Virus record (IMG/VR): IMGVR_UViG_3300042259_000159
Origin: a virus
Length of the DNA stretch: 64,000 nucleotides
Direction: 5' to 3' (one strand)
In this document: piece by piece, positions 1 through 64,000 of the stretch
How the letters are laid out: each line of letters begins with the position of its first letter
Numbering within the stretch: position 1 is the stretch's first letter
Program-made: the position numbers and the translations under genes
Notes under the pieces: generated by a model
Told to the model about the DNA's origin: nothing
Database searches by the model: none
Seen by the model: only the letters and a program-made list of their open reading frames with translations

Positions 1-1
1 A

Positions 2-1516
2 GAAACATTCAAACGTTTTGGTGTAAGAATGGCCCGTTCCAGCGACGGTCTTTCTGTTTCAGCTATATATTACCCCTTTTATTCTCAGGACAAGAAGGTT
101 TGTGGATATAAGAAGCGCGACCTGACAAAAGACAAGCATGAGAGAGGCCACTTCACTGTGATAGGGCATGTCGGGGTAGATTGCATGCTGTTCGGGCAGA
201 ACCTTGCAAAAAAATCAAAGAAGGTTTTTATTGTTGAGGGAGAAAACGATGTACTGGCTTCATATCAGGCCATGAAGGACTTCATCCTTAAAGGCAAGCC
301 AGAATACAGAAACATGGAACCACCTGTGGTAGGCTTGTCATGTGGAACAGCAAATGCAGCAGCTGCTGTTGCAACAAACATAAGTTTTATAAACAGTTTT
401 GATGAGGTCGTTCTTGGTCTTGACAATGATGAAGCAAACCTTGTCGAAAAAAGAAAAGGGGTGAAGAAGGGGAAAGAGGCTACGGAGGATGTTGCAGGCA
501 TCCTTATGCGCGACAATATCTTTGTGGCGCACTACGAGGATGGATTTAAAGATCCAAACGATTATCTCATGCAAGGTAAGAGCACTCTTCTTGCAAACAC
601 GCTCATGTTTACAAAAAACAGGTATGTTGCAGAGAAGGTGGTGGGTGCCTCAAGCTTTTCTTTTGAGGAGATTATTGCTGAAAAAGAAAAAGGTGTTTAT
701 GTAGAGTCTTTCCCGAAAGTTATGGACATGATATATGGGATAAGAAAAAGGGAGATGATTGTTATTACCTCAATGTCCGGTGTTGGTAAAAGCTATTTTA
801 CATCAGAAATAGGTTACAGTCTTCTGGAGAAAGGTGCCACAGTGGGAGCAATTTTCCTTGAAGAAGAGGGTAAAGAGACAGTGCAGAGGATTGTGGCAAG
901 AAAGGCCAAGATAAACTTCAACAAGTTCAGATTTGCTTGCAAGAGCCTTGCCTCTATTGAGCAGTTGAGGCAGGCATACGATTGGACAACGGGGAAAGAT
1001 ATAGGGAAAGAAAGGCTTTATACCCTTAACCATTTTGGTTCCTTGCGTATTAATGACTTGATGAATAAGATAAAGTATTTGACATATGTTTGTAAATGTG
1101 ACTATATCCTTCTTGACCATTTAAGTGCTGTTTTGTCTGGACAAGATAGTAAAGATGAACGCAAGGAATTTGATATCCTTATGACCGAGCTTGCTGCTTT
1201 TGTATCCTCAAACGATGTTGGCATCATTGCCGTGTCACATCTTAATAGAAATGCAGCAGAGGAGATTAGAGGTCTTTCAAACCTTAAAGAACCTAAATGG
1301 ATATGCACCAAGAAGGAAGACCTCAGGGGTTCAGCGAGCCTTGAGCAGTTCTCATGGATAATTCTTGGGATTGACTTTGAGGTTAGACCTGATAGAACCA
1401 GAGGAAGAGCACGGATTACCGTTCTTAAAAATAGACCTCTGGGAACAATCGGTGTTGGTGATGTTTTTATATTGGACAATGATACTGGCCTCTTTATTAA
1501 CGCAGATATTGTATAG
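2..1516 (+). CDS. DNA primase/helicase (TOPRIM + DnaB-like helicase), 5'-partial at window edge
   Basis: Frame is open to the window start; TOPRIM-like FIVEGENDVLAS; Walker A ITSMSGVGKSY; T7 gp4-like domain order. Confidence 0.8.
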   Translation, partial: ETFKRFGVRMARSSDGLSVSAIYYPFYSQDKKVCGYKKRDLTKDKHERGHFTVIGHVGVDCMLFGQNLAKKSKKVFIVEGENDVLASYQAMKDFILKGKPEYRNMEPPVVGLSCGTANAAAAVATNISFINSFDEVVLGLDNDEANLVEKRKGVKKGKEATEDVAGILMRDNIFVAHYEDGFKDPNDYLMQGKSTLLANTLMFTKNRYVAEKVVGASSFSFEEIIAEKEKGVYVESFPKVMDMIYGIRKREMIVITSMSGVGKSYFTSEIGYSLLEKGATVGAIFLEEEGKETVQRIVARKAKINFNKFRFACKSLASIEQLRQAYDWTTGKDIGKERLYTLNHFGSLRINDLMNKIKYLTYVCKCDYILLDHLSAVLSGQDSKDERKEFDILMTELAAFVSSNDVGIIAVSHLNRNAAEEIRGLSNLKEPKWICTKKEDLRGSASLEQFSWIILGIDFEVRPDRTRGRARITVLKNRPLGTIGVGDVFILDNDTGLFINADIV

Positions 1517-1529
1517 AAGGAGTAGTGAA

Positions 1530-3950
1530 ATGAGATTCTTTACAATGGACTCTGAAGGAGATGGACTTGTAGATGAAATAACTAAGTTCCACTGTATTGT
1601 CTTCAAGGAGTATAAAAAGGAAAACATTTTTGTGTTTGTCGACAAAGAAAGAATGACAAAAGACATCTCAAAAGGTATAGAAAATGTATTCTCTAAATAC
1701 CGTTTTACTTGGGGGTATATAGAGGATTTTCCCAGATTCCTTAAGAGTGATATTGTTGACGGATTTCATTGTCATAACTTCTTCGGATTTGATCAGAAGG
1801 CCATTGAGAAACTGATACCGGAAATAAAGTTTAACCCCTTCATCAGACGTGAGGGGGTTCCGAGTACTGTTAATGTTGGTGGTTTTGAAAGAGACATACA
1901 CATTTATGACACCCTTCCAATGAGCAGAACGCTGCACCCAGACAGACCCCTACCTTCTGGGTGTCCTGCTAGGATTAAGAACCCTATAACAGGGAAGATG
2001 CAAAATGTTGGCCCCCACGGTTTTCAGGCTTGGGGATACCGTGTTGCAAGAGCAAAGCCGCAGATCGATGATTGGATAAATGACACACTTTTTAACTATA
2101 TACAACGGTGTGTTGCAGATACTGAAATCGGTGAAAAGGTTTGGGATGCCCTAAGGGTGGAGGCTCAAGACATAGCCACGGGTGGGGATTGGAAAAAACC
2201 GCTTAAGACATCAATGATAGATTTTTTTCTGTTTTGTGGTCAAGAGCAGGAAGGTGCCTTGTTGGATAAAGAGAAAGCGAAGACCCTTTGGGAAAGTATA
2301 AATAAAATGATGAAGGAGATAGCAGATGATGTAAATGCCTATCTTCTTGAGAAGAATGTTAGAAGGCCCCTTCCAAAAACAAAACAACCTAAATATCCTG
2401 CACAAACGTTTAAAAAAGACGGCACTCTAACAAATAATGCACTCAAGTGGTGTGATAGGGTTGGTATACCAGAAAAAGACGCTGAGAAGGCCATTCTGTG
2501 CATAAATAAGGCACTTAAAGAAGGGGATGAGAGTGTCCTTGAAAGGTATGTTTTGACGGAACAAGTCACTATTGCACACGATGCAGCCATTAAGGAGTAT
2601 CTTGTGGAAGAGGGTTGGGTTCCTACTCTTTGGAATATAAAAAACGCTTTTGTGAATCAGAAGAAAAAGGACTACACTCCTGAAGAGGTAGATGCAAACA
2701 TTGCAAAGTATATCAGTGAACTGAAGACAAGCCCTTATAAAAGATTTATTCTTAAAGAGTTGGATTGGGAAGGCATGGACACTGATAGAGCTTTAAGTAC
2801 CGAATCCTTCAGGAAGCATGTAAAAAGTAAAGGTAGGCAGCTTCCCACAACACCTAAAATAAAGGATGCCGCCACGGGTCGTATATGTCACAACCTTGAA
2901 GAGATGGATGGTGATTTTGCAAAGAAGGTTGTGAAATATGGTAGTTTGGAAAACAGACGTAATGTAATTCTTAGTGATAATGGAACTGGTTGGCTAACAC
3001 ACCCTAGACTTGAAAGGGACGGAAGAATACCTGCCAGCCATACAGGAACCACAAATACACACAGAGTTAAGCATTCAAACATCGTTAATATACCCAAGCC
3101 CGATCCTAAGGTTCTTTTGGGGTATGAGATGCGTGATCTTTTTGTTGCTCCTGAAGGGTGGATGTGTGTTGGGTGGGATAGTGCCGCTCTTGAAAACAGG
3201 GTTGCGGGGAGTGCTGCATACCCCTATGATGGGGGCAGATATGCAGATATTCTTCTCTTAGCGGACAGCCATACCCTTAATGCCCAAGCTTATTCTAAAG
3301 CAGCGGGGAAGGAAATCACAAGAAATAATGGCAAGTCTGTGACGTATGGAATTTTATACGGAGCACAGGCAAAAAAGGTTGCAAAAATGCTTGACATTTC
3401 CGTGGAAAAAGCACAAGATGTTATCAATGCTTTTTGGGATTCCAACGATGGTTTGAAGAAGTTTAAAGAGCATCTTGAGGCTTATTGGGAGAGCACAGGG
3501 AAAAAATACATCCTCGGACTAGATGGTAGGAAGGTTTATACAAGAAGTAAGCACAGCCTTGTAAATGCAGCCTTCCAATCCTGCGGTGCCATTCTTATGT
3601 CGCACACTATGGTGGAGATTGAGTATAGAAGGAGAGAGCAGGGTCTTATTGCTCCTCGTTGGGGATTTTATCATGATGAGGGGCAGTATTATATTCCTTT
3701 TACAAAAGATAAAAGTCTTTTTGATTTTGTGATTCAGGATGAAAAGGATACCCCAAAACCAGATGACAGGATGTGGACAAAAGCAAGAGAGATAAAAGAA
3801 GGCAAGGCGGCAGGCAAGTTTGTGAGGTATTACAGCCGTTTTGGAGAGTTGTGTGTTGAAACCCATAGGGATGTAGGTGTAATGCTTGGTATGAATATTC
3901 CTCTTGACGGGGAATACATGGTTGGTAAGAGTTGGGCACAAACACATTAA
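1530..3950 (+). CDS. DNA polymerase, family A (T7 gp5-like)
   Basis: ATG at 1530 follows GAAGGAG at 1516-1522; N-terminus MRFFTMDSEGDGLVDEITKFHC and motifs KGLDGRKVYTRSKHS, YHDEGQY resemble T7 DNA polymerase as recalled. Confidence 0.85.
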   Translation: MRFFTMDSEGDGLVDEITKFHCIVFKEYKKENIFVFVDKERMTKDISKGIENVFSKYRFTWGYIEDFPRFLKSDIVDGFHCHNFFGFDQKAIEKLIPEIKFNPFIRREGVPSTVNVGGFERDIHIYDTLPMSRTLHPDRPLPSGCPARIKNPITGKMQNVGPHGFQAWGYRVARAKPQIDDWINDTLFNYIQRCVADTEIGEKVWDALRVEAQDIATGGDWKKPLKTSMIDFFLFCGQEQEGALLDKEKAKTLWESINKMMKEIADDVNAYLLEKNVRRPLPKTKQPKYPAQTFKKDGTLTNNALKWCDRVGIPEKDAEKAILCINKALKEGDESVLERYVLTEQVTIAHDAAIKEYLVEEGWVPTLWNIKNAFVNQKKKDYTPEEVDANIAKYISELKTSPYKRFILKELDWEGMDTDRALSTESFRKHVKSKGRQLPTTPKIKDAATGRICHNLEEMDGDFAKKVVKYGSLENRRNVILSDNGTGWLTHPRLERDGRIPASHTGTTNTHRVKHSNIVNIPKPDPKVLLGYEMRDLFVAPEGWMCVGWDSAALENRVAGSAAYPYDGGRYADILLLADSHTLNAQAYSKAAGKEITRNNGKSVTYGILYGAQAKKVAKMLDISVEKAQDVINAFWDSNDGLKKFKEHLEAYWESTGKKYILGLDGRKVYTRSKHSLVNAAFQSCGAILMSHTMVEIEYRRREQGLIAPRWGFYHDEGQYYIPFTKDKSLFDFVIQDEKDTPKPDDRMWTKAREIKEGKAAGKFVRYYSRFGELCVETHRDVGVMLGMNIPLDGEYMVGKSWAQTH

Positions 3951-3976
3951 AAACTTTTAGTAAAGAAGGAGAATGT

Positions 3977-4225
3977 ATGAATCTTTATGTAGTAGAAACA
4001 CCTGTTATGCCTAAGAATGATTGGGATACCTATCACAGAGCCTTTACGAGGGTAGAGGCTGTTGATCCCCTCCATGCGGTTAAGATAATTCTGTCTCAGC
4101 TTGACGATAAGGAAAAATACCGTGATTACATTGTGAGCTGTGATGGTATGTGTGATGACAAGGGTGTTTCTTGTCAAACCCTTATTAGGGTTGATACAGC
4201 AGGAATTTCAACATATTATATTTAG
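3977..4225 (+). CDS. hypothetical protein
   Basis: ATG preceded by GAAGGAG; ORF track frame. Confidence 0.5.
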   Translation: MNLYVVETPVMPKNDWDTYHRAFTRVEAVDPLHAVKIILSQLDDKEKYRDYIVSCDGMCDDKGVSCQTLIRVDTAGISTYYI

Positions 4226-4233
4226 GAAACAAT

Positions 4234-4584
4234 ATGAACATCTTTAACAAAACAGATAAAGAAACGGCAGACGACCCAGAAAACGAAGGCATGTTCTTTA
4301 CCCTAGCCAAAAACTTTGATGATGACTTTGATTCACAAGAACAAAAAGAAAAACATAGTGGGTGGGTAAAAATTGCGGTAGGGGAATTGGGGTGTAATGC
4401 CGTTCTTGATTATGAAAAAGGCATTTCAGACTTTGCACTTGAAATGCTCAAAGAAGATATAAAGGATCAGAATGTTGATCTTGGAGAGGTTGGTGTGTAC
4501 ACGTTTAACATAAATGTGGACTGTGAATCAGATTACTATGGTGACTATGATTGTTACCTTGAATATGAGAAAATTGAAGACTAA
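4234..4584 (+). CDS. hypothetical acidic protein
   Basis: ORF with upstream AGGAAA RBS-like sequence. Confidence 0.5.
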   Translation: MNIFNKTDKETADDPENEGMFFTLAKNFDDDFDSQEQKEKHSGWVKIAVGELGCNAVLDYEKGISDFALEMLKEDIKDQNVDLGEVGVYTFNINVDCESDYYGDYDCYLEYEKIED

Positions 4585-4624
4585 ACACTACTGACCGAAT
4601 TAAACAAAAAGGAGAGTTGATCAT

Positions 4625-5017
4625 ATGAATTATAAAGAACACCTTATTGCAAACATGAAAGTTGCTGCCAACTCATTTAAAATGATGGTATTTCATGCCT
4701 TGCACGGTATCATTCCTTGCAAATACACAAGTCATGATTATTGGGCTGTCAACGACAATTCAAAGGATATCAAAACATCGGAGTTTATTCCCTGCAAAGA
4801 GCGATTGCCGGAAAACAAAGGATATTATTGGGCTACTGTTAAAGAATCGGGTAGCCCGTATAGTGAAACCGGCACTAGTTACTATATAGAAACAGTTTGG
4901 TACAGCCCTGAAAATGGAAATGGCTGGTACATTGCGAATTGCCGCAAAGATAATCCTGATTGGACATTTGAAGTTACTGCGTGGATGGAACGCGCCAAGC
5001 CTTATAAAGGAGATTGA
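4625..5017 (+). CDS. hypothetical protein
   Basis: ORF preceded by AAAGGAGAG. Confidence 0.5.
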   Translation: MNYKEHLIANMKVAANSFKMMVFHALHGIIPCKYTSHDYWAVNDNSKDIKTSEFIPCKERLPENKGYYWATVKESGSPYSETGTSYYIETVWYSPENGNGWYIANCRKDNPDWTFEVTAWMERAKPYKGD

Positions 5018-5119
5018 TAGTGCCCAAGAACTACATACCTGTTTGGACGGGTTGGGGAGGGCAAGCCCTACTTGTAGATAAAGCGTGAAACGCTTTGTTT
5101 CTAAAACCTATATTTTCTA

Positions 5120-5148
5120 TTGACAAAAGTGTTCGGTCTTGATAGGTT
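5120..5148 (+). promoter_or_regulatory. sigma70-like promoter (TTGACA-N17-TAGGTT) sharing an extended motif with the promoter at 11068
   Basis: ctattgacaaaag...gttgtatttaac; the same extended motif recurs at 11063-11104. Confidence 0.5.
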
Positions 5149-5188
5149 GTATTTAACGAAACAACATAAACAAACAAAAGGTTCAGAC

Positions 5189-5599
5189 ATGCGTAAAACT
5201 CTTTTTATTATTCGGGGTGCTTCCGGTTCCGGTAAAAGCACTCTTGCTGATGAGATTGATAACATTTTGCAGGTTTGGGAAGCAGATATGTATTTTACAG
5301 ATGCCATTACTCAGGAATATAACTTCATCCCTAAACTCCTCCCGCTGGCTCATAAGTGGTGTCAAAATCAGATCCGTAAGTGTATGGAGCGCGGTGACAA
5401 GAGAATTGCTGTGGCAAATACCTTTACAAAAAACTGGGAAATGAAACCATATCTTGACATGTGTGAAGATTTTGGTTACACTCCTTTCGTAATTCGCTGT
5501 GAGAATGCTTTTGACAATATCCACGATGTACCTGAAGATGTTGTCAAGAAACAACGCGAACGTTTTGAAGATTATGGAGTAACTAAAGATGTCTCGTAG
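5189..5599 (+). CDS. P-loop nucleotide/polynucleotide kinase-like protein
   Basis: Walker A GASGSGKST; architecture resembles the kinase domain of T4 Pnk (recall only). Confidence 0.55.
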   Translation: MRKTLFIIRGASGSGKSTLADEIDNILQVWEADMYFTDAITQEYNFIPKLLPLAHKWCQNQIRKCMERGDKRIAVANTFTKNWEMKPYLDMCEDFGYTPFVIRCENAFDNIHDVPEDVVKKQRERFEDYGVTKDVS

Positions 5600-5819
5600 G
5601 GTATACACAAAAACTATCAAGACAGAAAAGGAAGTCGCATTTACCGAATTAACATGTGACGAGTGTGGCAGAAAAGAAGAAACAAGCGCAGACGAATTGT
5701 TCGGATGGGATGCTATGACGTATGGTGGTAAGGTATACGATATATGCCCCTCGTGTGCTGAGGCTTTGGCTACTATTGTACAATCTATGAAAATAGAAAA
5801 GCAAGAAAATCTATACTAA
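5589..5819 (+). CDS. zinc-ribbon protein
   Basis: CDECG...CPSC cysteine pairs. Confidence 0.45.
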   Translation: MSRRVYTKTIKTEKEVAFTELTCDECGRKEETSADELFGWDAMTYGGKVYDICPSCAEALATIVQSMKIEKQENLY

Positions 5820-5842
5820 CCTGTTATAAGAAAAGGCTAACT

Positions 5843-6376
5843 TTGGACATCTTCTTTATAACTTTTATTCTGTGGTTTGGAGGGGAGACTATTCCCGATG
5901 ATCTCCTGCACGATACAATCAGTGAGGTTGTCGATATTGTATGTTCTCAGCACCACATACCGGACAAGGAAAGTTTTAAAAGGCTTTTATATGAGACTGC
6001 TCAATATGAAAGTGAGGGTGGAATATATATAGAACAGCTTTCCGGAGGAGGAGCAAAAGGTATCTATCAGATAGAGCCTTTCACAGCGGAGTGCATAAAA
6101 AGCAATTGGATGAAATATAACGCTTCCAGCGGTGTTGAGACACTTTATAAAAATGCCTATGAAAGCGGCATGGGCTTGGAGTGGAATCTAGAGGTTAATC
6201 TGGGGTTTCAAACACTTATAGCCTCTTTGATTTACATTTCAAGAATGAATAAAAAAGACCATGCCCTAATAAAAACCTTGACAGGAAGGGCAAAAGTGTA
6301 TAAGAAGTATTTTAATACACCACTTGGAAAAGGAACAGTTCAAGGGTATATAACCAAAAACAAAAAGGAGAAATGA
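5843..6376 (+). CDS. hypothetical protein (TTG start)
   Basis: ORF track; no in-frame ATG near the 5' end. Confidence 0.4.
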   Translation: MDIFFITFILWFGGETIPDDLLHDTISEVVDIVCSQHHIPDKESFKRLLYETAQYESEGGIYIEQLSGGGAKGIYQIEPFTAECIKSNWMKYNASSGVETLYKNAYESGMGLEWNLEVNLGFQTLIASLIYISRMNKKDHALIKTLTGRAKVYKKYFNTPLGKGTVQGYITKNKKEK

Positions 6377-6633
6377 TGAGTATTTACACACCGAAAGAGG
6401 TAGCAAATGTAGCAATGGATATCGTTCTGAAGGAGGGCATTGCACGTCTTGAGTATGATAAAGATTTTATCCGAAAGATTGAAAACACCCTTCAAGAAGC
6501 AGGGTACTTTAAGGTAAACATTACCGATGCACAGAAGCGTCACATTGCAAAAGCAATGCTTAAGGATGTGACACGATGGCATGAAAGTCGCCGTAAATAT
6601 ATGGCAGAAAGCCGTGGACATAAGAACTGGTAA
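6373..6633 (+). CDS. hypothetical protein
   Basis: ATGA overlap with upstream stop; AAGGAG upstream. Confidence 0.5.
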   Translation: MMSIYTPKEVANVAMDIVLKEGIARLEYDKDFIRKIENTLQEAGYFKVNITDAQKRHIAKAMLKDVTRWHESRRKYMAESRGHKNW

Positions 6634-6915
6634 GTCTTAATTCCTCGACTGGCCAGTCCCATTCAGACGTTTAAGGAGTACAAATGCTTGCTTTTTGTTC
6701 GCAAGACGAGTTTGATTTTTCAGAGGAAAAACAGGAAAGACGTGTAAACCGTATGAAGAAGGGAAGTAAACGGCTTACTAAAGAAGATCGTAAGAAGATA
6801 GTTAAACAAAGGCGTATACTTAAGAACAAAGAGGGCTTCAGGGATGAAGAGCATGATGGTGAGTATATCTAGCGCACCACACTCAAAATGCCTGAGAAAA
6901 AATAAGGAGAACACT

Positions 6916-7404
6916 GTGGAAAAGATGAGTGAAAATATGAGCCTCTATGATTTTATTCTTGAGGATCTTGCAAAACTTAAAGGTACTACGAAATACGGGC
7001 ACTACCGTCACAAAATGTTAAAGCTGCTTCCACGTATAGGCTTTTTGGGTGATGCCGGTTACTACCCCTTTGGAGGATGTACTGTAGCACTTGAGTTCAC
7101 TAATGTAGGTGTTGCTATAAAATACGGAGTATGCAACGAGGTCGATCGCTTTGTTAAAAGCCTCGGAAGGGCTTGTGCAAGATCAAAAAAGCCCTCACAA
7201 TTTTATCCGTATGAGAAACTTCTAGAAGACATCCTTCAGGATGAAGAATGCCTTACGGATGACAGCCTTGCATGTAAGCTTGATATCGCACTGACAACCC
7301 TAGATACCTTTAGACGCATGATCATACAAAGAGCCTACCAGAAAGCCGAGGAAGGTCTTAAGAAGGCAGGATTTAAAGAGAAAACATTCTACATTCTGAA
7401 ATAG
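6916..7404 (+). CDS. hypothetical protein
   Basis: GTG 6 nt after AAGGAG (6904-6909); in-frame ATG at 6925 is an alternative start. Confidence 0.45.
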   Translation: MEKMSENMSLYDFILEDLAKLKGTTKYGHYRHKMLKLLPRIGFLGDAGYYPFGGCTVALEFTNVGVAIKYGVCNEVDRFVKSLGRACARSKKPSQFYPYEKLLEDILQDEECLTDDSLACKLDIALTTLDTFRRMIIQRAYQKAEEGLKKAGFKEKTFYILK

Positions 7405-7478
7405 GCATTTATCACCTTGACAAGCATCTTATCTTAGGATAGGGTGCTTTTATTATTTTCAATTACAAGGAGGATGCT

Positions 7479-8855
7479 ATGGAGATGTTTTTTAGCAACA
7501 AAGAGGTTATCAGGGCTTGGGAAAATGTTGTGAAAAAACTTAACGCCAGCGGTTTTAAAGGTGCCATTGTTGGCGGTGCAGTTAGGGATGTTTTTATGGG
7601 AAAGACTCCCACAGATATAGACATTGCTACAAATGCAACACCAGAGGAGGTTTGTAGCATCTTTAAAGGTGCTAAACTTGTTGGTGAAAGCTTTGGTGTT
7701 TGCCGTTGGAATGGCTATGAAATTGCTACTTATCGAAACGATGTCCACAACGGTATTGGTGATACTTGTTGCACCGTGAGGTATACAGACGATCTCATTG
7801 AAGACCTTAGGCGTAGAGACTTCACAATGAATGCTTGTGCATATGAGAGGCATCCTGACGGGACAACGCATTTTGTTATGGCACAGGCAGGTTGTCTGGA
7901 TGACATCGAGAATAAGCGTCTTGATTTTGTAGGCAATGCTGAAGATAGAATCAGGGAAGATCCCAACCGCAGCTTCAGAGCATACCGCATGATTTGCAAA
8001 ACAGGCTTTCTGCCGTCATATGCTACAGCAAAGATAATATACAACAGAGGTATTGTTGAAAAATATCTTCCGTACATTGCACCTGAGAGGATAGGTAAAG
8101 AGCTTATAAAATCTATGGAGGAGCCTTTCTCTTGGAATTTTTTTAGGTGTCTTTACAGGTCTGGTATTATGTACACTCTCATCCCTGAGATGGCACAGGC
8201 TTGGAATATTTGGGGAGGAAAATACCATGCAGAGTACGTTGGTGAACACCTTATGGCTGTTGGTATGGGTATCTCTGCAAAATTCCCCTTGCTGAGGCTT
8301 GCAGGGTATCTGCATGATGTTGGTAAGGGGGTAACACACGAGGATGGCAGCTTCATCCGGCATGAAAAAGAGGGCGTGCATATTGCGCGGAGGTTTCTTA
8401 AAAGCCTTAAGTTCTCTACAAAAGATACAGAGAAGGTTTGCAATATAATTCGTTGCCATATGCGTAGATTTGGTGAGAATGAAACGCCTGCTACAAACAG
8501 GCGAACCCTTGCATATCTTGCAAAACACAATGTCTGCACATACGATTTCATCCGTTTGCGGATTGCGGATCACAACGGCAACTTTGCATGCAAGAAGATG
8601 AAATTCAGAGATATTAAGTCCCTTGTCAGATGTTGGGACACCTATCAGTTTGAAAAACAAGCTGCCCATAGTAGGAAAATGCTTGCCATTAATGGCAGGG
8701 ATATTATGAAAGAGTTTAATATCCCTCCGTCAAGACTTGTTGGGGAGATGATTGAATTTGCCCATAATATTGTTCTTGACAATGTTGATAAAAACGAATA
8801 TAGTATCCTTATCAATGAAATTAAAAAGCGGTTCGGAGGTAGCAATGGCGAATGA
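7479..8855 (+). CDS. tRNA nucleotidyltransferase (CCA-adding enzyme) with HD phosphohydrolase domain
   Basis: Pol-beta nucleotidyltransferase motif GGAVRD...DIDIAT, RRDFTMNA; HD motif HLMAVG...YLHDVGK. Confidence 0.75.
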   Translation: MEMFFSNKEVIRAWENVVKKLNASGFKGAIVGGAVRDVFMGKTPTDIDIATNATPEEVCSIFKGAKLVGESFGVCRWNGYEIATYRNDVHNGIGDTCCTVRYTDDLIEDLRRRDFTMNACAYERHPDGTTHFVMAQAGCLDDIENKRLDFVGNAEDRIREDPNRSFRAYRMICKTGFLPSYATAKIIYNRGIVEKYLPYIAPERIGKELIKSMEEPFSWNFFRCLYRSGIMYTLIPEMAQAWNIWGGKYHAEYVGEHLMAVGMGISAKFPLLRLAGYLHDVGKGVTHEDGSFIRHEKEGVHIARRFLKSLKFSTKDTEKVCNIIRCHMRRFGENETPATNRRTLAYLAKHNVCTYDFIRLRIADHNGNFACKKMKFRDIKSLVRCWDTYQFEKQAAHSRKMLAINGRDIMKEFNIPPSRLVGEMIEFAHNIVLDNVDKNEYSILINEIKKRFGGSNGE

Positions 8856-9033
8856 ACTTAATCTAAGGCTTAAGCTTAACGATGTGGAGAGGGAGGCAGC
8901 CACCTACAGGGCGGTATGCAAGATGTTGTTTAATAGAATGTCTTCAGCAGGAGACCTTGCATTCATCCACAAAAAGGATCTTCAAAAAGCACTTGACAAA
9001 TATAAGGAGGTATCACAAGATGCAAATATATAA
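8845..9033 (+). CDS. hypothetical protein
   Basis: ATG after GGAGGTAG. Confidence 0.45.
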   Translation: MANELNLRLKLNDVEREAATYRAVCKMLFNRMSSAGDLAFIHKKDLQKALDKYKEVSQDANI

Positions 9034-9439
9034 ACCGAGCCACTTCAGGATTGAAGAACTTGTTGACAAAAAAACTTTCAACGACAGAGGCGAGAAGGCT
9101 TGGCAACTTTTGGATGACAGGGCTTTGTTTGTTCTTCAGCTTCTCAGAAAGCGTTATGGACCCATTACAGTTAACAACTGGCTGTGGGGAGGGGACAGAC
9201 AGTGGAGCGGCCTTAGAACAAAAGAGTGCAGTATTGGTGCAACATATTCTCAGCACAGGTTCGGAAGAGCCTTTGACTGTCTTATTAAAAACGCCACTGC
9301 CGAAGAAGTTAGAAAAGATATGCTTGACTTCTGGCCAAAACAGATGTATAACTTCCCTATCACGATGGAAGACGATGTAAGCTGGTTCCATTTTGATACG
9401 CGGCAACAGGAAAATCCAGTAACCATTTTTAAACCGTAA
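9020..9439 (+). CDS. endolysin, peptidase M15 (L-Ala-D-Glu / D-Ala-D-Ala peptidase-like)
   Basis: SQHRFGRAFD (SxHxxGxAxD) and downstream WFHFD; ATG 9020 after AGGAGG. Confidence 0.7.
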   Translation: MQIYKPSHFRIEELVDKKTFNDRGEKAWQLLDDRALFVLQLLRKRYGPITVNNWLWGGDRQWSGLRTKECSIGATYSQHRFGRAFDCLIKNATAEEVRKDMLDFWPKQMYNFPITMEDDVSWFHFDTRQQENPVTIFKP

Positions 9440-9440
9440 A

Positions 9441-9468
9441 GGCGAATATCTGCCTAGCGTAACTCATA
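9441..9468 (+). repeat. 28-bp exact inverted copy of the tnpB 3' end / right-end sequence (second copy at 35548-35575)
   Basis: ggcgaatatctgcctagcgtaactcata here equals the reverse complement of 35548-35575. Confidence 0.8.
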
Positions 9469-9882
9469 GGATACATGGACTTCGCAAGTACAAGAATCAA
9501 ATTAAAAAGGAACTTTAACTATGGATATAGCGGTATCACACAAGATACGACTGCCGTGGTTCCCCTCCAAATCCTTCTGTGCTAAATCTTAACGCCTGTG
9601 GACAGAATGACCTCTGTATCTACCAACCAATGGAAGATATAAGTCAGCTGGTTGAAGCAGGAATTAAGTCCGGATTAATAGAAATTAATAGGAATTAAGG
9701 AGCAGATGAATATGTTGATTACGAACAATAAAGAACACCTTCGCTCATACCATGATATCATGCGTCTTTGGAAGATTGGTATCTTCACAGACAAGGCAAA
9801 GGATAAGTATTTGAATAAGCTTTATATTCGTGCTATGCACGACGGTAGGGTTCTTACAGAAAAAGAACATTGAGGGATAGCA

Positions 9883-10224
9883 GTGGACAATGTACCTTTT
9901 CTTGACCTTAATAGGGTCTCTGTAAATATGCTTATCAAAGCACCTGAATTACTTGTTAAAACAGATGCACAGATACATTCCGTAAAACACATTATAGAGG
10001 ATCTGAATCTAGATGCTGTTAAACTTGTAAAGATGGCCGTCCTTCTACGTACTCTTTTGAGGCAGAGGAGGTATTATAAAGAGATCACGGCCTTGCATAA
10101 TTCAATGTGTGTTGATAGTGAAAGGGTACTGAACTGGAAAAAGAAAAGCGATAGGCGGTTGATGGGGTATAAAGATCAATCCGAGCAACAGCTTGAATAC
10201 TATGAGAAGAAATACAATCTCTGA
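9883..10224 (+). CDS. hypothetical protein
   Basis: ORF track. Confidence 0.45.
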   Translation: MDNVPFLDLNRVSVNMLIKAPELLVKTDAQIHSVKHIIEDLNLDAVKLVKMAVLLRTLLRQRRYYKEITALHNSMCVDSERVLNWKKKSDRRLMGYKDQSEQQLEYYEKKYNL

Positions 10225-10239
10225 TACAGGAGGAGAAAG

Positions 10240-10431
10240 ATGAAGATGGGTTTTATGACTATTCTGGGTCTTATCTTTATTACGCTGAAACTTACAGGGC
10301 ATATCCTGTGGTCTTGGTGGTGGGTATTGGCACCTTTCTGGGGTCCAGCAGTAATTGCACTGATTTGCTTGATTTGTTTTGTAGCAAGCAACCTGCTGTT
10401 TAATACGAACAAAGGCAAAAATAGACTTTAA
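10240..10431 (+). CDS. small membrane protein, candidate holin
   Basis: 63 aa, two hydrophobic segments, AGGAGGAG upstream; lies ~800 bp after the endolysin. Confidence 0.4.
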   Translation: MKMGFMTILGLIFITLKLTGHILWSWWWVLAPFWGPAVIALICLICFVASNLLFNTNKGKNRL

Positions 10432-10449
10432 GATTAATTTAAAAACCGC

Positions 10450-10478
10450 TTGACAAAATCAGGCGGTTTTTCTATTGT
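10450..10478 (+). promoter_or_regulatory. sigma70-like promoter (TTGACA-N17-TATTGT) embedded in a hairpin
   Basis: aaccgcTTGACAaaatcaggcggttttt; near-identical element at 16911-16947. Confidence 0.5.
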
Positions 10479-10616
10479 GTTCCTACGGCAACGAGGAAAA
10501 GAACACAAATACGCAACAAACAAAAGGGGAAATAAAGATGAAATGGTTGGAACAGTTTGAACCTATCAGTAACACCACAAATGTAAAAGCAATTTATGAA
10601 GTTGCAGGTATCGTAG

Positions 10617-10889
10617 ATGGTCTTGGGGGATCTTTCTGACGAAACATTCAGTAGCTGGCAGGATGTTTTCAAGAAGTGCACGCCTCTTTATGCAGACTGC
10701 GTAGGAAGGAGTACATATCAGGTTGTCACCTATCTTAGAGAAATTAATGAAATGACCTACCAAGAAGCTGTTTCCTACATGTTACAGGAGATGCTCCCTT
10801 TATTTGGAAAGCCCATCTTCTGGCACAGTAAACATATACAGCTTTGGGATTATCTCTCAAAGCACGGTGTTAGTAAGAAGAAGGCGTAA
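10617..10889 (+). CDS. hypothetical protein; possibly fused to the upstream short ORF 10539-10640 across a G5 tract
   Basis: Two overlapping frames switch at ggggg (10622-10626). Confidence 0.4.
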   Translation: MVLGDLSDETFSSWQDVFKKCTPLYADCVGRSTYQVVTYLREINEMTYQEAVSYMLQEMLPLFGKPIFWHSKHIQLWDYLSKHGVSKKKA

Positions 10890-11067
10890 GGCTCCTATAG
10901 ACTTTTCAAAGAACTAGTTGGGGCATCAACTAGTGGAGTAGGGCATGTCAGACTGGAGAAATCTAGCAATGCCTGTTGATACCAGAATCCCAAGAACTTT
11001 AGCCTTGGGAGTATGTCAAGGACAAGTTGTGAATCGATTTGTTTTTTACAAAAAACACAAATTTCTA

Positions 11068-11096
11068 TTGACAAAACTTCTTAGCTTGGATATGTT
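11068..11096 (+). promoter_or_regulatory. sigma70-like promoter (TTGACA-N17-TATGTT)
   Basis: ctattgacaaaac...gttgtatttaac, paralogous to 5120. Confidence 0.5.
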
Positions 11097-11142
11097 GTAT
11101 TTAACAAAAACATTTTTTACATCAGAAAAAGAGAGAAGATCA

Positions 11143-11298
11143 TGATGTATAAAGAAATGACAATCATGCAGTTTTTGGCAAAACTGGCAAATGCCTCTGG
11201 AGATGAGGCACTTGACCTTGTTGGGGAATGGCAATGTGGAGGTCTTGTTGTTGGTGGAATCAGTCTTGATGATGCTGAAGAATTTGAAGCTAAATAAA
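11143..11298 (+). CDS. small hypothetical protein (51 aa)
   Basis: ATG after GAGAGAAG, downstream of the promoter at 11068. Confidence 0.35.
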
Positions 11299-11324
11299 AC
11301 ACATTTAATAAAAAAGGATTGACA

Positions 11325-11759
11325 ATGACCGAAAACAATTGTACAAAGTTTCTTGCACGTGAGAAGTACGAGGAAGCATGGATTTGCATGATAACAGCAC
11401 TGGAACATATTGAGAGTGCAAAATACCTTATCGGGCTTTGTAACAGTGTGCATGTCGGCGATGCAACCTATAACCTGAATCGTGCCACCGATGATATGCA
11501 AACGGCACACAGTTTCTACAAAGAATTCTTCGATACTCTGACGATTGGTTGTGATGACGAGGATGAACAAAATGTTTATCAAAGTGAGGAAGAAATTAAC
11601 GAGGCACTGTGTGACCTAGACATAATGGGGATAGACAGTAAAACTGTATGCATTTCTTGTTTTTATTGTGGGGGTATTTGCCCCAAAGACCCCGTTAGTT
11701 GCAATCAAGCAACACATTTTTATAAGTTCCTTCACAAGGATACAGGAGAGCGAGCATGA
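11325..11759 (+). CDS. hypothetical protein
   Basis: ATG 7 nt after AAAAAGGA. Confidence 0.5.
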   Translation: MTENNCTKFLAREKYEEAWICMITALEHIESAKYLIGLCNSVHVGDATYNLNRATDDMQTAHSFYKEFFDTLTIGCDDEDEQNVYQSEEEINEALCDLDIMGIDSKTVCISCFYCGGICPKDPVSCNQATHFYKFLHKDTGERA

Positions 11760-12094
11760 ACAAGTGTCAAGAAGAAATCCTTACTTTTGTTGTTGGGGTG
11801 GTTGCGGAGATGGAGCGTGAAACAGGAGCGGATATTTTTGTAAGTTACTCTCCCCACGTGTCTTGCATCAATGTTAATTTCCACGCTAATAAGTGGATAA
11901 GTGGACATGGATCAGATTTTGATGTGGTGTTTTATCTTGATTCTGAAGAGTATGATGATATAGCTGAAAGTTTCCTGTCTCTGGAGAATGCTAGGGATTT
12001 GATTGAAAAGCATCAACAAGATACCCTGCTTAGAAAGCAAAAAGCCATTAAGGAACTTGAAGAGCAGCTTAAACGCCTGAAAGAAGAGCAGTAA
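11756..12094 (+). CDS. hypothetical protein
   Basis: ATGA overlap with upstream gene. Confidence 0.5.
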   Translation: MNKCQEEILTFVVGVVAEMERETGADIFVSYSPHVSCINVNFHANKWISGHGSDFDVVFYLDSEEYDDIAESFLSLENARDLIEKHQQDTLLRKQKAIKELEEQLKRLKEEQ

Positions 12095-12103
12095 GTATTG
12101 AGG

Positions 12104-12128
12104 CCGGAAATAATCCGGCCTTTTTTAC
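12104..12128 (+). terminator. rho-independent terminator
   Basis: GGCCGG-aaataa-TCCGGCC hairpin followed by T6. Confidence 0.6.
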
Positions 12129-12290
12129 GTCTAAATCCAGAGGACTTTTTCATTTTAAAAGGTCTAGAGAGGTTTTTCATTTTGGGAGGTCTAAAGAACA
12201 TTTTCAATTTACAACCAAAAGTAAAAAGTCTAGAGAACATTTTTAATTTGAGGTCTAAAGAGGATTTTCATTTTCAGATTTTTGTATGAA
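12121..12290 (+). repeat. tandem ~27-bp imperfect repeats (GGTCTA[A/G]AGA...TTTTCATTT); first ~90 bp identical to 16694-16782
   Basis: Direct reading; five units here, three in the second copy. Confidence 0.8.
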
Positions 12291-12400
12291 AATGATACTC
12301 ATTATCACCGATAATGGTCGTTGAAAACGACATTCATTATCAACGATATTGATAATCATTTTCAATGATATTGAGTTTCATTATCAATCTAAATAGTAAC
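12290..12400 (+). repeat. cluster of CATTATCAA(C/T)G / TGATAA repeats
   Basis: cattatcaccgataatgg, cattatcaacgatattgataatcatt, cattatcaatc. Confidence 0.7.
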
Positions 12401-12659
12401 TATTACTAATAATAAAAATTGTGCAGGGGCGGTTTATAATGGATCTTAACCATGTGCCGGAATGCCTTTGATTTTTTCCTCGCTGGCAAAGACAGAATAT
12501 TAAAAATGCAAACGGCGGTCAAGCGGAAAATGAAAAAATATTAAAAATATTTTTTCGGCTTGCCATATCATTATATAGACGCTATATCCATCCCATACCA
12601 CAGACAATGAATGGAACGCGGAGGAATGGAGTTTTTATTAAAAATCGTCTGAAAAACAC

Positions 12660-12690
12660 TTGACAGTGATTCCGCTTTGTGTTTAGTTTT
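12660..12690 (+). promoter_or_regulatory. sigma70-like promoter (TTGACA)
   Basis: cacTTGACAgtg upstream of the gene at 12725. Confidence 0.4.
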
Positions 12691-12724
12691 TCACCTACAA
12701 GAACACAAAAAAGAGGTAAAGAAA

Positions 12725-12874
12725 ATGCCAACCATGTATCAATTTGCTAGTGCAACGCCCTACATCATTATTATTGTATCCATGCTGATCTGTGTCGGGA
12801 TCGGATCAACCCTTTCCAGTAAAAAAGATAGTAAGCACGCTTGGAACACAACATACAACGGTAAAAATATCTAG
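12725..12874 (+). CDS. small membrane protein
   Basis: Hydrophobic core PYIIIIVSMLICVGIG; GAGGTAAAG upstream. Confidence 0.45.
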   Translation: MPTMYQFASATPYIIIIVSMLICVGIGSTLSSKKDSKHAWNTTYNGKNI

Positions 12875-12884
12875 GAGGCTAAAA

Positions 12885-13067
12885 ATGTCTGATTTTCTTA
12901 CTCTTTTCAAGAGCATTGCGGCGGAGGTACTGGCCGAAGAGGAAACATCCCGCGCAGCTGCTACTACACTTGACGCTTGGCAATGGGCAACGGATGAAAC
13001 GGACGGATTGCCCGAACAGGTATGCAAACATATAGGTCTGTGGGAGGAACAGGAAAATGAAAGATAA
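12885..13067 (+). CDS. hypothetical protein
   Basis: ATG after AGGAGG. Confidence 0.45.
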   Translation: MSDFLTLFKSIAAEVLAEEETSRAAATTLDAWQWATDETDGLPEQVCKHIGLWEEQENER

Positions 13068-13172
13068 GCAGGTTTTGATTGATCTTGTCACGGCTTGCGG
13101 ATACATTTGCATTCTTTTTGCTATCCTTTATATATGCCTTTTTATACATGCAGCCTAGTCGGGAGGTGTGAA

Positions 13173-13403
13173 ATGCTTTTTTCAGATTTTTGTAGGGCGC
13201 TCCAGTGCACGCCGCTTGCCGGTATCCGGATTATTGAGGAGTGGGCAGAAAAGCACAGTACAGTCACCTGTAAAAATATTGTACCGTTCCGGCCTTGGCG
13301 GGCTGGACAAATATATGTTAATGAATTGTGCCCTGAAATATTTGACACCGTATATAAATGGTTTATCGGCAGGGGGGTAGTAAATAATGAAGACAAAGAG
13401 TGA
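13173..13403 (+). CDS. hypothetical protein
   Basis: ATG after GGGAGGTG. Confidence 0.45.
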   Translation: MLFSDFCRALQCTPLAGIRIIEEWAEKHSTVTCKNIVPFRPWRAGQIYVNELCPEIFDTVYKWFIGRGVVNNEDKE

Positions 13404-13674
13404 AAAAGATTTTTTCATGAAAAACTTTTGTTCCTATGGTTTTACACGCAAAAGCGTTTTGGCACTATATGACGCTGTACAGGAGTGGGAAGGCAAAGAA
13501 CAGGATACATACAATTTAGACGGTATACACGGCTACATACAGGAATGGCTTGCAATTAATCCGCCGGAGGTATTAGCATGCAAAATAACGTTACGCCGTG
13601 CCCGTGCCGATGATATTAACGCCGATCCAGAACAAATAACACTGTGGAGGAGGAATGCCGGTAAAAATACTTAA
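13387..13674 (+). CDS. hypothetical protein
   Basis: ORF track. Confidence 0.4.
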   Translation: MKTKSEKDFFMKNFCSYGFTRKSVLALYDAVQEWEGKEQDTYNLDGIHGYIQEWLAINPPEVLACKITLRRARADDINADPEQITLWRRNAGKNT

Positions 13675-14005
13675 AAATTGCATGGATGGATATAAAGATG
13701 CTATATTTTTTACCGAGGAGGATAAAAACGGCTGGACAGGAAACGAAACATTTAGTATGGAAGCGGAGGAGGTGATTTTCAAAGACTGCTCGCACTTTGT
13801 GGATACCATTATAGGCTATTTACCTATTGATTTTTGTGAATATGATCAACTAGGCTTTGATTTTTGGCTTACACGCAACGGGCAAAACGCTTTTGCAAAG
13901 CGTATAATGCTTTACAATGGTGCAGCAAAAATACTAACACAGGTATCTGAAGTTTTTGGCACTGTTTATGCCTACGCTGAAAATGATGAAATATTTTTGA
14001 AATAA
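13655..14005 (+). CDS. hypothetical protein
   Basis: ORF after GGAGGAATG. Confidence 0.45.
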   Translation: MPVKILKNCMDGYKDAIFFTEEDKNGWTGNETFSMEAEEVIFKDCSHFVDTIIGYLPIDFCEYDQLGFDFWLTRNGQNAFAKRIMLYNGAAKILTQVSEVFGTVYAYAENDEIFLK

Positions 14006-14008
14006 CGC

Positions 14009-14040
14009 TTGACAATGCTAAAAGTACAGATTAGAACAAG
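14009..14040 (+). promoter_or_regulatory. sigma70-like promoter (TTGACA)
   Basis: cgcTTGACAatg upstream of 14064. Confidence 0.4.
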
Positions 14041-14063
14041 ACAAACAACAGCAAAAAAGGAGC

Positions 14064-14660
14064 ATGGAAATGAAAATTATCGAAGCTTTTGAAATGTGGG
14101 AAAATGAAGTGCAGCCCTTCATCGTTGAAAAATACGGTGAAAATGACTTTCCGGCACTTGCGGAAAGCTGGAATGACTTCACAGACATTCTTTGCAAGGA
14201 CGGAGAATTGACGTCCTTGCAGTATCACTATGCACCGGCATATGATGAAGGTATGCCCGACGATGATCTGGAGTACATCCTTGACCAGCTTGGCATTGAG
14301 TTCCATTGCGAGACCATACCTGCACGTACAGACGGGCTTATGTCTGATATGCCTGCCGGTACGCGGCACTTTGAGTGCACATTCTATCAGGGCAACACTC
14401 CGGCTCTTGTTGTGCAGTACTCGCAAGGTCCTGCACACATGGGCATGCCCACTCGCGAGGAGGTTTTGCAAAGCATCATGCAAGATATCGCCTATGCCGA
14501 TTACGATTTTGAGGAGTTTTGCAACGAAATGGGCTACGATACTGACAGCAGGACGGCAGAAAGTATCTATAATGCAGTAGTGGAACAAAACGAAATTGTC
14601 CAAGCCATGTTTACGGCGGATGAAATTGCCGATCTTCAGCAGCTTTTTTACGATTTTTAA
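14064..14660 (+). CDS. hypothetical protein
   Basis: ATG after AAAAGGAG. Confidence 0.5.
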   Translation: MEMKIIEAFEMWENEVQPFIVEKYGENDFPALAESWNDFTDILCKDGELTSLQYHYAPAYDEGMPDDDLEYILDQLGIEFHCETIPARTDGLMSDMPAGTRHFECTFYQGNTPALVVQYSQGPAHMGMPTREEVLQSIMQDIAYADYDFEEFCNEMGYDTDSRTAESIYNAVVEQNEIVQAMFTADEIADLQQLFYDF

Positions 14661-14670
14661 CGAATAGTGC

Positions 14671-14699
14671 TTGACAGGTGCTGTATTAACCTATAATAC
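14671..14699 (+). promoter_or_regulatory. sigma70-like promoter (TTGACA ... TATAAT)
   Basis: gtgcTTGACAggtgctgtattaaccTATAATac. Confidence 0.5.
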
Positions 14700-14738
14700 A
14701 GTACCTACTCAACCACTATTAAAAACGGAGTAAAAGCC

Positions 14739-15323
14739 ATGCGTGAAATTATTACGAAAATTTACCGCTTTGAGGAATTGTCTGAAAAATCCCAAGCCCG
14801 TGCACTTGAAAAATATCGTGACATTTTTGTGTCTGATAGCCTTTGGTATGAGGATTTGCTTGAGGAATACAAGGCATGCCTCGAAAAATGTGGGTTCTAT
14901 GATGCAGAAATACTTTTTTCTGGCTTTTTCTCGCAAGGGGATGGAGCCTGTTTTGACGCACAACACATTGACGTTGCGGAAGTGCTCAATGCAATAATTA
15001 TGACTGATCAGGCATGCATTGACCGCGAATTTATCCGCTTTTACACACTGGCGAATCATGATGCAATCGAGTGCGACATTCTTCAGCGGTCATCCCTTTA
15101 TGTTCATGAGCATACCAGATACATAGGCGCGGATAGCCCGTTTTTGACTGAAATGGAAACAAAACGCCTTGAGGAAATTATTGAAAATTTTCGCCTTGAT
15201 CTGTGCTATACCATATACAACCGCCTTGAGGCGGAGTATCAATATCAGACCAGTGATGAAGTTTTGCGTGAGTTTTTCATTGATATGGAATGCGAGTTCT
15301 ATGAAAGCGGGAAGATGGTATAA
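14739..15323 (+). CDS. hypothetical protein
   Basis: ATG after GGAGTAAAAG. Confidence 0.5.
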   Translation: MREIITKIYRFEELSEKSQARALEKYRDIFVSDSLWYEDLLEEYKACLEKCGFYDAEILFSGFFSQGDGACFDAQHIDVAEVLNAIIMTDQACIDREFIRFYTLANHDAIECDILQRSSLYVHEHTRYIGADSPFLTEMETKRLEEIIENFRLDLCYTIYNRLEAEYQYQTSDEVLREFFIDMECEFYESGKMV

Positions 15324-15383
15324 CTATCAAAAATAGTTAGCAATGTTTGAGAGGAAAGAAAAATAATTTTTTATAAAAACCGC

Positions 15384-15411
15384 TTGACAGGTGTAGGGCA
15401 TATTTGTATGG
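15384..15411 (+). promoter_or_regulatory. sigma70-like promoter (TTGACA-N16-TATGGT)
   Basis: ccgcTTGACAggtgtagggcatatttgTATGGT. Confidence 0.45.
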
Positions 15412-15445
15412 TTGCCCTACAGACAACAAAAAAGGACGGTTAAAA

Positions 15446-15721
15446 ATGACAAAGCTTGAAAAACAGAACGCTAAAAAATGGGATGAAATTTGCAACCTCC
15501 TCCGCGCCCACGGCTATGAAATGGACCGTTATGGCAATATGGTCAAGGGCGAAAAGGGTAGTGCCGTGAGATATAAGAAGATGGCTCGCAATGTGCGCAA
15601 AGAGCGTGATTTTTATACGGAAGGGTATGACGGGAAAATGGAAAGGCTTTGGCGTAAAGTGTGGTCCATACCGCTTAAGCAGCTTGCCATTGTGGATGGA
15701 AAAATAACAAAAAATAAGTGA
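15446..15721 (+). CDS. hypothetical protein
   Basis: ATG after AAAGGACGG. Confidence 0.45.
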   Translation: MTKLEKQNAKKWDEICNLLRAHGYEMDRYGNMVKGEKGSAVRYKKMARNVRKERDFYTEGYDGKMERLWRKVWSIPLKQLAIVDGKITKNK

Positions 15722-15809
15722 TTTGGTGCATTGCGGGGAATCCTGAAAATAATCCTGACAGGATTCCCTGCCCCAGCGTGTCAAAAAACAAAACAGATTG
15801 GAGGATACA

Positions 15810-16037
15810 ATGATAGATGAAAATATCCGCTTCATTAGCATAGAACACGATTATCAGAATAGTGCGGTTCGAAGCTGGTTTAATGTTGACGGTCAGGATT
15901 GGTGTATTCACCTTTCCACTATGACAGGGGAGCGAACTATGCTTGACAGTGAGGGCTATCCAGTTTATCCGCGCAATAGACGTGAAGATGCTATCTGGCG
16001 TAGGCTTTTGCAACACGTATATAGGGAGCAGGTATGA
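15810..16037 (+). CDS. hypothetical protein
   Basis: ATG after GGAGGA. Confidence 0.45.
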   Translation: MIDENIRFISIEHDYQNSAVRSWFNVDGQDWCIHLSTMTGERTMLDSEGYPVYPRNRREDAIWRRLLQHVYREQV

Positions 16038-16291
16038 AAAATATAAAAGCAGTGGATAGAAAAAAGGACCTTTCCACAGGAACCATTGAGTTGATTCATT
16101 GGTTTCAGGATCAAGCGCACTGGCAAAAGGATCCGTGTTTCAATAGGATGTGCATTCATGTCGCTGATTGCCTTGAGTGTGGGACAATTACACCGATGGA
16201 GGGTTATGATATACAGGCATATGTACATCTATACGGATTATTCCCGGAGTGGCCGAAGGCGCGGGCGTCAAACTACTCACATACCATCTAG
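16034..16291 (+). CDS. hypothetical protein
   Basis: ATGA overlap with upstream gene. Confidence 0.45.
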   Translation: MKNIKAVDRKKDLSTGTIELIHWFQDQAHWQKDPCFNRMCIHVADCLECGTITPMEGYDIQAYVHLYGLFPEWPKARASNYSHTI

Positions 16292-16309
16292 TACACCAAG
16301 GAGCATATT

Positions 16310-16639
16310 ATGACCACAGTGAAAAGATTACAGAAGCTGGTTGAAGACATTGCAAGAGACATTGAAAACGGCGTAATTGATTGCGAACCCGTGGACGGTG
16401 AAGAGCCTACGGCATTTGATTACCTACAAAACGCACTTGCTATTGAGTACATTGTCAGCAGCAGGAAAGAATATCTTGGCGCACGCATCATGGTTGCATG
16501 TGGCGGACCTGATATCTGGATTAATACACGCACAAACACTGTGGAAGGCTACTGGGGCTCTAATGCAGCCGTGGCCATGGCCTCGGCATTGTTCCGCCGT
16601 CACGGAAAAGCGCTGGAGGAATTATACTTGTGTAGTTAG
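16310..16639 (+). CDS. hypothetical protein
   Basis: ATG after AAGGAG. Confidence 0.5.
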   Translation: MTTVKRLQKLVEDIARDIENGVIDCEPVDGEEPTAFDYLQNALAIEYIVSSRKEYLGARIMVACGGPDIWINTRTNTVEGYWGSNAAVAMASALFRRHGKALEELYLCS

Positions 16640-16673
16640 GGGCTACGTTAAAATTAGCAAAAACTTCAAAAAA

Positions 16674-16700
16674 GGCGTTGACAAGGTTGACGCCTTTTTT
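16674..16700 (+). terminator. hairpin plus T6, probable terminator
   Basis: ggcgttgacaaggttgacgcc followed by tttttt. Confidence 0.45.
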
Positions 16701-16782
16701 ACGTCTAAATCCAGAGGACTTTTTCATTTTAAAAGGTCTAGAGAGGTTTTTCATTTTGGGAGGTCTAAAGAACATTTTCAAT
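16694..16782 (+). repeat. second copy of the ~90-bp tandem-repeat element
   Basis: Identical to 12121-12209. Confidence 0.8.
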
Positions 16783-16918
16783 CCGATGCAGCCTTTGCCG
16801 CGTATAGCCGTGACCGCATTGGTTTGGATGGAGAACTGGAGGGATTGTATGCGTGTAAGCCTCCGCTAACACACATAAGGCTGCTTACAGTAAAAATAGA
16901 AAAACTATTCAAAACCGC

Positions 16919-16947
16919 TTGACAAAACCGGGCGGTTCTTCTATTGT
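16919..16947 (+). promoter_or_regulatory. sigma70-like promoter (TTGACA-N17-TATTGT) in a hairpin
   Basis: accgcTTGACAaaaccgggcggttcttcTATTGT; paralog of 10450. Confidence 0.5.
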
Positions 16948-16988
16948 GTTCCTAACGAACACAAACACTCAACAAAGAGAGGTAAAGA

Positions 16989-17333
16989 ATGTTTCCTATC
17001 AAGATGAATGTCAAGCATTTTTATGCCGCCAGAAAAGCGTTCCTGCATGCATTTATGCGCCACAACAACCCCGACAGTATATTCGACGAGACAGATTGCG
17101 CGATCAATGCCGTAAATCGTGAAAGAATCTATAAAAAAAGAGAAAAGGACGCGTTTGTTGTTGGATTTCTTGCGTTTTTGTCTGATATTGACAATATCAA
17201 AGAGCTGTACAGACAGCACGGGGAAGATGCTGTTATGAAGACTTGGCTAGTAGACAAAAAACTGGTGCTTACCGGTGACGAAGATATGATAGACGATGTT
17301 CTGTATAGGGTAGGGCTCAAGGTAGCTAAATAA
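16989..17333 (+). CDS. hypothetical protein
   Basis: ATG after GAGAGGTAAAG. Confidence 0.5.
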   Translation: MFPIKMNVKHFYAARKAFLHAFMRHNNPDSIFDETDCAINAVNRERIYKKREKDAFVVGFLAFLSDIDNIKELYRQHGEDAVMKTWLVDKKLVLTGDEDMIDDVLYRVGLKVAK

Positions 17334-17574
17334 TCAAAAAACCTCAAAACAACATAAATAACAGGAGCACACTATAACTGACCGCACATTCTTTATCCAC
17401 CTTATATCCGGCCACGTTGCTACGCTCGAAGAGTGGAGGGCAGACTATAAGTCAATGGATGCAGAACTATGGCACGGCAAGCCCGCTGAAGAGTGCAACC
17501 CTGATGAATGGCTTAAAGACGGCCTCCTTGAGGAATATGAAGCGGATCCCAACGAATAAAGCAGTTACACCACA

Positions 17575-17600
17575 GAGGCACCTATGAGGTGCCTCTTCTT
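17575..17600 (+). terminator. rho-independent terminator
   Basis: Perfect 8-bp stem gaggcacc/ggtgcctc, loop tatga, then ttctt. Confidence 0.55.
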
Positions 17601-17949
17601 ATGCCTACTAGCGCCGTTATCAGGGTAACGGCAGGAATCAGCGGGAAACATGTATATAAGGAAAGAAAAACTAAAAGATAACCTAGGACATACGTAAGAG
17701 GTAAAAAGCATTAGAAGGCGCATAAGGGGCACTAAATATGCCCCTTATTTGTTTGTGTGTCTAATAGGCTTTGTGTGTGCAAAAAGGCTTGTATAGCGGC
17801 TTTATCATGGAAGCCGCGCATACAGGCAAGGCTTTTAGCACTATATATGCACAGATACGGTGTATCCGTGAATATGGTTAATAATCTCTAAATACCTGCC
17901 CGAAAGATATGAAATATCTTGAGGGGGGAAACACACAATAATCCTCCTG

Positions 17950-18240
17950 TCAAGTGTTACTGATTTTGAATATCATTATCAATGGAGATATTGTCATTGA
18001 ACAGCATAACGCTGTTATACACACGGATCAATTAATTCCCATCGATCAGCATTTCGCTGGTGCTGCTGGAATCAACACTTGTTGAGATAATGACATCCAT
18101 TATCAATGCTGTTCAATGGCCGTTTTCAACGGCAATGTTTCACGTGAAACATTCCTGATCAGAATACTGGCAAGAAACATTGATAACGACAATCTTTATC
18201 AACGTATCTGGCGATCCTTTCAGGTTAACACAAATCTGGA
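17950..18240. repeat. TTATCAA(T/C)G repeat cluster with dyad symmetry (cattgaacagcat / atgctgttcaatg)
   Basis: Direct reading; non-coding. Confidence 0.7.
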
Positions 18241-18279
18241 AGAAAGTAAAGTAATATAAATTTTAATAAGGGGTTGACA

Positions 18280-18960
18280 TCTTCCTGATATTTTGATATT
18301 ATAGAAAGAGAGGCGTATGGGGAGGGGGGAGGCCTTAAGCACCGGTATACTTATATACCAAGTACCCCTATAGGTTCATGCCGGATATTTGCCCAAGTAC
18401 CCCTATAATGGTATACCGATATACTTATACACACCATATCTGCACACAGAAGGTATAGGGGGATATTTCCTGCTAGGATATTTCCACACAAAAAGGGGGA
18501 GTATATGGGAGGGATATTCCTGAAGGGAATAGATATTTTAGACAGGTATATATATATTATCTCTATGCTATATATACTCTATATATGTATATTCCATATA
18601 TACATATTTCTTCTTATTCTATTCTTCTATTTCTACTAATGAGATATATACATATTAGGACAGCATATGCATGTGTCTACATCACATGTAGACACATATA
18701 TACACATTCCCTTTCCTAACGGACAGCCGTATTATAACATATTTTTTGGATTTTGTCAAGAACTTTTTTGTATTTCACATGGAAAATATTTCATACCGGC
18801 TATTCCTTTTGGGAATAGCCTATTCCATTTTGGAATAACCATTCCTAGGGGAATAGCCTGTTCCCAGAGGGAACAGACATACCCGAAGGGAATAGATATG
18901 CCCATTGGAAATAGCAAAAGCCCACACACCTGTAAAGATATGTGGGCTGATAACATTAAC
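18280..18960. repeat. iteron-like array (TTCC-N5-GGAATAG units) plus TA-rich low-complexity repeats
   Basis: At least 6 units such as ttccttttgggaatagcc, ttccattttggaataacc, ttcctaggggaatagcc; aagtacccctata twice. Confidence 0.7.
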
Positions 18961-19018
18961 AGTGTTAATAACATTAGCGAAGCTAATAATATTTTATCCT
19001 ATCAATCAATACCTGTAG

Positions 19019-19249
19019 CTACGTGATCGAGGCAGAGCACCTGTGGTCGAGGTAGAACACCTTGCCAATGCAGAAGGTATGCCCTTCCTTCATAATGCGG
19101 AATGTTGCTTGCATGGGCACATTTACCTCCACTACCCACTGGATGCCTTGTTCAGGCCAGAAACTCAAGCTGCCGTTAAACTCAAAAGGCTTTGCTTCAC
19201 AACCCTTCACAGCGGTATTTATCTCTTCCATACCATCTTCACCAGTCAT
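19019..19249 (-). CDS. hypothetical protein
   Basis: ATGA overlap with the methyltransferase stop. Confidence 0.4.
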   Translation of the reverse strand: MTGEDGMEEINTAVKGCEAKPFEFNGSLSFWPEQGIQWVVEVNVPMQATFRIMKEGHTFCIGKVFYLDHRCSASIT

Positions 19250-20100
19250 GACTCCACGGAATCAAGCAAACTTGGCTGCTTATTTCTACGGCTAATAGCC
19301 TCGGCGTCTAGCCGCTTAGCGATTATCTCGCAGTACTTTTCTTCGCGCTCTATCAGGATCCAGCGGCGGCTAGCACGCTCGGCTGCAACTGCTGTTGTGC
19401 CGCTGCCCGCGCAGAAATCAAGCACTGTTTCACCTTCGTTGGTGTAGGTTTTGATGAGGTATTCCATTAGGGCAACAGGTTTTTGGGTTGGATGGAGTGC
19501 TTCAGAGTCTTGGCTAAATTTAATAACACCGCGAGGGTAGTTTGTAAATTCTTGTTTATAGCTTTCAGATTTGGTCAGATCATTATGTACACTTGTCCTA
19601 TCCCCATTCTCTTTTAGAGAATCCTTCCGTGTCTTTGTCCCCGTGTTTTTTACCACCTTGTCCACCTTTACAAGCCCCTGCGCGTTATAAGTTGGCTGCT
19701 TGCGGTAGAATACAAGCACGTCCTCAAATCCTTTTAGCGGCATCCTTTTGGCATTGGGGAAATTTGTTGGACGACCTTTCTCCCAGACCCATGTGTATTT
19801 AAGCATTTTGAGATTACTAGCCCCCAAAAGACTTGTAAACGGCTGGCTAGCAGTCATAACAACAGCCCCACTAGGCTTGATAGCCCGCTTCAACTGCTCC
19901 CACATTGGCTCTAGCGGAATAATGCTATCCCACTTACACGCCGTCATTCCAATTCAGCCGTAGGGTGGATCGCATAACACCAGGTCTATAGAGCCGTCTG
20001 GGATATATTTCATAACCTCAAGACAATCTCCATGAACCAACGTGTTAGGCAATACGCACCCTACGTGCTGTATCTCCTTTTCGTTAGTTATAGTAAACAT
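19246..20100 (-). pseudogene. DNA methyltransferase (N6A/N4C type) interrupted by a single in-frame TGA after the DPPY motif
   Basis: Minus-strand reading ...LVLCDPPYG-TGA-IGMTACKWD...; C-terminal FCAGSGTTAVAAE motif I; start overlaps the HNH stop (TAATG). Confidence 0.65.
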
Positions 20101-20642
20101 TAAATAAAATACTCCTGTATGTTTAGTTTCAAATTATTCCAATCTGTTTGTGTCATATCATTTTTGCACCTATTTTCAAACCACGACAAAAACTGCAAGT
20201 TTTCTATGTCATTAGTTCCTCCTTTTGCTTTTGGTGTTATGTGGTCTATTGATGGCTTTTTGTATTTTTCTTTACCGCCGCTAACCCATCTTTCATAAAT
20301 CCTATTAAATTGATCGTCATAGTAAAACCTACTTATATAACTTTTGTACCATTCAGTTGATATGTCCCATCTGCCTGAACGATTCGTAATTACATCATTT
20401 AACAGCTTTAATTTATCAAAATCCTTAAACTGCATTAACCAATCAGTCGTTACGTCAAACCTCAAGTGTGTTGCCATGTTGTTATAATTGCGCTCAATAT
20501 CACAATTAAATTTTTTAACACCTCTTAGATTCTTGGGCTTTCTGGTCTGTACCCCATTTCTCTTCAGGATTCTTGATATTAGTTTGTGATTAGTACCTAG
20601 CTTATCCGCTATAGAGCGCATTGAATCGCCACTTTTGTACAA
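20100..20642 (-). CDS. HNH homing endonuclease with N-terminal HTH
   Basis: SIDHITPKAKGGTNDIENLQFLSWFENRCKND. Confidence 0.7.
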   Translation of the reverse strand: MYKSGDSMRSIADKLGTNHKLISRILKRNGVQTRKPKNLRGVKKFNCDIERNYNNMATHLRFDVTTDWLMQFKDFDKLKLLNDVITNRSGRWDISTEWYKSYISRFYYDDQFNRIYERWVSGGKEKYKKPSIDHITPKAKGGTNDIENLQFLSWFENRCKNDMTQTDWNNLKLNIQEYFI

Positions 20643-20647
20643 TTCAA

Positions 20648-21049
20648 CTAATGGATAAATAGGTAATCCCCAATCTCCTCGGGGCGTTTAGCATTTTTTA
20701 CCTGCTCATTATAAGGAAGAACCAAGAGTTCACCAACAGCATCCCTTTTGGATACAGGCAGTTTTTCTTCCAGCCGTTTTTGCATAGACTCGGAGTCCAT
20801 TCCCATCAACAGCTCAAAAATCTCCAAATCTTTTAGACGATTATCGGTGGCAGGTAGAAGCGATCCAAGTATACAGGCTTTATTGAGTATCAGGGGTTTG
20901 CGCCCTTTCCAGTAACTGCCAAGAGCGGTCAATGTTTTGCTCTGAACAGCGCTCTGTTCTTTAAAACTTTCAGCGGATATTTTTTGCACTGGAAAGAGAT
21001 GTTCAATCAGTGCCGGTTTATCTTTCCATTCGAACGGTTTCAGTGCCAT
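20648..21049 (-). CDS. hypothetical protein
   Basis: Start MALKPFEW overlaps the upstream stop (TGATG). Confidence 0.4.
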   Translation of the reverse strand: MALKPFEWKDKPALIEHLFPVQKISAESFKEQSAVQSKTLTALGSYWKGRKPLILNKACILGSLLPATDNRLKDLEIFELLMGMDSESMQKRLEEKLPVSKRDAVGELLVLPYNEQVKNAKRPEEIGDYLFIH

Positions 21050-21279
21050 CAGATATCTCCCTTTTCTATAAATCCAACAAGAGGAAGGACTTCTTGTTTT
21101 GCTTGTATATTGTACATCTGGCAAAGATCAGTAAGATTGTCAGAAGATGTAACCCACTTACCAACCTGATTTTTGACATCGAAAAAGGTAACACCCTTAT
21201 TGTGATTGCATGGTAAGAGGTTTTCAAAAAGATTATGGCACCCCCTTAAGGAGGGCTTTTGTATCATAACACCTTCCAC
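21049..21279 (-). CDS. hypothetical protein
   Basis: ORF track. Confidence 0.35.
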   Translation of the reverse strand: MEGVMIQKPSLRGCHNLFENLLPCNHNKGVTFFDVKNQVGKWVTSSDNLTDLCQMYNIQAKQEVLPLVGFIEKGDI

Positions 21280-21423
21280 AGGTGGGACAAAATATTAAAC
21301 TGGTTAGTTCTGTTTGGTGTATAGTCATCAACACACCCTCCCATCACTTGTCATTTGCTTGCTCCTCTGTGTTTTTTGTATGGTTTTATAGCCTCGGCAT
21401 CGCCCCTGCTTTCTGCCCATTGC

Positions 21424-22248
21424 TTAGATGATTGCTTTATTCTCATGTGCACTCTCAATGCGCCGCTTGGCAATGTTGAAATAGCCTTGGTCTAGCTCAA
21501 TACCGATAAAGCAGCGGTTCAGCAGCTTGGCCATCTTGCCAGTCGTACCGCTGCCCATGAAGGGGTCGAAAATCGTATCGCCTTCGTTTGACCAGCTTGA
21601 TATATGTCTTTGCGCTAATTTTTCAGGAAAAATTGCAGGGTGCTTAAACGCCTCACTATCCATTGTTGAGTGACCTTTACCTGTCGTTATGTACCATATA
21701 TTTCCATCTATCTTATCTAATCCAACTGGTTTCCTTTTCTTGCCACTTCTGGCACTGCGCATTTTTTCAGTTGTAGATGAAAAATAACTGTTCTGACGTG
21801 AAGTTTCTTTTTCCGGATATTTTGTCGGAACTCGAATGGCGTTAAAGGTTTTAGGTCTACCCTTACTAAAAACAAACATATACTCAAAATCTTGTTCGTA
21901 TCTGTTGTGGTTTTTCGGTAGTGCGTTTTTATGGTATATCATCGTATCATGCAGCCGGAAGCCGCACTCCATAGCCCACAATGCTTGCTTAAAGCTAGTA
22001 CCTGTCTCACTACCCTTAATCGTGGCGTCACCAACAACCCAAACAACAACCCCACCATCTTTAGTAACACGGTATAGGTCTTTAATAACCGCCTTCCAAA
22101 CATGCTCTCCCCACAACGCATTATTGCCGTTATAAGTGCGCAGATTATCGTATGGTGGGCTTGTTACCGTTAAATCAACAATACCATCAGGTATTTCTTT
22201 CATCCGCTCAAGGCAATCGCCTAGCATCAGCTTAATCATCATCACCAC
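21424..22248 (-). CDS. DNA methyltransferase (beta-class N6-adenine/N4-cytosine)
   Basis: Motif IV SPPYD near the N-terminus, motif I DPFMGSGTTG near the C-terminus. Confidence 0.8.
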   Translation of the reverse strand: MVMMIKLMLGDCLERMKEIPDGIVDLTVTSPPYDNLRTYNGNNALWGEHVWKAVIKDLYRVTKDGGVVVWVVGDATIKGSETGTSFKQALWAMECGFRLHDTMIYHKNALPKNHNRYEQDFEYMFVFSKGRPKTFNAIRVPTKYPEKETSRQNSYFSSTTEKMRSARSGKKRKPVGLDKIDGNIWYITTGKGHSTMDSEAFKHPAIFPEKLAQRHISSWSNEGDTIFDPFMGSGTTGKMAKLLNRCFIGIELDQGYFNIAKRRIESAHENKAII

Positions 22249-22444
22249 CCATCAGCCCGTCAAACAAATCATCGGTATATCCTTCAATTTTCCCTTCAAT
22301 ATGCCCATCAATCCATGCCCCACCGTATGTTTTAGGGTAGGGGCTAGTAACACCTTCTAGCTTGTTACGGCTATCCTGTTCACAACACAAGGGGATGTAC
22401 TTGTTCTGTTCATTTTCACAATCCACCTCAATCACATATCTCAT
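22232..22444 (-). CDS. hypothetical protein
   Basis: ORF track. Confidence 0.35.
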   Translation of the reverse strand: MRYVIEVDCENEQNKYIPLCCEQDSRNKLEGVTSPYPKTYGGAWIDGHIEGKIEGYTDDLFDGLMGGDDD

Positions 22445-22465
22445 GATTTCTCCTTTTATTCGCTC

Positions 22466-23182
22466 TTATATTTCCGAAAGACGCTTGTTTCCCCTGAACC
22501 TTTTACCTTCCGAGTAATTTATTCTCTCCTCAAGATCAAGCATCCTCGCCCACAATTCCGGCTTATTATTTTTAACAGCCAAAAGGCTGTCCAAGGGTTG
22601 AAGGGGGCAGCAATAGCAGGATACCCTATTCATGTGTTTGTAGAGGCCCCCCCAATCAAAGCCCCTATCATAGCAGTATTCAAGGGCTGATTTTTCGTCC
22701 ATATCCCACTCTATCAAAGGAAAACGAAGAATCCATCCATGTTTTTCAGCATTAGCATTCATTGTTCTAGAGAGCGCCCTCTCTGATTCATCTTTTGCAA
22801 AGCCAATACACTTAACAATGTTACCATCTATTTTTTTATAGCTCATCCCCCTCAAATAGTAATCAAAAGCTTTTATCTTTTCTCTTGTACACCACCTTCT
22901 AGACGGTGATGGCCATCCAACACCACGGCACCTTACTTCTTTAGTCCCCCTAGAGACCACTTCGTGCTCCGTAAGCCAATAATCAAAGGGTTTGTTTGGT
23001 TTGAGTATGGTGATTTTGCGAGAAATATAGTCTTCAACCTTTTTGATATGATCATACATCTCGGGAAATTCCCAACCTGTGTCAAACATAACAATGTCTT
23101 CAATCTTTTCTCCACATTCAATGGCCTTCAAAAGCATTGCTGTAGAATCCTTTCCCCCGCTAAAACTAAAAAATTGTCGCAT
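22466..23182 (-). CDS. PAPS reductase-like PP-loop ATP pyrophosphatase family protein
   Basis: PP-loop FSGGKDS; C-terminal cysteine cluster SCYCCP. Confidence 0.6.
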   Translation of the reverse strand: MRQFFSFSGGKDSTAMLLKAIECGEKIEDIVMFDTGWEFPEMYDHIKKVEDYISRKITILKPNKPFDYWLTEHEVVSRGTKEVRCRGVGWPSPSRRWCTREKIKAFDYYLRGMSYKKIDGNIVKCIGFAKDESERALSRTMNANAEKHGWILRFPLIEWDMDEKSALEYCYDRGFDWGGLYKHMNRVSCYCCPLQPLDSLLAVKNNKPELWARMLDLEERINYSEGKRFRGNKRLSEI

Positions 23183-23462
23183 ATACTACTCCTTTTTGCA
23201 ATCTAACGTTTATTAACATATTTTCCTCTGACAGGTACTCCCCTGTAAAGCACAGGTGTATCAAAATAGTACTCTTCTGTCAACCTGTTTAGAGGAGTAT
23301 AATGCCAAGTTTGGTTTTTATTTGATGTCCATGAAAAATGAGGAAAGGGGAATATCTTTTCACAATTAACCCTCCCTCCACATGTAATTTGTTTCCAGAT
23401 TGCCCAGATAAGACAGTTACCGTACCGCATAAACTTACCACGTATAAAAGAGGATATAAAAG

Positions 23463-23774
23463 TTAAAGTTTGTCATCCAACCCCTTTATCCACCGACTAT
23501 ACTCTGTATCTGAGAGGCCAAAATATTCTTGAAGGGTAACACCTTCACATTCATCGCCACCATACCGCTTATCGATCATGTTGTCAACAATTTTCCTGTT
23601 TATCTTTTGAGGCTTATTTAATGTTGATGCCACATACTTAACATCTAGAACGTGGTATACATACAGGAGAACAATCCAAATAAACGGAGTCATCCCACTA
23701 AAGGTGGCATAAAGGGTCGCTACAAACAAGGTAGCAATAGTGGCAAAGTAAGAAACAATAAAAACAGGGTACAC
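23463..23774 (-). CDS. membrane protein
   Basis: Long hydrophobic N-terminal segments. Confidence 0.35.
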   Translation of the reverse strand: MYPVFIVSYFATIATLFVATLYATFSGMTPFIWIVLLYVYHVLDVKYVASTLNKPQKINRKIVDNMIDKRYGGDECEGVTLQEYFGLSDTEYSRWIKGLDDKL

Positions 23775-23785
23775 GGCAACACCTC

Positions 23786-24037
23786 CTAAATATGTTCTTC
23801 TATAAGATTCTTTGTACTTATAACACAGAACCTGATGGAGCTATACAGCCCAAGGAGCAAACCTGTGGTAATGAAGCCGCTAACAACTATGCTTCCTGAC
23901 AAAGCCATAACCAGAAGATAGGCAAAGAAGAGACAACCACACAACGATCCTGCAAAATCAAGCAGTGTTTTAAAGCCTTTCATGTTGTTCTTTCTCCATA
24001 ATATATTGACAAATAACTTTTGCTGCTTTTTCGTCAC
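23786..24037 (-). CDS. membrane protein
   Basis: Hydrophobic segments. Confidence 0.35.
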   Translation of the reverse strand: MTKKQQKLFVNILWRKNNMKGFKTLLDFAGSLCGCLFFAYLLVMALSGSIVVSGFITTGLLLGLYSSIRFCVISTKNLIEEHI

Positions 24038-24524
24038 TTACTAGGTTTATAAAAGGTATATTATACTCTATAAGAAAGTTTTTTATCTTAATATCTACCT
24101 CTTCAGCCTCTTTTACATCCTTTTGGGTGCGTCCCTTTGAATCATAGGGGAACTTTTTATTTCTTTCCAAGAGGATGTTAACGTTGTCATATGCATTGAA
24201 AGTTTCAACAACAAGGTGTTGAAATGCGTTTTTAGGAACAAAACCATCAACCTTGCAATAGATGGCTGATAGGAGTATAGGGCTGTCTGTAACCACGAAG
24301 TCTGCCTGCCCATAGATACTTTTCTGTTGCAGTAGCTGTTTTGCGAAAATGTAGAGTTGCTCTTCTTGGAGAATCTTCTCTCTGCCCTGATATACCAAGC
24401 TTTTAGCATACTCTGTTACCAGTTCAGTGCTCAGATGTCTCCTTTTCATTACTGAGAAAAGATCCGCAGCGACAGTGCTTTTACCGGCACAAGGCCCACC
24501 AAAGATGTTGATTATTTTAGTCAT
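23970..24524 (-). CDS. P-loop NTPase (nucleoside/nucleotide kinase-like)
   Basis: Walker A GGPCAGKST. Confidence 0.55.
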   Translation of the reverse strand: MTKIINIFGGPCAGKSTVAADLFSVMKRRHLSTELVTEYAKSLVYQGREKILQEEQLYIFAKQLLQQKSIYGQADFVVTDSPILLSAIYCKVDGFVPKNAFQHLVVETFNAYDNVNILLERNKKFPYDSKGRTQKDVKEAEEVDIKIKNFLIEYNIPFINLVSDEKAAKVICQYIMEKEQHERL

Positions 24525-24862
24525 TATCCCTCCAAACCTTCTTCAACAATCCACCAATTCTTTACAAGGAGTGTGTGGTATACACTCCCGTCCTCCAAAG
24601 ACACCACACACGCAAGAGGGATTCCATCATATATACCAATAACCTCTTGAATAATAAAAACACACCCCTCCTCTACCTGACACGGCTCATACTCCTCAAC
24701 AAAATAATCATAGAGATTACCATCCTTGAGAACAATAACGGCAAGCATCCCCACCAAAACCTCTTTAGTTTGTGTAACAACGGCTGTACCGTTTGAGGTG
24801 GCCTTGCTACCAATCAGAGAAGCTGCGCTACTATCTCTTACAAGGCTCAGGAGAAATACCAT
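24524..24862 (-). CDS. hypothetical secreted/membrane protein
   Basis: Internal Met followed by a hydrophobic stretch; overlaps the next ORF. Confidence 0.3.
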   Translation of the reverse strand: MVFLLSLVRDSSAASLIGSKATSNGTAVVTQTKEVLVGMLAVIVLKDGNLYDYFVEEYEPCQVEEGCVFIIQEVIGIYDGIPLACVVSLEDGSVYHTLLVKNWWIVEEGLEG

Positions 24863-25046
24863 CCCCACAAGCAGATAAATTATTAGTAAAGTCTTCTTCT
24901 TCAACAAAATACTCCTTTTTTTGTATTCTTGCTTTATATTCTTCCCCACAATCCAAACAAACAACGGATCCCGCTGTGTAGACACCGTCCGGTTGTTCTT
25001 CAAACTGAAAAACACATCTCCCTGAGCACTTCGGGCAAACCATCAT
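24831..25046 (-). CDS. zinc-ribbon protein
   Basis: CPKC...CLDC. Confidence 0.4.
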   Translation of the reverse strand: MMVCPKCSGRCVFQFEEQPDGVYTAGSVVCLDCGEEYKARIQKKEYFVEEEDFTNNLSACGDGISPEPCKR

Positions 25047-25270
25047 ACCGAATCCTCCTTTTCATTCATCTCTTTTAGGCATTGTAAACAGATATGCTCC
25101 CAATCTTCATCAAACTTAACCTTCTTTGATTCCACGATGGAAGCGATGGGGTATATGACCTCGTAATCATCTGTTACCCCGCAGCAGTCACAAAGGAAAG
25201 CCTCTTTCAAATACTTCATAACAACCTCCATGAAAAGAATATACACATAACAAAGAAGAAAGTCAAGCAA
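25043..25270 (-). CDS. zinc-finger protein
   Basis: CDCC...CLQC. Confidence 0.4.
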   Translation of the reverse strand: MLDFLLCYVYILFMEVVMKYLKEAFLCDCCGVTDDYEVIYPIASIVESKKVKFDEDWEHICLQCLKEMNEKEDSV

Positions 25271-25302
25271 AAAAAAAAGGAGAGCCGAAGCTCTCCGTAA
25301 AT

Positions 25303-25701
25303 CTACCCTTTCTGACTTCTCTCAATGTAGTCATCAATGAGGGCATCTTTCTTTTTAATCCTTCCATCCAGATCGACACCTTCTTTGAAGGCTTTTGACT
25401 TAATCTCCTCAATGGAGAGATTCTCAAGCTCCTCCCGCAAGGTGTTTTCCGCTCCTGTGGCAACCTCCTGCATCTTCTCTTCCTCTTTTACCGTTGTCTC
25501 AACCACAACACTCTCTGGGTCATTGATAGCCTCTCCCGCACTTTTAGGTACGGTTACAGAATATTGACTGCCAAAACGGTTCATTTTTACACCCGCAAGA
25601 GACACACCAGCAACGCCAAGACAGTAGGCAATACGTGCATAATCACGATGGTTGAACGCACTGTAAACATAAAAATCAATAAGCTCTTTTGTATAAAACA
25701 C
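25303..25701 (-). CDS. hypothetical protein
   Basis: ORF track. Confidence 0.45.
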   Translation of the reverse strand: MFYTKELIDFYVYSAFNHRDYARIAYCLGVAGVSLAGVKMNRFGSQYSVTVPKSAGEAINDPESVVVETTVKEEEKMQEVATGAENTLREELENLSIEEIKSKAFKEGVDLDGRIKKKDALIDDYIERSQKG

Positions 25702-25702
25702 C

Positions 25703-26830
25703 TTAATCCTCCCTGATATATTGTCCTACAGTATTCCCTTGCGGAATACCATCTTTCGAAAACTCCTGAAACTTAACATTAAGCCACTTGCCAATATAGC
25801 TGTCTTTGTACTTTATAATTTGCTCTCTATAGGCATCCTCCCCCATAGGTCTAACTTCAAAAATCTTTTTATTCTGGGTTTCACAGACAAACATACCTTG
25901 GCGGTATGCAACACACCCGTCTGTATTATAGATTGGTTTTGTTTCCACCACATCTACAATTTTAAACTCATTATCCATAAAGCTTTTATATTTCCACAGG
26001 TGAGGAGACCTAGTACATTCATAGGGGGCATCTATTCTTATTATTATGCCCTCAAATCCTTGCTGAACACGTTCGTTACATATCTTCTCCAAGGAATCAC
26101 AGGAAGGCAGTCTCATATCCTTCTGCTGGAGGAGGGTGTTTGGGGTAAGAAAGGCAGTTCTTTCCCTATAAGTAAGATGCTCCATCCCCTTAATATAAAC
26201 ATCAAATACTACAAAGTCAATATCATATATTTCAGCATTACCTGTCTTTACAAATGAGTTGATATCTTGTAAGGGCATCCCGTGCTTATAAAACTCCCCA
26301 TCAAGTATTACATTCTCCTCCTTGGCCTTCATCCCTCTTGCAATCCTTGATATAAGAGCCTCTGACTGGTAATACGCACGGCATTGTAAAGGCACCTTGG
26401 AATATTCTACATTTTTACGTGAGAAAAACAGCCTTCTCCTGTCAACTTCTTGGAAGGTGGCTCGTAACCCGTTTAACTTATTTTGAAGCACCACAGACCC
26501 GCCCACGGCCATTTTTTCCATACGTCTATAGTTTTTCCTTCCGTCCTGCGCCTTCATAGGGTAGAAGGTGGAACCCCACTGTTCAATATCTTCGACATAC
26601 CCTTTACGCTCTATCTGCTTCCTGTGCAGGGCGGCAGCTTCAAGACGTGCCTGTTCCTCTGCTGTTGTCTCATTTGCTTTCCCTATATTCTTACCGTTGC
26701 AAACCGTTTTTCTTTTTGTTTGTTTACCGCCCTGTGTTCCGTGGATAACAGTGAAGGAATCTCCCTCAACAAAGATCCTCCACTCCCTGATTTTGCCTTT
26801 TCTATCTTTAGCATATAGTGTGGAAAACAC
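25703..26830 (-). CDS. ATP-dependent DNA ligase (T7-like)
   Basis: LDGEFY, EGIIIR, WKYKSF resemble T7 ligase motifs as recalled. Confidence 0.7.
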   Translation of the reverse strand: MFSTLYAKDRKGKIREWRIFVEGDSFTVIHGTQGGKQTKRKTVCNGKNIGKANETTAEEQARLEAAALHRKQIERKGYVEDIEQWGSTFYPMKAQDGRKNYRRMEKMAVGGSVVLQNKLNGLRATFQEVDRRRLFFSRKNVEYSKVPLQCRAYYQSEALISRIARGMKAKEENVILDGEFYKHGMPLQDINSFVKTGNAEIYDIDFVVFDVYIKGMEHLTYRERTAFLTPNTLLQQKDMRLPSCDSLEKICNERVQQGFEGIIIRIDAPYECTRSPHLWKYKSFMDNEFKIVDVVETKPIYNTDGCVAYRQGMFVCETQNKKIFEVRPMGEDAYREQIIKYKDSYIGKWLNVKFQEFSKDGIPQGNTVGQYIRED

Positions 26831-26884
26831 AAAGAACCCCTGTACATAAAAAGTTTTCTGGAATAAAACAAAGGAAATACATAA

Positions 26885-27118
26885 TTAACCTTTATTCAGA
26901 AGAGATGTTAGCATTTCTGTAAAAGCCGCTACCTCGTCCATCTCGTCTGAGAAGTTTTGTTTGTGAACAACCTTAACCACCCTATTGAACAAAGCAGGCT
27001 TGATATCAAACTCCTCTTTGGCAGTTTTTGCCAACTCTTTGCGCTGCTCTTTTATTTGATTTTCTTCTTCCATAAGTACTGCTGCCGATTCAATCATGTT
27101 CTTAAGCTTCTGTTCCAT
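26885..27118 (-). CDS. hypothetical protein
   Basis: ORF track. Confidence 0.45.
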   Translation of the reverse strand: MEQKLKNMIESAAVLMEEENQIKEQRKELAKTAKEEFDIKPALFNRVVKVVHKQNFSDEMDEVAAFTEMLTSLLNKG

Positions 27119-27127
27119 AATTCCTCC

Positions 27128-27679
27128 TTATTTAACTCCTGTGCTTCCGTGACCACCACGATTTTTACCACTGAGGCTATCAACCTGTTTCAAAACAAAA
27201 CCCTCACTGCGCATCGTGGATGTTACCCTGAATTGGCAAACCCTATCATTTTTTGCTACTCTCCCATCACGCATAGCTATGACAGGGAAAAGCCACTCAT
27301 CCCCCTCACCGCAGTAGGTGTTATCAATAATGCCCATACTATTAGTGAGAAGAAATCCATAGTTTTTAAAGGTGGAAGATCGGGGAACAACATGTGCCTC
27401 GCTTCCCTCTGGTAGCTGCACTGCTATGCCAAGGCGGATTCTTAAATAATCGTTAGGATAATAATACCAATATTGTCCAGTATTTACCAAGGGCTTAAAA
27501 ATAATCTCCCCTGTGCTTTTACACATATACCCTTTCTCAATGCTAGAAACACGAAGGTCAATCCAATCCCCGATATCAATTACCTCCGGCGGGATAAGGT
27601 CTTTATCCAAAACCTTAAAACAAATCTCCTTTCTCAAAACTACCTCCTTTTTAGGGGGTCGTAACCCCCTTTTTTTCAA
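27128..27679 (-). CDS. dut: dUTPase
   Basis: PRSS, GIIDNTY, NRGGHGSTG motifs of trimeric dUTPases. Confidence 0.75.
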   Translation of the reverse strand: MKKRGLRPPKKEVVLRKEICFKVLDKDLIPPEVIDIGDWIDLRVSSIEKGYMCKSTGEIIFKPLVNTGQYWYYYPNDYLRIRLGIAVQLPEGSEAHVVPRSSTFKNYGFLLTNSMGIIDNTYCGEGDEWLFPVIAMRDGRVAKNDRVCQFRVTSTMRSEGFVLKQVDSLSGKNRGGHGSTGVK

Positions 27680-30600
27680 CTAAATGCTTTTATCTACAAA
27701 CTTTCTCTGTGGAAAATCAAATTCCCGCCTTGTTTTATTCCAAGCTTTTACGGGTGTAAAAAACCCAACAACCCTTGTCAGCTGTGTACTTATATCTTCC
27801 GAACATATGGGGCATGTACTGAAGGAACCCATAGAGACATGGGAGTTGATACACTCAGAGTATACGGTATTAATGGCAAAATGTTCACATCCACAACCCA
27901 AAGCAAAACAGATAATTTTCTTGGCCTGCTCTCTTGTCAGCCTCTGCCCGACAGTGGCATGAACAATCCCCCCGCCTGTTAGGTTTTTAGTATATTCTCC
28001 GTCAATTCTGAGCCTGTCCCACAGAGATGCCTCTTCCCACAAAGGAACAAACTGGTTTGCATAGAGAGGGTATTCTATAAAAGTATCGCCGTGAATGATC
28101 TTATCTGCGCTGCAAACTTTTACAGCCATACTCTCTGCTGGGATTTGCTCAATGTTGAAGACATATCCTGCGTTCTTCTTGGTATACAATCTAGCTTTTC
28201 TGTTAAGAAATGTCAAGATCTTTTTCTTCAAATCCCCCTCAACACCGAACCTTTGTTTAAGAACCTTTTCACACTCGTAAAGACCAAGAATACCAAACGT
28301 TGAAAAGAGCCTGTTGAGGTCTATCCACCCACGCGTTATAAAAGGCTGAAGACCTATTTGTTCAAGGACATGAATCAAGACCTTATGAGCAATCAGAATA
28401 TCTTTAGCAGCCTCTACACGGTACGTGTATATTTTCCAAAAATCATCAATACTCTCGGCCTCAATTGCCATCTTGTTGAAATTAAGAGTAACAACTCTAT
28501 GGCTCCCGATGCTGGAAAGAACACCGGCACCGAAAGAATTGGAGGTGGATGCCACATCTAACATCTCTTCATCATTGATCAATCGGCAACAGCTAGCGAT
28601 CTTTGTGCTCTCAGATGTGAAAATATTGTAGCGCGAAATGTCTCTATTAAGAAATATTTCCAAACTCTCTTCGTCTGCAAGGATGTAATCATCGCCGTCC
28701 TTAGTTTTTGAAATGTTCATCGTGCAAACAGGGAACCTGTAAGGCATCCCGTTATTTGAGGGATCTCCTTTATCAAAGATGTCTAGGAATATTTCCTGCA
28801 ATTCAAAAACATAGTCAACACACTCTTCTATATCTACAACACCACCATCTGAAAACATCCACAAAAGATGTTCCTTTATGATGTACCTGAGTTTGTGTTT
28901 ATCAAACACCGATACATTGGTAAAGGGACTCTCAACTCCGTCACGACTCAAATGGTTTACGCTGTGAATAAGCTGTTGAAACTCGTTTTCTATCTCTTTC
29001 CTCACAGCCTTATCGTTTTTAAGCACATCAAGGGGAACCTTATTCTTTATCATGAGAAGGTGAGCAACATCTATAAATACAGTACCTATGGCTAGAGCAC
29101 CAGCAACATGCGATGACATTTGGTGGATTGTCTCACACAGGGCGGCAATATAACTATTAACTCTTTTTGCCGGTTTAGAGGGCAATACTCCAAAAGTTCT
29201 TCCTTCTGTAATGAGATTTGTTGCGTTTAAAGAATAACAATTATGTTGCACCATTCCGTTTGCATAAAAACGGCCCGTTGCTGTTGTCAAATCATATACG
29301 TCTTGAAGCTCCTCTCTAAGCTTTCTTGTACTAGGAATGTCTTCAAGATTAAACCTGATGATTTTTACAACCCTGTTGCTTTCGCCCTTGGTGTTTGCTT
29401 TTTCATTATACTTATCATAGTCTTCTTTATGCATCTTCATCTTATCAGAAAGATCAACCATCTTATTCGTACTTGACGGGACAAAGGAAAGGGCATAAAT
29501 CGAATTAGAAATATCACTCCCTTTTATCCTTTTTCTAAGGCATCGAATACCTTCAATGCCTCTAAGGACGTCATAAAGTGTGTTTATTACTGCCATAGAC
29601 TGCAAACAAATCTCCACCCTGCCATTCTTTTTGTAGGTATATCCGTCCGCGTCTACAAGCCCCGCAACAAGTGCCTCTACAGAATCATTTGTCCAAGAGA
29701 GGATGTTCTTAGGAAGAACCTTTGTGAAGCTATTTTCTTTGTTCCCGAAACCAAAAAAGGCACTTACAAGAAAATTCATATCATAAGAAGACCAATTAAT
29801 CTGTCTCTCGACTTTATCACTGGGCTTAAAAAGATTCGCATCAGGAAACAAGTCTTTTATGATACTATAAATTCTTGAGTTATCAATATCGTTTTGATAA
29901 ACACTGCAAAGCGTTCCCCCTCTTGTAAATCTGAAAGAGCCTTTTATGTCCTTACCGTTCATTACGCCATCATCAACACAATACCCTTCAAAGTTCCCAT
30001 CACCAAGCATAAAGCCAAGAAGGTAGGCCAGCTTTTCTGGAACAATTATTGTTTTTTCCACGGAGGGCAAACAAGTCTCTGTCAAAACAGCATCCCCAAC
30101 AGAAAGTTCTGAGGCTATTTTTTCAGTTCCATCTTCCATATAGATTGGGTGGTTGTCTGTTACCAAAGCAAAGTGCCCTGCCTCTGTCTGATACAAAGAG
30201 AATCCTGTATCCGTTTTATGCTTGATAATACGTTGTACAGCAACCCATCCATTGTTTGTATCCCAAACCTCTATATTAACTTTTTCACTCACATTGCAGG
30301 CCAACTTACCGGAACGACCTTTTGCGGTGTTCTTGTTAGTGATGTTCGCACTCACATTATTACGCAGCATTGCTGTTGTAATCTCTAGATCTCTTGTAAG
30401 GCCTTTTGTGTTAATTTCCTCATGCGTACCCCTATTTTCGGAGTGTATTGCAAACATATTGAAAAGCTTTTTAAGAGGAATACAAATAATCTCTCCGTTA
30501 ATTCTGACAAAAACAGGCGTGTTTCCATAATACGAATATGGAAGGTTTAGCTTCGTGCTGTCGGAGATGGGAAGACTGAAATCCAACATTTCTCCTATAA

Positions 30601-30982
30601 GCCTTTTAGCCCTCTTCTTGCCGTAGAGTTCCTTCATAACACGGTAGAGGAAATCGTACCCTGCAATTTTTTTCTGGGGGGCACTTGCCTCACTCTGTAT
30701 TCCGGCAATTGTCTTCTCATTCTTATTAGCATTGTCATCAATAGAGACATCATTAATGTTTGCATTTAATTGTTTTTGAAACATCTTGAGAAAGTCTGTA
30801 TTGTCCTGCGAAAGACCATGCAGACGCATAAGTTTTTCAGCTTTTGTATCAATCTCTTCTTGAGAAAGGGTTGTTTTACGAGAAAGATTCCTTTTCAAAG
30901 CCTTAAGCATCTGTTTCCGTGTGTATTCAATCTCAGCATCATTTGTAAAAGATGAAGAAAAACCTTTAGCTATGCTATTCAA
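27680..30982 (-). CDS. nrdD: anaerobic ribonucleoside-triphosphate reductase NrdD (class III), interrupted by an intein
   Basis: C-terminal glycyl-radical-like TRVVGFF and CPICS zinc site; long ORF; likely TTG start at 30982 (AAGGAG 9 nt upstream) overlapping the nrdG stop; track ORF extends to 31051. Confidence 0.8.
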   Translation of the reverse strand: MNSIAKGFSSSFTNDAEIEYTRKQMLKALKRNLSRKTTLSQEEIDTKAEKLMRLHGLSQDNTDFLKMFQKQLNANINDVSIDDNANKNEKTIAGIQSEASAPQKKIAGYDFLYRVMKELYGKKRAKRLIGEMLDFSLPISDSTKLNLPYSYYGNTPVFVRINGEIICIPLKKLFNMFAIHSENRGTHEEINTKGLTRDLEITTAMLRNNVSANITNKNTAKGRSGKLACNVSEKVNIEVWDTNNGWVAVQRIIKHKTDTGFSLYQTEAGHFALVTDNHPIYMEDGTEKIASELSVGDAVLTETCLPSVEKTIIVPEKLAYLLGFMLGDGNFEGYCVDDGVMNGKDIKGSFRFTRGGTLCSVYQNDIDNSRIYSIIKDLFPDANLFKPSDKVERQINWSSYDMNFLVSAFFGFGNKENSFTKVLPKNILSWTNDSVEALVAGLVDADGYTYKKNGRVEICLQSMAVINTLYDVLRGIEGIRCLRKRIKGSDISNSIYALSFVPSSTNKMVDLSDKMKMHKEDYDKYNEKANTKGESNRVVKIIRFNLEDIPSTRKLREELQDVYDLTTATGRFYANGMVQHNCYSLNATNLITEGRTFGVLPSKPAKRVNSYIAALCETIHQMSSHVAGALAIGTVFIDVAHLLMIKNKVPLDVLKNDKAVRKEIENEFQQLIHSVNHLSRDGVESPFTNVSVFDKHKLRYIIKEHLLWMFSDGGVVDIEECVDYVFELQEIFLDIFDKGDPSNNGMPYRFPVCTMNISKTKDGDDYILADEESLEIFLNRDISRYNIFTSESTKIASCCRLINDEEMLDVASTSNSFGAGVLSSIGSHRVVTLNFNKMAIEAESIDDFWKIYTYRVEAAKDILIAHKVLIHVLEQIGLQPFITRGWIDLNRLFSTFGILGLYECEKVLKQRFGVEGDLKKKILTFLNRKARLYTKKNAGYVFNIEQIPAESMAVKVCSADKIIHGDTFIEYPLYANQFVPLWEEASLWDRLRIDGEYTKNLTGGGIVHATVGQRLTREQAKKIICFALGCGCEHFAINTVYSECINSHVSMGSFSTCPICSEDISTQLTRVVGFFTPVKAWNKTRREFDFPQRKFVDKSI
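29240..30298 (-). other. intein with LAGLIDADG homing endonuclease domain inside NrdD
   Basis: Hint block B VTDNHPIY; LAGLIDADG motifs LAYLLGFMLGDGNF and LVAGLVDADGY; C-terminal VQHN followed by Cys; N-terminal boundary uncertain (may extend to ~30535). Confidence 0.7.
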
Positions 30983-31490
30983 AGCAGTAAACTCCTTCTT
31001 TTGTAAGTTTAACATAATTATTATTATAAAGTTCTTGGTTAGACGAACCAAGTACGAGTTTTGTCCTTTGCCCTTTTGTTGTATCTGACTGGTGCAGTTC
31101 TTTTATATACTCTCCTGTTTTTATAAATTTGAAACCGTTAAGATTAAGGTATTTAACAGTGTCAATATCGTATCCAGTATAAATACATATGTTAAAACAC
31201 CCACCGTATTGTTCTAAGAACTGTGCTGTAAACCCTCTGTTGCAGGAGGCTAGCGGATCTCCACCAAGAAGTACAATATTATTTGTGCGGTATTTTAAGG
31301 TCTCCTGTTTACAATGGTTGTAGAAGTCTTCAATGGAAAATTCCACACCACCCTGATATTCAGGGTTTTGCAGGGAGGGGTTATGACACCCCTTACAGGA
31401 AAAATCACACCCACACATAAAAAGACTTACTGCCCACCCATCCTTTGAGGGGTAGTCTGTAAATGTCATCTCAGAACCTGCAAATCTCAT
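30975..31490 (-). CDS. nrdG: anaerobic RNR activating enzyme NrdG (radical SAM)
   Basis: CGCDFSCKGC radical SAM-type cysteine motif; adjacent to nrdD. Confidence 0.75.
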   Translation of the reverse strand: MRFAGSEMTFTDYPSKDGWAVSLFMCGCDFSCKGCHNPSLQNPEYQGGVEFSIEDFYNHCKQETLKYRTNNIVLLGGDPLASCNRGFTAQFLEQYGGCFNICIYTGYDIDTVKYLNLNGFKFIKTGEYIKELHQSDTTKGQRTKLVLGSSNQELYNNNYVKLTKEGVYCFE

Positions 31491-31492
31491 TT

Positions 31493-32089
31493 TTATCCTT
31501 CTCTTTCCAGAGCAACATCTATAAGGGATTGGAACTCCGGCGGGAGGCTGTTATACATTTTTTGTGCCATTTCCCTTATTTCCCACTGTGCGTCTTTTGC
31601 CATACGGAGTTTTAGAAAATTGATTAATGCTCTTAGATTCATTGTTACCATAATTTTTGTGGTAGTTGCGTTCGGGAACACAAAACGTGCATCCTCTTTT
31701 TTAACCCCAGCATCAAGCAGGCGATTGTATGTGTCCCATATAACCTCCATTGTATCTTCATAAAGATCACGAATATAGCCATCCTCGTGCTCTGATATGC
31801 TTGGTGGAGTGACATAAGAAGGCTCTTCTGTCTTTACATACCTTTGACTTGCCTGTGTATATGATGCAATACGGTGTCTTACCTGTTGATGTGTTAGTGC
31901 GCGGGATACCCCTGTAATTTCAAAACAAAAAGCAGAATGCTCCACAACACTTTCGTGTCCTTTCTTAATACACTTTTTAACAAGCGCTGTATCACTCGCA
32001 CCCCCATTGTCAGAAACACTTTCATAGGGTATTCTGGCAGCACGACAAATAGTTGTGTATTTCAAACAATCAACAAGTTCTACTTTCAT
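31493..32089 (-). CDS. thyX: flavin-dependent thymidylate synthase ThyX
   Basis: ThyX motif RHRIASYTQASQRY; ATG at 32089 after AAGGAGG. Confidence 0.8.
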   Translation of the reverse strand: MKVELVDCLKYTTICRAARIPYESVSDNGGASDTALVKKCIKKGHESVVEHSAFCFEITGVSRALTHQQVRHRIASYTQASQRYVKTEEPSYVTPPSISEHEDGYIRDLYEDTMEVIWDTYNRLLDAGVKKEDARFVFPNATTTKIMVTMNLRALINFLKLRMAKDAQWEIREMAQKMYNSLPPEFQSLIDVALEREG

Positions 32090-32253
32090 TACGCCTCCTT
32101 TTTTACCCAAGATGTGGGCTTATAATCATTGCCTATTCGGCAGTTTTTACACTCTACCTTCCTGTGGTGTCTATAGGGGCCACTTGCACAGCTTATGCAT
32201 GTAAGATTTGTCTCAACATGCCCACGGTTTTTCCTCTCTACAAAGACATTCAT
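32089..32253 (-). CDS. small zinc-ribbon protein (54 aa)
   Basis: CISC...CKNC; GGAGAAACG RBS; below the ORF-track length cutoff. Confidence 0.3.
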   Translation of the reverse strand: MNVFVERKNRGHVETNLTCISCASGPYRHHRKVECKNCRIGNDYKPTSWVKKEA

Positions 32254-32435
32254 CGTTTCTCCTTTTTGCGTTGATAGGTGAATTTAATATTCCCAACCCT
32301 TGCAGGTATAACACTCTTTTCAATAACACGCCCACATGCCTTTTCAGGAATGGAGAAGGTATCTATAATTTCCCCATTACTATTAAACACCACTATAGTA
32401 TCCACAAAACCCCCTAAAGGCTGAAAAAGCCGCTT

Positions 32436-33410
32436 TTAGCGGCAAAAATAAATGTCTGGTGAGAAGGTTAGAAGATCTTTTGTATGCACTGAGTATGAGA
32501 TATCGTTCAAATCCTGTGCTTCGTGTAAAATATCAAACACAAGGAACCCGAAATCTACTGTTCCAGAACATTTCCTCTCTCCGAAAATTGTCTTTGGACC
32601 TTGAAGAGATGGACAAGACATCGCCATATATTTTGTTGTACTGTTTGCAATGTGGTAGTGAACATGCCCACGGAGAATTACATCGCTTTTAGGCTGCATC
32701 TTTTTCTCTTCCCATAGGCGATTCCAGACATATTCTTTCGAAAGCTGTGTTGCCCTCCCGTGAGGGATTCCACTACTTCCAATGGCATGTCTGAGGTCAA
32801 AAAGAATCCCATTAATATCTACCCACAACCTACCATCAAAAATAGCACCTATCTCTTTAGCTAGAACCTCTTCAAAATCCTCACCACCGGCATATGTATG
32901 GTAACCTGTCCCACCAACTAGAAAAATATTCTTACACGGGATTGAATCGAAGACTTGAACAGCTATATCTACTTGCTCGTTGAGGGATGAGGTTATCAGT
33001 CCATTTCCACCATCCTTAGATGCCTTGCCATCAATTGCATCGCCTATGTGAAAAAGTGCATCGATATGGCCTAAGGATGAAACCCCTGTAGAGAAAAAGT
33101 CCCACATCTCTTCTTGCATAGAGGCAATCTTCTTTCTTTCCTCTTTGCTTCCTCCTTGAACGTTAAACATCCAGTCTGGAGGTGTCAAACCAACCTTACT
33201 TCCGCAGTGGGTATCCGAGATAACCAAAACCCTTGAGAAATCCCTTTTACACCTTTCCTCCTCTTTTTCCCACTTTGTGAGACCCTTATACTTATCCTTA
33301 AGAAAGTCGTGAACAGAAGATTTTGGAACCCCTGTTGCGGCAGAAATCTGCCTTATAGACTTCCCAGCCTTTTGCATTATAAGAGCAACCTCTTTCTGAT
33401 ATTCCTCCAT
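32436..33410 (-). CDS. metallophosphoesterase with N-terminal HTH
   Basis: Calcineurin-like motifs SDTHCG, GDAIDG, GGTGYH, GHVHYH. Confidence 0.65.
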   Translation of the reverse strand: MEEYQKEVALIMQKAGKSIRQISAATGVPKSSVHDFLKDKYKGLTKWEKEEERCKRDFSRVLVISDTHCGSKVGLTPPDWMFNVQGGSKEERKKIASMQEEMWDFFSTGVSSLGHIDALFHIGDAIDGKASKDGGNGLITSSLNEQVDIAVQVFDSIPCKNIFLVGGTGYHTYAGGEDFEEVLAKEIGAIFDGRLWVDINGILFDLRHAIGSSGIPHGRATQLSKEYVWNRLWEEKKMQPKSDVILRGHVHYHIANSTTKYMAMSCPSLQGPKTIFGERKCSGTVDFGFLVFDILHEAQDLNDISYSVHTKDLLTFSPDIYFCR

Positions 33411-33447
33411 CTAACCTCCTTTACTCCTGTTTTTGGGAATAGAAATA

Positions 33448-33486
33448 TGGTACTGGCAGCGGGATTCGAACCCACACTGAAGGGGG
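33448..33486 (-). other. tRNA 3' fragment (T-arm + acceptor 3' strand + CCA)
   Basis: GTGGGTTCGAATCCCGCTGCCAGTACCA; acceptor complements the 5' end ACTGGTA at 34153. Confidence 0.55.
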
Positions 33487-33489
33487 GAT

Positions 33490-33950
33490 TTACTTATCTC
33501 TCTGGTAGTAGTGCTTTGATATTGCACTTCTTTCCATTTTTTGAATTTTTTTATTCTGAACGTCGGACCCATAACGTCCAGAACACGTTCTGGAACAAAA
33601 GGGCCCAGCTTTATTTTTAATGTTTCTCTGTGTCACCGTTGGCGTAAAAAGAGAATCGCAATATGGACACTTTACTTCTTCCACTCTCACCCTTACCACA
33701 TCAAGCGAAGCATGGGAGGATCTACACAAAACTTGTAAATTTTCAATTTTGTTGTTCAGTGGATTTCTATCAATGTGGTCAACTGTCTCAGATGGATCTA
33801 AAACTCTGCCCAGATGCACTTCCATTATAATTCTGGAAGCCTGTTTAGCAGTTCTTTTAATTCCATCATATAAAACAATGACCAGTCTACCGTCTTTCCT
33901 TAAATATGGCCCATAAATTTTTTTACACTCTGGGTACAATTTTTGAATGT
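33490..33950 (-). CDS. HNH homing endonuclease
   Basis: HIDRNPLNNKIENLQVLCRSSH; track ORF extends to 34023 but that overlaps tRNA-Leu, so the start is uncertain. Confidence 0.6.
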
Positions 33951-33953
33951 GTT

Positions 33954-34037
33954 TGGTAGGAGAAGAGAGATTCGAACTCTCAAGGAATAATCCGTCGAGG
34001 CTTAAACTCGATGTGTTTACCATTTCACCATTCTCCC
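33954..34037 (-). tRNA. tRNA-Leu (anticodon UAA), type II, CCA encoded
   Basis: Manual fold: acceptor GGGAGAA/TTCTCCT, anticodon loop TTTAAGC, long variable arm, T-loop TTCGAAT. Confidence 0.65.
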
Positions 34038-34045
34038 GTATTTTT

Positions 34046-34067
34046 TATCTACCATTCCGCCATTCCC
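34046..34067 (-). other. orphan tRNA 5' fragment (Leu-like acceptor + D-arm)
   Basis: GCGGGAATGGCGGAATGGTAGA with no matching 3' half. Confidence 0.4.
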
Positions 34068-34076
34068 GCATTTATT

Positions 34077-34153
34077 TGGTACCCACTGTGAGATTCGAAC
34101 CCACACTAATCAGTTTCTAAGACTGATGCCTCTGCCAAGTTGGGCTATACCAG
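34077..34153 (-). tRNA. tRNA-like gene (class I, anticodon UAG) with mismatched acceptor stem; probably chimeric or disrupted
   Basis: D-arm, anticodon arm TCAGT-CTTAGAA-ACTGA and T-arm fold, but 5' ACTGGTA does not pair with 3' AGTGGGT. Confidence 0.4.
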
Positions 34154-34184
34154 TATTATGCTTATTATTTTATTTTGAAAGGCC

Positions 34185-34235
34185 ATATGTATACACATAT
34201 ATATATATACATATATATATGTATAGAGCAACCAA
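34185..34235. repeat. TA-rich microsatellite
   Basis: atatgtatacacatatatatatatacatatatatatgtatag. Confidence 0.8.
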
Positions 34236-34412
34236 AATGGTTAAATAAAAAGGTGTTTTGTGGAGACACCAAACTCCTCCAGTTTTAGTGATCTGGAAAC
34301 AATAAGCGGCGCAGGTGCTCTTTAAAACACGTGCTACCAAGCGTATAAATTGTCTAGGGGATTTCACCAAACACATTATGTTATTGGAGGGATCTTTCCC
34401 TAGACTCAGTAA

Positions 34413-34485
34413 AGCTCCTGACAGGACTTGAACCCGCAACCGGCTGATTACAAATCAGCTGCTCTGCCAGTTGAGCTACAGGAGC
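34413..34485 (-). tRNA. tRNA-Thr (anticodon UGU), CCA not encoded
   Basis: Manual fold: acceptor GCTCCTG/CAGGAGC, D-arm GCTC..GAGC, anticodon loop TTTGTAA. Confidence 0.7.
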
Positions 34486-34489
34486 AGAA

Positions 34490-34561
34490 CAGAGGGAGAA
34501 GGATTCGAACCTTCGAATGACGGGACCAAAACCCGTTGCCTTACCGCTTGGCTACCCCTCT
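34490..34561 (-). tRNA. tRNA-Gln (anticodon UUG), CCA not encoded
   Basis: Manual fold: acceptor AGAGGGG/TCCCTCT, anticodon stem ACGGG/CCCGT, loop TTTTGGT. Confidence 0.65.
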
Positions 34562-34569
34562 AAATTTTT

Positions 34570-34646
34570 TGGCTCCGGCGGCAGGATTTGAACCTACATT
34601 CGCAATGGTTAACAGCCATTTGCCTTACCAATTCGGCGACACCGGA
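34570..34646 (-). tRNA. tRNA-Asn (anticodon GUU), CCA encoded
   Basis: Manual fold: acceptor TCCGGTG/CGCCGGA, anticodon stem AATGG/CCATT, loop CTGTTAA. Confidence 0.65.
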
Positions 34647-34691
34647 ATGAACTTTTTATTTGTTATCAGCATTGTTTTGCTTTATTTTAAA

Positions 34692-34770
34692 TGGTCTCGG
34701 TGATTAGATTTGAACTAATGATTATTCCTGCTCCCAAAGCAGGTGCCATACCAAGCTAGGCGACACCGAG
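34692..34770 (-). tRNA. tRNA-Pro (anticodon UGG), CCA encoded
   Basis: Manual fold: acceptor CTCGGTG/CACCGAG perfect, anticodon stem CCTGC/GCAGG, loop TTTGGGA. Confidence 0.6.
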
Positions 34771-35251
34771 ATCAGGTGTGGTACCAAACTCCACTATGGG
34801 CAGAGGTTATAAGAAGGTCCGTACATGATATAGACAGATATTCTTCCATAACAGCGGTACGGACGCTGTCTCATTTTTATATCTTTCAGTGTGCTATTAC
34901 GCCAAAGGGAAATTAAGCCTTACCAGTTACGGGGTGCCCTTTTACTATCCACAAAGAATTTCAAATCGCGTGCATTCTAAGTATCGGAAAATTCTACAAC
35001 CACTTAAAGTACACCTCGTTTAAGAGATAGCGACCTGTGCTTCGTCCCACTCTTTAAAGGATGGCTGCCTCAAAGCCCACCTCCTGAAAAATGCATGAAG
35101 GATTATCCCTCCTTCGCTAAATACAACCTATCAATTTTAAGGGTTCTTGTCAAGAACATTTTAAGGTTTTTGAAATTTTTGTTGAACGCTGATTTGCTAC
35201 GCGGGTACAGCGTTCGAAACCTCGATAGCATCCTTGCCGTTGGCAAAGCTG

Positions 35252-35393
35252 TCAGGAGCCGCAGGAGGAGAATTGAACTCCTCTGGCATCAACACGCAGT
35301 CACCACAACTACATCTACCGTTACGGGTATGGCTCCCCATCCTAGTCACCTGTTGATACCTTATAGGTTCAGCCCTACCAAGGGCACTGCGGC
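35252..35393 (-). ncRNA. tRNA-like structured RNA (~142 nt) with 7-bp acceptor-like stem and T-arm; possible intron-containing or disrupted tRNA
   Basis: GCCGCAG ... GAGGAGTTCAATTCTCCTC CTGCGGC; body too long for a standard tRNA. Confidence 0.3.
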
Positions 35394-35399
35394 TTAAGT

Positions 35400-35620
35400 G
35401 GGTTGGTTGGTGCAGATTGTGAACGTACCCCCGCCTATAGAGGCGGAAGCTTCCTGCTTCAGCGAGAACAGCACCAGTAACTCCGAAGAGTTGTGGCGAA
35501 TTACACTCTCTCCACAGGCGTAAATTCCCGTGCGACCCACGGTACTTTATGAGTTACGCTAGGCAGATATTCGCCCAGCTTCTTCTCTAATATTTATTGC
35601 AGCGTTCTTGTCACGGTTAT
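35400..35620 (-). ncRNA. putative TnpB guide (omega) RNA region overlapping the tnpB 3' end and right end
   Basis: Position relative to tnpB; subterminal hairpin CCGCC-tataga-GGCGG at 35431-35446; no direct RNA evidence. Confidence 0.35.
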
Positions 35621-36795
35621 GATGACTGCCACACTTAAGGCAATCCCATTCCCGCACAGACAAGTCTTTGGTATCCTTGTTCTGGTAGCCACAGACATGG
35701 CATAGCTGACTGCTTGGATACCATTTGTCTATCTTGATAAGTTGCTTACCCTGCCATGCAAGTTTGTATTTCAGCATACTTGTGAACATGCTCCAGCCGT
35801 TGTCGGATATGGATTTACCAAAGTTGAACTTGCCACCCTTCTTTCGCTTCGCCATGTCCTTTACGCTAATGTCCTCTATGCCAATCACATCATAGCGGTC
35901 TGCAAGATAACGAGCTTTCTTATGCAGGAAGTCGCGGCGTTGATTAGCAATTTTCTCATGGAGTACAGCCAAACGTAGTCTTTGTTTATTCCTATTACGG
36001 CTCCCTTTTTGTCTCTTGGAGAGTTTTCTTTGTGCCTTGATCAATCTCTTTTCGGCTTCCCGTAAGAAATTTGGATAATCGGCGTTGTCCTCATCGGAAG
36101 CAACATACATCCCGTGCATAGCAAAATCCAATCCAAGAAAATTCTTCGGTATGATGGGAAGTATTTGGTTTTCATACTCCACCAAAATACTAATATAGTA
36201 TTTTCCTGACGGTGTTTTACTTATGGTTACAGTCTTTATGGTGCTATTCTCCATCAATGGACGATGCAGACACAGCTTTACCCAACCTATTTTCGGCAGC
36301 TTGACTTTGTTTCCCTCGATTCTTACAGAGCCATGTTGGTTGTTCGTAGAATATGAAGCATGACCCGCTTTCTTCGACTTGAAGCGTGGCTTGCAAAAAT
36401 GCTTCCTATTGCTCCAAAAGTTGTTATACGCCTTGTTCAGGTTTATTTGGGCATTGGCGAGAGCAAGGCTGTCAACCTCTTTCAGCCAAGGAAACTCTTT
36501 CTTGTACTGTGCAGGTGTGTTGTTCAGCCTCTCTCCTGTTTCCTTATAGTGATCAAGACGATCTCCAAGCATCTTGTTATAGATGAATCTGGCACTGCCG
36601 AAAGTCTTGGCAAACATAATCTTCTGTTCAATTGTCGGGTAGAGTCTATATCGGTATGCCTTATTCACTATAATCACCTGCCTTGATTTTCTATGTATTT
36701 ACGAATTGTCTCAAACGGAGCAATTATCTGGCTCAACTACTTACGTAAATTCGCTAGACACACCTTCATCCCCCACCTTAGAGGTGGAGGGCTTC
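35425..36795 (-). mobile_element. IS200/IS605-family element, TnpB-only (IS1341-like)
   Basis: tnpB ORF flanked by similar subterminal hairpins at 36773-36787 and 35431-35446; no tnpA seen. Confidence 0.7.
35559..36677 (-). CDS. tnpB: TnpB (IS200/IS605 OrfB, RuvC-like RNA-guided nuclease)
   Basis: N-terminal YRYRLYPT; C-terminal zinc finger CHVCG...CLKCG; 372 aa. Confidence 0.85.
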   Translation of the reverse strand: MIIVNKAYRYRLYPTIEQKIMFAKTFGSARFIYNKMLGDRLDHYKETGERLNNTPAQYKKEFPWLKEVDSLALANAQINLNKAYNNFWSNRKHFCKPRFKSKKAGHASYSTNNQHGSVRIEGNKVKLPKIGWVKLCLHRPLMENSTIKTVTISKTPSGKYYISILVEYENQILPIIPKNFLGLDFAMHGMYVASDEDNADYPNFLREAEKRLIKAQRKLSKRQKGSRNRNKQRLRLAVLHEKIANQRRDFLHKKARYLADRYDVIGIEDISVKDMAKRKKGGKFNFGKSISDNGWSMFTSMLKYKLAWQGKQLIKIDKWYPSSQLCHVCGYQNKDTKDLSVREWDCLKCGSHHNRDKNAAINIREEAGRISA

Positions 36796-36799
36796 TGGC

Positions 36800-36843
36800 G
36801 GGTTAGGTTAAATCCCTTGTGTCTACTAATTCCACCAATCGGG
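36800..36843 (-). other. partial tRNA-Leu-like 5' fragment next to the IS left end
   Basis: GCCCGATTGGTGGAATTAGTAGACAC duplicates the 5' end of tRNA-Leu at 36940 but lacks a foldable remainder. Confidence 0.4.
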
Positions 36844-36853
36844 CTAAAATCTT

Positions 36854-36940
36854 TGGTGCCCAATGCAGGACTCGAACCTGCACGCCATTTCAGGCAGGAG
36901 GGCTTAAACCTCGTGTGTCTACCAATTCCACCAATCGGGC
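36854..36940 (-). tRNA. tRNA-Leu (anticodon UAA), type II, CCA encoded
   Basis: Manual fold: acceptor GCCCGAT/ATTGGGC, anticodon loop TTTAAGC, long variable arm. Confidence 0.6.
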
Positions 36941-36949
36941 TAAAATCTT

Positions 36950-37033
36950 TGGTGCCTCAGACAGGATTCGAACCTGCACGGATCTCTCCACTTGGTCCTA
37001 AGCCAAGCGTGTCTGCCATTCCACCACTGAGGC
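36950..37033 (-). tRNA. tRNA-Leu (anticodon UAG), type II, CCA encoded
   Basis: Manual fold: acceptor GCCTCAG/CTGAGGC perfect, anticodon stem CTTGG/CCAAG, loop CTTAGGA. Confidence 0.65.
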
Positions 37034-37477
37034 TGAAATTTTAATTAAAGTTTGACATACTCCCCACGGATAAATCCGGGGGATTCTGGATTCAAACAGC
37101 AACGGCGGGTGCAAGCACCCTTCTGTCTGTCATTGAGGCAGTCGCCTTAGAACCAGCCGCTGCACCGAACTCGCTACCGCTGGGCGCTCTGCAAGAACAC
37201 ACTCCCAGATATGTATGCCAATAGCAATTTTTGTCATGTTTCATGTTTACCTCCGCTCGCAGGTGAGCTATTCGTTATATGTCGTAAAATTCATGGCTCG
37301 TGTATTTGCACGGGATTACCCCATGCAAAACGTGCAGGAAGGCAAGCACAGCCTGACGCACGGCCTCCCTTAATGCCTTTTTTGCTACGGCAAAATTCGC
37401 CATCATGTGCTTAAAATAGATCATCATATAACCAGTCAATCAACCGGATTTGCTATGCTCTCCGGTTATTTCGGTCG

Positions 37478-37888
37478 TTAGCCTTCCATCGCCAGCTTGA
37501 TTGCCCGGCGAACTTTCCCAAAATCGTGAATCGAAAACAGGCATCCGCCGAAATTATACCGGCAGACCATCTCCGCATCCAGCCAGCGCAACACCTCCAG
37601 CATTTCAGGGGCGGCTGCAATAAGTTTGGCGTTGGCCTCCATGATTGGCACGCGTCCTTGCACGCCACGGGCAGAGGTTGCACATACCGGGTTGCCGTTG
37701 CAATCCTCTACTATCAACCGGCCTTTTCGGTCCGGCACAACTCCGGCAGTAACCGACCACGGGCCGGGACTATGCACAGGATAATCTTCCCTGTTGTAGG
37801 CTGTTTTCCCATCCGTTATAATTGTCGGCGTTTCGCTATCTTTGCAAACCTTTCCCCGATATGTATTTCCGTCACCGTAGCTATTCAT
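37478..37888 (-). CDS. hypothetical protein
   Basis: ORF track; appears GC-richer than the phage backbone. Confidence 0.4.
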   Translation of the reverse strand: MNSYGDGNTYRGKVCKDSETPTIITDGKTAYNREDYPVHSPGPWSVTAGVVPDRKGRLIVEDCNGNPVCATSARGVQGRVPIMEANAKLIAAAPEMLEVLRWLDAEMVCRYNFGGCLFSIHDFGKVRRAIKLAMEG

Positions 37889-38115
37889 TGGTGTTATCTC
37901 CTTCTTCGGCCATTATTCTTAAAAATTCTTCAAAGTTGTATGCGGCCTTATTCGTCATCTCTATACACCTCCACTTGCTCATGTGATTGTCGGAAACTTT
38001 CGGCAACTTTTTCGGCGACATCTTTTGTCATTAGGCCAGTCCTATACCACTCTCCGGCTTGTTCGTTAATCCATCTCCAGTATTTCACTCGATAATTAAC
38101 ATTTTTTGGCATTGT

Positions 38116-38382
38116 CTATCTCCTCCGCAAGTTGCGCTCTCTGGTCAAGCCACCATTTTTTTCTGACACGTCTTTGTCTCTTTCAATCGTGTAGAGAAGG
38201 TTTTCGGATTTGTCTATCAATTCCTGTAATTGATGATATATTTTCCGGTATTCGTCGTGCGAAATATCCAAAAGTTCCCGCATTCCGTCTCTGGTATTCT
38301 TAAACAACAAGCAATCTGCATCACCACGAGAAAGGCCAAGGTTTGCTTCCATATAATTAAACGGGCAAACAGGCTTTTTCAT
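38116..38382 (-). CDS. hypothetical protein
   Basis: ORF track. Confidence 0.35.
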   Translation of the reverse strand: MKKPVCPFNYMEANLGLSRGDADCLLFKNTRDGMRELLDISHDEYRKIYHQLQELIDKSENLLYTIERDKDVSEKNGGLTRERNLRRR

Positions 38383-38639
38383 GTTGTCTCCTTTATTTCT
38401 TCAATAAGTGTTTCCAGGTCTGAACACTCCTGCTCAAGTGCCTTGTGCAGTGCTTTATTCTCATGAGCACCTTGCATTTCCGAGTACAGCCGCCCGAGCA
38501 ACGATGCTTCCAAGTATGGCAAAACCCTTTTCAACAGTTCACCTCGCAACAAATTTTCAGTAACCTGCTTTTCTTGGTGGTTCTTCATCAGGCAAGAACC
38601 GCAAATAATATTCTCGCTGTGGTTACAGGACGTTATCAT
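38379..38639 (-). CDS. hypothetical protein
   Basis: Overlapping start/stop with neighbours. Confidence 0.35.
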   Translation of the reverse strand: MITSCNHSENIICGSCLMKNHQEKQVTENLLRGELLKRVLPYLEASLLGRLYSEMQGAHENKALHKALEQECSDLETLIEEIKETT

Positions 38640-38878
38640 ACAAACCCCTCAAAATAGCATAACGGCAGCCAACCCCGAATAAGGTGCGTGTCGTGACCAT
38701 CTATCAAGAACCTATCTTCACAACATATCCAATCATACTCGCCGTCGTCTTTCGCGTCGTTCTCCGGAGCAACATTAGAAAACCACGCACTACAAACTGT
38801 TCCGTCATGCAAAAACAACAATATCTGCTGACCGTTTGTCGGTAGTGTTTCCGGGCCATTCAATCGTATTTGATTCAT
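38636..38878 (-). CDS. hypothetical protein
   Basis: ORF track. Confidence 0.35.
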   Translation of the reverse strand: MNQIRLNGPETLPTNGQQILLFLHDGTVCSAWFSNVAPENDAKDDGEYDWICCEDRFLIDGHDTHLIRGWLPLCYFEGFV

Positions 38879-39088
38879 TTACAGTCCTCCAAATGTATTT
38901 TCCATTGCCGTAAACCCGCAGCCTTTTCCATCTGCAAGCGTTTCAACTGCGGCATTAAAACCACGGACGAACGCCGGTGGCGGGTCCGGTATGTCGTCAT
39001 CGTCAGTACCCCAATACTTACGCCAGCTATCCATCATCGTTTTGTTAATCATTTCACTCATCTTCAAAGCCCTCCACGTGCAAATCAT
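38879..39088 (-). CDS. hypothetical protein
   Basis: ORF track. Confidence 0.35.
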   Translation of the reverse strand: MICTWRALKMSEMINKTMMDSWRKYWGTDDDDIPDPPPAFVRGFNAAVETLADGKGCGFTAMENTFGGL

Positions 39089-39544
39089 TGCTCAGATCCA
39101 AGTCAACAAACACCTGCGCCGGTTCCTCTTCCTCGCCGTAATTACCCGATTGCCTGACGGGGCCGGTGAGTATTCTGATGTCTCTTATCATGCATAACAA
39201 CTGTGATCCGTCGAAAGAGAGATTAAACAGCTGAGACAGTTATGCAGGCGTTAACGTTCTTATTATATAGCACAGGAGAAACACTTTGTCAAGCTTTTTA
39301 TAAAACTATTTTAAAAAAGAACTGTTTCGCTGTACATAATTCTGACTTAAGGCCTAGAACAAATAGTAAAACCGGAGGAGGAGCTTCTTTTCATCTAGGA
39401 TGTGACTTCCATGTCTGATAGGCTTTCCGGCGTGTTAAGAAGAATATAACAAACAACACAGGCCTTGTCAAGTGTTTTCTTACATCCCTTATGAGACTCC
39501 TTATTGTTTATATCACAACACCCTGCTGTCATTGCTTCTTCCTC

Positions 39545-40254
39545 TTAGATAGTAAACAGTTTTTCAACACCTTTCTTGCTTCCCGTGTTCTTTGTCAGGC
39601 TGCTTACAATTTCTTTTTTCCAAATGCAAGTAAAATCTTCTGGAGCATTATATTCTGAAACAAACACCTTATGTCCCTCATTAGCCTTATCTCTGCACCA
39701 CTGCCAAAACAACTCATGGTCAAAATCATTAGAGTACTTTGTTGTCCCTGAATAGGGCGGATCACAGTAGATTAAGCTGTTACTGGGGATATGTAGCTCA
39801 TCATAAGGACAACACAAAAATTCTACATTTTGAATTAGCGAGGACTGTTTTATTGCTGATTGCTTACTACGTTTTGTTTGTATTATCATGTTTTCAATAT
39901 CACCTTTTGTTCCTGCTTTGTCCCGCCTATACCCCCCAAAAAATTTACCACCAAAAGACATTGAAAATGCTGTAAATCCAGTTAAACCATCAATATTTTT
40001 GTGTTTTTTCATTGAATTGTACATATCTTCTGTAATAATTTCAGGAATACTTTTTGGTGCATCGCGTATAAGTTTTAATGCTTCTATTACATACGGGCTG
40101 CAATGGCGGCCCCAATACGATTCCCATCAACCTTATCAATCATGTTTCCACCTCCAACAAACGGTTCAACCCACCACTGGTCAGGTTTTCTTTCTGCAAG
40201 CATAATTGGGAGGATATACTTTGCTATTCTGTTTTTACTTCCCATGTATTTCAT
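39545..40254 (-). pseudogene. dam: Dam-like DNA adenine methyltransferase, frameshifted
   Basis: N-terminal part (MKYMGSKNRIA...EPFVGGG) ends at TAA 40091-40093; C-terminal part with IYCDPPY continues in another frame; frames overlap over a CCC run. Confidence 0.65.
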
Positions 40255-40329
40255 ACTTACCTCCTGTTTTTGTTTTAGTTGTAAGGTGCTTTTACCTGTC
40301 AATATCAAACTACCCCTATTCCCCCTGTT

Positions 40330-40470
40330 TGTCAATACCTTATTCTTATCTAAACATAAGATATATATATTATATATATATTCTTTATATAATATAAATA
40401 TATATACTTTATATATAGTATATTTATATAATATATATATGTATATAATATATATACTCCTACTCACTAC
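40330..40470. repeat. TA-rich low-complexity repeat upstream of dam
   Basis: atatatattatatatatattctttatataatataaatatatatac... Confidence 0.8.
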
Positions 40471-40603
40471 GAGACACATACATAATATATACATTAACCC
40501 TTCCTGCAAAGGAAGCCGTAGGATACCATAAAAAAGAGATTTTGTCAAGCATTATTTTAAGAAATGTTAAAAATAATTTCCTAACCTAATCTCTATTTTT
40601 TAC

Positions 40604-40632
40604 TTGACAAAAAGACTTTATTGTGTTATAAC
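40604..40632 (+). promoter_or_regulatory. sigma70-like promoter (TTGACA-N17-TATAAC)
   Basis: tacTTGACAaaaagactttattgtgtTATAAC. Confidence 0.45.
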
Positions 40633-40652
40633 ATAATAGAGGCTAATTTTAT

Positions 40653-40847
40653 ATGGAGGAAAATATGATATACACATACAGGTGTTCAATCTGCAACAAG
40701 CTTTTTACCTCGCACGAGGATGTATACGATGTATACTTAGAAAGCTTTGTTTGTCCTGAATGTCTGCGTGAGGGAAATATCTCCGCTGTCTATGGCGAGG
40801 ATTTCTTAGATTCGCTGGACATGTTCGACAACCCAGAAGATCTTTAA
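40653..40847 (+). CDS. small zinc-ribbon protein
   Basis: CSIC...CPEC; GGAGGA RBS. Confidence 0.45.
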   Translation: MEENMIYTYRCSICNKLFTSHEDVYDVYLESFVCPECLREGNISAVYGEDFLDSLDMFDNPEDL

Positions 40848-40882
40848 TAAAGTATTTTATCAAAAAATAATTAAATAAAGAC

Positions 40883-40910
40883 TTGACAAATGGTTAAAAG
40901 TGTGTTATAA
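40883..40910 (+). promoter_or_regulatory. sigma70-like promoter (TTGACA-N16-TATAAT), candidate late/packaging promoter
   Basis: acTTGACAaatggttaaaagtgtgtTATAAT. Confidence 0.5.
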
Positions 40911-41050
40911 TAGGTTTTGAATTAATAATTAAAAATGATAATGAATTTCATTGTCTTTTGTAATCTTCTAAGATGTCTTAGATAGGCATCCGAAAAGTAT
41001 AGGGGAGTTTCCCTCCTTTTCTCCCCTATAAAATATTAACAGGAGGTAAT

Positions 41051-41371
41051 ATGGCTAGGCCGAAAGGTACAACAAAAGAGGTTCTTATGAACAGGAAGCT
41101 TCTTGCACAACTAGACATTATCAAAGAGAAGGTGTCTGATGATGTTGTAGAGGCTTATGAAACACTGGCCTTCTTGATGAGGGATAAGGCATCCTCTTCA
41201 AGTGTAAGAAAGGGTTCAGCGGAACAAATCATTGGTCTCCACAAATCTTTTTGCAAGGAAGCAAGCGGTGATGTTGAGGATGTAGAGGAGGTAATGGAAG
41301 ACGGTAGGACTTCTGGCGGGGGTATGGGTAAAATACTCAGCCTGAAAATGGTAGGAGGAGGCAATGACTAA
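41051..41371 (+). CDS. putative terminase small subunit
   Basis: Immediately upstream of and overlapping terL exon 1; ACAGGAGG RBS. Confidence 0.4.
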   Translation: MARPKGTTKEVLMNRKLLAQLDIIKEKVSDDVVEAYETLAFLMRDKASSSSVRKGSAEQIIGLHKSFCKEASGDVEDVEEVMEDGRTSGGGMGKILSLKMVGGGND

Positions 41372-41438
41372 ACTCGCACCTGCATCAAGAAAGCAAGAAA
41401 TGATGCTGGGTGCTGATGCCCAAATGACGGTAATTGGT
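41364..41438 (+). CDS. terL: terminase large subunit, exon 1
   Basis: MTKLAPASRKQEMMLGADAQMTVIG, then a stop in the intron; joins to exon 2 to give VIGGAAGSGKS. Confidence 0.6.
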
Positions 41439-41922
41439 AGATAACTGCCCTGTACACAGGAAACTGTGTATGTGTATCTCATTAAAACGGGGAACCCTAA
41501 GTGTACACGCATAAGGGAATCCCGTGACTACGCAAGCCGAAAAAGGAGTAGGCATGAAAAATTTAGGATTTATGGGTTTTGATAAGTGTGCGGATATGTT
41601 CTGACCTAGAGAAGGGTTTTTCATGCTCTTCTACTGTAAGGAGGAATAAGGTTGGAACAAGCACGGTACATAGGATCTATAGAAGAAAAACGCATACTTC
41701 CATATCTAAGAATTTTTCTTGGGAGTAGTTGTAACGACTAGTTCATAAGAACGTAAGACACAAGTAGTCCTTAAGTGCAAGGACAAGGTGTTTGAAACAT
41801 GAGACACTCTAACAAGTAATGTTGAGGGTGAAGAGATAGTCTGAACTGTATAGAAATATACAGCAGGAGAACATTTTAATGTTTTTCCGGCAGATGCCTT
41901 ACGAACATCTGTGAACATTTTG
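41439..41922 (+). other. group I intron 1 in terL (no ORF)
   Basis: R-like gtaacgactagtt at 41731 and S-like gaagagatagtctgaact at 41830; ends in G; boundaries +/-3 nt. Confidence 0.6.
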
Positions 41923-42199
41923 GGTGCCGCAGGTTCGGGAAAGTCATACATAATGAATATGATACCTTTGAGGTATGTCGATTGCCCCAACTTTAGGGGG
42001 ATTGTCTTCCGAAGGGAAACGACACAGCTTACAGGTGAAGGGGGGATGTGGGATACAGCAACGGAGATATACTCTGAGCTGCCTAAAAATATCAGGCCCA
42101 AAATATTGAAACATAACCTGAGAATGATTTTTCCGAATGGGGCAAAAATTAAGTTTTCACACATGGAAAATGATAATGATTTCAGGAAACATCAAGGGT
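41923..42199 (+). CDS. terL: terminase large subunit, exon 2 (Walker A)
   Basis: GAAGSGKSY ... FSHMENDNDFRKHQG. Confidence 0.65.
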
Positions 42200-42453
42200 T
42201 AATTAGTAGCCCCTTGTGTTGGTGACAGCGCAAGCAAACTAACCTAATTCGGTGGAAGCCCAAACATGTAGGATGTGGGTGATACCGAGCAAGCCACGGC
42301 GTGTGTAACGACTAGTTCTTAGGAACGTAGGCCCAAGCGGGTCGAAACGGTTAGCATCTTATTAAGATGAAGATATAGTCTACTCTGCATGGAAACATGC
42401 AGCGGACACTTTATGTGTCGGGCAGATGTTAGCGCCATCTGTTGAATATTATG
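42200..42453 (+). other. group I intron 2 in terL
   Basis: R gtgtgtaacgactagttcttagg at 42301; S gaagatatagtctactctgcatggaaacatgcag at 42369. Confidence 0.6.
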
Positions 42454-42562
42454 TACAATATACCCTGATATGCTTTGATGAGGCAACACATTTCACTTTC
42501 CAACAAGTTGAATACTTAATGTCACGTATGAGAAGTAAAAGTAAGTATGCTTCTCGTATGGT
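42454..42562 (+). CDS. terL: terminase large subunit, exon 3 (Walker B)
   Basis: QYTLICFDEATHFTFQQVEYLMSRMRSKSKYASRM. Confidence 0.6.
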
Positions 42563-42846
42563 TCTGTCGTGGATTACGCGACATGTATGGCGAAAGCTGT
42601 ACTGGCAACTGTGTGAACTCAGGGAAACCTTAGCTGCTGCAATTGGGCAGAGGAAGAAGGCAATCCTGAGCGAAGCCTTCCCACCGGGAAGGAACGTGCA
42701 ACGACCATCGAAAGCGTAACACCTGTTACAGTGAGTAGAGTACACCACACATGTGTGGTGGAAGCGCACAGCCCCTAACATGTAACGATGAGGGTGAAGA
42801 TATGGTCTGAACCTACAGAAATGTAGAAAAAGGTAAACAAATACAG
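42563..42846 (+). other. group I intron 3 in terL
   Basis: Shared 48-bp motif caatcctgagcgaagccttcccaccgggaaggaacgtgcaacgaccatc; S-like gaagatatggtctgaacc at 42796. Confidence 0.55.
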
Positions 42847-43162
42847 GATAATCGGTAACCCAGATCCTGATAGTTGGCTTTTGCCTATGGTAGAGTGGTA
42901 CTTAGATGAACAAGGATACCCCGACCAGTCTAAAGATGGGGTTGTAAGATGGTTCATTAGAAAGAATGGTGAGTTTATCTGGAGGGATACAGAAGAAGAA
43001 ATCTATAGAGATTTTGGAACAGGCCCGTCTATACGCCCTGTATCCTTTACATTCATCTCTGCAAATATCTATGATAACCCTATTATGATAGAGACCAATC
43101 CAGACTATCTTGCAATGCTTGAAGGCCTCAACGAGGTTGATAAGGCAAGATTACTACGCGGT
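42847..43162 (+). CDS. terL: terminase large subunit, exon 4
   Basis: IIGNPDPDSWLLPMVEWYLDEQGYPD...; the NP motif is only in frame once intron 3 is removed. Confidence 0.6.
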
Positions 43163-43444
43163 TAACAGTGGCCGCATATAGTAGTGATATTATATGAAAA
43201 ATTGTGTGAATTCAGGGGACACCTAAACAGGCAACGCTTTGTGCTGTAGGCAATCCTGAGCGAAGCCTTCCCACCGGGAAGGAACGTGCAACGACCATCC
43301 TGAGTAGGAGTAGGGCCAAGCGGTTCCGAAGCGCACAACATCTCATTGAGATGATGATATGGTCTGATCTATATGGAAACATATAGCTGACACGGTGTAT
43401 ATTACGTGTCGGGCACGTCTTAGCGAGACGTGCTGAACAAAATG
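43163..43444 (+). other. group I intron 4 in terL
   Basis: Same 48-bp motif at 43250; S-like gatgatatggtctgatctatatggaaacatatag at 43371; 3' end ...ctgaacaaaatg. Confidence 0.55.
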
Positions 43445-44167
43445 AACTGGTATGCTAGACCACAGGATAGTGGATACTTTAAAAGAGATTGGCTGCAACG
43501 TTGTGTTGAGGCACCTACTGATACAAAGTGGGTACGTGCTTGGGATAAAGCAGCTACAGAGCCGAGTGACACAAACCCCTCTCCTGACTATACAGCTTGT
43601 ATAAAGATGGGGAAAGATAGAGCAGGAAACTACTACATTGCTGGCGATTTTGTGGAAGAAAACTATGATGAAGACAGCAAGACATATGGCAGGTTCAGGA
43701 AAAGAGCAGGTGCAAGAGATAATATCATCTTGAAACAGGCACTTGCTGATGGCCATGATTGTGAGGTTGTTCTTCCTCAAGACCCCGCTGCTGCGGGTAA
43801 GACGGAATACATTGAATCAGCAAAGAAATTAATAGAGCAAGGTATCCGTTGCAGAAAGGATGTGGTTGCATCTAACAAATCTAAGCTAATAAAGTTTTCA
43901 CCGTTTTCTGCATCATGCGAGAATGGGCTTGTTTACATCTTGGATGCAACATTTACCCAAAAAACATTGAATGCATTTTATACAGAGCTTGAATCTTTCA
44001 ACGGAGAAGCAAGCACAAGAACACGAAAGGATGATTGGGTTGACTGCACAGCAATGGCATTCAACTACCTATCTAAAAAAAGTGTACTTCCCAATTTTAC
44101 ACTAGATGAGTGGGGAGGTACATCGGTAAAAACACCCCTCTCAATTGTGAGGGCCAACTTTCATTAA
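43445..44167 (+). CDS. terL: terminase large subunit, exon 5 (nuclease domain)
   Basis: WVRAWDKAAT...DYTACIKMGKDRAGNYYIAGDFV; the five exons total 1500 nt (500 codons). Confidence 0.65.
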   Translation, partial: NWYARPQDSGYFKRDWLQRCVEAPTDTKWVRAWDKAATEPSDTNPSPDYTACIKMGKDRAGNYYIAGDFVEENYDEDSKTYGRFRKRAGARDNIILKQALADGHDCEVVLPQDPAAAGKTEYIESAKKLIEQGIRCRKDVVASNKSKLIKFSPFSASCENGLVYILDATFTQKTLNAFYTELESFNGEASTRTRKDDWVDCTAMAFNYLSKKSVLPNFTLDEWGGTSVKTPLSIVRANFH

Positions 44168-44178
44168 GGAGGGCACTG

Positions 44179-44885
44179 GTGGTAAAAGAGGGCAGCAAGT
44201 CTGCTACAAAAACAACCACTTCTAAGAAATTCAACCTATCTGAAAAAGGGTATATAGGACTTAATCAGGTAAATGGCCGCATTTATGAGGAAAGTCGTGA
44301 TGCTTTAAGGTTCCCTAATGCGACAAAGACCTTTAAAAAGATGTCCTATGACCCTGTAATATCCGCTGCAAATTCCACAATAGATCTTATGATAGGTCGT
44401 GTGCAGTGGTTCTTCGATGTTCCTGATACAGCCAGTGATAAGGCAAAAGAAGCAGCAGAATTTTTAAATTACTGTATGAACAGCATGGATATGGGAACAT
44501 GGGAAGATTTCATTACTGAGTGTGGTAGCTATAGACGTTACGGCTTTCACATAGCGGAAAAAGTCTACAACAAGGTTAAAGAAGGGAAGTGGAAGGGAAA
44601 GTATAAGTGGAAAAAACTACCAACAAGAGCACAAGACACCATTGAAGAGTGGGTCTTTAGTAAGGATAACAGGGAGCTTTTAGGCTTAAAACAGTCAACA
44701 AGAAATGTGACACACCCACTGGCATTAAAGAGCCTTACAGGCTATATAGAAATACCAAGGTCAAAATTCATACATTTTGCCTACGATGGGTATAGAGATA
44801 ACCCAGAGGGAAGAAGCCCGTTAGTTGGTGCCTACATCCCTTGGACATATAAAACACTCATAGAGGAATATGAGGCTGTCGGCGT
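44179..44885 (+). CDS. portal protein, exon 1
   Basis: GTG start 6 nt after AAGGAGG; portal-sized product after splicing. Confidence 0.55.
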
Positions 44886-45826
44886 TAATTATAGCGCCTT
44901 TATGTATTGATACATAAAGCAAACTCCCTTAATTCAGGGGAAGCCCTAACGTTGAGACGAGGGTAATCCTGAGCGAAGCCTTCCCAACGGGAAGGAACGT
45001 GCAACGACTAATAAGTCAAATAAACAACACATTAGTGTATGGAGAGTATTTTATGAAAACTTCAAAAGAAATTAGGAACCTTGTCATTGCTATGCTGTTT
45101 GGAGACGGCACATTGAATGCTAAAGGTTATTTGAGCATGCGTCACTGCATAGCGCAAAAAGACTATATAGATTGGAAACGAAAACTTCTAGTAAGTGGTA
45201 TATCTATGACTGACTGTTATTATGTTAGTAATAACGGGTATGGTGCATATGAAGTTAGAAGTAGAGTTTACAAATTTATGAAGCAATATCGTAAGGTAAT
45301 TTATGGTAGTGGTAGAAAAAACATTACAGACCGTAGAATCCTGAATAAGCTCACGCCGCTTGGTTTATCCATATGGTATATGGATGATGGCGGGTTATCT
45401 CAGAAGAAAAACAAGGATGGTGAAGTAGTAGCAAACGAGCTGATACTTAACACATATCTTAGTAGAGAAGACAACCAGAAGATTATTGATTACTTCAATG
45501 AAGTTTGGGGTATAAGATTTACTCAGGTAAAGAATAGAGGTCTTTATCGTCTCCGTTGCGGTACAGCGGAGGCTAGGAAATTTATAGAAATCGTAAAGCC
45601 ATATGTCTCCCAAGTACCGAGTATGGCACACAAAATGAAGTTAAAAGTAAAATAGTCTGACTATCGAACACACGTAATTTTTACGGAAGTTAGTAGAGTA
45701 GAACCAAGTGGTTCGAAACGGGGAGGTTCTTAGAAATAAGAACATGATATAGTCTGGTCTGCATGGAGACATGCAGGAGTTCATAAGAGAACCGGAGAAG
45801 ATTAACGACCTTTTCTGAACACAACG
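44886..45826 (+). other. group I intron in portal gene carrying a LAGLIDADG homing endonuclease ORF
   Basis: 48-bp shared motif at 44960; S element gatatagtctggtctgcatggagacatgcagg at 45746; 3' end ...ctgaacacaacg. Confidence 0.6.
44999..45655 (+). CDS. LAGLIDADG homing endonuclease (intron-encoded)
   Basis: LVIAMLFGDGTL and LSIWYMDDGG motifs; probable start at ATG 45053. Confidence 0.7.
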   Translation: MQRLISQINNTLVYGEYFMKTSKEIRNLVIAMLFGDGTLNAKGYLSMRHCIAQKDYIDWKRKLLVSGISMTDCYYVSNNGYGAYEVRSRVYKFMKQYRKVIYGSGRKNITDRRILNKLTPLGLSIWYMDDGGLSQKKNKDGEVVANELILNTYLSREDNQKIIDYFNEVWGIRFTQVKNRGLYRLRCGTAEARKFIEIVKPYVSQVPSMAHKMKLKVK

Positions 45827-46070
45827 AGCTAAAGACCTTGGGGGTATTCCTCTTATAGGTGTGGATGTTGATTACCTTGCTAAAGCACAGGAGAACCCTG
45901 CATCAGCAGAAGCCGCTGTTGTAGAGGCACTGAAGCGTGATGCAGCAAATATGCATTCAGGTGATCAATCCTACATGCTCCTTCCTCTTGCTTACACACA
46001 GGATGGGGGGAAACCACTCTTTGATTTTAAACTTGTTGGAGTGGACGGTGGTTTGCAAATAAGCCACGGT
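45827..46070 (+). CDS. portal protein, exon 2
   Basis: In-frame continuation (V)AKDLGGIPLIGVDVDYLAKAQ...ISHG. Confidence 0.5.
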
Positions 46071-46401
46071 AGATGGAAACATCTATAAAAATAAACCTAT
46101 CTAATTGCTGGGAAGTCTTGTTAGGCTTAATGTACAATACAGAGTGGTGACACTCTGCGATACTGTAAAAATCATTAAGATAGAGATAATCAGCAGCCAA
46201 GCTTAAGCCTCCAGACAGATAAAGGAGGAGGCTTTTGAAGGTTCAACGACTAGTTCTTAGGAACGTAGGCCCAAGCGGGTCCAAACGGTAGGGTTCCTCC
46301 AGTGCGGCTGAGGAATAAGATATAGTCTAGTCTGTATGGAGACATACAGGTGCAGGTAAAGCTGCCGGAAAGGTCTAGCGAGCCTTTTTGAATACTAAAC
46401 G
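46071..46401 (+). other. group I intron 2 in portal gene (no ORF)
   Basis: R ggttcaacgactagttcttaggaacg at 46241; S gaataagatatagtctagtctgtatggagacatacagg at 46313. Confidence 0.6.
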
Positions 46402-46941
46402 GGAAAGCAATATAATACTGATGATATTATAAAAAGAAAGCAGAATGAAATATTAATCTTGTATCTTGCTGATGTTTTAAAGCTTGGTACAGATACGCAC
46501 GGCAGTTTTGCGCTTGCTGATAGCAAGAATGCTTTACTCGGCTTTGCTATTGACCGCCATTTGAAGTTTATAGCTCAAACATTAAAAAGAGATTTGGTTG
46601 TACAAACCCTGAACATAAATGGTTTCGATCTCGATAAAAGCGAAATTCCCACTCTCCAACACACAGAGCTTGACAGTGTAGATATAGATGTCTTTTCTAA
46701 GTTTATCCAGCGTGTTGCTGCTGTTGGATACCTGCCGCGAACACCGGAGCTTATCAACGAGGTTCTCAAGAAGGGGGACTTCAAATATCGTATAGATGAA
46801 GAGATGAGTAACGAGGAGTTTGATAAACTCTTTCCTGAGGCTGTTTCAAGATCGGGTGATGGGATGAAGAGTGCAGGAGAAGGAACGTCAAACAAGGTGG
46901 GTGGTGCAGATAACAGTACGTCAAACAAGGAGAACGCTTAA
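46402..46941 (+). CDS. portal protein, exon 3
   Basis: Open frame from the intron 3' G; three exons total 1491 nt (497 codons). Confidence 0.55.
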   Translation, partial: GKQYNTDDIIKRKQNEILILYLADVLKLGTDTHGSFALADSKNALLGFAIDRHLKFIAQTLKRDLVVQTLNINGFDLDKSEIPTLQHTELDSVDIDVFSKFIQRVAAVGYLPRTPELINEVLKKGDFKYRIDEEMSNEEFDKLFPEAVSRSGDGMKSAGEGTSNKVGGADNSTSNKENA

Positions 46942-48228
46942 ATGGGGAATATAAATAGGGTACTAAGCTATTTTGAAAACAAACCTCAGCTTATTGAGCC
47001 TAAAACAGCGAGTACCATTCTTGAATTTCTTGAACTAAGAAACAGTAAAGGTTTTGAGGCAGGTAAAAACAAGCCTGAAGCCTTCACCAAGAAGCACTTC
47101 GATTACAAAAAGAATGTCGAGGGTAAGAGGGTATCCAAGAAAACAGCAATAATGAATATTGAGGGACCTCTTACATATAAAAAGACAGGGTGGGAGGCCC
47201 TTTGTGGAGGATGCTCTTATCAGGCAATCCATGAAGGTGTTGCACAGGCCATTGAGGACGGCATTGAACACATTGTTATGAATGTTGATAGTGGTGGGGG
47301 GGAGGCCTACGGTGTTTTTGAAACAGCCGAAGAAATAAGGAAAATGTGTGATGATGGAGGTGTTAAGCTAACAGCCTACGTTGACGGCTTGTCTGCATCT
47401 GCCGCATATGCACTTTCCTGTGTTTGTGATGAGGTTGTTGCAAACAATTATGCTGAAGTGGGTTCTATCGGTGTTGTAACTCGGCTTGTGAATAGTACAG
47501 AAGCACAAGAAAAGGCGGGGTATAAAACAACATATATCTATGCAGGCGGAAACAAAATTCCCTATGACACAGACGGAGGTTTTAGGGATGAGTTTTTGAA
47601 AGATATACAGGCAAAAGTGGACAATCTTTACGATGCCTTTGTTTCCCATGTAGCTGAAGCAAGAGGTATGGATGAAGAAAGTGTGAGAAACACAGATGCT
47701 AAAGTTTTTACAGCAGTAGAAGCAAAAGAGAAGGGGTTGGTGGATAAGATTATGTCTAAGGATGAATTTTTGAATTACATAATGGAGGAAGACGGAATGA
47801 GTGCAAAAAAGCAAGGGGAAACCCCTGTGGCTGAAGCAGAAGAGCAGAAGAAGGTGGAGATGGCTGATACCGGTATCGACGCAAAAGCTATCAAAGAACT
47901 TATGGCCCAGAATGAACAGCTTCGCAAGATGAATGCTGAATTTTCTGAGAAACTAAATAAGCTTGAAGAGCAGAAGAAGGCAGAATATAAGCAAATGGTG
48001 CAGGATGCTGTTAATGGTTATAGCTTCCTAACCGAAGAAAGCAAGGTAGGGCTTACATCCTTCTTGATGTCTAATAATGATGCTGTCTGTGTTATTAATG
48101 CCCTTAATGAGGCGAGCAATGCGCTGGCTGCTGCCGTAGAGGAAGAAAAAGGTCACGGTGCCGAATCTAGCACCACAGGCCCAGAAGATGCCATGACCGC
48201 TGCCCTTAAAAACGTACTGAAGAAGTAA
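46942..48228 (+). CDS. prohead protease (ClpP/S49-like) with C-terminal scaffold-like coiled-coil domain
   Basis: Ser-protease-like GGGEAYG...GLSASAAYAL region, charged helical C-terminus; position between portal and capsid. Confidence 0.6.
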   Translation: MGNINRVLSYFENKPQLIEPKTASTILEFLELRNSKGFEAGKNKPEAFTKKHFDYKKNVEGKRVSKKTAIMNIEGPLTYKKTGWEALCGGCSYQAIHEGVAQAIEDGIEHIVMNVDSGGGEAYGVFETAEEIRKMCDDGGVKLTAYVDGLSASAAYALSCVCDEVVANNYAEVGSIGVVTRLVNSTEAQEKAGYKTTYIYAGGNKIPYDTDGGFRDEFLKDIQAKVDNLYDAFVSHVAEARGMDEESVRNTDAKVFTAVEAKEKGLVDKIMSKDEFLNYIMEEDGMSAKKQGETPVAEAEEQKKVEMADTGIDAKAIKELMAQNEQLRKMNAEFSEKLNKLEEQKKAEYKQMVQDAVNGYSFLTEESKVGLTSFLMSNNDAVCVINALNEASNALAAAVEEEKGHGAESSTTGPEDAMTAALKNVLKK

Positions 48229-48238
48229 GGAGATATAA

Positions 48239-48598
48239 ATGACTAAAGTTGCAACAACAAATGCTTTTGTTACCGATGTTGTAAAGAAAGAACTTTGGAT
48301 GGAAGAAAAGTGGTGCCGTGAGGCAGGTACTGTTACGGTTGTTGATGGTATGGATGTTGGGCAGGTTCTTGAGAAATCTGGTGATACTTGGGCCGCCATT
48401 GCAGCCGACCCCATAGGGCAGGTAGGTATTCTTGTGGATGAAACTGTCGTTGAAAAAGACGCAGGAGACCACACCCTTGCCGTCCTTGTTAGTGGTCCCG
48501 CTATTGTTTTTGCCGGTGCACTAACCCTTGGAGGAACAGCCACTGAAGCTGCCGTTATTACAGCACTTGAAACCGCAGGTATCCGCGTAGATAAATAA
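48239..48598 (+). CDS. putative head decoration protein
   Basis: Small Gly/Ala/Val-rich protein directly upstream of the major capsid gene. Confidence 0.4.
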   Translation: MTKVATTNAFVTDVVKKELWMEEKWCREAGTVTVVDGMDVGQVLEKSGDTWAAIAADPIGQVGILVDETVVEKDAGDHTLAVLVSGPAIVFAGALTLGGTATEAAVITALETAGIRVDK

Positions 48599-48608
48599 GG
48601 AGATTTAG

Positions 48609-49664
48609 ATGGCCGTAAGAGATTATAACAACTACAATAGAATTATTGACCGCACCGAGATGGTGCAACTTATCCCCAATCAGGCAGGCTATATCAACGA
48701 TTCTGGCCTGTTTGAAGGCGAAGGTGTTGCTACAGAAACTGTAATTTTTGACCGTGAAGAAACCACTTTTAGTCTTCTTCCCACTGTAAACCGCAGAGGT
48801 GGTGCACCGACAAAGCGTAAAGAGGATAGAGCAGACACTTTTGCACTTGTTCTCCCCTACTTCCAGACCACAGACCTTATTACAGGCTCTGATGTTCAGG
48901 GCCGGAGAATGGTTGGAACAGATGCAGACCCTGAAACTGTTGCTAACGTTATGGCTAAGAAGATGCGTAGGATGCGTCTTGAGGCGGATCAGACGAACGA
49001 ATACATGAAGCTACAGGCACTGAAGGGTAAAACTGTTGCACCGGATGGTACTGTTATCGCTGATATGTTTACCAAGTTTAATCTTGACCCTGCTGATTAT
49101 ACTTTTAACTTTAAGCTTGATGACGCCACTACCGATGTTGATGTAAAGGTGGCCGAGTTTAAACGTGCCTTTGTTCGCAGCGCAAAAACAGGGCGTATGG
49201 GGGCAATCAATGCCTTGGTTAGCCCTGAGTTCTTTGATAAGCTTACCTCGCATGAGAAGGTACAGGAAGCGTACAAATACTATGCTGCAAATGTGAACCC
49301 GATGCGTGATGATATGCAGCGTATGACTGCATACGGCATTGTGGATGTCTTTGATTACAAGGGTGTTCGTTTTATGACCTACGACATTGACTTCCCTATG
49401 CCCGATGGCACAACTCAGGCCGCATTTGATTCTGATACAGCATTGGAGGGTGGTAGGACATTTGTTACCGGCCTTCCTGAGGTTTACCGTACCGTATGGG
49501 GTCCTGCCAATACGCTTGAAGGTGCAAACCAGATTGGACAGGAAATGTTCATGTATCAGTATACCGACCCCAAAGGAAAGTTTATTGAGCTTGAACTTGA
49601 AATGGCTCCTCTGCACTGGATGAACCATCCGCAGCTTTCTTGGAACCTTGTTTCCACTCCTTAA
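48609..49664 (+). CDS. major capsid protein (lambda gpE-like)
   Basis: 351 aa; position and size; resemblance to the phage capsid E family by recall. Confidence 0.65.
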   Translation: MAVRDYNNYNRIIDRTEMVQLIPNQAGYINDSGLFEGEGVATETVIFDREETTFSLLPTVNRRGGAPTKRKEDRADTFALVLPYFQTTDLITGSDVQGRRMVGTDADPETVANVMAKKMRRMRLEADQTNEYMKLQALKGKTVAPDGTVIADMFTKFNLDPADYTFNFKLDDATTDVDVKVAEFKRAFVRSAKTGRMGAINALVSPEFFDKLTSHEKVQEAYKYYAANVNPMRDDMQRMTAYGIVDVFDYKGVRFMTYDIDFPMPDGTTQAAFDSDTALEGGRTFVTGLPEVYRTVWGPANTLEGANQIGQEMFMYQYTDPKGKFIELELEMAPLHWMNHPQLSWNLVSTP

Positions 49665-49772
49665 AGTCTATGTATGGCTTTTAAGCGGATAATAAGAAAA
49701 AACAAAAGCCACATAAAACGCACAAGAGGGGGAGGGAGGAAGGCTCCTCCCCCTTTTTCTTTAGGGGGGAAA

Positions 49773-50126
49773 ATGCCTAAAATAGTTATGACAACATCTG
49801 TTTCCTTTATCATTCCCCTTATTATATCTTTCGCAGGTACTTATTATGCTTTAAAAGAGAATGATGCCCTTACAGAGATGCGTATTAAGAATATAGAAAC
49901 AACTATATCTGGTGTTTGTAGCGACATTAAGCACCTTAAAGAAAGCAACGAAGATATAAAGGCCAGTCATCGAGAGATAAAAAAAGATACAGAGGTTTCA
50001 AAAGACACTTTCAATCGTCTGAACATTACACTTAAGTCTTTGAGTGAGAGCCTTCAAAGCATGGCTATAAGTATGGGAAGGATGGATGAAAGGCTCAAAA
50101 CAATAGAGGAACGGAGGAGTAGGTAA
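49773..50126 (+). CDS. hypothetical membrane-anchored protein
   Basis: ATG after GGGGGGAAA; N-terminal TM segment. Confidence 0.4.
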   Translation: MPKIVMTTSVSFIIPLIISFAGTYYALKENDALTEMRIKNIETTISGVCSDIKHLKESNEDIKASHREIKKDTEVSKDTFNRLNITLKSLSESLQSMAISMGRMDERLKTIEERRSR

Positions 50127-50506
50127 TGGATTTACTTATGCAACTGAGGGTGCTGATCGGTGACATCTCAGAACCATACATTCTTGATGACGATATCTTA
50201 CAACACTACCTTGATAAAAATGGTGGGAACATCTCTCTGGCAGCTAAGGAAATCATGCCTATAATCCTTGTCAACCTCTCTACCACCTCTGTCAGGGAGA
50301 GGGAGGGGCAGGTAGAGGTCTTCGGTTCTGAGAGGGTTAAAAACTATCTTGATACACTTGAGCATCTTAATAGTACAGGAAGCAGCCTCACAAAAAGCTA
50401 CGCTCCACCTATTGTTGGCGGGGTAAGAAGGTCAGAAGTAGATAGGGTTAGAAAAGACCCTGAAAGCGTTTCTTGTGGTTTTAAAATAGGCATGTTTTCA
50501 GAATGA
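50126..50506 (+). CDS. putative head-tail connector protein
   Basis: Gene order only. Confidence 0.35.
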   Translation: MDLLMQLRVLIGDISEPYILDDDILQHYLDKNGGNISLAAKEIMPIILVNLSTTSVREREGQVEVFGSERVKNYLDTLEHLNSTGSSLTKSYAPPIVGGVRRSEVDRVRKDPESVSCGFKIGMFSE

Positions 50507-50967
50507 CAACTTTTAGTTTAAACCTTAAAGGTATACGAAAAGTAGAAATCGGCATGTTGAAAACAGAGGAAACATCCTCTGGTGCTGGTTTTTTTAAAGA
50601 CCAAGTACACCCAGAGCATGACATCCCTCTTGCAACAATAGCAGACAAAAACAATGAAGGCTTTACAACACCAGAAGGAAGAAAGGTTCCGGCAAGACCC
50701 TTCTTTGATTACGCCGTAAATACGTGTGACTCTGTTGTGGCTGATCCTTTTATAAGGGGTGCAGGAAAAATTGCCTCAGGGGATAAAAATGTTCGGGGAA
50801 ATCTTAAAAATGCCGCTGATACTATGGCTGAATGGATATCGATGTATATCAAATCTGATGAACTCTATGAGCCAAACGCACCATTTACTATAAAGAAAAA
50901 AGGGTTTGATAAACCTTTAACGGAAACTGGGTATCTTTCTGAAAATGTTGAGGGGAGGTTGTTATGA
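50503..50967 (+). CDS. putative head-tail joining/neck protein
   Basis: Gene order only. Confidence 0.35.
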   Translation: MTTFSLNLKGIRKVEIGMLKTEETSSGAGFFKDQVHPEHDIPLATIADKNNEGFTTPEGRKVPARPFFDYAVNTCDSVVADPFIRGAGKIASGDKNVRGNLKNAADTMAEWISMYIKSDELYEPNAPFTIKKKGFDKPLTETGYLSENVEGRLL

Positions 50968-51323
50968 AGTGGAGACCAAAACTTCTTCCAAGAAGGGAGT
51001 ATTCTGCAATTAGGACAAACTCTATTCTTGATGAATATAATCTTAGTACAAAAGTAGAAGAGCCGTTCTCTGTGGAAAACAGTTCTGCACCCCAACCAGT
51101 CACTGTGGATGACAATATACCCCTCCCCGAAGGGCTTGCTAATGCAGAGCTGTATAAAATATATACAACAACACCGTTAAGAGGTGTTAAGACTGGTACG
51201 ACAGAGTTAGCAGATATAGTTATCATAGATGGAGAAAAGTACACGGTTGTGAGAAGTAAAAAATGGAGTGCAGGCTTACTTGACCATTATGAAGTATATC
51301 TTGCAAAAAACCCCAACGGATAA
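50964..51323 (+). CDS. hypothetical structural protein
   Basis: Gene order. Confidence 0.35.
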   Translation: MKWRPKLLPRREYSAIRTNSILDEYNLSTKVEEPFSVENSSAPQPVTVDDNIPLPEGLANAELYKIYTTTPLRGVKTGTTELADIVIIDGEKYTVVRSKKWSAGLLDHYEVYLAKNPNG

Positions 51324-51328
51324 GCCCT

Positions 51329-51844
51329 ATGGATATTGAAAAAGATACATATAAAGTTTTACACGACTTCATAACTCAGGCCATAGGAGAAAAACCCTAT
51401 CTTATGGAGGAGGGTTTTGTGAGGCCAAATGGGGGGTATGTTGCGTGCAAGCTTATGAATGTGAACAAGCTTACAACTGGTTCGCACCGTATGCCACCAA
51501 CAGACCCTTCAGGTGTTGAGAGGTTTGCTGTAGAGATGCTTCTACGTTGGCATATCCATGCATATAGAGAAATGAGTATTGAGAAGCTAACAGCGATAGC
51601 CTACAGGCTTAATGATAGGAATGTGAGAAGTATCCTTTCAGATGGTGGCCTTGGTTACAAAGGCCATTCTCAAATAACACAAACAACAATATCTAGGGAT
51701 GGGGTAGAAAGAGAAAAGCAGGCATACTTTGTTGTAGATTTTTACTACGTCTACGAGGATACTGTATTTGTTGGCAAAGAGGTACCTTCTGTCATTGAAG
51801 AGGCAGAGGGTGTCGCCCCAGACTTAAAAAGTATAGGAGAATAA
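51329..51844 (+). CDS. hypothetical structural protein (tail completion-like)
   Basis: Gene order. Confidence 0.35.
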   Translation: MDIEKDTYKVLHDFITQAIGEKPYLMEEGFVRPNGGYVACKLMNVNKLTTGSHRMPPTDPSGVERFAVEMLLRWHIHAYREMSIEKLTAIAYRLNDRNVRSILSDGGLGYKGHSQITQTTISRDGVEREKQAYFVVDFYYVYEDTVFVGKEVPSVIEEAEGVAPDLKSIGE

Positions 51845-51845
51845 T

Positions 51846-53207
51846 ATGGAAATGGAGCGTATTGTTGATGTGCAGGTGAGTATAGCGGCACGGCCAATTA
51901 CTCAAACAGGGTTTGAAACACCCCTATTTATTGCACCTCATACGGTTTTTGATGAAAGATTTAGGATTTATACAAGTTCTCAGGCAGCAGTAGAGGACGG
52001 TTTTGATGCTGAAAGTGATGTTGTACGTGCCCTTACAGCCTTCTTCAGTGGTAACTTTGCACCTGCACAGGTTATTATAGGCACACGGCAGTTTGAAGAC
52101 TATACTATAATAATTCCGACAGGAAGTTATGATGCAACTGCAAAGTTTGCTATAAAGGTTGTTGCAAAAGATTCCTCTTCAAAGGTATCTGAATTTGTAG
52201 AATATACTCCTTCTGTTTCTGAAGACCAAGATGCAGTGGCAACAGCATTGGCTGCTGCAATTAAAGGGGATGTGGCTCTTGGCTCCCTTGTTTCAGCATC
52301 CGCTATTGGTGGTGTTATTACGGTGACAGCAAAGACAGGGGCAAGAATACTATATCTTGGCAAGAGCATTCAAGATGAGGATGCTGTGGATGTTGTTTTT
52401 GAAACAACAAACATGGAGGATATTGCCGATACATTGACCGCCATTACACAGCAAACCAATGATTACTTTTTCATAACCTCCCACAGCAGGAGCGAGGTAG
52501 ATATCTTGCAGCTTGCTGCTTATGCAGAGGCAAATAAGAAGATTTATGCTGTTGCTACCTATGATGCGGATATTCTCAATCCCGCTGTTATAGACGATAT
52601 TGCCTCGCAGTTGAAGGATTTGCAATATGAACTAACTATGCTTATTGCACAAGACGAAAATCAGGTTGGGGAATATCACGAATGTACAGCTATAGGAGAA
52701 ATGGCTGCACTACAGGCAGGAAGTTCTACCCTCCACGGCAAGACGCTGCAAGGTGTCACTGTAAGCAAATTCTCTACAACACAGGAAGAAACAATCCTAG
52801 GGAAAAATGCAAACATCTACACAATGATTGCTGGTGTTGGGTTCTTCCTTGATGGAAAGATGTCTGATGGAACATTCTTTGATATTCAGCGTGGGAGGCT
52901 GTGGCTTGAAACCAGAATGGAAGAGGATATTTTCCTGCTAATCAAGCAGAAAGCAGATCTGGGAATGAAGATACCCTACACAGACGAAGGTGTGGGCATG
53001 GTTGTTACTGTTATGGAAAGACGCCTACAGAACGCCGTAGATGTTAACTTCCTTGCAGCAACGCCAAGATTCAAGGTGAAACCGCCTCTTGTTGCTAACA
53101 TTCCTACAATTGATAAAGTAAACCGTTTCCTTCCTGATATTCCTTTCGAGGCAACACTGGCTGGAGCGATTCATAGAATAAAGATTAAAGGTATTGTAAC
53201 GGTTTAA
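51846..53207 (+). CDS. putative tail sheath protein
   Basis: 453 aa, immediately upstream of a tube-sized gene, chaperone and tape measure. Confidence 0.5.
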   Translation: MEMERIVDVQVSIAARPITQTGFETPLFIAPHTVFDERFRIYTSSQAAVEDGFDAESDVVRALTAFFSGNFAPAQVIIGTRQFEDYTIIIPTGSYDATAKFAIKVVAKDSSSKVSEFVEYTPSVSEDQDAVATALAAAIKGDVALGSLVSASAIGGVITVTAKTGARILYLGKSIQDEDAVDVVFETTNMEDIADTLTAITQQTNDYFFITSHSRSEVDILQLAAYAEANKKIYAVATYDADILNPAVIDDIASQLKDLQYELTMLIAQDENQVGEYHECTAIGEMAALQAGSSTLHGKTLQGVTVSKFSTTQEETILGKNANIYTMIAGVGFFLDGKMSDGTFFDIQRGRLWLETRMEEDIFLLIKQKADLGMKIPYTDEGVGMVVTVMERRLQNAVDVNFLAATPRFKVKPPLVANIPTIDKVNRFLPDIPFEATLAGAIHRIKIKGIVTV

Positions 53208-53218
53208 AGGAGTAATAA

Positions 53219-53692
53219 ATGGCAGAATTTTTAGGAACTTATGATCCTGAAAAAGTTCAAATCCAGTTGAACTTTGAGAATGTTACAGGGTTTGCTCAAG
53301 GTAGTATGGTAACTGTAACACGGAACGAGGACAGGACAACAGAGCATGTAGGTACGAAAGGTGAAGTTTCCAGAGCCATAAACCGGAACAACACCTATAC
53401 AATCAAATTCACCCTTCAGCAGACAAGCCGCTTTAATGCTGTGTTGAACGCACTTTCAAACGGCGATGATCTTCTGGGTGTGCCCACCATCATTCCCTTA
53501 AGGGTTTTTGATCCAAACTCCTATGAGCAGGTTTTTGCCGCAACCTGTTGGGTAAAGACCGAACCAGAGCGCGATTGGAGTAACGAAGTAGGTACACGTG
53601 AATGGACGCTTTTCGCGGTGAGTGTTGGTGTAACACCAAACGAGGTTACTTCTCTTCTTGGTGCAGCAGGAAACGCAGCAGGTATTTTATAA
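53219..53692 (+). CDS. putative tail tube protein
   Basis: 157 aa between sheath-like gene and chaperone. Confidence 0.5.
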   Translation: MAEFLGTYDPEKVQIQLNFENVTGFAQGSMVTVTRNEDRTTEHVGTKGEVSRAINRNNTYTIKFTLQQTSRFNAVLNALSNGDDLLGVPTIIPLRVFDPNSYEQVFAATCWVKTEPERDWSNEVGTREWTLFAVSVGVTPNEVTSLLGAAGNAAGIL

Positions 53693-53732
53693 ATGATGGG
53701 GGGGTAATACCCCCCCTTAATAAGGAGGATTT

Positions 53733-54161
53733 ATGTCTATAGAAAAAGAGTTTAGCATCAACGGTTTTGAGTTTAAAGCTAAGAAATGGAACCTTCCCCG
53801 TACATTGGAGTATCAAGGGCAGATTATGAAAATACTCACAGAGCCTCTGTCCACAATGGCCTCTGTAAGTAACGGAACACAGGACGATGATATTGTAGCA
53901 GGGGCTATCACTGCTGTTCTACTATCCACAATAGGCGAGATAGATTTCCCACAAATAACAAAAATACTTTTCTATAATGTTACCACAAAGAACAAAAACG
54001 GTGTAGAGGTAGAATGTACCCTTGAAAGGTTGGATGAGCTGGGTGTAGATTTTGATACAGTTATTCTTCTTTGTGCAGATATAATTTTATTCAACTTTGG
54101 AGCATTTATAAAAAACGACTTCGCGGGTCAGCTAACAAAGAGGATGATGATAGAACAATAA
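53733..54161 (+). CDS. tail assembly chaperone (G-like)
   Basis: Position upstream of tape measure; overlapping -1 frame ORF. Confidence 0.55.
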   Translation: MSIEKEFSINGFEFKAKKWNLPRTLEYQGQIMKILTEPLSTMASVSNGTQDDDIVAGAITAVLLSTIGEIDFPQITKILFYNVTTKNKNGVEVECTLERLDELGVDFDTVILLCADIILFNFGAFIKNDFAGQLTKRMMIEQ

Positions 54162-54370
54162 CCGCTGATCCGTTATTTAAGAAGTATAAGAAGACAACAA
54201 TCCTTACAGATGAGGATTTTTTCTTTCTAATGCCTATTGTTGACCCTGATTGTGGTGTATATGTAGATTGGAGTTCATTAGACTTAGAAACATTTACAAA
54301 GATAACAGAGATGAGGAACTTCATTATAGAATACCGTAACAGAGAGTCTAAACAAAATTCAAAGGGGTAA
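53733..54370 (+). CDS. tail assembly chaperone frameshift fusion product (GT-like)
   Basis: Join of frame 0 (53733-54116) and -1 frame (54116-54370). Confidence 0.5.
54110..54116 (+). promoter_or_regulatory. -1 programmed ribosomal frameshift slippery heptamer A_AAA_AAC
   Basis: Heptamer in the chaperone frame; the -1 frame continues KKRLRGSANKEDDD... to 54370. Confidence 0.55.
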
Positions 54371-56245
54371 ATGATGGCAGAACAGAAGGTTGTTGCAGAA
54401 CTAATTGCAAAACTTGAATATAGACTTGATAATAGGTCTAAAAGTAGGCTTAAGGAATTTGAGAATAACTTAATAAGGGCTACAAGAAGACAGACAGACC
54501 TTACAAGAAATATCAGGACAGAAGCATCTACTGTTAAAGAACTAAACAAGGTGAAGGATAAGGCTGCTAGAGACGAAGAAAGGCGCATTACACGCCTTGC
54601 CAGAAATCAACTCCGTTCAGGAACGGCAAGATGGAACAAGATAAAGAGGCAAGAGATCCGTGACAGGAAAATGCTGCTTCGTCTTGAAAAGCAGCAGGCT
54701 GCTGAAGAGATCAGGCAACGTAAAGAGTTTATAAGGCAGGAAAATAAAAGGCTCGGCGGTATCCCAGAGAGGGGTACTTGGGCCGCTTTTAACAGGCTAC
54801 GCGCTGCTGCTGTTGCCGCCACAGCCACCTTTGGTGCGTTTCAAATAGCAAGTTCTGTTATCCAACAAGGTCAAGCGATGAACAGGCTTCAGAGTAGTCT
54901 TATTGCTATTGAAGGAAATGCAAAGGATGCCTTCCATACATTCCAATTCTTAACAAAAGAATCTCAGCGACTTGGTCTAGATATCGAATCTATGGCTGAT
55001 AGTTTTATCAACCTAGCCGCATCCTCTAAAGGGCAGATTACAAAAGAAGAAGTAAGAGAGCTTTTTACAGGATTTTCAGAATACGGAAGAGCTTTTGGTG
55101 TAAACCAGTTTAGAATGGAAAAAGGTCTTACCGCACTAGCTCAGATGGCAGGCAAAGGCCAAGTCATGATGGAAGAACTAAAACAACAGTTTGCAGAACA
55201 GGTTCCGGGTGGTATGCAGATCTTTGTACGAGCAACCGGCAAGACTGTGGCTGAAATAATGGAGCTATCCGCAAAAGGCGAACTGCTTGCAAAAGATGTT
55301 CTTCCTAAGGTAGCTAAAACAATGGCTATAATGGCTAGAGAAGGTGGTGCACTAGAACGAAGACTAAAAGACGGTGACACAGCACTTGGGGCATTCTCAA
55401 CGCAGTGGAAGCTTATGACAAAGACAATGACAGACACAGGGATGAACGCTGCTATGGCCGCGTTATTCAACTCCCTTACAAGTCTTCTTGAGATTTTACA
55501 GCCGCTTTCATCCTTCTTTGGTGGTTTTTCTCAAGGATTCATCTTTGCAATAGTGGAGCCTTTCCATCTTCTTGCAGACGCTGTTTATAATACTTTCCTT
55601 TTTATTGACAGAGCTTTCGGAACAAACTCACGTCAAGCCGTGCAAAACTTCGGGGAAGAGGTTGGTAAGATAGCTGGTATTCTTATAGGAATGGTAACTC
55701 TTTGGAAGGGCTTTCAATTTGTAAAGAAAATACCGCGTATGGTGGCCGATATCCTGTATGTAAGAAGGATAGAGGGAGCCACAATGAGTGGTGGCGTATC
55801 TCCTATGGGTAAGTCAGGAAAAAAGGGAGGCATGGGCGGACTTGCCGGTGCTTTCTCTAAAAAAAGTGCCATGAAAGCAGGTGGAGCAGCTTTACTTGTT
55901 GGTGGTTTGGCAACGGCCTTAAGCAGTGATACTGTTTCAGACTTTGCAAAGAATGTTACAAGTCTTGCAGCAGGCGGTGCAGGCATGGCTTTGGGTATGA
56001 AGGCAGGTGCCGTTGCTGGTGCATTAACAGGCCCACTTGCACCTATTGCTATACCAGCCCTCACAGTTATAGGCGGAGCAGCAGGCGGAATGCTTGGAAA
56101 CTTCGCAGCAGACGTGGCAATAGATGGCATAACCGTTGTAGTGGATGGTGAACCACTAAATGCAAGAATAGATGGTGCTGTGGAAGCACGGATGCAAACA
56201 AGTACAAAAAGCGCACAAGCAACACTACCAAGGAGTATGCGATAA
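54371..56245 (+). CDS. tail tape measure protein
   Basis: 624 aa; coiled-coil N-terminus, Gly/Ala-rich hydrophobic C-terminus; follows the chaperone pair. Confidence 0.75.
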   Translation: MMAEQKVVAELIAKLEYRLDNRSKSRLKEFENNLIRATRRQTDLTRNIRTEASTVKELNKVKDKAARDEERRITRLARNQLRSGTARWNKIKRQEIRDRKMLLRLEKQQAAEEIRQRKEFIRQENKRLGGIPERGTWAAFNRLRAAAVAATATFGAFQIASSVIQQGQAMNRLQSSLIAIEGNAKDAFHTFQFLTKESQRLGLDIESMADSFINLAASSKGQITKEEVRELFTGFSEYGRAFGVNQFRMEKGLTALAQMAGKGQVMMEELKQQFAEQVPGGMQIFVRATGKTVAEIMELSAKGELLAKDVLPKVAKTMAIMAREGGALERRLKDGDTALGAFSTQWKLMTKTMTDTGMNAAMAALFNSLTSLLEILQPLSSFFGGFSQGFIFAIVEPFHLLADAVYNTFLFIDRAFGTNSRQAVQNFGEEVGKIAGILIGMVTLWKGFQFVKKIPRMVADILYVRRIEGATMSGGVSPMGKSGKKGGMGGLAGAFSKKSAMKAGGAALLVGGLATALSSDTVSDFAKNVTSLAAGGAGMALGMKAGAVAGALTGPLAPIAIPALTVIGGAAGGMLGNFAADVAIDGITVVVDGEPLNARIDGAVEARMQTSTKSAQATLPRSMR

Positions 56246-56941
56246 ATGGCTACAACACAACAAATGGCCCTCCTGTTTGGGGGGCCAACTTCAAGGGTTT
56301 TACAGGGAACAAGATGTGTTATTTTTGATGCAGTAACAAAAGAAGAAACTACAATATCCTCCAAAATTACAAAACACCCAATACAAACAGGAAGCCCTGC
56401 AAACGACCATGTTACTTTAGAAAATGAAAGATTCTCTTTTAAAGTTTATGTATCTAACGAACCTGTTTATGAATCAGATAGAAACCTCATCCTCTATGGG
56501 GAAGAGTATATAAGAAATATTTTTGGAAGTACAACAGCAGATAATGCTGGCTTTAGTAGTAAGTATAACACATTTCGTAGTAAATACGCATATGACCTCT
56601 TAAAAGCCCTCTGGGAAAAGAAAGAACTCATAACTATAAACATAGCACATGATACCATTGAAAACTGCGTTATAGAGAAGATAGTTTTTGTAGAATCTAC
56701 CTATAATGAACTAAGTGCAGACATCACTGTTGTGAAACTTAATTTTATAGAAGAAGAGACTCAGTATATAGTAGAAAGACTTAAACCCGATGTTCAAGAG
56801 CAAAAAAACAAGGGTAATACTACGCCAATAGATGCAAAAGAAGATACTTATCGCCTCCCGTTTGAGAGGTGGAAAGAACTTAAGAGGTCTAGCACAGACA
56901 GGATGGCAGAAGATAAAGTCCCAAGTGAATATGAGAGGTAG
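56246..56941 (+). CDS. tail/baseplate protein (Mu gpM-like position)
   Basis: Gene order. Confidence 0.35.
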   Translation: MATTQQMALLFGGPTSRVLQGTRCVIFDAVTKEETTISSKITKHPIQTGSPANDHVTLENERFSFKVYVSNEPVYESDRNLILYGEEYIRNIFGSTTADNAGFSSKYNTFRSKYAYDLLKALWEKKELITINIAHDTIENCVIEKIVFVESTYNELSADITVVKLNFIEEETQYIVERLKPDVQEQKNKGNTTPIDAKEDTYRLPFERWKELKRSSTDRMAEDKVPSEYER

Positions 56942-56946
56942 GCTGT

Positions 56947-57972
56947 ATGTATTTTATTCGTAAGTATATTCTAGACGTTGGTGCTCCTGTTGATTTTGAG
57001 AGCGTTCCTAAGGGGGAGTTAATAAGTCTGGATAAACTACTTGATGAAGACATCATCATTAAAAGATACACCTTTAAAGAAAATAACCTCAGGTTCAACA
57101 TAAAAAAGAACAACAAAGAGGATAGTAATCAGGCTGTTTTTGCTATATTCAATCCATCCAAATCTTTCATATCCTTTCTTAATGCCAACCAAGGCGACAA
57201 AATGGCGGTGAGATTCTATGCAGGATATGAAGATAACATAAAAGAACTTTTCTCTGGGACACTGAGCTTCTTCTCTGACACTTTCAAAGGCGAAGATCGG
57301 ATAGTGGAGCTTGCCTGCAATCAAGGCGCGGTCCAATGGCAAGAGGCGAGAACAAAAAGAACTTTTAATGCAGGCACAAGCTATCAAGAAATTGTTGATA
57401 GTTTTATTGCTGACATGAAGGTTATAAAAGACGGTGTGATGCCGTTTGAAGGGTCTATACCTGTGGCAAGGACATATAACGGACCAACATGCCCTCTGCT
57501 TAAAGAACTTGTTAATGATATGAATGCCAGTTTCACAATAGATGACGGCAATAGTATACAAATAGTGGAAAAGGATAAGCACAGAGAAGAAGTTTATATC
57601 CCTGTTATAACAAAAGATAGTGGTCTTATAGGTGATGTGGATATGTGGGACGACAATGCAGATACAAAACCAAAAGACAAAAGTAAGAAAAAGACAGGAT
57701 ATAAGGCCAAGGTTTTCCTAGATGGTGGGTACAAAATAAACACGGCAATTTACCTCGAATCAAGAACTGTCAACAGTGGCGAAAGGACCAAATTTAAGGT
57801 TGAGAAAGTGGAACATACTGGTGAATATAGGGGTGAGTCTTGGGAAACAGTTCTTTATCTTAAAGGGGATACAGCACCACAGGAGAACCCCTCCTCAGGT
57901 CTTCCAGAGGTTGGTGCTGAAGATATTGTTATTAATGGAGTAACAAAACCTGTTACTATAAGGGTGAGATAA
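56947..57972 (+). CDS. baseplate hub-like protein (Mu gpN / P2 gpD-like position)
   Basis: Gene order. Confidence 0.35.
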   Translation: MYFIRKYILDVGAPVDFESVPKGELISLDKLLDEDIIIKRYTFKENNLRFNIKKNNKEDSNQAVFAIFNPSKSFISFLNANQGDKMAVRFYAGYEDNIKELFSGTLSFFSDTFKGEDRIVELACNQGAVQWQEARTKRTFNAGTSYQEIVDSFIADMKVIKDGVMPFEGSIPVARTYNGPTCPLLKELVNDMNASFTIDDGNSIQIVEKDKHREEVYIPVITKDSGLIGDVDMWDDNADTKPKDKSKKKTGYKAKVFLDGGYKINTAIYLESRTVNSGERTKFKVEKVEHTGEYRGESWETVLYLKGDTAPQENPSSGLPEVGAEDIVINGVTKPVTIRVR

Positions 57973-58694
57973 TGGATGTACAAACAACACTGAATCTTAT
58001 AGATACATATATGCTTGATTTTGTTAAAATACTGCCTTGTGTTGTTACTGGTGTCAACTATAATAAGACCACATGCAATGTCCAGCCTCTTGTTAAGACA
58101 AGGTACGAGGATAAGCAGGAATATTATGCTGCCTATAATGATGTACCCTTCATGGTGTATAGTGCATTAAGGGGAAGCGCAAGGATAACAATACCCCTGT
58201 CTGTTGGTGATAATGTCATTGTTCTTTTCTCTGATAGGGATACAGCAAACGTACTTACATCTGATGGGTTGCAGGCACAGGATAGTATATCATATACACT
58301 TAATGGTAACTTCCCCATTATGGCTATACCGGCATTCTATACACCACCGAGTGCTAAACCTGTTGATAGTGATGATGTAATTATAGAAAATGGGGTAACT
58401 TCTATAGTGGTAAAACCTGATGGTGAAACACACCTTCTCTCTTCTAAAAAGGTATATATTGATACCACCAATGCAGAGATAACAGGAGACACCCTTATTA
58501 AAGGGAACCTCACTGTCATGCAAGATATAAAAACGATGAAGAATATCTTTGCTGATGGCGAGGGAGAAGGTTCTGGAAATTGTTATATAAAAGGTGTTGT
58601 TACAGGGTTGACAGATGTGGTTGCAGGTACTATATCATTAAAAGGACATACACACACAGGAGACAGCGGAGGAACAACATCACCACCAAACTAA
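57972..58694 (+). CDS. baseplate spike protein (gpV-like)
   Basis: 240 aa with Gly-rich C-terminus GDSGGTTSPPN; position. Confidence 0.45.
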   Translation: MDVQTTLNLIDTYMLDFVKILPCVVTGVNYNKTTCNVQPLVKTRYEDKQEYYAAYNDVPFMVYSALRGSARITIPLSVGDNVIVLFSDRDTANVLTSDGLQAQDSISYTLNGNFPIMAIPAFYTPPSAKPVDSDDVIIENGVTSIVVKPDGETHLLSSKKVYIDTTNAEITGDTLIKGNLTVMQDIKTMKNIFADGEGEGSGNCYIKGVVTGLTDVVAGTISLKGHTHTGDSGGTTSPPN

Positions 58695-58704
58695 AGGAGA
58701 AAAT

Positions 58705-59040
58705 ATGGCTGTTATTATACCCATGTTTGCAGATCCAAACTATGTAGAGTCTATAAAGCTTGATGATAAATATTACAAAGTGTCTTTCAGATGGAATAGC
58801 TCAGAAGAGGCATGGTATATGGCCATGAGGATGGGAACAGACTTCGGATTTATAACAAAGCTTGTGCAGGGTATAGATCTTTTAAAACCATACAACTATC
58901 ACCAAGATGCACCAAGAGGGGAACTTTGGTGTGTTGCAGAGGAAGAACGTCTTTCATTCTCTTCCGTGGATAGTGAAAATAGAAGCGCTTTTCTTATGTA
59001 CTTTTCAGAGAATGAATTAAAGCCCTACGAGATGGGATAA
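58705..59040 (+). CDS. hypothetical baseplate-associated protein
   Basis: Gene order. Confidence 0.35.
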   Translation: MAVIIPMFADPNYVESIKLDDKYYKVSFRWNSSEEAWYMAMRMGTDFGFITKLVQGIDLLKPYNYHQDAPRGELWCVAEEERLSFSSVDSENRSAFLMYFSENELKPYEMG

Positions 59041-59043
59041 GAT

Positions 59044-59529
59044 ATGTTATATGATATAATGCTTGGAAAAGATAATGATATAGTAAGGGACAGTGGTGAT
59101 TTTGAAACAACAAAAACAGACTTTGAAAGGCTTCGACAACAGATATCTATTTCATTGAAAACTTGGATGGGCGAGTGGTTTCTTAATACAACATTTGGCA
59201 TACCTTACCGGCAAAAACTGTTACAGAAAGGAATAACAAAAAGTGAAGTTGATGCCGAGTTTATCAGAGTGATAAATAGTTTTGATGAGGTTAGGGAAAT
59301 AACATATTTCAAAAGTGAGATAGACCGTGTAAACAGGTCTTATGGTATGTCTTTCCATGTATCCACCTTGTTTGGAACAATGAGGTTTTCTGTTCTTGTT
59401 GGTGAAAGAGTACAGTCCCCGCTTAACGATATAATAAACGGTGAGCCGTGTATTTATGGGACAATGGACAAGGAGAGTATATCTTCTATGTATGAACTAA
59501 TAAATATAACTCTTCCAACAAACTTCTAA
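59044..59529 (+). CDS. baseplate wedge protein (gpW/gp25-like)
   Basis: 161 aa directly upstream of a J-like gene. Confidence 0.45.
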   Translation: MLYDIMLGKDNDIVRDSGDFETTKTDFERLRQQISISLKTWMGEWFLNTTFGIPYRQKLLQKGITKSEVDAEFIRVINSFDEVREITYFKSEIDRVNRSYGMSFHVSTLFGTMRFSVLVGERVQSPLNDIINGEPCIYGTMDKESISSMYELINITLPTNF

Positions 59530-59538
59530 GGAGGGTTT

Positions 59539-61059
59539 ATGTACGGAATAACAAAAGATGGATTTGTAAGACCCACCTTACAAGAGATACTTGACGATGT
59601 TAAAGATGCCTTCATAGGAAAATTTGGTCAAGGCATCCTTCTTACAGATAGTAGTGTTGCAGGAAAGTTAGCAGCCATTCAGGCCGAAAGAGAAAATGAA
59701 CTTTGGAAGCTGATGGAGGCAGTCTATAGTAGCACCACACTAAACGGTGCTGAAGGGAAATATCTGAACGATATACTTGCTAAGAGAGGCCTTTTCAGAC
59801 GTTCTGCACAGGCCGGTTCAGGCACAGTGCACATAAAGACGGATAGCACATGTCCGAATAGTACAATCATAAGCAAAGGCACACAGTACAAAGGTAATAA
59901 CGGACAGATTTACAAGGCAGAGCAAGATGTTCTGGTTACGGACTTTGTTTCTGGTTTTATGATAAATGCATCAGATGTAAAGATAGGACCATATGAATTT
60001 TATATGGACGACATAAGCGGAGGAGAAACATACCGCTTCGTATATACTGTCAAACCAAAGATTGAGGATGGTTTGTCAACACAAACGCCAGATCCAGAAA
60101 GTGTTAGAACACTCTTCTCATCTCTTGTTAGCTTTATAAACAGTGTATCTGGGAATGTGTTTTCGCAATATTGCCATATAAAAGACGATAACCTTTATGT
60201 CGGATATAACAGTAATAAGGTTTTCACAGCACTTCCGAAGTCTGTCTCTATGTACTTTACATCGCCTGTTGGTGAAAAGTATACAAGTATCCCTGTTGTG
60301 TGTACTAAAAAGGGATTATATCCACTTGAAGCGTATGGTATTCAGGACATGATCCCAAAACCTGTTGGTCTCGTATCTATTGAAAATGTTGCACCCTTTT
60401 ATTCTGGAAACGATGTTGAAACAGATGATGAATACAGGTTAAGACACTCTTCAAACAAAGCGGTCTTAAGCAGGGGCACACCTTCTTCAATGATAGAAAC
60501 CTTGCAGAATATGAGCGGGGTAGAGGATGTTATCCTTTATGAGAATCCAACAGATGACATAAACCACTCACCTGCTAAACCACACACAGCAATGTTTGTT
60601 GTTCTTGGAGGAGTTGCATCTGATATTGTGAAGGAACTTTATAAGAACAAACCCATAAAGACAGTCTTGGACGGGGAATACTCTGAAAAAGTATTGACTG
60701 CTGACGGCAGGTATGAGCGTGTTGGCTTTACACCGGCAGTGCAGAAGCAGATAACTGTAAAGATTGAGTATACAACAAAGAATGCATTGCCTTTAAATAT
60801 TAGTGAAAAAGAGAATATAAGCAATGCCCTTAAAGCATCTGTACAAAGTTTAAGCATAGGGGAAAGTGTACAGTCAGAGCAGCTTGTTGCCTCTGCCTTG
60901 TCAAACATCAGCTTTTCAAGGATAAAGACACTAAAGGTTTTTGTAAAGTATACTGGTTCTGGAGATGAAACATATAAAGAGGGCCAACTAAAAATGGCAT
61001 TCAACGAAGCAGCCAACTTGCTTGTCGAGAATATACTCTTTATACAGGGGAGAGGCTAG
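59539..61059 (+). CDS. baseplate J-like protein
   Basis: 506 aa, position in the V-W-J-I order. Confidence 0.5.
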   Translation: MYGITKDGFVRPTLQEILDDVKDAFIGKFGQGILLTDSSVAGKLAAIQAERENELWKLMEAVYSSTTLNGAEGKYLNDILAKRGLFRRSAQAGSGTVHIKTDSTCPNSTIISKGTQYKGNNGQIYKAEQDVLVTDFVSGFMINASDVKIGPYEFYMDDISGGETYRFVYTVKPKIEDGLSTQTPDPESVRTLFSSLVSFINSVSGNVFSQYCHIKDDNLYVGYNSNKVFTALPKSVSMYFTSPVGEKYTSIPVVCTKKGLYPLEAYGIQDMIPKPVGLVSIENVAPFYSGNDVETDDEYRLRHSSNKAVLSRGTPSSMIETLQNMSGVEDVILYENPTDDINHSPAKPHTAMFVVLGGVASDIVKELYKNKPIKTVLDGEYSEKVLTADGRYERVGFTPAVQKQITVKIEYTTKNALPLNISEKENISNALKASVQSLSIGESVQSEQLVASALSNISFSRIKTLKVFVKYTGSGDETYKEGQLKMAFNEAANLLVENILFIQGRG

Positions 61060-61670
61060 TGGATTACACCTATATTTCAGATAATAAGAACTTTGTAGAA
61101 GACACCCTTAATCTTATAACACAACAATATTATGGAAAAGAGAATATAAACAGCCTTGTAGAGATTATAGCGGACCGCTATCTAAACATAAGGGATAATA
61201 TATCCTCTTTGATAGACAAACGACTACTGAACACGGCTGTAGGAAGAAGTCTTGATGATATTGGTGAACAGATGAACATATATCGTCTTGAGGAACAATC
61301 TGACGAGCAATATAGGGCCATGATATGGCTATATATCCTTGCCCAAGAAAGCGACATAACAAGAGATGACATCGTTAATCTATTGAAAGCATTTACAGGT
61401 GGGGAGGCTGTTTGGATTTATAAGGGTTATAAGGATGATGTAGATGTGAACATGTATACTTGGTGTATCGGCGGTGTTGAGTATAAGGATTTTCTCGTTG
61501 GGATATTTCCACTCAACACTTCACTGAGGATATGCTCTCATGGCAGAGGTTTCTTTTTCGGGTTCAATGAAGATGACGCTTTTATAAAAGGCTTCGGTAC
61601 AATAACAGAAGAAGAGGGCTACGAAATGACAGCAGGGTCACTTGCATCTCTTGTATATACATCAAAATAA
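61059..61670 (+). CDS. tail protein (P2 gpI-like position)
   Basis: Gene order. Confidence 0.4.
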   Translation: MDYTYISDNKNFVEDTLNLITQQYYGKENINSLVEIIADRYLNIRDNISSLIDKRLLNTAVGRSLDDIGEQMNIYRLEEQSDEQYRAMIWLYILAQESDITRDDIVNLLKAFTGGEAVWIYKGYKDDVDVNMYTWCIGGVEYKDFLVGIFPLNTSLRICSHGRGFFFGFNEDDAFIKGFGTITEEEGYEMTAGSLASLVYTSK

Positions 61671-61679
61671 GGAGGATTA

Positions 61680-62339
61680 ATGGCTAGACCGGAATTTTAT
61701 CCAGAGTGGGCACGGGTAGAACAAATGCTTCCTGTGGCAGAGACAATAAACAAAACAAGACCAAAAGAAAGTCTAAGAGATGTCGGTTATGATAAAGATC
61801 AAGTTCCTACCGCACAAGAGTTCAACTGGCAATTAAATAATATTTATGAATGGATCAAAGACTTAGATGAAAGGCTTCTTTCAGGTACACTTAACCTTGA
61901 AGATGTTTATCCTGTTGGTAGTATTTACATAAACAGAACGGATAGCAGGAATCCATCAGAGATACTTGGGGTAGGTACATGGGTAAGCCTTGAAGGCAGG
62001 GTTCTTGTTGGTGTTGGTACGGCGCAGGATACAAGAGGGGAAACAAAGGTTTTTGCAGAGGCAGAAACAGGTGGTGAGTTTAGTCATGTCCAAACTGTCG
62101 AAGAACTCGCTGTTCACAGGCATACCTTGCGTTCAGATAATGGAAGCGGAACACCGTTTGAAGTAAGAGGTCTTGGAAACTCAAGCGTTCTCATAGGTAA
62201 TGATGACCTGCGTGGATCCTTAGGCTACTTTGACAAATCACTTACACTAGACCCTTGGGTTGGTGATAGTGGAGCAAGTCAGCCTATGAATGTTGTTCAG
62301 CCTTATACAACTGTCTACATGTGGGAACGCATTTCTTAA
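61680..62339 (+). CDS. putative tail fiber/collar protein
   Basis: Gene order. Confidence 0.35.
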   Translation: MARPEFYPEWARVEQMLPVAETINKTRPKESLRDVGYDKDQVPTAQEFNWQLNNIYEWIKDLDERLLSGTLNLEDVYPVGSIYINRTDSRNPSEILGVGTWVSLEGRVLVGVGTAQDTRGETKVFAEAETGGEFSHVQTVEELAVHRHTLRSDNGSGTPFEVRGLGNSSVLIGNDDLRGSLGYFDKSLTLDPWVGDSGASQPMNVVQPYTTVYMWERIS

Positions 62340-62348
62340 GGAGTTATA

Positions 62349-63977
62349 ATGGGAAAAAGTACATATCCAGCCACAAATAACCAAGAGGCTGTAGACCTTA
62401 ATATACTAAATGCAAATGCTTTTCATATGGTCCTAAATGGTGATGCAACAACCGATGTTCCTACATATGAGGGGAACGGGACAATCCCCTCTGTAGCGAA
62501 GGCACTACACACAATGGCAGCTTATAAAGTACCTATTCCTTGGGAAGAAGGCGTATCTGAAGCAGACATCCTTCAGCCAAGGGTTTTTGCTGACAATATT
62601 TTTGTACCCATAAGAGTGCCCGCTGTTATGGACAGTATACCGAGTGATCTGTATTGGAAACTTTATTTCCCCACTGTAGGGGAGAGTTTAAATGATACAG
62701 GAGAGAATTATTTTAGGGAGGTTCTTGAGGAAACAAAGTCCACATTTGTCGTGCCTTTTGATATAAAAACATACCTTGTTAATGGTGTAGAAAGACCTCA
62801 GGTGACTGTTTTTGTACATAAAGGAAACGATGTTGTAGAGAAGATAGACGTAGCAGAGTTAACATATGTAGATAAAAATACATTTACACTATTAAACCCA
62901 GCAACAGCGGGTAATATAGTGGAAATATATTCCACCACCATTGCTGCATTCACTATTGTTGGTGCAATACGCGATGATGTTTATCTGGCTAAAGACGCTG
63001 TTCATGCAGATAGGCTTGTAGCAGAGCAGGCAAGTACAGATGCACAGGATGCACGAGATGTTGCTATCGCTCAGAGGGATGTAGTTATAGCAGAGGGAGA
63101 TACTCAGGTAGCCAGAGTTGTATCAGAGGGTACACAGCAGGTTGCGTTGGCTACGGAGCAGGCCGTAAGAGCAGAGGCCGCTGCTAGTGTTGCAGAGGAG
63201 GCATCTTCTAAGGCATATGCACCTCAATCCATCATTAAAGCCACGCTGGGGGCGCGTCCCGACGGCTGGACGGTTGCTGACTGTGACGCGCCTGTAGCTA
63301 GCCTGTCCTACAGTGGCAACGTGGTGACGGTCGAGGCGGGGCTGCAAGTAGCCTACGCTGACAACGGTAGAGTACAGCTTTCTGAGGAACTGACATCTCC
63401 ACAAGTTGTTGACCTGTCCCCGGCGGCTGACGGGACGCACTATGTATACGCTGATATAGCTGAAGACGGGACTTTCTCCGGTTTTGGTGCGACTGCCGTC
63501 GCGCCTGAGGTCGGGGCGGAAAAGGCCGACACATTGGCCGACCACTTCAACCCCGCAGAGGTTGTAATGTACAACGTCGCGGGTTCACCCGTCCGCCGCG
63601 TCTACATCGGAACGGCTGTAAAATCGTCCGGAGTGGTTACGAGTGTTCACTGCTATAGCCTTGGAACAGTAGTCACTATGCCCATAAACAGAGGCAACCC
63701 TGTGGCTACGAAGTCCCTTGTTCTTGATGAACTTCCTTATGCCTACAGCAGGATGATGCAGGTTGAACCGCAGTTGTACGGTGAAGGCATATGGGGCAAA
63801 GCTGGATGGATTTACACGTCTGCTGGGCTCGGTGTGTCAGCCACCGTGAGGAAAGAGGCAATCCGAGTGGTGACAGGTACCGGCCTTACTGCACAGTATG
63901 CGTCTATTGGTGGTGACTTTAATGCAAACATACCGAGTCCGGCAAAAATCCGCGTCACGGTGCACAGGGGGTACTAA
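62349..63977 (+). CDS. tail fiber protein
   Basis: 542 aa, Ala/Val/Thr-rich with AQ...EQA repeat segment; distal tail module. Confidence 0.5.
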   Translation: MGKSTYPATNNQEAVDLNILNANAFHMVLNGDATTDVPTYEGNGTIPSVAKALHTMAAYKVPIPWEEGVSEADILQPRVFADNIFVPIRVPAVMDSIPSDLYWKLYFPTVGESLNDTGENYFREVLEETKSTFVVPFDIKTYLVNGVERPQVTVFVHKGNDVVEKIDVAELTYVDKNTFTLLNPATAGNIVEIYSTTIAAFTIVGAIRDDVYLAKDAVHADRLVAEQASTDAQDARDVAIAQRDVVIAEGDTQVARVVSEGTQQVALATEQAVRAEAAASVAEEASSKAYAPQSIIKATLGARPDGWTVADCDAPVASLSYSGNVVTVEAGLQVAYADNGRVQLSEELTSPQVVDLSPAADGTHYVYADIAEDGTFSGFGATAVAPEVGAEKADTLADHFNPAEVVMYNVAGSPVRRVYIGTAVKSSGVVTSVHCYSLGTVVTMPINRGNPVATKSLVLDELPYAYSRMMQVEPQLYGEGIWGKAGWIYTSAGLGVSATVRKEAIRVVTGTGLTAQYASIGGDFNANIPSPAKIRVTVHRGY

Positions 63978-64000
63978 TGGCAATTTACGCAAAAGTAGGC
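63977..64000 (+). CDS. hypothetical protein, 3'-partial at window edge
   Basis: ATG overlapping the upstream stop (TAATG); runs off the window. Confidence 0.3.

Follow-up and report, generated by a model that had tools for sequence, protein, structure and literature searches.

Our analyses show that the anaerobic ribonucleotide reductase gene nrdD of a phage, carried by a 64,000-nucleotide stretch of viral DNA (IMG/VR record IMGVR_UViG_3300042259_000159, hereafter the window), is interrupted in frame by 432 codons (1296 nt) that, judging from their sequence, constitute a class 1 intein with a homing endonuclease that is probably active. A bifunctional element of this kind, capable of both protein splicing and homing, is very probably the best explanation of the whole, and we infer the two activities, splicing and DNA cleavage, from the sequence and the predicted structure. 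An earlier note on this DNA had already recognized, within NrdD, an intein that carries a LAGLIDADG endonuclease domain with two motifs, a reading with which the alignment of homologues, the Hint blocks and the +1 cysteine all agree. Inteins in phage ribonucleotide reductase genes, NrdD included, have been documented before (PMC3653736, PMC12880540).

The interrupted nrdD gene and its neighbourhood

The listed open reading frame (27680..31051, on the minus strand, as are all features described here) encodes 1123 aa. The true start is likely TTG 30982, preceded 9 nt upstream by AAGGAG, which gives a precursor gene at 27680..30982 with 1100 codons plus stop; the sister contig L001 shares this start. 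Gene calls in public Logan assemblies include the identical 1100-aa protein, and the precursor was found on two contigs. Directly upstream lies nrdG (30975..31490), which shares 8 nt with the start of nrdD and codes for the activating radical-SAM enzyme. Its product matches phrog_626 (anaerobic ribonucleotide reductase small subunit, 5.4e-19) and its orthologues on contigs L001 and L002 contain Pfam Fer4_12; nrdG is retained and translationally coupled to nrdD.

The nrdD open reading frame matches Pfam NRDD (2e-67, spanning its residues 600-1110) and NCBIfam PRK08271 (7e-121). It does not reach the NCBIfam equivalog cut-offs for NrdD (404.6 versus 545), a shortfall to be expected because this phage sequence is interrupted and divergent. 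Once spliced in silico, the sequence displays all features of the Thermotoga maritima-like subclass of class III ribonucleotide reductase NrdD: the NRDD domain, the active-site cysteine in PYC, the SCCR motif, a C-terminal glycyl-radical segment (TRVVGFF, 27758-27778) and an adjacent NrdG. Residues 50-666 of the spliced protein align end to end with T. maritima NrdD (4COI/4U3E, 3e-63), placing PYC on Y124-C125, SCCR on 328-331 and RVVGFF on RIVGYL. According to the residue assignments available for the T. maritima enzyme (Cys125, Cys329/Cys330; PMC4493059), the cysteine that follows the insert, Cys605, aligns with Cys125, and also with T4 Cys79, and the CC pair aligns with Cys329/Cys330. By alignment, the +1 residue is the universally conserved active-site cysteine of ribonucleotide reductases.

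A megablast search with 12 kb around nrdD against deposited phage genomes retrieved short matches only, located in the tRNA region and corresponding to unannotated stretches of the matched records. Neither this search nor tblastn of the intein, which had no match in 50,697 phage records, revealed a cultured or deposited relative of the phage.

An insertion bounded to the residue

The N-extein (30536..30982; 149 aa from the TTG) ends in ...KLNLPY and aligns with intein-less NrdDs up to their conserved PY. The intein (29240..30535; 432 aa) runs from Ser1, which is Ser173 of the open reading frame, to Asn432, which is Asn604, and is immediately followed by the C-extein (27683..29239; 519 aa), whose first residue is the +1 nucleophile Cys605 (29237-29239). 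The C-extein also contains a second insertion site, ASC|CRLIN (28574-28603), which is empty in the window. In six intein-less homologues (54-59% identity), PY is joined to C exactly at the insert, in the pattern ...LxPY|C[WY]A.... Insertion sites were mapped with a MAFFT E-INS-i alignment, hmmsearch/hmmalign against an intein-less profile having smeared their boundaries. An in-frame insertion confined to S173..N604 and precisely absent from orthologues is a hallmark of class 1 inteins, and its exactness goes far beyond chance, because it is supported by six intein-less homologues, a sister genome without the insert and 22 other NrdDs that have it. The earlier note had described an oversized NrdD with an insert at these same coordinates, and the 432 extra residues relative to intein-less homologues (654-690 aa) correspond exactly to that interval. 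It had hesitated between Cys252 and Ser173 for the N-terminal junction; Ser173 stands, and Cys252 is rejected as an unconserved position within a low-confidence loop (low pLDDT at residues 66-81 of the AF2 model) that would leave 79 residues unexplained. The predicted spliced peptide reads ...STKLNLPY-CYSLNATNLITEGR (junction ...LNLPY-CYSLNATN...), and the computed masses are 124.4 kDa for the precursor, 75.8 kDa for the spliced NrdD (668 aa) and 48.6 kDa for the intein.

One might instead take the insert for an accessory domain native to this NrdD lineage, not for a mobile intein. Nothing speaks for this beyond a sub-threshold Pfam score; we assign this reading a negligible probability. In the alignment to intein-less NrdDs, which the earlier note had itself put forward as the means to refute its proposal, these sequences skip the insert exactly, and blocks A and G are conserved in the allelic copies, so that this is not a native domain. 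The insert is absent from a 96%-identical allele and from many homologues, its predicted structure combines Hint and LAGLIDADG folds, and it parts Tyr(-1) from the catalytic cysteine, two residues that directly follow one another in the T. maritima enzyme, whose structure is solved (PMC4493059).

The predicted splicing domain

The N-terminal Hint lobe (30053..30535; intein residues 1 to about 161) comprises block A (SYYGNTPVFVRING, 30494-30535), an NX-type Lys-His106 (30215-30232) and block B (GHFALVTDNHPIY, 30140-30178) with Thr126 and His129; a variable, poorly conserved insert of roughly 60 residues (30281-30463) separates blocks A and B. The C-terminal lobe (29240..29380; residues about 386-432) comprises block F (VYDLTTATGRFYANG, 29255-29299), with Asp415, and block G (MVQHN, 29240-29254), with His431-Asn432. 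The motifs named in the earlier note were all found, namely TDNHPIY of block B (residues 298-304 of the open reading frame), the two LAGLIDADG motifs (341-354 and 458-472) and MVQHN|C (600-605).

The residues characteristic of class 1 inteins are in place: Ser1 in block A, Thr126 at B:7 and His129 at B:10 (VTDNHP), with block B roles as described in PMC4031507, Asp415 at F:4, His431 at G:6, Asn432 at G:7 and Cys605 at +1. Blocks A (SYYxxTP), B (TxxH), F (VYDxxT) and G (HN) and the +1 cysteine are conserved in 23/23 allelic copies; invariant positions in the allele alignments are S1, Y2, Y3, T6, H106, T126 and H129 and, in the C-terminal lobe, V413, D415, T418, G421, F423, M428, H431 and N432. 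The seventh residue after the block F aspartate, usually a histidine as in Mtu RecA, is an arginine in the window intein. The predicted structure of the insert adopts the Hint fold. Its Pfam Intein_splicing (PF14890) score falls short of the gathering score (30.3 versus 35.8 bits, E 4.3e-07) over profile positions 31-155 only, the profile match being interrupted by the endonuclease and the A-B insert. A Pfam gathering score is a curated cut-off, not a biological criterion.

A single-sequence PDB search with the intein gave marginal matches only, and alignment with the Neq Pol intein required an N-lobe profile. With this profile, H106 aligns with His61 of the Neq Pol N-intein, and K105-H106 with its K60-H61. 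The Neq Pol C-intein, for its part, aligns with the last 24 residues of the window intein. K60-H61 is the NX equivalent of Neq Pol, and the NX motif marks the Ser1 "oxyester" class 1 inteins (PMC10189870). The window intein shows the signature of this subgroup, with K105-H106, arginine or lysine before the histidine in its relatives, and the histidine itself invariant.

The combination of Ser1 with Cys+1 is uncommon and implies a rare thermodynamic pathway (PMC11766414), which, together with the direct Cys+1 attack known to be chemically possible from class 2 inteins (PMC4031507), might suggest that Ser1 is not the first nucleophile. We regard this as very unlikely. Ser1 occurs in 23/23 close relatives and at 45/47 resolvable junctions of more distant inteins at the same site. 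Class 2 inteins have Ala1 and a serine at G:6, where the window intein has Ser1 and His431, and class 3 inteins, marked by a WCT signature, require a cysteine at F:4 (PMC4031507), where the window intein has Asp415; the class 2 and class 3 mechanisms were rejected on the absence of these residues. The [K/R]-His of Ser1 oxyester inteins is present and invariant (PMC10189870), and the GOS-TerL intein shows that a Ser1/Cys+1 pair can take the class 1 path (PMC11766414). The element is an intein of familiar type, a classification that the Ser1/Cys+1 pair leaves unchanged.

We propose that NrdD is translated as a 124-kDa precursor of 1100 aa that would be inactive because the intein sits immediately in front of the active-site cysteine. 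The Hint domain, formed by the first ~160 and the last ~47 residues of the intein, would then excise itself in four steps. Ser1 would attack the Tyr(-1)-Ser1 bond (N-O acyl shift) assisted by Thr126 and His129 and probably by the NX-type His106; the Cys+1 thiol would take over the N-extein, forming a branched thioester; Asn432 would cyclize with the help of His431, releasing the 48.6-kDa intein; and an S-N shift would restore a normal ...LPY-CYS... peptide bond. In the resulting 668-aa NrdD (75.8 kDa), Cys+1 would then serve catalysis.

The endonuclease domain

A LAGLIDADG homing endonuclease domain with approximate limits (29393..30046; intein residues about 164-381) occupies the centre of the intein. 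It contains two motifs, LAYLLGFMLGDGNF (29990-30031, with Asp179) and VEALVAGLVDADGYT (29636-29680, with Asp297), whose cores LLGFMLGD179G and VAGLVDAD297G are conserved in 21-22 of 23 relatives; in the allele alignment, G178-D179-G180 is nearly invariant and D297-G298 invariant. The predicted fold matches those of I-DmoI, PI-PfuI, PI-PkoII and PI-SceI. During mixed infections, this enzyme would cut intein-less nrdD across ...CCTTCCATAT|TGTTATTCTT..., and repair from the intein-bearing copy would spread the element.

An intein that still splices while its endonuclease has become inactive, at a late stage of the homing cycle and kept only because it is rarely lost precisely, any imprecise loss destroying NrdD, is a somewhat unlikely alternative. 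Related inteins at this site have decayed (in P0023 most of the first half-domain is missing, and the motifs of P0024 are degenerate), no co-conversion signal is seen beside the site, and Pfam LAGLIDADG_3 and Hom_end remain below their gathering scores (17.5 versus 22.5 and 14.5 versus 21.1 bits), matching the second motif only. By contrast, the window copy and 21/23 relatives keep both motifs, D179, D297 and a conserved NSFTK segment, the domain is modelled at high confidence, and targets are on offer, given a nearly identical phage whose site is empty. The decay in P0023 and P0024 fits the homing cycle, while the endonuclease of the window copy has stayed intact, and we favour a probably active endonuclease.

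Distribution and polymorphism of the intein

A homologous insert occupies the same site, hereafter site a, in 23 of 65 clade members, always as SYY...HN|C. Scanning 1.84 billion cluster representatives with HMMER yielded 55 matches at E <= 1e-10, 53 of them NrdD, with NrdD matches starting mostly at residues ~125-175; a word-index homologue search with the intein alone had returned nothing, despite the clear homologues found by the HMMER scan.

The sister contig L001 shares 93-97% nucleotide identity with the window (97% in the N-extein) but not the intein: exactly the 1296 nt of the insert are missing. Once joined, the window exteins match the L001 sequence, in which the empty site a spans AAACCTTCCATAT|TGTTATTCTTTAAACGC, at all but 1 of 80 nt. 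The intein is a presence/absence polymorphism between near-identical phages. L001 carries instead a different intein, of 338 aa, at the SC|CRL site (site b), between the two cysteines, which is empty in the window. The two genomes form a natural pair in which the window has an intein at site a only and L001 at site b only. This pair pins the homing site down to the nucleotide and indicates recent intein turnover in this phage lineage. The spliced window and L001 coding sequences are 96.06% identical, and a 100-nt mismatch profile between them revealed no co-conversion tract around site a.

Between their exteins, 79 nucleotide changes translate into only 13 amino acid differences over 669 aligned codons (stop included), the pattern that purifying selection should produce. 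This bears on whether the insert has ceased to splice, leaving nrdD a pseudogene in a phage that uses the ribonucleotide reductase of its host. Some intein-bearing phage ribonucleotide reductase genes may indeed be degenerating, as for Campylobacter phage nrdA (PMC3653736). Here, however, such a fate is extremely unlikely, as no stop codon breaks the frame of 1100 codons, every splicing residue is preserved and the coupled nrdG has been kept. The adjacent nrdG, the end-to-end alignment with T. maritima NrdD, the few amino acid differences from the sister and the identical precursor on two contigs make the host gene look functional.

Implications

In annotations, this gene should appear as an intein-containing nrdD (1100-aa precursor, 668-aa mature protein) and not as coding for an oversized protein or a fusion, and ribonucleotide reductase phylogenies must drop residues 150-581. 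Both NrdD sites lie directly before catalytic cysteines, so that an essential residue of the host protein would act as +1 nucleophile, making the intein hard to lose. The dozens of natural Ser1/Cys+1 sequences with an NX histidine could serve to test the activation of oxyester inteins (PMC10189870), and this family might provide new splicing tools.

More speculatively, the site-a NrdD inteins may form a sizeable family of contiguous, endonuclease-bearing Ser1/Cys+1 splicing elements, undescribed in the literature that we found, in which NrdD maturation could be gated by reducing, anaerobic conditions, since the uphill passage from ester to thioester requires the thiol of the active-site cysteine to be free and reduced. 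We consider this idea quite unlikely; if true, the site-a intein would be a conditional protein-splicing switch and not a purely selfish element.

Comparison with known systems

The solved endonuclease-bearing inteins TliVMA (7qsu), PI-PkoII (2cw8; same protein as 2cw7), PI-PfuI (1dq3) and PI-SceI (1vde) are of archaeal or yeast origin and only 11-21% identical in sequence to the window intein. Their hosts are V-ATPase, DNA polymerase and class II ribonucleotide reductase, whereas the window intein resides in a phage NrdD and differs by its Ser1/Cys+1 pair and its extra ~60-residue, poorly conserved A-B segment. The group I intron of T4 nrdD is likewise a homing element in the same phage gene, with an endonuclease, I-TevII, of another family; a ribozyme excises this intron from the RNA, whereas the window element, an intein, is removed at the protein level.

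Clostridium phage c-st / D-1873 also has a NrdD with an intein bearing LAGLIDADG-like motifs (PMC3653736). It occupies another site (...ALASC|CFDG...ITHN|CRLT), before the cysteine aligned with the T4 radical cysteine Cys290, and site a is empty (KPYCYAYS). Starting with Cys1, it is of the type of the L001 intein, not of the window intein.

The Ser1/Cys+1 splicing of GOS-TerL was reportedly described by Bachmann & Mootz in 2015. Like the window intein, GOS-TerL is a class 1 intein of phage origin with Ser1 and Cys+1 (PMC10189870, PMC11766414). This pairing needs an energetically uphill oxoester-to-thioester transfer, was called uncommon in a 2025 review, and makes the nearest homologue of GOS-TerL, Ace-TerL, inactive (PMC11766414). 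GOS-TerL is, however, a naturally split mini-intein in a terminase, without endonuclease and, reportedly, without the NX histidine (PMC10189870), in contrast with the contiguous window intein, which has an endonuclease and an invariant [K/R]-His. In the reviews that we consulted, the Ser1/Cys+1 pairing is attributed only to the split GOS-TerL, yet it is kept, together with an NX-type histidine, across the site-a family.

Boundaries of the insert in nrdD

The window, which belongs to the genome of a tailed phage, has genes for a DnaB-like helicase, a family A DNA polymerase, an ATP-dependent DNA ligase, a dUTPase, NrdG and ThyX, and also for a capsid protein, a protease, a tape measure protein and a baseplate protein. 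Its nrdD ORF (27680..31051, minus strand) is listed with 1123 aa, but the true start is probably a TTG at 30982, with AAGGAG 9 nt upstream and the nrdG stop overlapped by 8 nt. In public assemblies, two contigs carry a called gene for exactly the 1100-aa precursor that results. Both Pfam NRDD (2e-67) and NCBIfam PRK08271 (7e-121, in two stretches) match the C-terminal 520 residues of the ORF, and in its middle Intein_splicing reaches 30.3 bits, below the 35.8 cut-off, with LAGLIDADG_3 and Hom_end also sub-threshold.

An earlier note, made from the sequence alone, had placed a LAGLIDADG intein in NrdD at 29240..30535, left its N-terminal junction open between Ser173 and Cys252, and asked for an alignment to intein-less NrdDs. 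Translated, these coordinates begin with Ser173 and end with Asn604, immediately before Cys605, and every motif quoted in the note is present in the ORF. In six aligned homologues that lack an intein (654-690 aa; identity 54-59%), ...LxPY runs straight into C[WY]A... with nothing between, so that the insert is exactly S173..N604; the alignment thus settles the junction on Ser173 and rules out Cys252.

The strongest evidence for these boundaries comes from a sister phage contig, L001 (ENA ERZ15185563, 15 kb), which is 93-97% identical to the window in nucleotides over ~8 kb and lacks exactly the 1296 nt of the intein. Once joined, the window extein ends differ from L001 by 1 mismatch in 80 nt. 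The nrdD of L001 carries instead a different intein of 338 aa (L001 1840-2851; CFKGDQEVLI...PTGMDTHN|C) that separates the two cysteines of ...KIASC|CRLIN... and lies directly before the Cys aligned with the T4 radical Cys290, whereas the window is empty there (28588-28589). Without their inteins, the two coding sequences share 96.06% identity, differing at 79 nucleotides and 13 amino acids. The precomputed Pfam annotation of the L001 NrdD gives NRDD alone, leaving its intein unflagged. L001 also has an extra MT-A70-family methyltransferase gene (4312-4857), between dUTPase-like and DsbA-like genes, without counterpart at the corresponding window position (~27128-27137).

Predicted structure and mechanism

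Residues 168-605 were modelled with AlphaFold2, using 20 homologues, at a mean pLDDT of 86.1 and a pTM of 0.87, with pLDDT below 50 in two loops only. The best PDB matches by Foldseek are inteins that bear an endonuclease (TliVMA, 1.4e-21; PI-PfuI, 2.5e-17; also PhoVMA, intein homing endonuclease II, 2cw7, and PI-SceI), and the central domain matches I-DmoI. The architecture is therefore that of an N-terminal Hint lobe (intein residues ~1-161), a two-motif LAGLIDADG endonuclease (~164-381) and a C-terminal Hint lobe (~386-432). Between blocks A and B lies a variable segment of ~60 residues, parts of which come out disordered in the model; that it might contact DNA, as the recognition region of PI-SceI does, is no more than a guess.

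Judged by its residues, the intein carries a class 1 signature, with Ser1, the block B Thr/His, Asp at F:4, the C-terminal His-Asn and Cys+1, whose roles are those described previously (PMC4031507). Class 2 (Ala1, Ser at G:6) and class 3 (Cys at F:4) are both excluded by the residues present. Splicing would start with an N-O acyl shift at Ser1, after which the N-extein would pass to the Cys+1 thiol, Asn432 would cyclise and an S-N shift would follow, the 124.4 kDa precursor being predicted to yield NrdD (75.8 kDa) and the intein (48.6 kDa). Exact boundaries, conserved splicing residues and predicted fold together bear out the intein proposed in the earlier note, which is very likely a splicing-competent class 1 element with a LAGLIDADG endonuclease domain. 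The endonuclease, which keeps both catalytic Asp residues, is probably still active, although this is less certain than the intein assignment; it is predicted to cleave the empty allele around CCTTCCATAT|TGTTATTCTT, the sequence being as in L001.

Spliced NrdD aligns over nearly its full length with Thermotoga maritima NrdD (4COI, 4U3E; 3e-63). Tyr(-1) falls on Tyr124, conserved in that NrdD subclass, Cys605 on Cys125, and the two cysteines of the L001 insertion site on Cys329/Cys330 of the SCCR motif. Cys329 and Cys330 are essential by mutagenesis, the second aligning with T4 Cys290 (PMC4493059). Therefore, the +1 nucleophile of both inteins is a catalytic cysteine of the host enzyme, and the unspliced precursor cannot be active.

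A family of inteins with a Ser1/Cys+1 pair

The NrdD of this clade is a hot spot for inteins, which in an alignment of 65 sequences occupy five insertion sites: PY|C, the site used in the window (site a, 23 sequences), SC|C, the site used in L001 (site b, 16), E|SPFTN (2), FPV|C (2) and GA|C (1). Three NrdDs of 1476-1937 aa (P0006, P0009, P0023) hold three inteins each, in differing combinations of sites. All 23 site-a inteins start with Ser-Tyr-Tyr and end with His-Asn, the next residue being Cys. No or almost no variation is seen at S1, Y2, Y3, T6, H106 (with K or R before it), T126 and H129 in the N-terminal lobe, G178-D179-G180, D295, D297 and G298 in the endonuclease, and V413, Y414, D415, T418, M428, H431 and N432 in the C-terminal lobe. 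In P0023 and another relative, P0024, the endonuclease domain is deleted or degenerate and the splicing domain intact, which fits a late stage of homing; the window intein shows no such loss.

With the intein alone as query, an exhaustive HMMER scan of 1.84 billion cluster representatives gave 198 matches at E <= 1e-3, of which 55 reach <= 1e-10 and 29 reach <= 1e-30. NrdDs make up 53 of the 55, and in most of them the match begins within residues ~125-175. By tblastn, no relatives were detectable among 50,697 deposited phage genomes.

In the literature consulted, Ser1 with Cys+1 is treated as an exception; a 2025 review describes it as uncommon and as thermodynamically uphill, and lists frequencies for the other five nucleophile pairings only (PMC11766414). 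Judging from the aligned sequences, the pairing is conserved throughout the site-a family, and at the 47 resolvable site-a junctions of more distant proteins the first residue is Ser in 45 and Cys in 2. In metagenomes the pairing is not rare, as this family alone shows. In alignment, the invariant [K/R]-His106 falls on K60-His61 of the Neq Pol intein, whose His61 has been named as the NX equivalent (PMC10189870), and may likewise be an NX-type histidine.

Other mobile elements and RNA genes

Five group I introns lie on the plus strand (Rfam RF00028, 51-96 bits). Three (42190-42402, 42559-42828, 43153-43386) split the large terminase gene (Terminase_6N 41911-42225, Terminase_6C 43430-44167) and two (44876-45191, 46043-46349) a Mu-type portal gene (44110-44910, 46459-46941). 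Between the portal pieces, adjoining or within the first of these two introns, a 218-aa LAGLIDADG_2 ORF (44999-45655, plus strand; Pfam, 93 bits) encodes the second LAGLIDADG enzyme of the phage, from a Pfam family other than that of the intein.

Eight tRNA genes (Leu x4, Thr, Gln, Asn, Pro) occupy 33954-37033 (minus strand). Among them, flanked by tRNA-Leu(taa)/tRNA-Leu(tag) pairs at 33954-34145 and 36854-37033, is a TnpB-like ORF (35559-36677, minus strand; HTH_OrfB_IS605, OrfB_IS605 and Cas12f1-like TNB domains; phrog_506, 2.5e-119). An HNH endonuclease ORF (33490-34023, minus strand; phrog_14913, 3e-20) probably starts further downstream than listed, because ~70 nt at its 5' end, as listed, are shared with a predicted tRNA-Leu (33954-34037, minus strand). 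In megablast against deposited phages, the tRNA region matched only unannotated sequence, at window ~34708-34767, overlapping tRNA-Pro, and ~35033-35086, where no tRNA is called. A CCA-adding enzyme or poly(A) polymerase-like protein (7479-8855, plus strand; PolyA_pol head, HD and tRNA_NucTran2_2 domains) fits the phage having its own tRNA set.

Comparison with known interrupted nrdD genes

Inteins in RNRs have long been known; by 2009, RNRdb listed ~80 curated cases (PMC2795772). Phage nrdD genes with an interruption have been described too, in Clostridium phages c-st and D-1873 (PMC3653736) and in Jug phages, with a fragmented nrdD in 95 of 104 genomes (PMC12880540). The element described here is no new category; its site, its nucleophile pair and the clean pair of occupied and empty genomes are useful details. 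Unlike the window intein, which occupies site a, that of c-st nrdD lies at site b, with its own site a empty, and its counterpart is therefore the intein of L001 rather than that of the window.

Follow-up and report, generated by a model that had tools for sequence, protein, structure and literature searches.

The broken tRNA gene analysed here is most likely the footprint of a mobile homing-endonuclease cassette, specific for tRNA-Leu, which carries a spare tRNA instead of an intron. It lies in a 64,000-nt stretch of the virus record IMGVR_UViG_3300042259_000159, hereafter the window, and all tRNA features at the locus are on the minus strand. What was directly observed is the anatomy of the locus, an empty site in a relative, recurrence in unrelated contexts, covariation within the cargo tRNA, and the linkage of the HNH family to tRNA-Leu. 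The features are the following, in the direction of the minus strand:

34154 downward to 34077, minus strand: 5′ body of the resident tRNA, opening with acceptor ACTGGTA at 34154-34148, then TA
34126..34154, minus strand: resident 5′ part, from a short-variable-arm tRNA-Leu (ACTGGTA, TA, D arm, A26, T27)
34077..34125, minus strand: 3′ two-thirds of a different short-arm tRNA-Leu(UAG), probably imported (rest of the anticodon arm, variable loop, T arm, 3′ acceptor AGTGGGT, ACCA)
34092..34107, minus strand: direct repeat, copy A, AGTGTGGGTTCGAATC (variable-loop end, T-stem 5′ strand and T loop of the hybrid)
34070..34076, minus strand: inter-tRNA spacer AATAAAT, read from the sequence and presumably of donor origin
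34048..34069, minus strand: 22-nt 5′ stub of a class II tRNA-Leu, GCGGGAATGGCGGAATGGTAGA (GCGGGAA TG GCGG AATGGTAGA), ending right after the D loop
34038..34047, minus strand: left spacer of the cassette, TAAAAAATAC
33954..34037, minus strand: cargo class II tRNA-Leu(UAA), 84 nt, CCA encoded
33490..33939, minus strand: HNH (His-Me finger) endonuclease ORF, 149 aa
33479..33489, minus strand: cassette tail after the HNH stop codon, ATCCCCCCTTC
33463..33478, minus strand: direct repeat, copy B, AGTGTGGGTTCGAATC, an exact match to copy A
33448..33475, minus strand: stranded 3′ end of the resident tRNA (T arm GTGGG-TTCGAAT-CCCGC, TGCCAGT, ACCA)

After its acceptor strand, the 5′ body continues with a D arm (GCCC-AACTTGGCAG-AGGC), an anticodon arm (TCAGT-CTTAGAA-ACTGA, anticodon UAG at 34119-34117), the variable loop TTAGT, the T arm GTGGG-TTCGAAT-CTCAC, and AGTGGGT-ACCA up to 34077. 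An earlier, sequence-only reading had placed its start at 34153; a broken 5′ body is indeed present on the minus strand, with its true first base at 34154. As that reading had it, ACTGGTA pairs poorly with the adjacent AGTGGGT (2 Watson-Crick pairs, 3 G-U and 2 mismatches), and its sole good partner is the distant TGCCAGT (33458-33452, then ACCA to 33448), some 650 bp off, where all 7 positions pair (6 Watson-Crick and 1 G-U). The suspicion that the resident tRNA is broken also held, as neither ARAGORN nor Rfam recovered a canonical tRNA at 34077-34154. ARAGORN returned only a truncated 69-nt call at 34077-34145, labelled tRNA-Leu(tag), which we consider bogus, and the Rfam tRNA model scored the 5′ body at 37.8 bits, via an alternative acceptor and without a proper D arm, compared to 48-66 bits for the tRNAs neighbouring the broken gene. 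When the 5′ body was joined to the distal 3′ end across the repeat, a canonical 78-nt tRNA(UAG) was accepted by ARAGORN. Eight tRNA calls were made by the same program in 33954-37033. The window also has a class II tRNA-Leu gene at 36940-36854, and a further tRNA duplication next to a TnpB element. An amber-suppressor reading of the anticodon loop on the plus strand was rejected, this strand having no tRNA D/T-arm features.

Between the repeats lie, as announced by the sequence-only reading, an intact HNH ORF (33939-33490) and a complete tRNA-Leu(UAA) (34037-33954). The ORF, the only one inside the insert, scored 39 bits against Pfam HNH_3 (PF13392; cut-off 24.8, E = 6e-10) and matched PHROG 14913 ‘HNH endonuclease’ at E = 2e-20; JGI calls the same 149-aa product (P0001). 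Its C-terminus, beyond the HNH_3 domain, bears a CxxC...CxxxC zinc finger, and residues D54, H55, N67, H76 and C91/C94/C115/C119 are invariant among 8 homologs of 49-91% identity. The start codon is probably TTG, with no obvious Shine-Dalgarno sequence at the ORF. A PDB sequence search with the protein gave no match at E <= 1, and a promoter/terminator scan of 33300-35100 gave background level only. The cargo tRNA, found by ARAGORN and scored at 57.3 bits by Rfam, has the anticodon loop UUUAAGC. Across its four contexts 78 of the 84 nt are invariant, and the six variable sites all fall in acceptor pairs with compensatory changes (4:69, 6:67, 7:66), a covariation which argues for a functional tRNA-Leu(UAA).

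The mobile unit as a whole measures ∼570-590 bp and consists of a short spacer, the class II tRNA-Leu(UAA), the HNH gene and a short tail, its non-coding space totalling ∼35 nt. The left spacer is homologous to ATAAAAGATAAG/A in L116 and L118 (further contigs carrying the cassette, see below), and the tail aligns with those of L110, L116 and L118. The tail also resembles TAA followed by AATCCCTCCAGT in L157 and L140, two loci whose outer tRNA splits in the anticodon loop, and probably is what remains of an earlier host tRNA, from its anticodon-stem 3′ strand and variable region. Upstream of the cassette, the orphan Leu-like 5′ fragment noted earlier is present as the 22-nt stub, but it does not look incidental: the first 22 nt of an intact class II tRNA-Leu(CAG) on a jumbo-phage contig (L124, 7962-8044) have exactly this sequence, and the stub is read as the left half of the tRNA that previously hosted the cassette. 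The layout preceding the stub, a short-arm tRNA-Leu(UAG), a 7-nt AT spacer and the next tRNA, resembles that of Felixounavirus phages (∼80% identity), and Felix O1-like phages have AATTAAT at the position equivalent to the spacer 34070-34076.

An uninterrupted version of the gene, which the sequence-only reading had proposed to look for in related phages, was found in one close relative, IMG/VR 3300036466_000329 (L006). There, a 79-nt short-arm tRNA-Leu(UAA) occupies the same site at 1128-1206, between flanks of 93-98% DNA identity to the window; the neighbouring 324-aa protein is 98% identical over the 47 residues present on the L006 contig. The intact tRNA matches the window only in its first 29 nt (34154-34126, 29/29 identical, homology ending exactly at 34126) and in the T arm/3′ end, where the stranded 3′ end is orthologous to that of L006 over a stretch that takes in ∼15 nt of the 3′ flank and has two A-to-G differences. 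The UAA anticodon arm of L006 is unrelated to the UAG arm of the window; as ARAGORN draws them, L006 and window tRNAs differ by a 5-bp versus 6-bp stem and a 6-nt versus 5-nt variable loop. In the window, the junctions fall at position 29/30 of the tRNA and where variable loop and T arm meet, and the resident anticodon arm is absent. With no more than these two segments shared with L006, most of the 5′ body was probably imported from a donor tRNA-Leu(UAG), and its fusion to the resident 5′ part probably makes 34154-34077 a hybrid pseudo-tRNA. The event looks like the replacement of an anticodon arm by ∼650 bp of foreign DNA, not like a point insertion with target duplication, and the initial idea of a tRNA gene split by simple insertion is only partly borne out. 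About 945 bp beside the tRNA in L006 are absent from the window, which means that more than one rearrangement separates both genomes. The anticodon-arm difference could itself stem from a separate event, in which case the resident tRNA may have been UAG.

The direct repeats, described initially as 17 bp long, are an exact repeat at 34107-34092 and 33478-33463, as located, with a length of 16 nt. They were set apart from the T arms of the other tRNAs of the window, each of which has at least 3 mismatches to the repeat; the chance expectation at 3 mismatches or fewer is 0.38 matches. The repeat is not a target-site duplication, because its first bases (..CAGT) are part of the cassette tail and because the three other copies of the cassette (L110, L116, L118) have no flanking repeat of this kind. 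Its behaviour is that of T-arm homology shared by two related tRNA-Leu genes and serving in recombination. Site-specific integration or transposition with a 16-17-bp target duplication, by an integrase with its att core in the T loop or by a transposon, would leave direct repeats on both sides of the insert, as seen here, and tRNA T loops are classic att sites. We nevertheless hold this to be extremely improbable: the insert has no integrase or transposase gene, its sole ORF being the 149-aa HNH_3 protein, the proximal repeat copy leaves the tRNA unrestored, with a 3′ end that mispairs with the 5′ acceptor, the other cassette copies are not flanked by repeats, and the empty site indicates replacement rather than duplication.

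Alternatively, the resident gene may have been a short-arm tRNA-Leu(UAG) that held the whole 5′ body, into which the foreign segment (donor tRNA 3′ end, stub, tRNA-Leu(UAA) and HNH) entered by two T-loop crossovers, leaving the 16-nt T-arm sequence on both sides. This would still be a homing cassette, only with different breakpoints. Collapsing the repeats does give the canonical 78-nt tRNA(UAG) mentioned above, and the G-U pair in the proximal T stem GTGGG/CTCAC is expected if the 5′ strand is resident and the 3′ strand foreign. The identity of the two copies over 16 nt, when other T arms of the window differ at 3 positions or more, also fits, and a T-loop crossover does occur, in L116. However, the sole empty-site relative has a UAA arm, with another stem and variable loop, beside 29 flanking nt that are 100% identical, so that an extra, separate anticodon-arm swap is needed. 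Moreover, the distal copy has AG where L006 has GG, just upstream of GTGTGGG, so that the first ‘repeat’ bases are cassette tail and not duplicated target. On balance, we consider two T-loop crossovers rather unlikely.

The reading as a mobile cassette is backed by its recurrence. The identical structure was assembled from three further samples (L113-L115), four samples in total, and an assembly chimera or artefact was rejected on this ground. At 83-90% DNA identity over ∼580-625 bp, the cassette was found in L110-112, L116/117 and L118, with no similarity in the flanks. These are three unrelated contigs besides the window, in each of which the cassette is nested in a different broken tRNA, and every copy includes tRNA-Leu(UAA). 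In each of the three, the 5′ tRNA stub ends with ..GGTAGA, at the same place as the stub in the window, and T arm and acceptor make up the 3′ stub; the acceptor halves are complementary within a context (ACGGGTA/TACCCGT, GCCCGAG/CTTGGGC, CGGGGTA/TACCCCG) and differ between contexts. The T-stem strands of L116 fail to pair, which places the crossover of that copy inside the T loop. No anticodon arm is present in the outer tRNA halves of L110, L116 and L118. Absent from L006 and present in four unrelated contexts, the HNH unit has the distribution of a mobile element. Most sister contexts are short metagenomic contigs.

Similar tRNA genes of an array could also recombine without help from the endonuclease and bring such pieces together, the HNH gene and tRNA-Leu(UAA) being passengers and the stubs by-products of illegitimate recombination. 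Phage tRNA arrays are known to be recombination-prone, T-loop and D-loop sequences offer microhomology without any nuclease, and the further tRNA duplication next to TnpB belongs to the same window. What makes this explanation improbable is the finding of one 570-590-bp unit with the same ends in four unrelated contexts, together with the predominance of Leu as the neighbouring or enclosing tRNA across HNH relatives, which fits a site-specific homing enzyme and not random shuffling.

This linkage was surveyed in 79 IMG/VR loci of the HNH family. A complete tRNA-Leu on the same strand was found at 100 nt or less from the ORF in 47 of the 79 loci, 44 of them UAA, and 51 of the 65 tRNAs lying within this distance were Leu. 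Acceptor-complementary stubs spanning the HNH gene were present in 23 loci, and the reverse-strand control gave 0. In the great majority of relatives, at 31-99% identity and with intron-encoded members included, the tRNA next to or around the HNH gene is Leu. Nested tRNA-Leu(UAA)+HNH cassettes were recognised in L122, L128, L129, L140, L157 and L204, some of which (L122, L140, L157) split the outer tRNA in the anticodon loop, near the classical intron site, and HNH abuts tRNA-Leu(UAA) in two cultured-phage lineages. A subfamily of 40-46% identity (L008-L031) was set aside as different: its frames extend past the match, it has no flanking tRNA stubs, and other tRNA genes, mostly tRNA-Gln, are found 0.3-2.7 kb upstream of its members or are absent from their flank.

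Other relatives are intron-borne (L119, L125, L127, L134, L139, L142, L202). In L119, L125 and L127 the HNH gene is placed between the two exons of a tRNA-Leu(UAA), and a group-I-like core follows the ORF; among these an Rfam group I match was obtained only for L125/L126, at 46 bits, under the gathering score of 50. In L121 and L123, HNH is directly upstream of an intron-bearing tRNA-Leu, the putative intron of L121 being read by eye on a contig that ends within it. Group I (RF00028) scores reached 79.9 bits in L123, 64.8 in L142, 62.4 in L134, 59.7 in L139 and 51.3 in L202. Overall, 6 of the 20 loci scanned had an Rfam group I match directly after HNH, and 4 of these 6 attained the gathering score.

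Such relatives raise the question of a functional interrupted tRNA, whose ∼650-nt insert would be removed at the RNA level, by self-splicing or by processing and ligation of the halves. The outer acceptor halves are still perfectly complementary here and in many sister loci, and distant HNH relatives do reside in genuine group I introns of tRNA-Leu. Yet Rfam, even at E <= 1, detected no group I/II intron in 30000-40000 and no other structured RNA in the insert, and a ribozyme core would not fit in the ∼35 nt of non-coding space. The 5′ body proceeds to a T arm and CCA of its own, the outer halves of L110, L116 and L118, which have no anticodon arm, do not suffice to rebuild a tRNA, and no BHB-type motif or complementary leaders were apparent by inspection. 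We judge RNA-level removal to be very improbable. A group I intron in the anticodon loop of tRNA-Leu(UAA) was discarded as a candidate, the insert not lying between positions 34 and 35 and RF00028 having no match in 30000-40000 at E <= 1. So was a split or permuted tRNA of the archaeal type: sister outer halves are devoid of anticodon arm, and the 5′ part in the window runs into T arm and CCA.

Searches for the donor and for relatives covered several collections. A blastn of 33000-35000 against 50,697 phage records gave tRNA-sized matches only and no close cultured relative. In IMG/VR, patterns for the donor-type 3′ end, for the UAG anticodon arm and for the core of the cargo tRNA matched only the window's own contig, and GTDB genome scans gave no match. 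A metagenome scan with a D-arm pattern revealed a family of short-arm tRNA-Leu genes, with no ACTGGTA- or ACCCACT-type tRNA among them. The direct donor, which would combine a tRNA-Leu(UAG) of the type ACCCACT../AGTGGGT with the cassette within GCGGGAA../TTCCCGC, was absent from all collections searched. This counts against the homing scenario favoured here, as do the TTG start with no obvious Shine-Dalgarno sequence, the single empty-site relative, the ∼945 bp missing beside the tRNA and the shortness of most sister contigs.

The homing scenario we favour would run as follows. During co-infection with a cassette-bearing phage, the HNH enzyme would break a tRNA-Leu gene of the cassette-free genome, a cleavage specificity that we infer from genomic context. 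The break would be resected, then repaired from the donor, and because donor and recipient tRNAs are only partly alike, crossovers would be confined to conserved tRNA segments, the D arm or D loop on the left and the T loop on the right. Right-hand junctions lie in or beside the T loop in the window and in L116, an indirect sign at most of SegB-like recognition of the T-loop motif. Of the recipient gene, the acceptor halves would stay behind as two stubs, one on each side of the cassette, and the anticodon arm would be lost. In the window, the recipient would have been a short-variable-arm tRNA-Leu(UAA), and the left crossover may have occurred one gene further upstream in the donor, within the D arm of a short-arm tRNA-Leu(UAG), so that the 3′ two-thirds of the latter, the spacer and the old 22-nt stub would have been co-converted with the cassette. 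The presumed outcome is the hybrid pseudo-tRNA 34154-34077 and the stranded 3′ end 33475-33448, while the cargo tRNA-Leu(UAA) would supply the very anticodon that was destroyed. The repair pathway, the crossover positions and this functional replacement are all put forward as the most plausible course of events.

Literature searches led to SegB and F-Tfl, and to no account of an HNH+tRNA cassette lying within a split tRNA. The F-Tfl ORFs of T5 are absent from close relatives, and to our knowledge no description has them nested in split tRNA genes or tied to a single isotype. F-TflI/II/IV are HNH endonuclease ORFs in the T5 tRNA gene region, as cited in PMC2330249. They resemble the HNH gene of the window in being HNH-type ORFs in a phage tRNA cluster.

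The motif recognised by T4 SegB is the T-loop sequence GGTTCRANTCC; the enzyme cleaves tRNA genes and homes along with flanking tRNA genes (PMC2330249). The rearrangements it drives rely on microhomology and UvsX/UvsY, and it remodels phage tRNA loci to escape tRNA-cleaving defences (PMC13096335). Like the HNH gene of the window, this free-standing GIY-YIG gene of the T4/T6 tRNA cluster is a nuclease gene among phage tRNA genes. Its target is within tRNA genes and it moves with neighbouring tRNA genes, as the window cassette appears to do by sequence comparison. The use of short homologies with phage recombination would be a further likeness, and the units are of similar size (718 bp for tRNA-Tyr+segB in T6). 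In contrast, Pfam finds only HNH_3 and the zinc finger in the window protein, a fold different from GIY-YIG. SegB sits between intact tRNA genes and has no isotype preference, whereas the HNH family is tied to tRNA-Leu, mostly UAA; the window cassette is inside a broken tRNA gene and carries a replacement, and SegB does neither. What appears new, relative to T4 SegB and T5 F-Tfl, is a cassette with a spare tRNA nested in a broken tRNA.

Group I intron-encoded homing endonucleases are found in tRNA anticodon loops, as with the tRNA-Leu(UAA) intron and I-Ssp6803I in tRNA-fMet. The intron-borne relatives share both the HNH family and the target gene class with the window cassette, which has no ribozyme: its host gene is destroyed and presumably replaced by a second copy, whereas splicing restores it in the case of group I introns. 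‘Intronless’ or ‘collaborative’ homing of free-standing endonucleases is known for F-CphI at cyanophage psbA. Another case is T4 mobE/I-TevIII (PMC2790892), and in ‘fractured genes’ an endonuclease gene physically splits its host gene (PMC2677866). Here too, as proposed for the window, the endonuclease spreads outside an intron of its own and a second device preserves host gene function. The preserving device of the window cassette would be a whole spare RNA gene, not a target-site-disrupting intron or split inteins.

A broader reading, whose chances we consider evenly balanced, is that of a widespread HNH family specialised on tRNA-Leu(UAA), with two interchangeable, cost-free modes of entry: a group I intron, or a spare tRNA-Leu(UAA) replacing the destroyed target. 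The universally conserved D and T loops would serve as portable homology arms, with which the cassette could jump from one tRNA-Leu gene to a non-orthologous one and from one phage to an unrelated one, and nested scars of the kind ‘tRNA inside broken tRNA’ would remain. With its unusual UUUAAGC loop and G37, the cargo tRNA may in addition be selected as nuclease-resistant or defence-evading, as proposed for other phage tRNAs.

Homing endonucleases normally spare the host gene through self-splicing introns or inteins, or through an intergenic position. The window cassette appears to take a third route, in which the target RNA gene is broken and a working copy is delivered in the same ∼0.6-kb unit. 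This also connects with the remodelling of phage tRNA loci by SegB against tRNA-cleaving defences (PMC13096335). If true, it would provide a natural series in which a single nuclease family has both intron-borne and intron-free members at the same target, and a compact, possibly tRNA-gene-specific nuclease for study. It would also account for many tRNA fragments and ‘pseudo-tRNAs’ which annotation pipelines call wrongly in the tRNA arrays of phages, and would be a route by which tRNA genes shuttle between unrelated phages.

The window belongs to IMG/VR phage contig 3300042267_000152 (91.6 kb). The tRNA genes near the broken site all lie on the minus strand (ARAGORN). The parts of the locus are as follows.

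Features of the broken tRNA locus, all on the minus strand, in order of reading
from 34154: 5′ part of a tRNA-like unit, ACTGGTA, TA, D arm GCCC-AACTTGGCAG-AGGC, A
next: anticodon arm of this unit, TCAGT-CTTAGAA-ACTGA, anticodon UAG
next: its variable loop, TTAGT, 5 nt
next: its T arm, GTGGG-TTCGAAT-CTCAC
to 34077: its 3′ acceptor, AGTGGGT, ACCA
next: spacer after this unit, 7 nt
34069-34048: tRNA stub, 22 nt
next: spacer between stub and cargo tRNA, 10 nt
34037-33954: cargo tRNA-Leu(UAA), canonical class II
33939-33490: HNH_3 ORF, 149 aa
next: tail after the HNH ORF, 11 nt, ATCCCCCCTTCAGT
33475-33448: stranded 3′ end, T arm GTGGG-TTCGAAT-CCCGC, TGCCAGT, ACCA

The sequence-only reading had proposed that a tRNA gene is split here from a distal acceptor partner, and this was borne out. 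ACTGGTA forms just 2 Watson-Crick pairs with the adjacent AGTGGGT, and pairs at 7 out of 7 positions with the distal TGCCAGT. No canonical tRNA was predicted at 34154-34077: ARAGORN called a truncated 69-nt gene only, and the Rfam score of 37.8 bits was reached via an alternative 5′ strand, with the D arm dropped. When the distal end was joined at the repeat to the 5′ body, ARAGORN accepted the product as a canonical 78-nt tRNA. The 5′ body was correctly located, with its start shifted by 1 nt to 34154, and the flanking direct repeats exist, but are 16 nt long (34107-34092 and 33478-33463) rather than 17. The same split-tRNA/cassette structure was assembled independently in 3 further samples; as four independent assemblies agree, an assembly artefact is excluded. 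A phage contig of 411 kb carries an intact class II tRNA-Leu(CAG) whose nt 1-22 are identical to the 22-nt stub. A (TA/TG)n AT-rich palindromic tract (34179-34230) lies between tRNA-Thr and the broken gene and is conserved in the relative L006 with a length differing by 2 nt; Rfam microRNA-family matches over it are spurious and stem from the tract itself.

L006 (IMG/VR 3300036466_000329), a close relative, provides the empty site. At the DNA level it matches the window with 93% identity upstream and 98% identity over the start of the downstream gene; of the neighbouring protein its contig covers 47 residues, which are 98% identical. At the equivalent site, an intact 79-nt tRNA (1128-1206) reads ACTGGTA TA GCCC AACTTGGCAG AGGC A TAGCA CTTAAAA TGCTA AAAGGT GTGGG TTCGAAT CCCAC TACCAGT ACCA. 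An uninterrupted version in a related phage, which the sequence-only reading had proposed to look for, was thus found, although not in the form obtained by collapsing the window across its repeats. Nucleotides 1-29 are those of the window, homology ending exactly at 34126. Apart from two A-to-G changes, the distal fragment of the window matches L006 in the T arm, in the 3′ acceptor and over ∼15 nt flanking it on the 3′ side. The UAA anticodon arm of L006 bears no relation to the UAG arm of the window, and sequence comparison over the whole window revealed no counterpart of it elsewhere. The split of the resident tRNA gene is real. The alignment is most simply explained if ∼650 bp of foreign DNA took the place of positions 30-48 in a resident short-arm tRNA-Leu(UAA); this DNA would start inside the anticodon arm of a different short-arm tRNA-Leu(UAG). 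That the resident was instead the UAG tRNA, with both crossovers in T loops, is a refinement of the sequence-only reading that we consider rather unlikely; to explain L006, it would have to invoke an anticodon-arm swap as a separate event. Given the gene content and the empty site, insertion by an integrase or a transposon is ruled out.

Felixounavirus phages show the same order of a short-arm tRNA-Leu(UAG), a 7-nt AT spacer and the next tRNA, with ∼80% identity to 34051-34149. In bacteria, a long variable arm is the norm for tRNA-Leu. A family of 75-80-nt tRNAs that combine the D arm TAGCCCAACTTGGCAGAGGCA with a short variable loop is widespread (metagenome contigs L059-L109; L001 1527-1603, from Salmonella phage BPSELC-1; L006 1128-1206), with leucine anticodons only (CAG, UAG, UAA, GAG, CAA, AAG) in 39 of 42 distinct metagenomic examples and A73 in most of the examples listed; Felix O1-like phages have three such genes. 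L006 also carries, at 152-1095, ∼945 bp between the tRNA and a downstream 324-aa gene that are absent from the window (33420-33447), so that a second rearrangement, immediately next to the cassette, separates the two genomes. Within these ∼945 bp lies a PAPS_reduct-domain gene, apparently split in two ORFs (Pfam E = 1.9e-10, N-terminal part).

Contigs were then traced for the close HNH homologs P0002/P0003 (91% identity) and P0004 (82%). The same unit, at 83-90% DNA identity, was found in three contexts otherwise dissimilar to the window and to one another.

Outer tRNA stubs around the cassette in the other contexts
L116/117: 5′ stub ACGGGTA TG TCGG AATGGTAGAC; 3′ stub ..TTCGAGT CTCTC TACCCGT ACCA
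L118: 5′ stub GCCCGAG TG GTGG AATTGGTAGA; 3′ stub ACCGG TTCAATC CCGGC CTTGGGC ACCA
L110-112: 5′ stub CGGGGTA TA GCCG AACTGGTAGAG; 3′ stub GTGGG TTCGAGT CCCAC TACCCCG ACCA

Each has complementary acceptor halves, and each lacks the outer-tRNA anticodon arm. That the outer tRNA is spliced or re-joined is unlikely, given this missing arm in the sister copies and the lack of a ribozyme in the window insert. In L116, the T-stem 5′ strand GCCGG resembles the L118 cassette end and is unpaired with CTCTC, which places that crossover inside the T loop. The window differs from the other three in that its 3′ stub, TGCCAGT, does not fit the cassette-adjacent stub, GCGGGAA, but fits the 5′ end of the next gene upstream, as would be expected if the left crossover lay further out in the donor.

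Over the four contexts, 78 of the 84 cargo tRNA positions are invariant. The six variable ones are both sides of acceptor pairs 4:69, 6:67 and 7:66, and all changes are compensatory, a pattern that speaks for selection on the cargo tRNA. UUR-reading tRNAs usually have A37 A38. In the cargo tRNA (33954-34037), which also has a G1-U72 pair, the anticodon loop UUUAAGC is unusual in having G37 and C38, a feature that may be relevant to nuclease resistance or modification; the other tRNA-Leu(UAA) of the window (36940-36854) shares this loop. L110, the phage contig with the 82%-identical cassette, also encodes a 91-nt tRNA (125-215) with anticodon UUA, of ochre-suppressor type (ARAGORN), which hints at stop-codon reassignment or suppression in that phage.

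By its domain, conserved residues and mobility, the window protein is an HNH_3 His-Me finger endonuclease; active-site and zinc-finger residues are conserved among homologs. All 8 distant homologs (45-53% identity) with retrieved contigs lie in or beside tRNA-Leu genes. In L119, L125 and L127 the HNH gene sits between both exons of tRNA-Leu(UAA), with a group-I-like core 3′ of the ORF that Rfam matched in L125/L126 only (46 bits, under the gathering score). In L121 and L123 it is directly upstream of an intron-bearing tRNA-Leu (L123, Rfam 79.9 bits; the putative L121 intron was read by eye, the contig ending within it), and in L122, L128 and L129 it is nested with a spare tRNA-Leu(UAA) in a split outer tRNA-Leu. 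The nesting in L125 (NCBI JBFDQW010002355.1, ∼1050-2100) is triple: an outer split tRNA (GCCCGGG../CCCGGGC) harbours in its anticodon loop a tRNA-Leu(UAA) (GCCTGGA../TCCAGGC), whose group I intron (46 bits in Rfam) contains the HNH gene. Homologs abut tRNA-Leu(UAA) in two cultured-phage lineages as well, PVP-SE1-like Salmonella phages and Klebsiella phage KP13-16. In the PVP-SE1-like phage vB_Sen_SG_WM_RUS_R7 (L131 1150-1725), a 5′ stub, GCGTCCT TG GTCC AATCTGGTAGA GGC AT, runs directly into the ATG of the HNH gene, whose 3′ end overlaps tRNA-Leu(UAA); the stub ends (..GGCAT) at the same tRNA position as the homology breakpoint of the window.

A profile-based scan of IMG/VR yielded 79 further HNH loci. 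A complete same-strand tRNA-Leu was present ≤100 nt from the ORF in 47 of them (44 UAA; 23 upstream, 26 downstream), and 51 of the 65 tRNAs within 100 nt were Leu. Stubs with 7/7 complementary acceptor halves spanned the HNH gene in 23/79 loci, versus 0/79 in a reverse-strand control. Nuclease-independent recombination within the tRNA array would leave this isotype specificity unexplained. Six of the 20 loci scanned with Rfam have a group I intron match directly 3′ of HNH, above the Rfam gathering score in L134, L139, L142 and L202, and below it in L167 and L206. The gene order of the window (outer 5′ stub, inner tRNA-Leu(UAA), HNH, outer 3′ part) recurs in L140, L157 and L204 (HNH identity 42-48%), where the outer tRNA is cut in the anticodon loop and AATCCCT.. 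follows the HNH stop codon; ATCCCCCCTTCAGT, the tail in the window, has the look of a decayed form of this sequence. Four IMG/VR loci (L175, L181, L188, L196) have a near-consensus TTGACA-17-TATAAT promoter ∼60 nt upstream of the inner tRNA-Leu(UAA), between it and the outer 5′ stub, suggesting that some related cassettes bring their own promoter; a promoter scan of the window cassette revealed none of this type.

A second nuclease-driven element occupies a tRNA-Leu(UAA) gene. In L006 (2787-4262), a class II tRNA-Leu(UAA) is interrupted exactly in its anticodon loop by an IS200/IS605-type TnpB element, ..CGAGG TTTAA / element / GCCCTCC..., where TTTAA would be the TAM-like flank and the omega-RNA guide, after right end ..GTACGTTCAC, would be the tRNA 3′ half. 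The window counterpart (35424-36940; TnpB ORF 35559-36677, minus strand) has an intact copy of this tRNA (36940-36854), closely followed downstream by a diverged 5′ half (36834-36798) and the element. The 3′ half is missing after the element, with ∼370 bp gone in all (L006 2470-2836), so that the intact copy would have ceased to be a match for the guide. At 35451-35518 there is a weak RAGATH-18-like match (27 bits, Rfam).

With homing endonucleases, including T4 SegB, the endonuclease-free allele is cut and resected, and the endonuclease-bearing genome then serves for repair, flanking sequence being co-converted. SegB recognises a T-loop motif and cuts tRNA genes (PMC2330249), and SegB-dependent rearrangements require UvsX/UvsY and use microhomology (PMC13096335). 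By analogy, we infer that a similar logic applies to the HNH cassette. The nuclease would cleave the tRNA-Leu gene of susceptible tRNA-Leu species, and repair would proceed from a donor sharing only conserved tRNA architecture with the recipient, hence crossovers in the D arm/D loop and T loop. The recipient acceptor halves would persist as stubs and its anticodon arm would be lost, its decoding function being replaced, in compensation, by the cargo tRNA-Leu(UAA), itself presumably resistant to cleavage.

The window HNH is not homologous to SegB, a GIY-YIG enzyme, yet occupies the same niche; nor is the element a group I intron, even though related nucleases at the same target do reside in introns. 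In the non-subscription literature searched, we found no description of a nuclease and spare-tRNA cassette nested in its broken target tRNA. Taken singly, the locus in the window looks like an ordinary scar; the pattern that underlies it across the family is specific and testable, and has apparently not been described before.

Follow-up and report, generated by a model that had tools for sequence, protein, structure and literature searches.

The two extra stable RNAs of the phage T4 tRNA cluster, species 1 (rnaC) and species 2 (rnaD), have been without an assigned function since the 1970s, and their role was still unknown after 50 years (PMC3014915); that of the species 1 RNA was also given as still unknown in a further account (PMC12685909). 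The species 1 RNA is 139 nt long and is located at the end of the T4 tRNA cluster on the strand of the tRNAs. In the usual annotation of phage tRNA arrays, only the tRNAs are recorded. In other systems, mascRNA, YrlA and engineered tRNA scaffolds are processing modules or tRNA mimics of a shape that would recruit RNase P, RNase Z and the CCA-adding enzyme and stabilize a non-tRNA RNA joined to them, and in the engineered tRNA scaffolds the anticodon arm is replaced by a cargo domain. We know of no natural phage tRNA scaffold with a cargo domain, and literature searches also yielded none.

A stretch of 64,000 nt of viral DNA (IMG/VR record IMGVR_UViG_3300042259_000159, hereafter the window) was found to contain eight tRNA genes, all on the minus strand and spanning positions 33954-37033 (ARAGORN), and among them a tRNA-like RNA of 136 nt was located at 35258-35393 (RNA position p is window position 35394-p). 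Like the T4 species 1 RNA, it lies in a tRNA array and is about 140 nt long. The RNA is encoded on the strand of all eight tRNA genes, and the tRNA-like reading was found on the minus strand only. The first-pass annotation had placed a tRNA-like RNA of 142 nt at 35252-35393; the end at 35393 was retained, and the start was six bases off and was moved to 35258. The feature is probably a minus-strand gene for a tRNA-scaffolded stable noncoding RNA of the phage tRNA array, which would be processed by RNase P and RNase Z.

The acceptor-like stem was found to contain GCCGCAG at the 5′ end (positions 1-7; 35387-35393, minus) and CUGCGGC at the 3′ end (positions 130-136; 35258-35264, minus), and the pairing was perfect. 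The two arms, GCCGCAG at 35258-35264 and CTGCGGC at 35387-35393 as read earlier, were present as had been described, with seven Watson-Crick pairs. The stem was followed by U8 and a D-arm of GCCCU-UGGU-AGGGC (positions 8-22, the D-arm being 9-22; 35372-35386, minus), which can also be drawn with a 4-bp stem and the loop UUGGUA. The GG of the D-loop is placed like G18/G19 of tRNA, and two tRNAs of the phage itself, tRNA-Asn and tRNA-Pro, were also found to contain the UUGGUA motif in their D-loops. The D-arm was followed by the 11-nt linker UGAACCUAUAA (positions 23-33; 35361-35371, minus), which was free of base pairs in the MFE structure as well as in the centroid and sits at the expected start of the anticodon arm. 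An inserted domain of 76 nt (positions 34-109; 35285-35360, minus) was found to form a four-way junction with a 9-bp closing helix (34-42/101-109) and three hairpins, followed by the single nucleotide A110 before the T-stem. The T-arm GAGGAG-UUCAAUU-CUCCUC (positions 111-129; 35265-35283, minus) contained 6 bp, a 7-nt T-loop and the G53-C61 equivalent, and consists of the canonical 5-bp arm (AGGAG-UUCAAUU-CUCCU) with one extra G-C pair. The 3′ flank of the RNA was U-CC-U and CCA was not encoded; encoded CCA was also absent in the phage tRNA-Thr and tRNA-Gln genes and was present in the Leu, Asn and Pro genes.

The T-arm-like hairpin had already been recognized in the first-pass annotation and its existence at 35265-35283 was upheld; its strand had to be corrected, as the quoted GAGGA-GTTCAAT-TCTCC reads the minus strand. 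Read on the plus strand, the hairpin lies directly against the 5′ arm of the stem, an order unlike that of a tRNA. In the minus-strand reading it lies directly against the 3′ acceptor strand, which is the tRNA order, and the minus strand adds U8 and the D-arm, which had gone unmentioned. Several features were off-standard for tRNA and weigh against the tRNA-scaffolded reading, namely an acceptor-D gap of 1 nt rather than two, a D-loop of 4-6 nt, and the 6-bp T-stem, which gives an acceptor/T helix of 13 bp. Together, the two ends and the D- and T-arms would build the coaxial acceptor/T helix and the tRNA elbow, with the linker and the four-way-junction domain in place of the anticodon and variable regions. 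The insert branches off one nucleotide before the T-stem, and its topology would be that of a long variable arm or of tmRNA helix 2.

RNA folding and a covariance search had been suggested as checks, and folding yielded a stable structure on the minus strand, with an MFE of -58.1 kcal/mol, a z-score of -3.9 (200 dinucleotide shuffles) and a centroid identical to the MFE structure. The plus-strand fold reached -43.9 kcal/mol (z -2.8). The minus-strand fold contained 44 bp with zero mismatches within helices, and several helices contained G-U pairs that are possible on the minus strand only. The 76-nt domain gave the same fold when taken alone (-27.1 kcal/mol, z -2.5), and the fold of the RNA was unchanged when the whole units of about 410-420 nt from three IS-free or variant contigs were folded.

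The combination of features was also assessed by a descriptor, which consisted of a T-arm with a TTYRANN loop and G53-C61, 0-1 nt ahead of a terminal stem of 7 perfect base pairs with a spacing of 100-220 nt between its arms. Without U8 and the D-arm, the descriptor gave 0.04 matches per shuffled window over both strands, and with U8 and a GG-containing D hairpin it gave matches in 0 of 300 window shuffles and this RNA only in the real window. When the form without U8 and the D-arm was run over 1.6 Mb of retrieved DNA, the RNA was found in every copy and the remaining matches were ordinary tRNAs with a chance upstream complement of the acceptor strand. A covariance model built from the RNA (R1), run unfiltered over other phage loci, gave weak matches (8-17 bits) that were essentially only ordinary tRNAs, and the ends, the D-arm and the T-arm are therefore regarded as being of tRNA grade. 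The earlier description of the feature as a tRNA-like or tRNA-derived RNA is supported by the acceptor stem, the T-arm, the D-arm, the strand, the position in the tRNA array and these R1 matches.

No known family was found to include the RNA. It was not called by ARAGORN at default thresholds in the tRNA, intron (0-3000 nt) or tmRNA modes; in intron mode at thresholds of 60-80% only mismatch-rich models that disregard the terminal stem were obtained, and the tmRNA mode was negative even at 80%. Rfam 15 gave zero matches over the RNA at gathering thresholds, and again at E<=10 in a 3.4-kb search and in a 426-nt search with laxer filters; the E<=10 negatives cover tRNA (RF00005), tRNA-Sec, the tmRNA families, YrlA (RF02553) and group I introns. 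The covariance check against tRNA with intron, tmRNA and other models thus left the RNA unrecognized. Two features of RF00005 were found to be present, namely the 7-bp acceptor stem formed from the RNA ends and the T-arm directly 5′ of the acceptor 3′ strand, and U8 with a GG-containing D hairpin was present as well, but with the short gap and loop given above. A 7-nt loop of the anticodon type was found in no hairpin of the MFE or centroid structure.

An intron-containing tRNA had been among the earlier suggestions, and this identity did not survive, as the anticodon stem-loop is absent on either side of the extra sequence and both ARAGORN intron mode and the Rfam tRNA model were negative. 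Because these searches were negative and an anticodon-type loop is absent, the RNA is neither a decoding nor an intron-containing tRNA, and without an anticodon loop it would be unable to decode. A group I intron in a tRNA was rejected separately, since the 60 extra nucleotides are too short (group I introns exceed 200 nt); Rfam Intron_gpI matches in the window were restricted to 42-46 kb. A nested tRNA in the 76-nt insert was also rejected, for the insert has a cloverleaf outline, but the T-loop and the 7-nt anticodon loop are missing and the tRNA model is silent. A protein-coding origin was discarded too, the overlapping ORFs being spurious and without homologues, and an origin of the insert from the IS ends or from a repeat of the window was dropped as zero similarity was found.

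Charging of the RNA was considered along with decoding. The anticodon-independent identity sets, for which the rules were established in E. coli, are G3:U70 for Ala, G73 for Ser and A73 for Leu. The RNA was found to contain a C-G pair at 3:70, not the G3:U70 of tmRNA, and the discriminator U73; as the Ala, Ser and Leu sets are all missing, it is probably not aminoacylated. An aminoacylatable molecule that enters the ribosome, such as an unusual tRNA, a tRNA-Sec-like RNA, an allo-tRNA or a mini-tmRNA, is accordingly very improbable. The order of acceptor, D element, long helix beside the T-arm and T-arm is the layout of the tmRNA tRNA-like domain, and the short D-loop and the acceptor/T helix of 13 bp are reminiscent of the established family features of tRNA-Sec. 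However, the 7-nt anticodon loop is nowhere in the molecule, the identity elements at 3:70 and 73 are those of none of the three sets, the ARAGORN tmRNA mode and the Rfam tmRNA, tRNA and tRNA-Sec models were negative, and 136 nt are too few for a tag ORF and pseudoknots. A tmRNA tag in the leader that precedes the RNA in the IS-free variants was likewise rejected, because the candidate frame ...MSAA* reads ...MSTA* in the relative L002.

The RNA was found next to an element of the IS200/IS605 family (36807-35419, minus), which is inserted after TTTAA and has the left end CCTAAC... and the right end ...GTACGTTCAC. It contains a TnpB ORF of 372 aa (36677-35559, minus) with the Pfam domains OrfB_IS605, Cas12f1-like_TNB and HTH_OrfB_IS605. 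The IS ends were fixed by comparison with L002 and with 66 bacterial loci encoding TnpB relatives. The left end CCTAAY... was found directly after TTTAA in about 45 bacterial copies, and the right end ...GTACGTTCAC was found in about 36 bacterial copies with different flanks each time, and equally in L002. The nearest TnpB copies were those of Phascolarctobacterium (94-96% amino acid identity), followed by those of Mitsuokella, Megasphaera and Selenomonas (81-90%), and the host of the phage is probably a member of the gut Negativicutes. The reported proximity of the RNA to the IS right end is accurate, as the IS stops at 35419, leaving a 25-nt spacer AAUCUGCACCAACCAACCCACUUAA (35394-35418, minus) before the 5′ end of the RNA, of which the first 16-20 nt would be the presumptive omega-RNA guide. 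In the IS-free variants, the same spacer forms the 3′ strand of a helix of the leader.

That the RNA is part of the IS, as the TnpB omega-RNA or guide or as the right end, is a reading suggested by the distance of 25 nt, by the shared strand with tnpB and by a weak Rfam match to RAGATH-18, an IS605-associated motif, at 35451-35518. This reading is refuted. The right end at 35419 recurs in L002 and in the bacterial copies with flanks that all differ, and R1 gave zero matches over 50 bacterial IS loci. A guide of 16-20 nt would span 35418-35399 and stop short of the RNA start at 35393, and the earlier suggestion of a TnpB guide region is dismissed on the same grounds. Identical RNA was found in L027, L030 and L031, in which the IS is absent nearby, and in L002 the IS lies about 370 nt upstream of the RNA, inside tRNA-Leu(UAA). 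The RNA is independent of the IS.

In the window, the 5′ half only of a second tRNA-Leu(UAA) was found at 36808-36844 (minus), cut in the anticodon loop directly after GAUUUAA by the IS left end, and an intact tRNA-Leu(UAA) copy was present at 36854-36940 on the minus strand. The junction was CTTAA followed by AATCTGC, a TAM with one mismatch. Missing from the variant in the window are the 3′ half of the tRNA-Leu, a 71-codon ORF and the RNA leader, and this loss would fit a deletion between two IS copies.

Ten contigs contained the RNA, with 100% identity over both it and the 88-nt trailer. IMG/VR UViG 3300042267_000152 is identical to the window, the arrangement of which, with the IS abutting the RNA, was also found in L026, L028 and L029. 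These three contigs, as well as L027, L030 and L031, were retrieved through a spurious 100-aa plus-strand ORF that gene callers place over the RNA. In the IS-free variants the RNA was preceded by a conserved region of about 300 nt with a structured leader of about 200 nt, and one compensatory change was found in the leader between L002 and L027, from AUAACGGC/GCCGUUAC to AUAACGGU/ACCGUUAU. A promoter picked by hand upstream of the leader, CTGACA-19 nt-TGTTATAAA, is offered as a suggestion only, the promoter scan being not above chance. The trailer (35170-35257, minus) always accompanies the RNA and contained two hairpins, ending in GAACGCUG...CAGCGUUC AACAAAAAUUU. Its fold reached a z-score of only -1.8, it stayed below the criteria of the terminator scan, and terminator-like and promoter-like sites were not above chance. 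The variant of the window was seen in at least four samples although its native upstream region is presumed deleted, and normal expression of the RNA unit would therefore be dispensable or replaced by read-through.

This arrangement bears on a cis-acting role, in which the RNA would serve as a punctuation mark whose cleavage by RNase P and RNase Z sets the 3′ end of an upstream RNA and the 5′ end of a downstream RNA. mascRNA plays such an end-defining role for MALAT1. The upstream RNA would be the leader in the IS-free variants and, in the window, the omega-RNA, extended by a 25-nt guide tail. In line with such a role, the RNA of the IS-free variants lies between the leader, with its compensatory change in L002 and L027, and the invariant trailer, and that of the window begins 25 nt past the IS right end on the same strand. 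For this purpose, however, an ordinary tRNA or just a minimal acceptor/T minihelix would be enough, so that the invariant folded 76-nt domain is left unexplained, and in the window the leader was deleted but the RNA was kept. A purely cis-acting mark is thus considered improbable, and the tRNA-scaffolded stable RNA is preferred.

The only informative relative was L002, which is 90-99% identical elsewhere. Between the window and L002, zero differences were found in the RNA (0/136) and in the trailer (0/88), or 0/224 together, whereas the 25-nt spacer contained 2/25, tRNA-Thr 12/73 and tRNA-Asn 5/77 differences, and the module downstream of the trailer was swapped for unrelated sequence. The RNA and trailer together fit a module under purifying selection. 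This invariance is not proof of selection, since tRNA-Pro and tRNA-Gln were also identical between the window and L002 and phage genomes are mosaic, and the identity of the copies could have come from recent common ancestry or from mosaic exchange.

The same data were weighed against a dead tRNA gene, the anticodon region of which was replaced by an insertion or rearrangement, which is functionless and whose copies are merely recent relatives. The missing anticodon arm, the restriction of the RNA to one narrow phage lineage with all copies identical, and the zero homologues in 79 viral loci, 60 metagenome candidates, 50 bacterial IS loci and INPHARED are what such a relic would show. Selfish elements that break tRNAs also abound, and the IS itself sits in tRNA-Leu anticodon loops; the window was found to contain five group I introns, HNH genes and an intein-containing NrdD. 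A decaying gene would, however, not be expected to keep perfect helices of 7, 5, 9, 8, 4 and 6 bp, nor the elbow loops with GG and UUCAAUU. The insert folds well even when taken alone and is unlike the IS ends or anything else in the window, and the RNA and trailer contained no differences against 3-16% in the flanking tRNAs and spacers. A dead gene is on these grounds unlikely, and the structured RNA of the tRNA-scaffolded kind is again the favoured account.

A diverged homologue of the RNA was not found by DNA patterns, blastn, R1 or ORF-based searches. When IMG/VR was scanned for exact 22-mers and 26-mers, only the window (L001) and L002 were recovered. R1 scored none of the matches to a gapped D-loop/T-loop pattern, which numbered 9 (chance matches) for IMG/VR and 60 for the metagenome contigs, and a linker/T-loop pattern gave zero matches in the metagenome contigs, a collection apparently without even the known contigs. 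The blastn search of INPHARED (50,697 phage records) gave zero matches for the RNA, the leader and the trailer. A neighbouring 324-aa protein was found to have relatives of at most 56% identity, and R1 detected zero RNA homologues over the contigs of these relatives and 79 related viral loci (1.24 Mb). The spurious overlapping ORFs, used as protein queries, returned copies with 100% identity only, or nothing. Across 185,579 species genomes, zero matches were obtained for the 21-mer at the 3′ end of the RNA, so this end was not copied from any known host tRNA, and the search gave no support to an attP-like origin. The tRNA arrays of L024 and L025 also contained odd elements, which were found to be a separate family of long hairpins and not homologues. 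By these searches, the RNA is new as a family while its general kind is known, and it is so far represented by one invariant sequence in one phage lineage.

A second unannotated RNA was observed at about 35085-34887 on the minus strand, about 175 nt downstream of the RNA and just before tRNA-Pro. Its two conserved blocks, GGCUUUGAGGCAGCCAUCCUUUAAAGAGUG and GGCGUAAUAGCACAC, reproduce helices 43 and 44 of 23S rRNA. These helices form the L11/thiostrepton site, or GTPase-associated centre (GAC). The first block matched the Rfam LSU model at positions 1097-1144 (E = 1e-4). Relatives with blocks more than 90% identical and a variable insert were found within the tRNA arrays of Pseudomonas phages pf16 and UNO-G1W1, a further relative adjoins tRNA-Met in Aeromonas phage 4_4572, and more matches were found in Astolliot, Milchi, XacN1, XaC1, Pd_22F and GAP32. 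To judge from these matches, a 23S GAC-like RNA is widespread and unannotated in phages, and it may be worth more attention than the tRNA-like RNA. Because phage tRNA arrays hold other such RNAs, the prior for the tRNA-like RNA as a processed structured RNA is raised.

In the preferred account, the tRNA-like RNA would be co-transcribed with its neighbours, and in the IS-free variants it would be transcribed on the same strand behind the structured leader of about 200 nt. In the window, where the leader is deleted, transcription would come from tnpB/omega-RNA read-through. The 5′ end would be made by RNase P at G35393 and the 3′ end by RNase Z, behind the discriminator U35257; CCA would then be added, as for the neighbouring CCA-less tRNAs, to leave a stable species of about 136-139 nt. 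Most likely, the tRNA part serves for processing and stability, and either the inserted domain or the tRNA-like shape as such would act in trans as a ligand or a decoy that binds or titrates a host or phage factor. A more specific proposal, which is put forward only tentatively, is a natural tRNA scaffold, the tRNA ends and elbow of which would hijack the RNase P, RNase Z, CCA-adding and modification enzymes of the host while the 76-nt cargo ties up or redirects a host factor; examples of such a factor would be a defence nuclease directed against tRNA or a part of the translation machinery. Such a scaffold would be one of a broader and largely unannotated set of translation mimics in phage tRNA arrays, together with the 23S GAC look-alike.

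As compared with a canonical tRNA, the RNA was found to contain the 7-bp acceptor, U8, the GG of the D-loop, the UUCAAUU T-loop with the G53-C61 equivalent and the position in the array, whereas it differs in its 136 nt, in the missing anticodon stem-loop, in the 1-nt acceptor-D gap and in the 6-bp T-stem. The tRNA-like domain of tmRNA with helix 2 contains the same order of elements, with the 5′ acceptor followed by a D element, an absent anticodon arm, a long helix, the T-arm and the 3′ acceptor. Unlike tmRNA, the RNA is without G3:U70, a tag reading frame and pseudoknots, is 136 nt long against at least 250 nt, and contains a real D-stem. Among the tRNA-like modules, mascRNA is eukaryotic and without cargo, and YrlA, a bacterial Y RNA, has its free ends in the Ro-binding stem, whereas those of the RNA are in the acceptor stem; the Rfam YrlA model gave no match. 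The putative recruitment of processing enzymes by the RNA would be analogous to that by these modules, and its layout is that of the engineered scaffolds.

By its architecture, the closest known system is the T4 species 1 RNA, which is built alike and is not homologous: blastn over the 50,697 phage records gave zero matches and R1 was silent in the T4 tRNA region. The T4 RNA contains a canonical T-arm of CCGGG-UUCGAAU-CCCGG followed by CGUUUCG, which pairs with CGAUUCG at the 5′ end, so that the T-arm abuts the terminal stem as it does here, and both RNAs were found to contain a large interior that is not tRNA. The terminal stem of T4 rnaC contains two U-U mismatches, whereas that of the present RNA is perfect, and T4 rnaC has no D-arm and an interior of two long hairpins, whereas the present RNA contains a D-arm with GG and a four-way junction. 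The RNA would thus be a second, unrelated and cleaner case, after that of T4, of an RNA with tRNA ends and a foreign interior. Together with its GAC-like neighbour, it suggests that tRNA arrays are depots of processed noncoding RNAs that imitate the translation apparatus, and if its tRNA part is a scaffold for processing and stability, it would be the natural counterpart of the engineered tRNA scaffold.

The anticodon loop (UUUAA) of the phage tRNA-Leu(UAA) genes was found to be the insertion site of the IS200/IS605-family TnpB element (IS; window 36807-35419), the TAM of which is TTTAA. The tRNA-Leu(UAA) gene of the related contig L002 was found to be split by the IS (L002 4240-2786), and the window was found to contain one intact copy (36940-36854) followed by a truncated 5′ half (36844-36808) of the tRNA-Leu(UAA). 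About 700 nt, comprising the 3′ half of the tRNA, a 71-codon ORF and a structured leader of ~200 nt, are missing from the window variant and appear to have been lost by a deletion ending at the site CTTAA|AATCTGC.

The leader was found to be conserved and structured in the IS-free variants, where it lies upstream of the tRNA-like RNA of the phage tRNA array. The leader region was located on the minus strand of L027 (4300-4610) and L002 (2442-2760), and was also present in L030 and L031. One compensatory base-pair change was found in the leader between L002 and L027, and no Rfam family was matched by it. The window does not contain this leader, and retains the 25-nt spacer between the IS right end and the tRNA-like RNA, which forms the 3′ strand of the long helix of the leader.

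A short distance downstream of the tnpB stop codon, a weak match to RAGATH-18 was found on the minus strand (window 35451-35518; 27 bits against a gathering threshold of 44.9), and this stretch is probably a piece of the omega-RNA scaffold. Near-identical copies of the IS, with 94-96% amino-acid identity, were found in Phascolarctobacterium genomes, and this similarity of sequence points to Phascolarctobacterium as the putative phage host.

The 69-nt tRNA called as tRNA-Leu(UAG) on the minus strand (window 34077-34145) was found to contain a reduced D-arm and no long variable arm, with a low Rfam tRNA score of 37.8 bits; its L002 counterpart contained the anticodon UAA. One structured element of ~85-115 nt was found to be shared by the tRNA arrays of L024 and L025, the nearest distinct relatives (neighbouring protein 54-56% identical), on the plus strand (L025 455-570; L024 1880-1962). 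Its long hairpin, GGACAUGGAU...UUCAAGUCC, contained an A-A mismatch; the element was absent from Rfam and was rejected as a homologue of the tRNA-like RNA, from which it differs. Five group I introns (Rfam Intron_gpI, 51-96 bits) were found within ~4 kb on the plus strand (window 42190-46349), near genes for an intein-containing NrdD and HNH endonucleases.

An unannotated RNA was found on the minus strand at window ~35085-34887, with the core match at 35083-35036 and a second block at 34903-34887, and was absent from L002. No description of it was found in the literature searched. In the Pseudomonas phages pf16 and UNO-G1W1, unannotated relatives were found within tRNA arrays, and in Aeromonas phage 4_4572 one adjoined a tRNA; these relatives carry blocks that are >90% identical and a variable insert. 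Other matches were found in Astolliot, Milchi, XacN1, XaC1, Paenibacillus Pd_22F and Cronobacter GAP32. The two conserved blocks read GGCUUUGAGGCAGCCAUCCUUUAAAGAGUG ... GGCACCCCG..GGUAAGGCU.AA..UCCCUUUGGCGUAAUAGCACAC. Helices 43 and 44 of 23S rRNA constitute the GTPase-associated centre (GAC), the L11/thiostrepton site. Both helices were found to be copied by the two conserved blocks, with the first block matching positions 1097-1144 of the Rfam LSU model (E = 1e-4). This GAC-like RNA may act as a decoy for rRNA or bind L11/L10.
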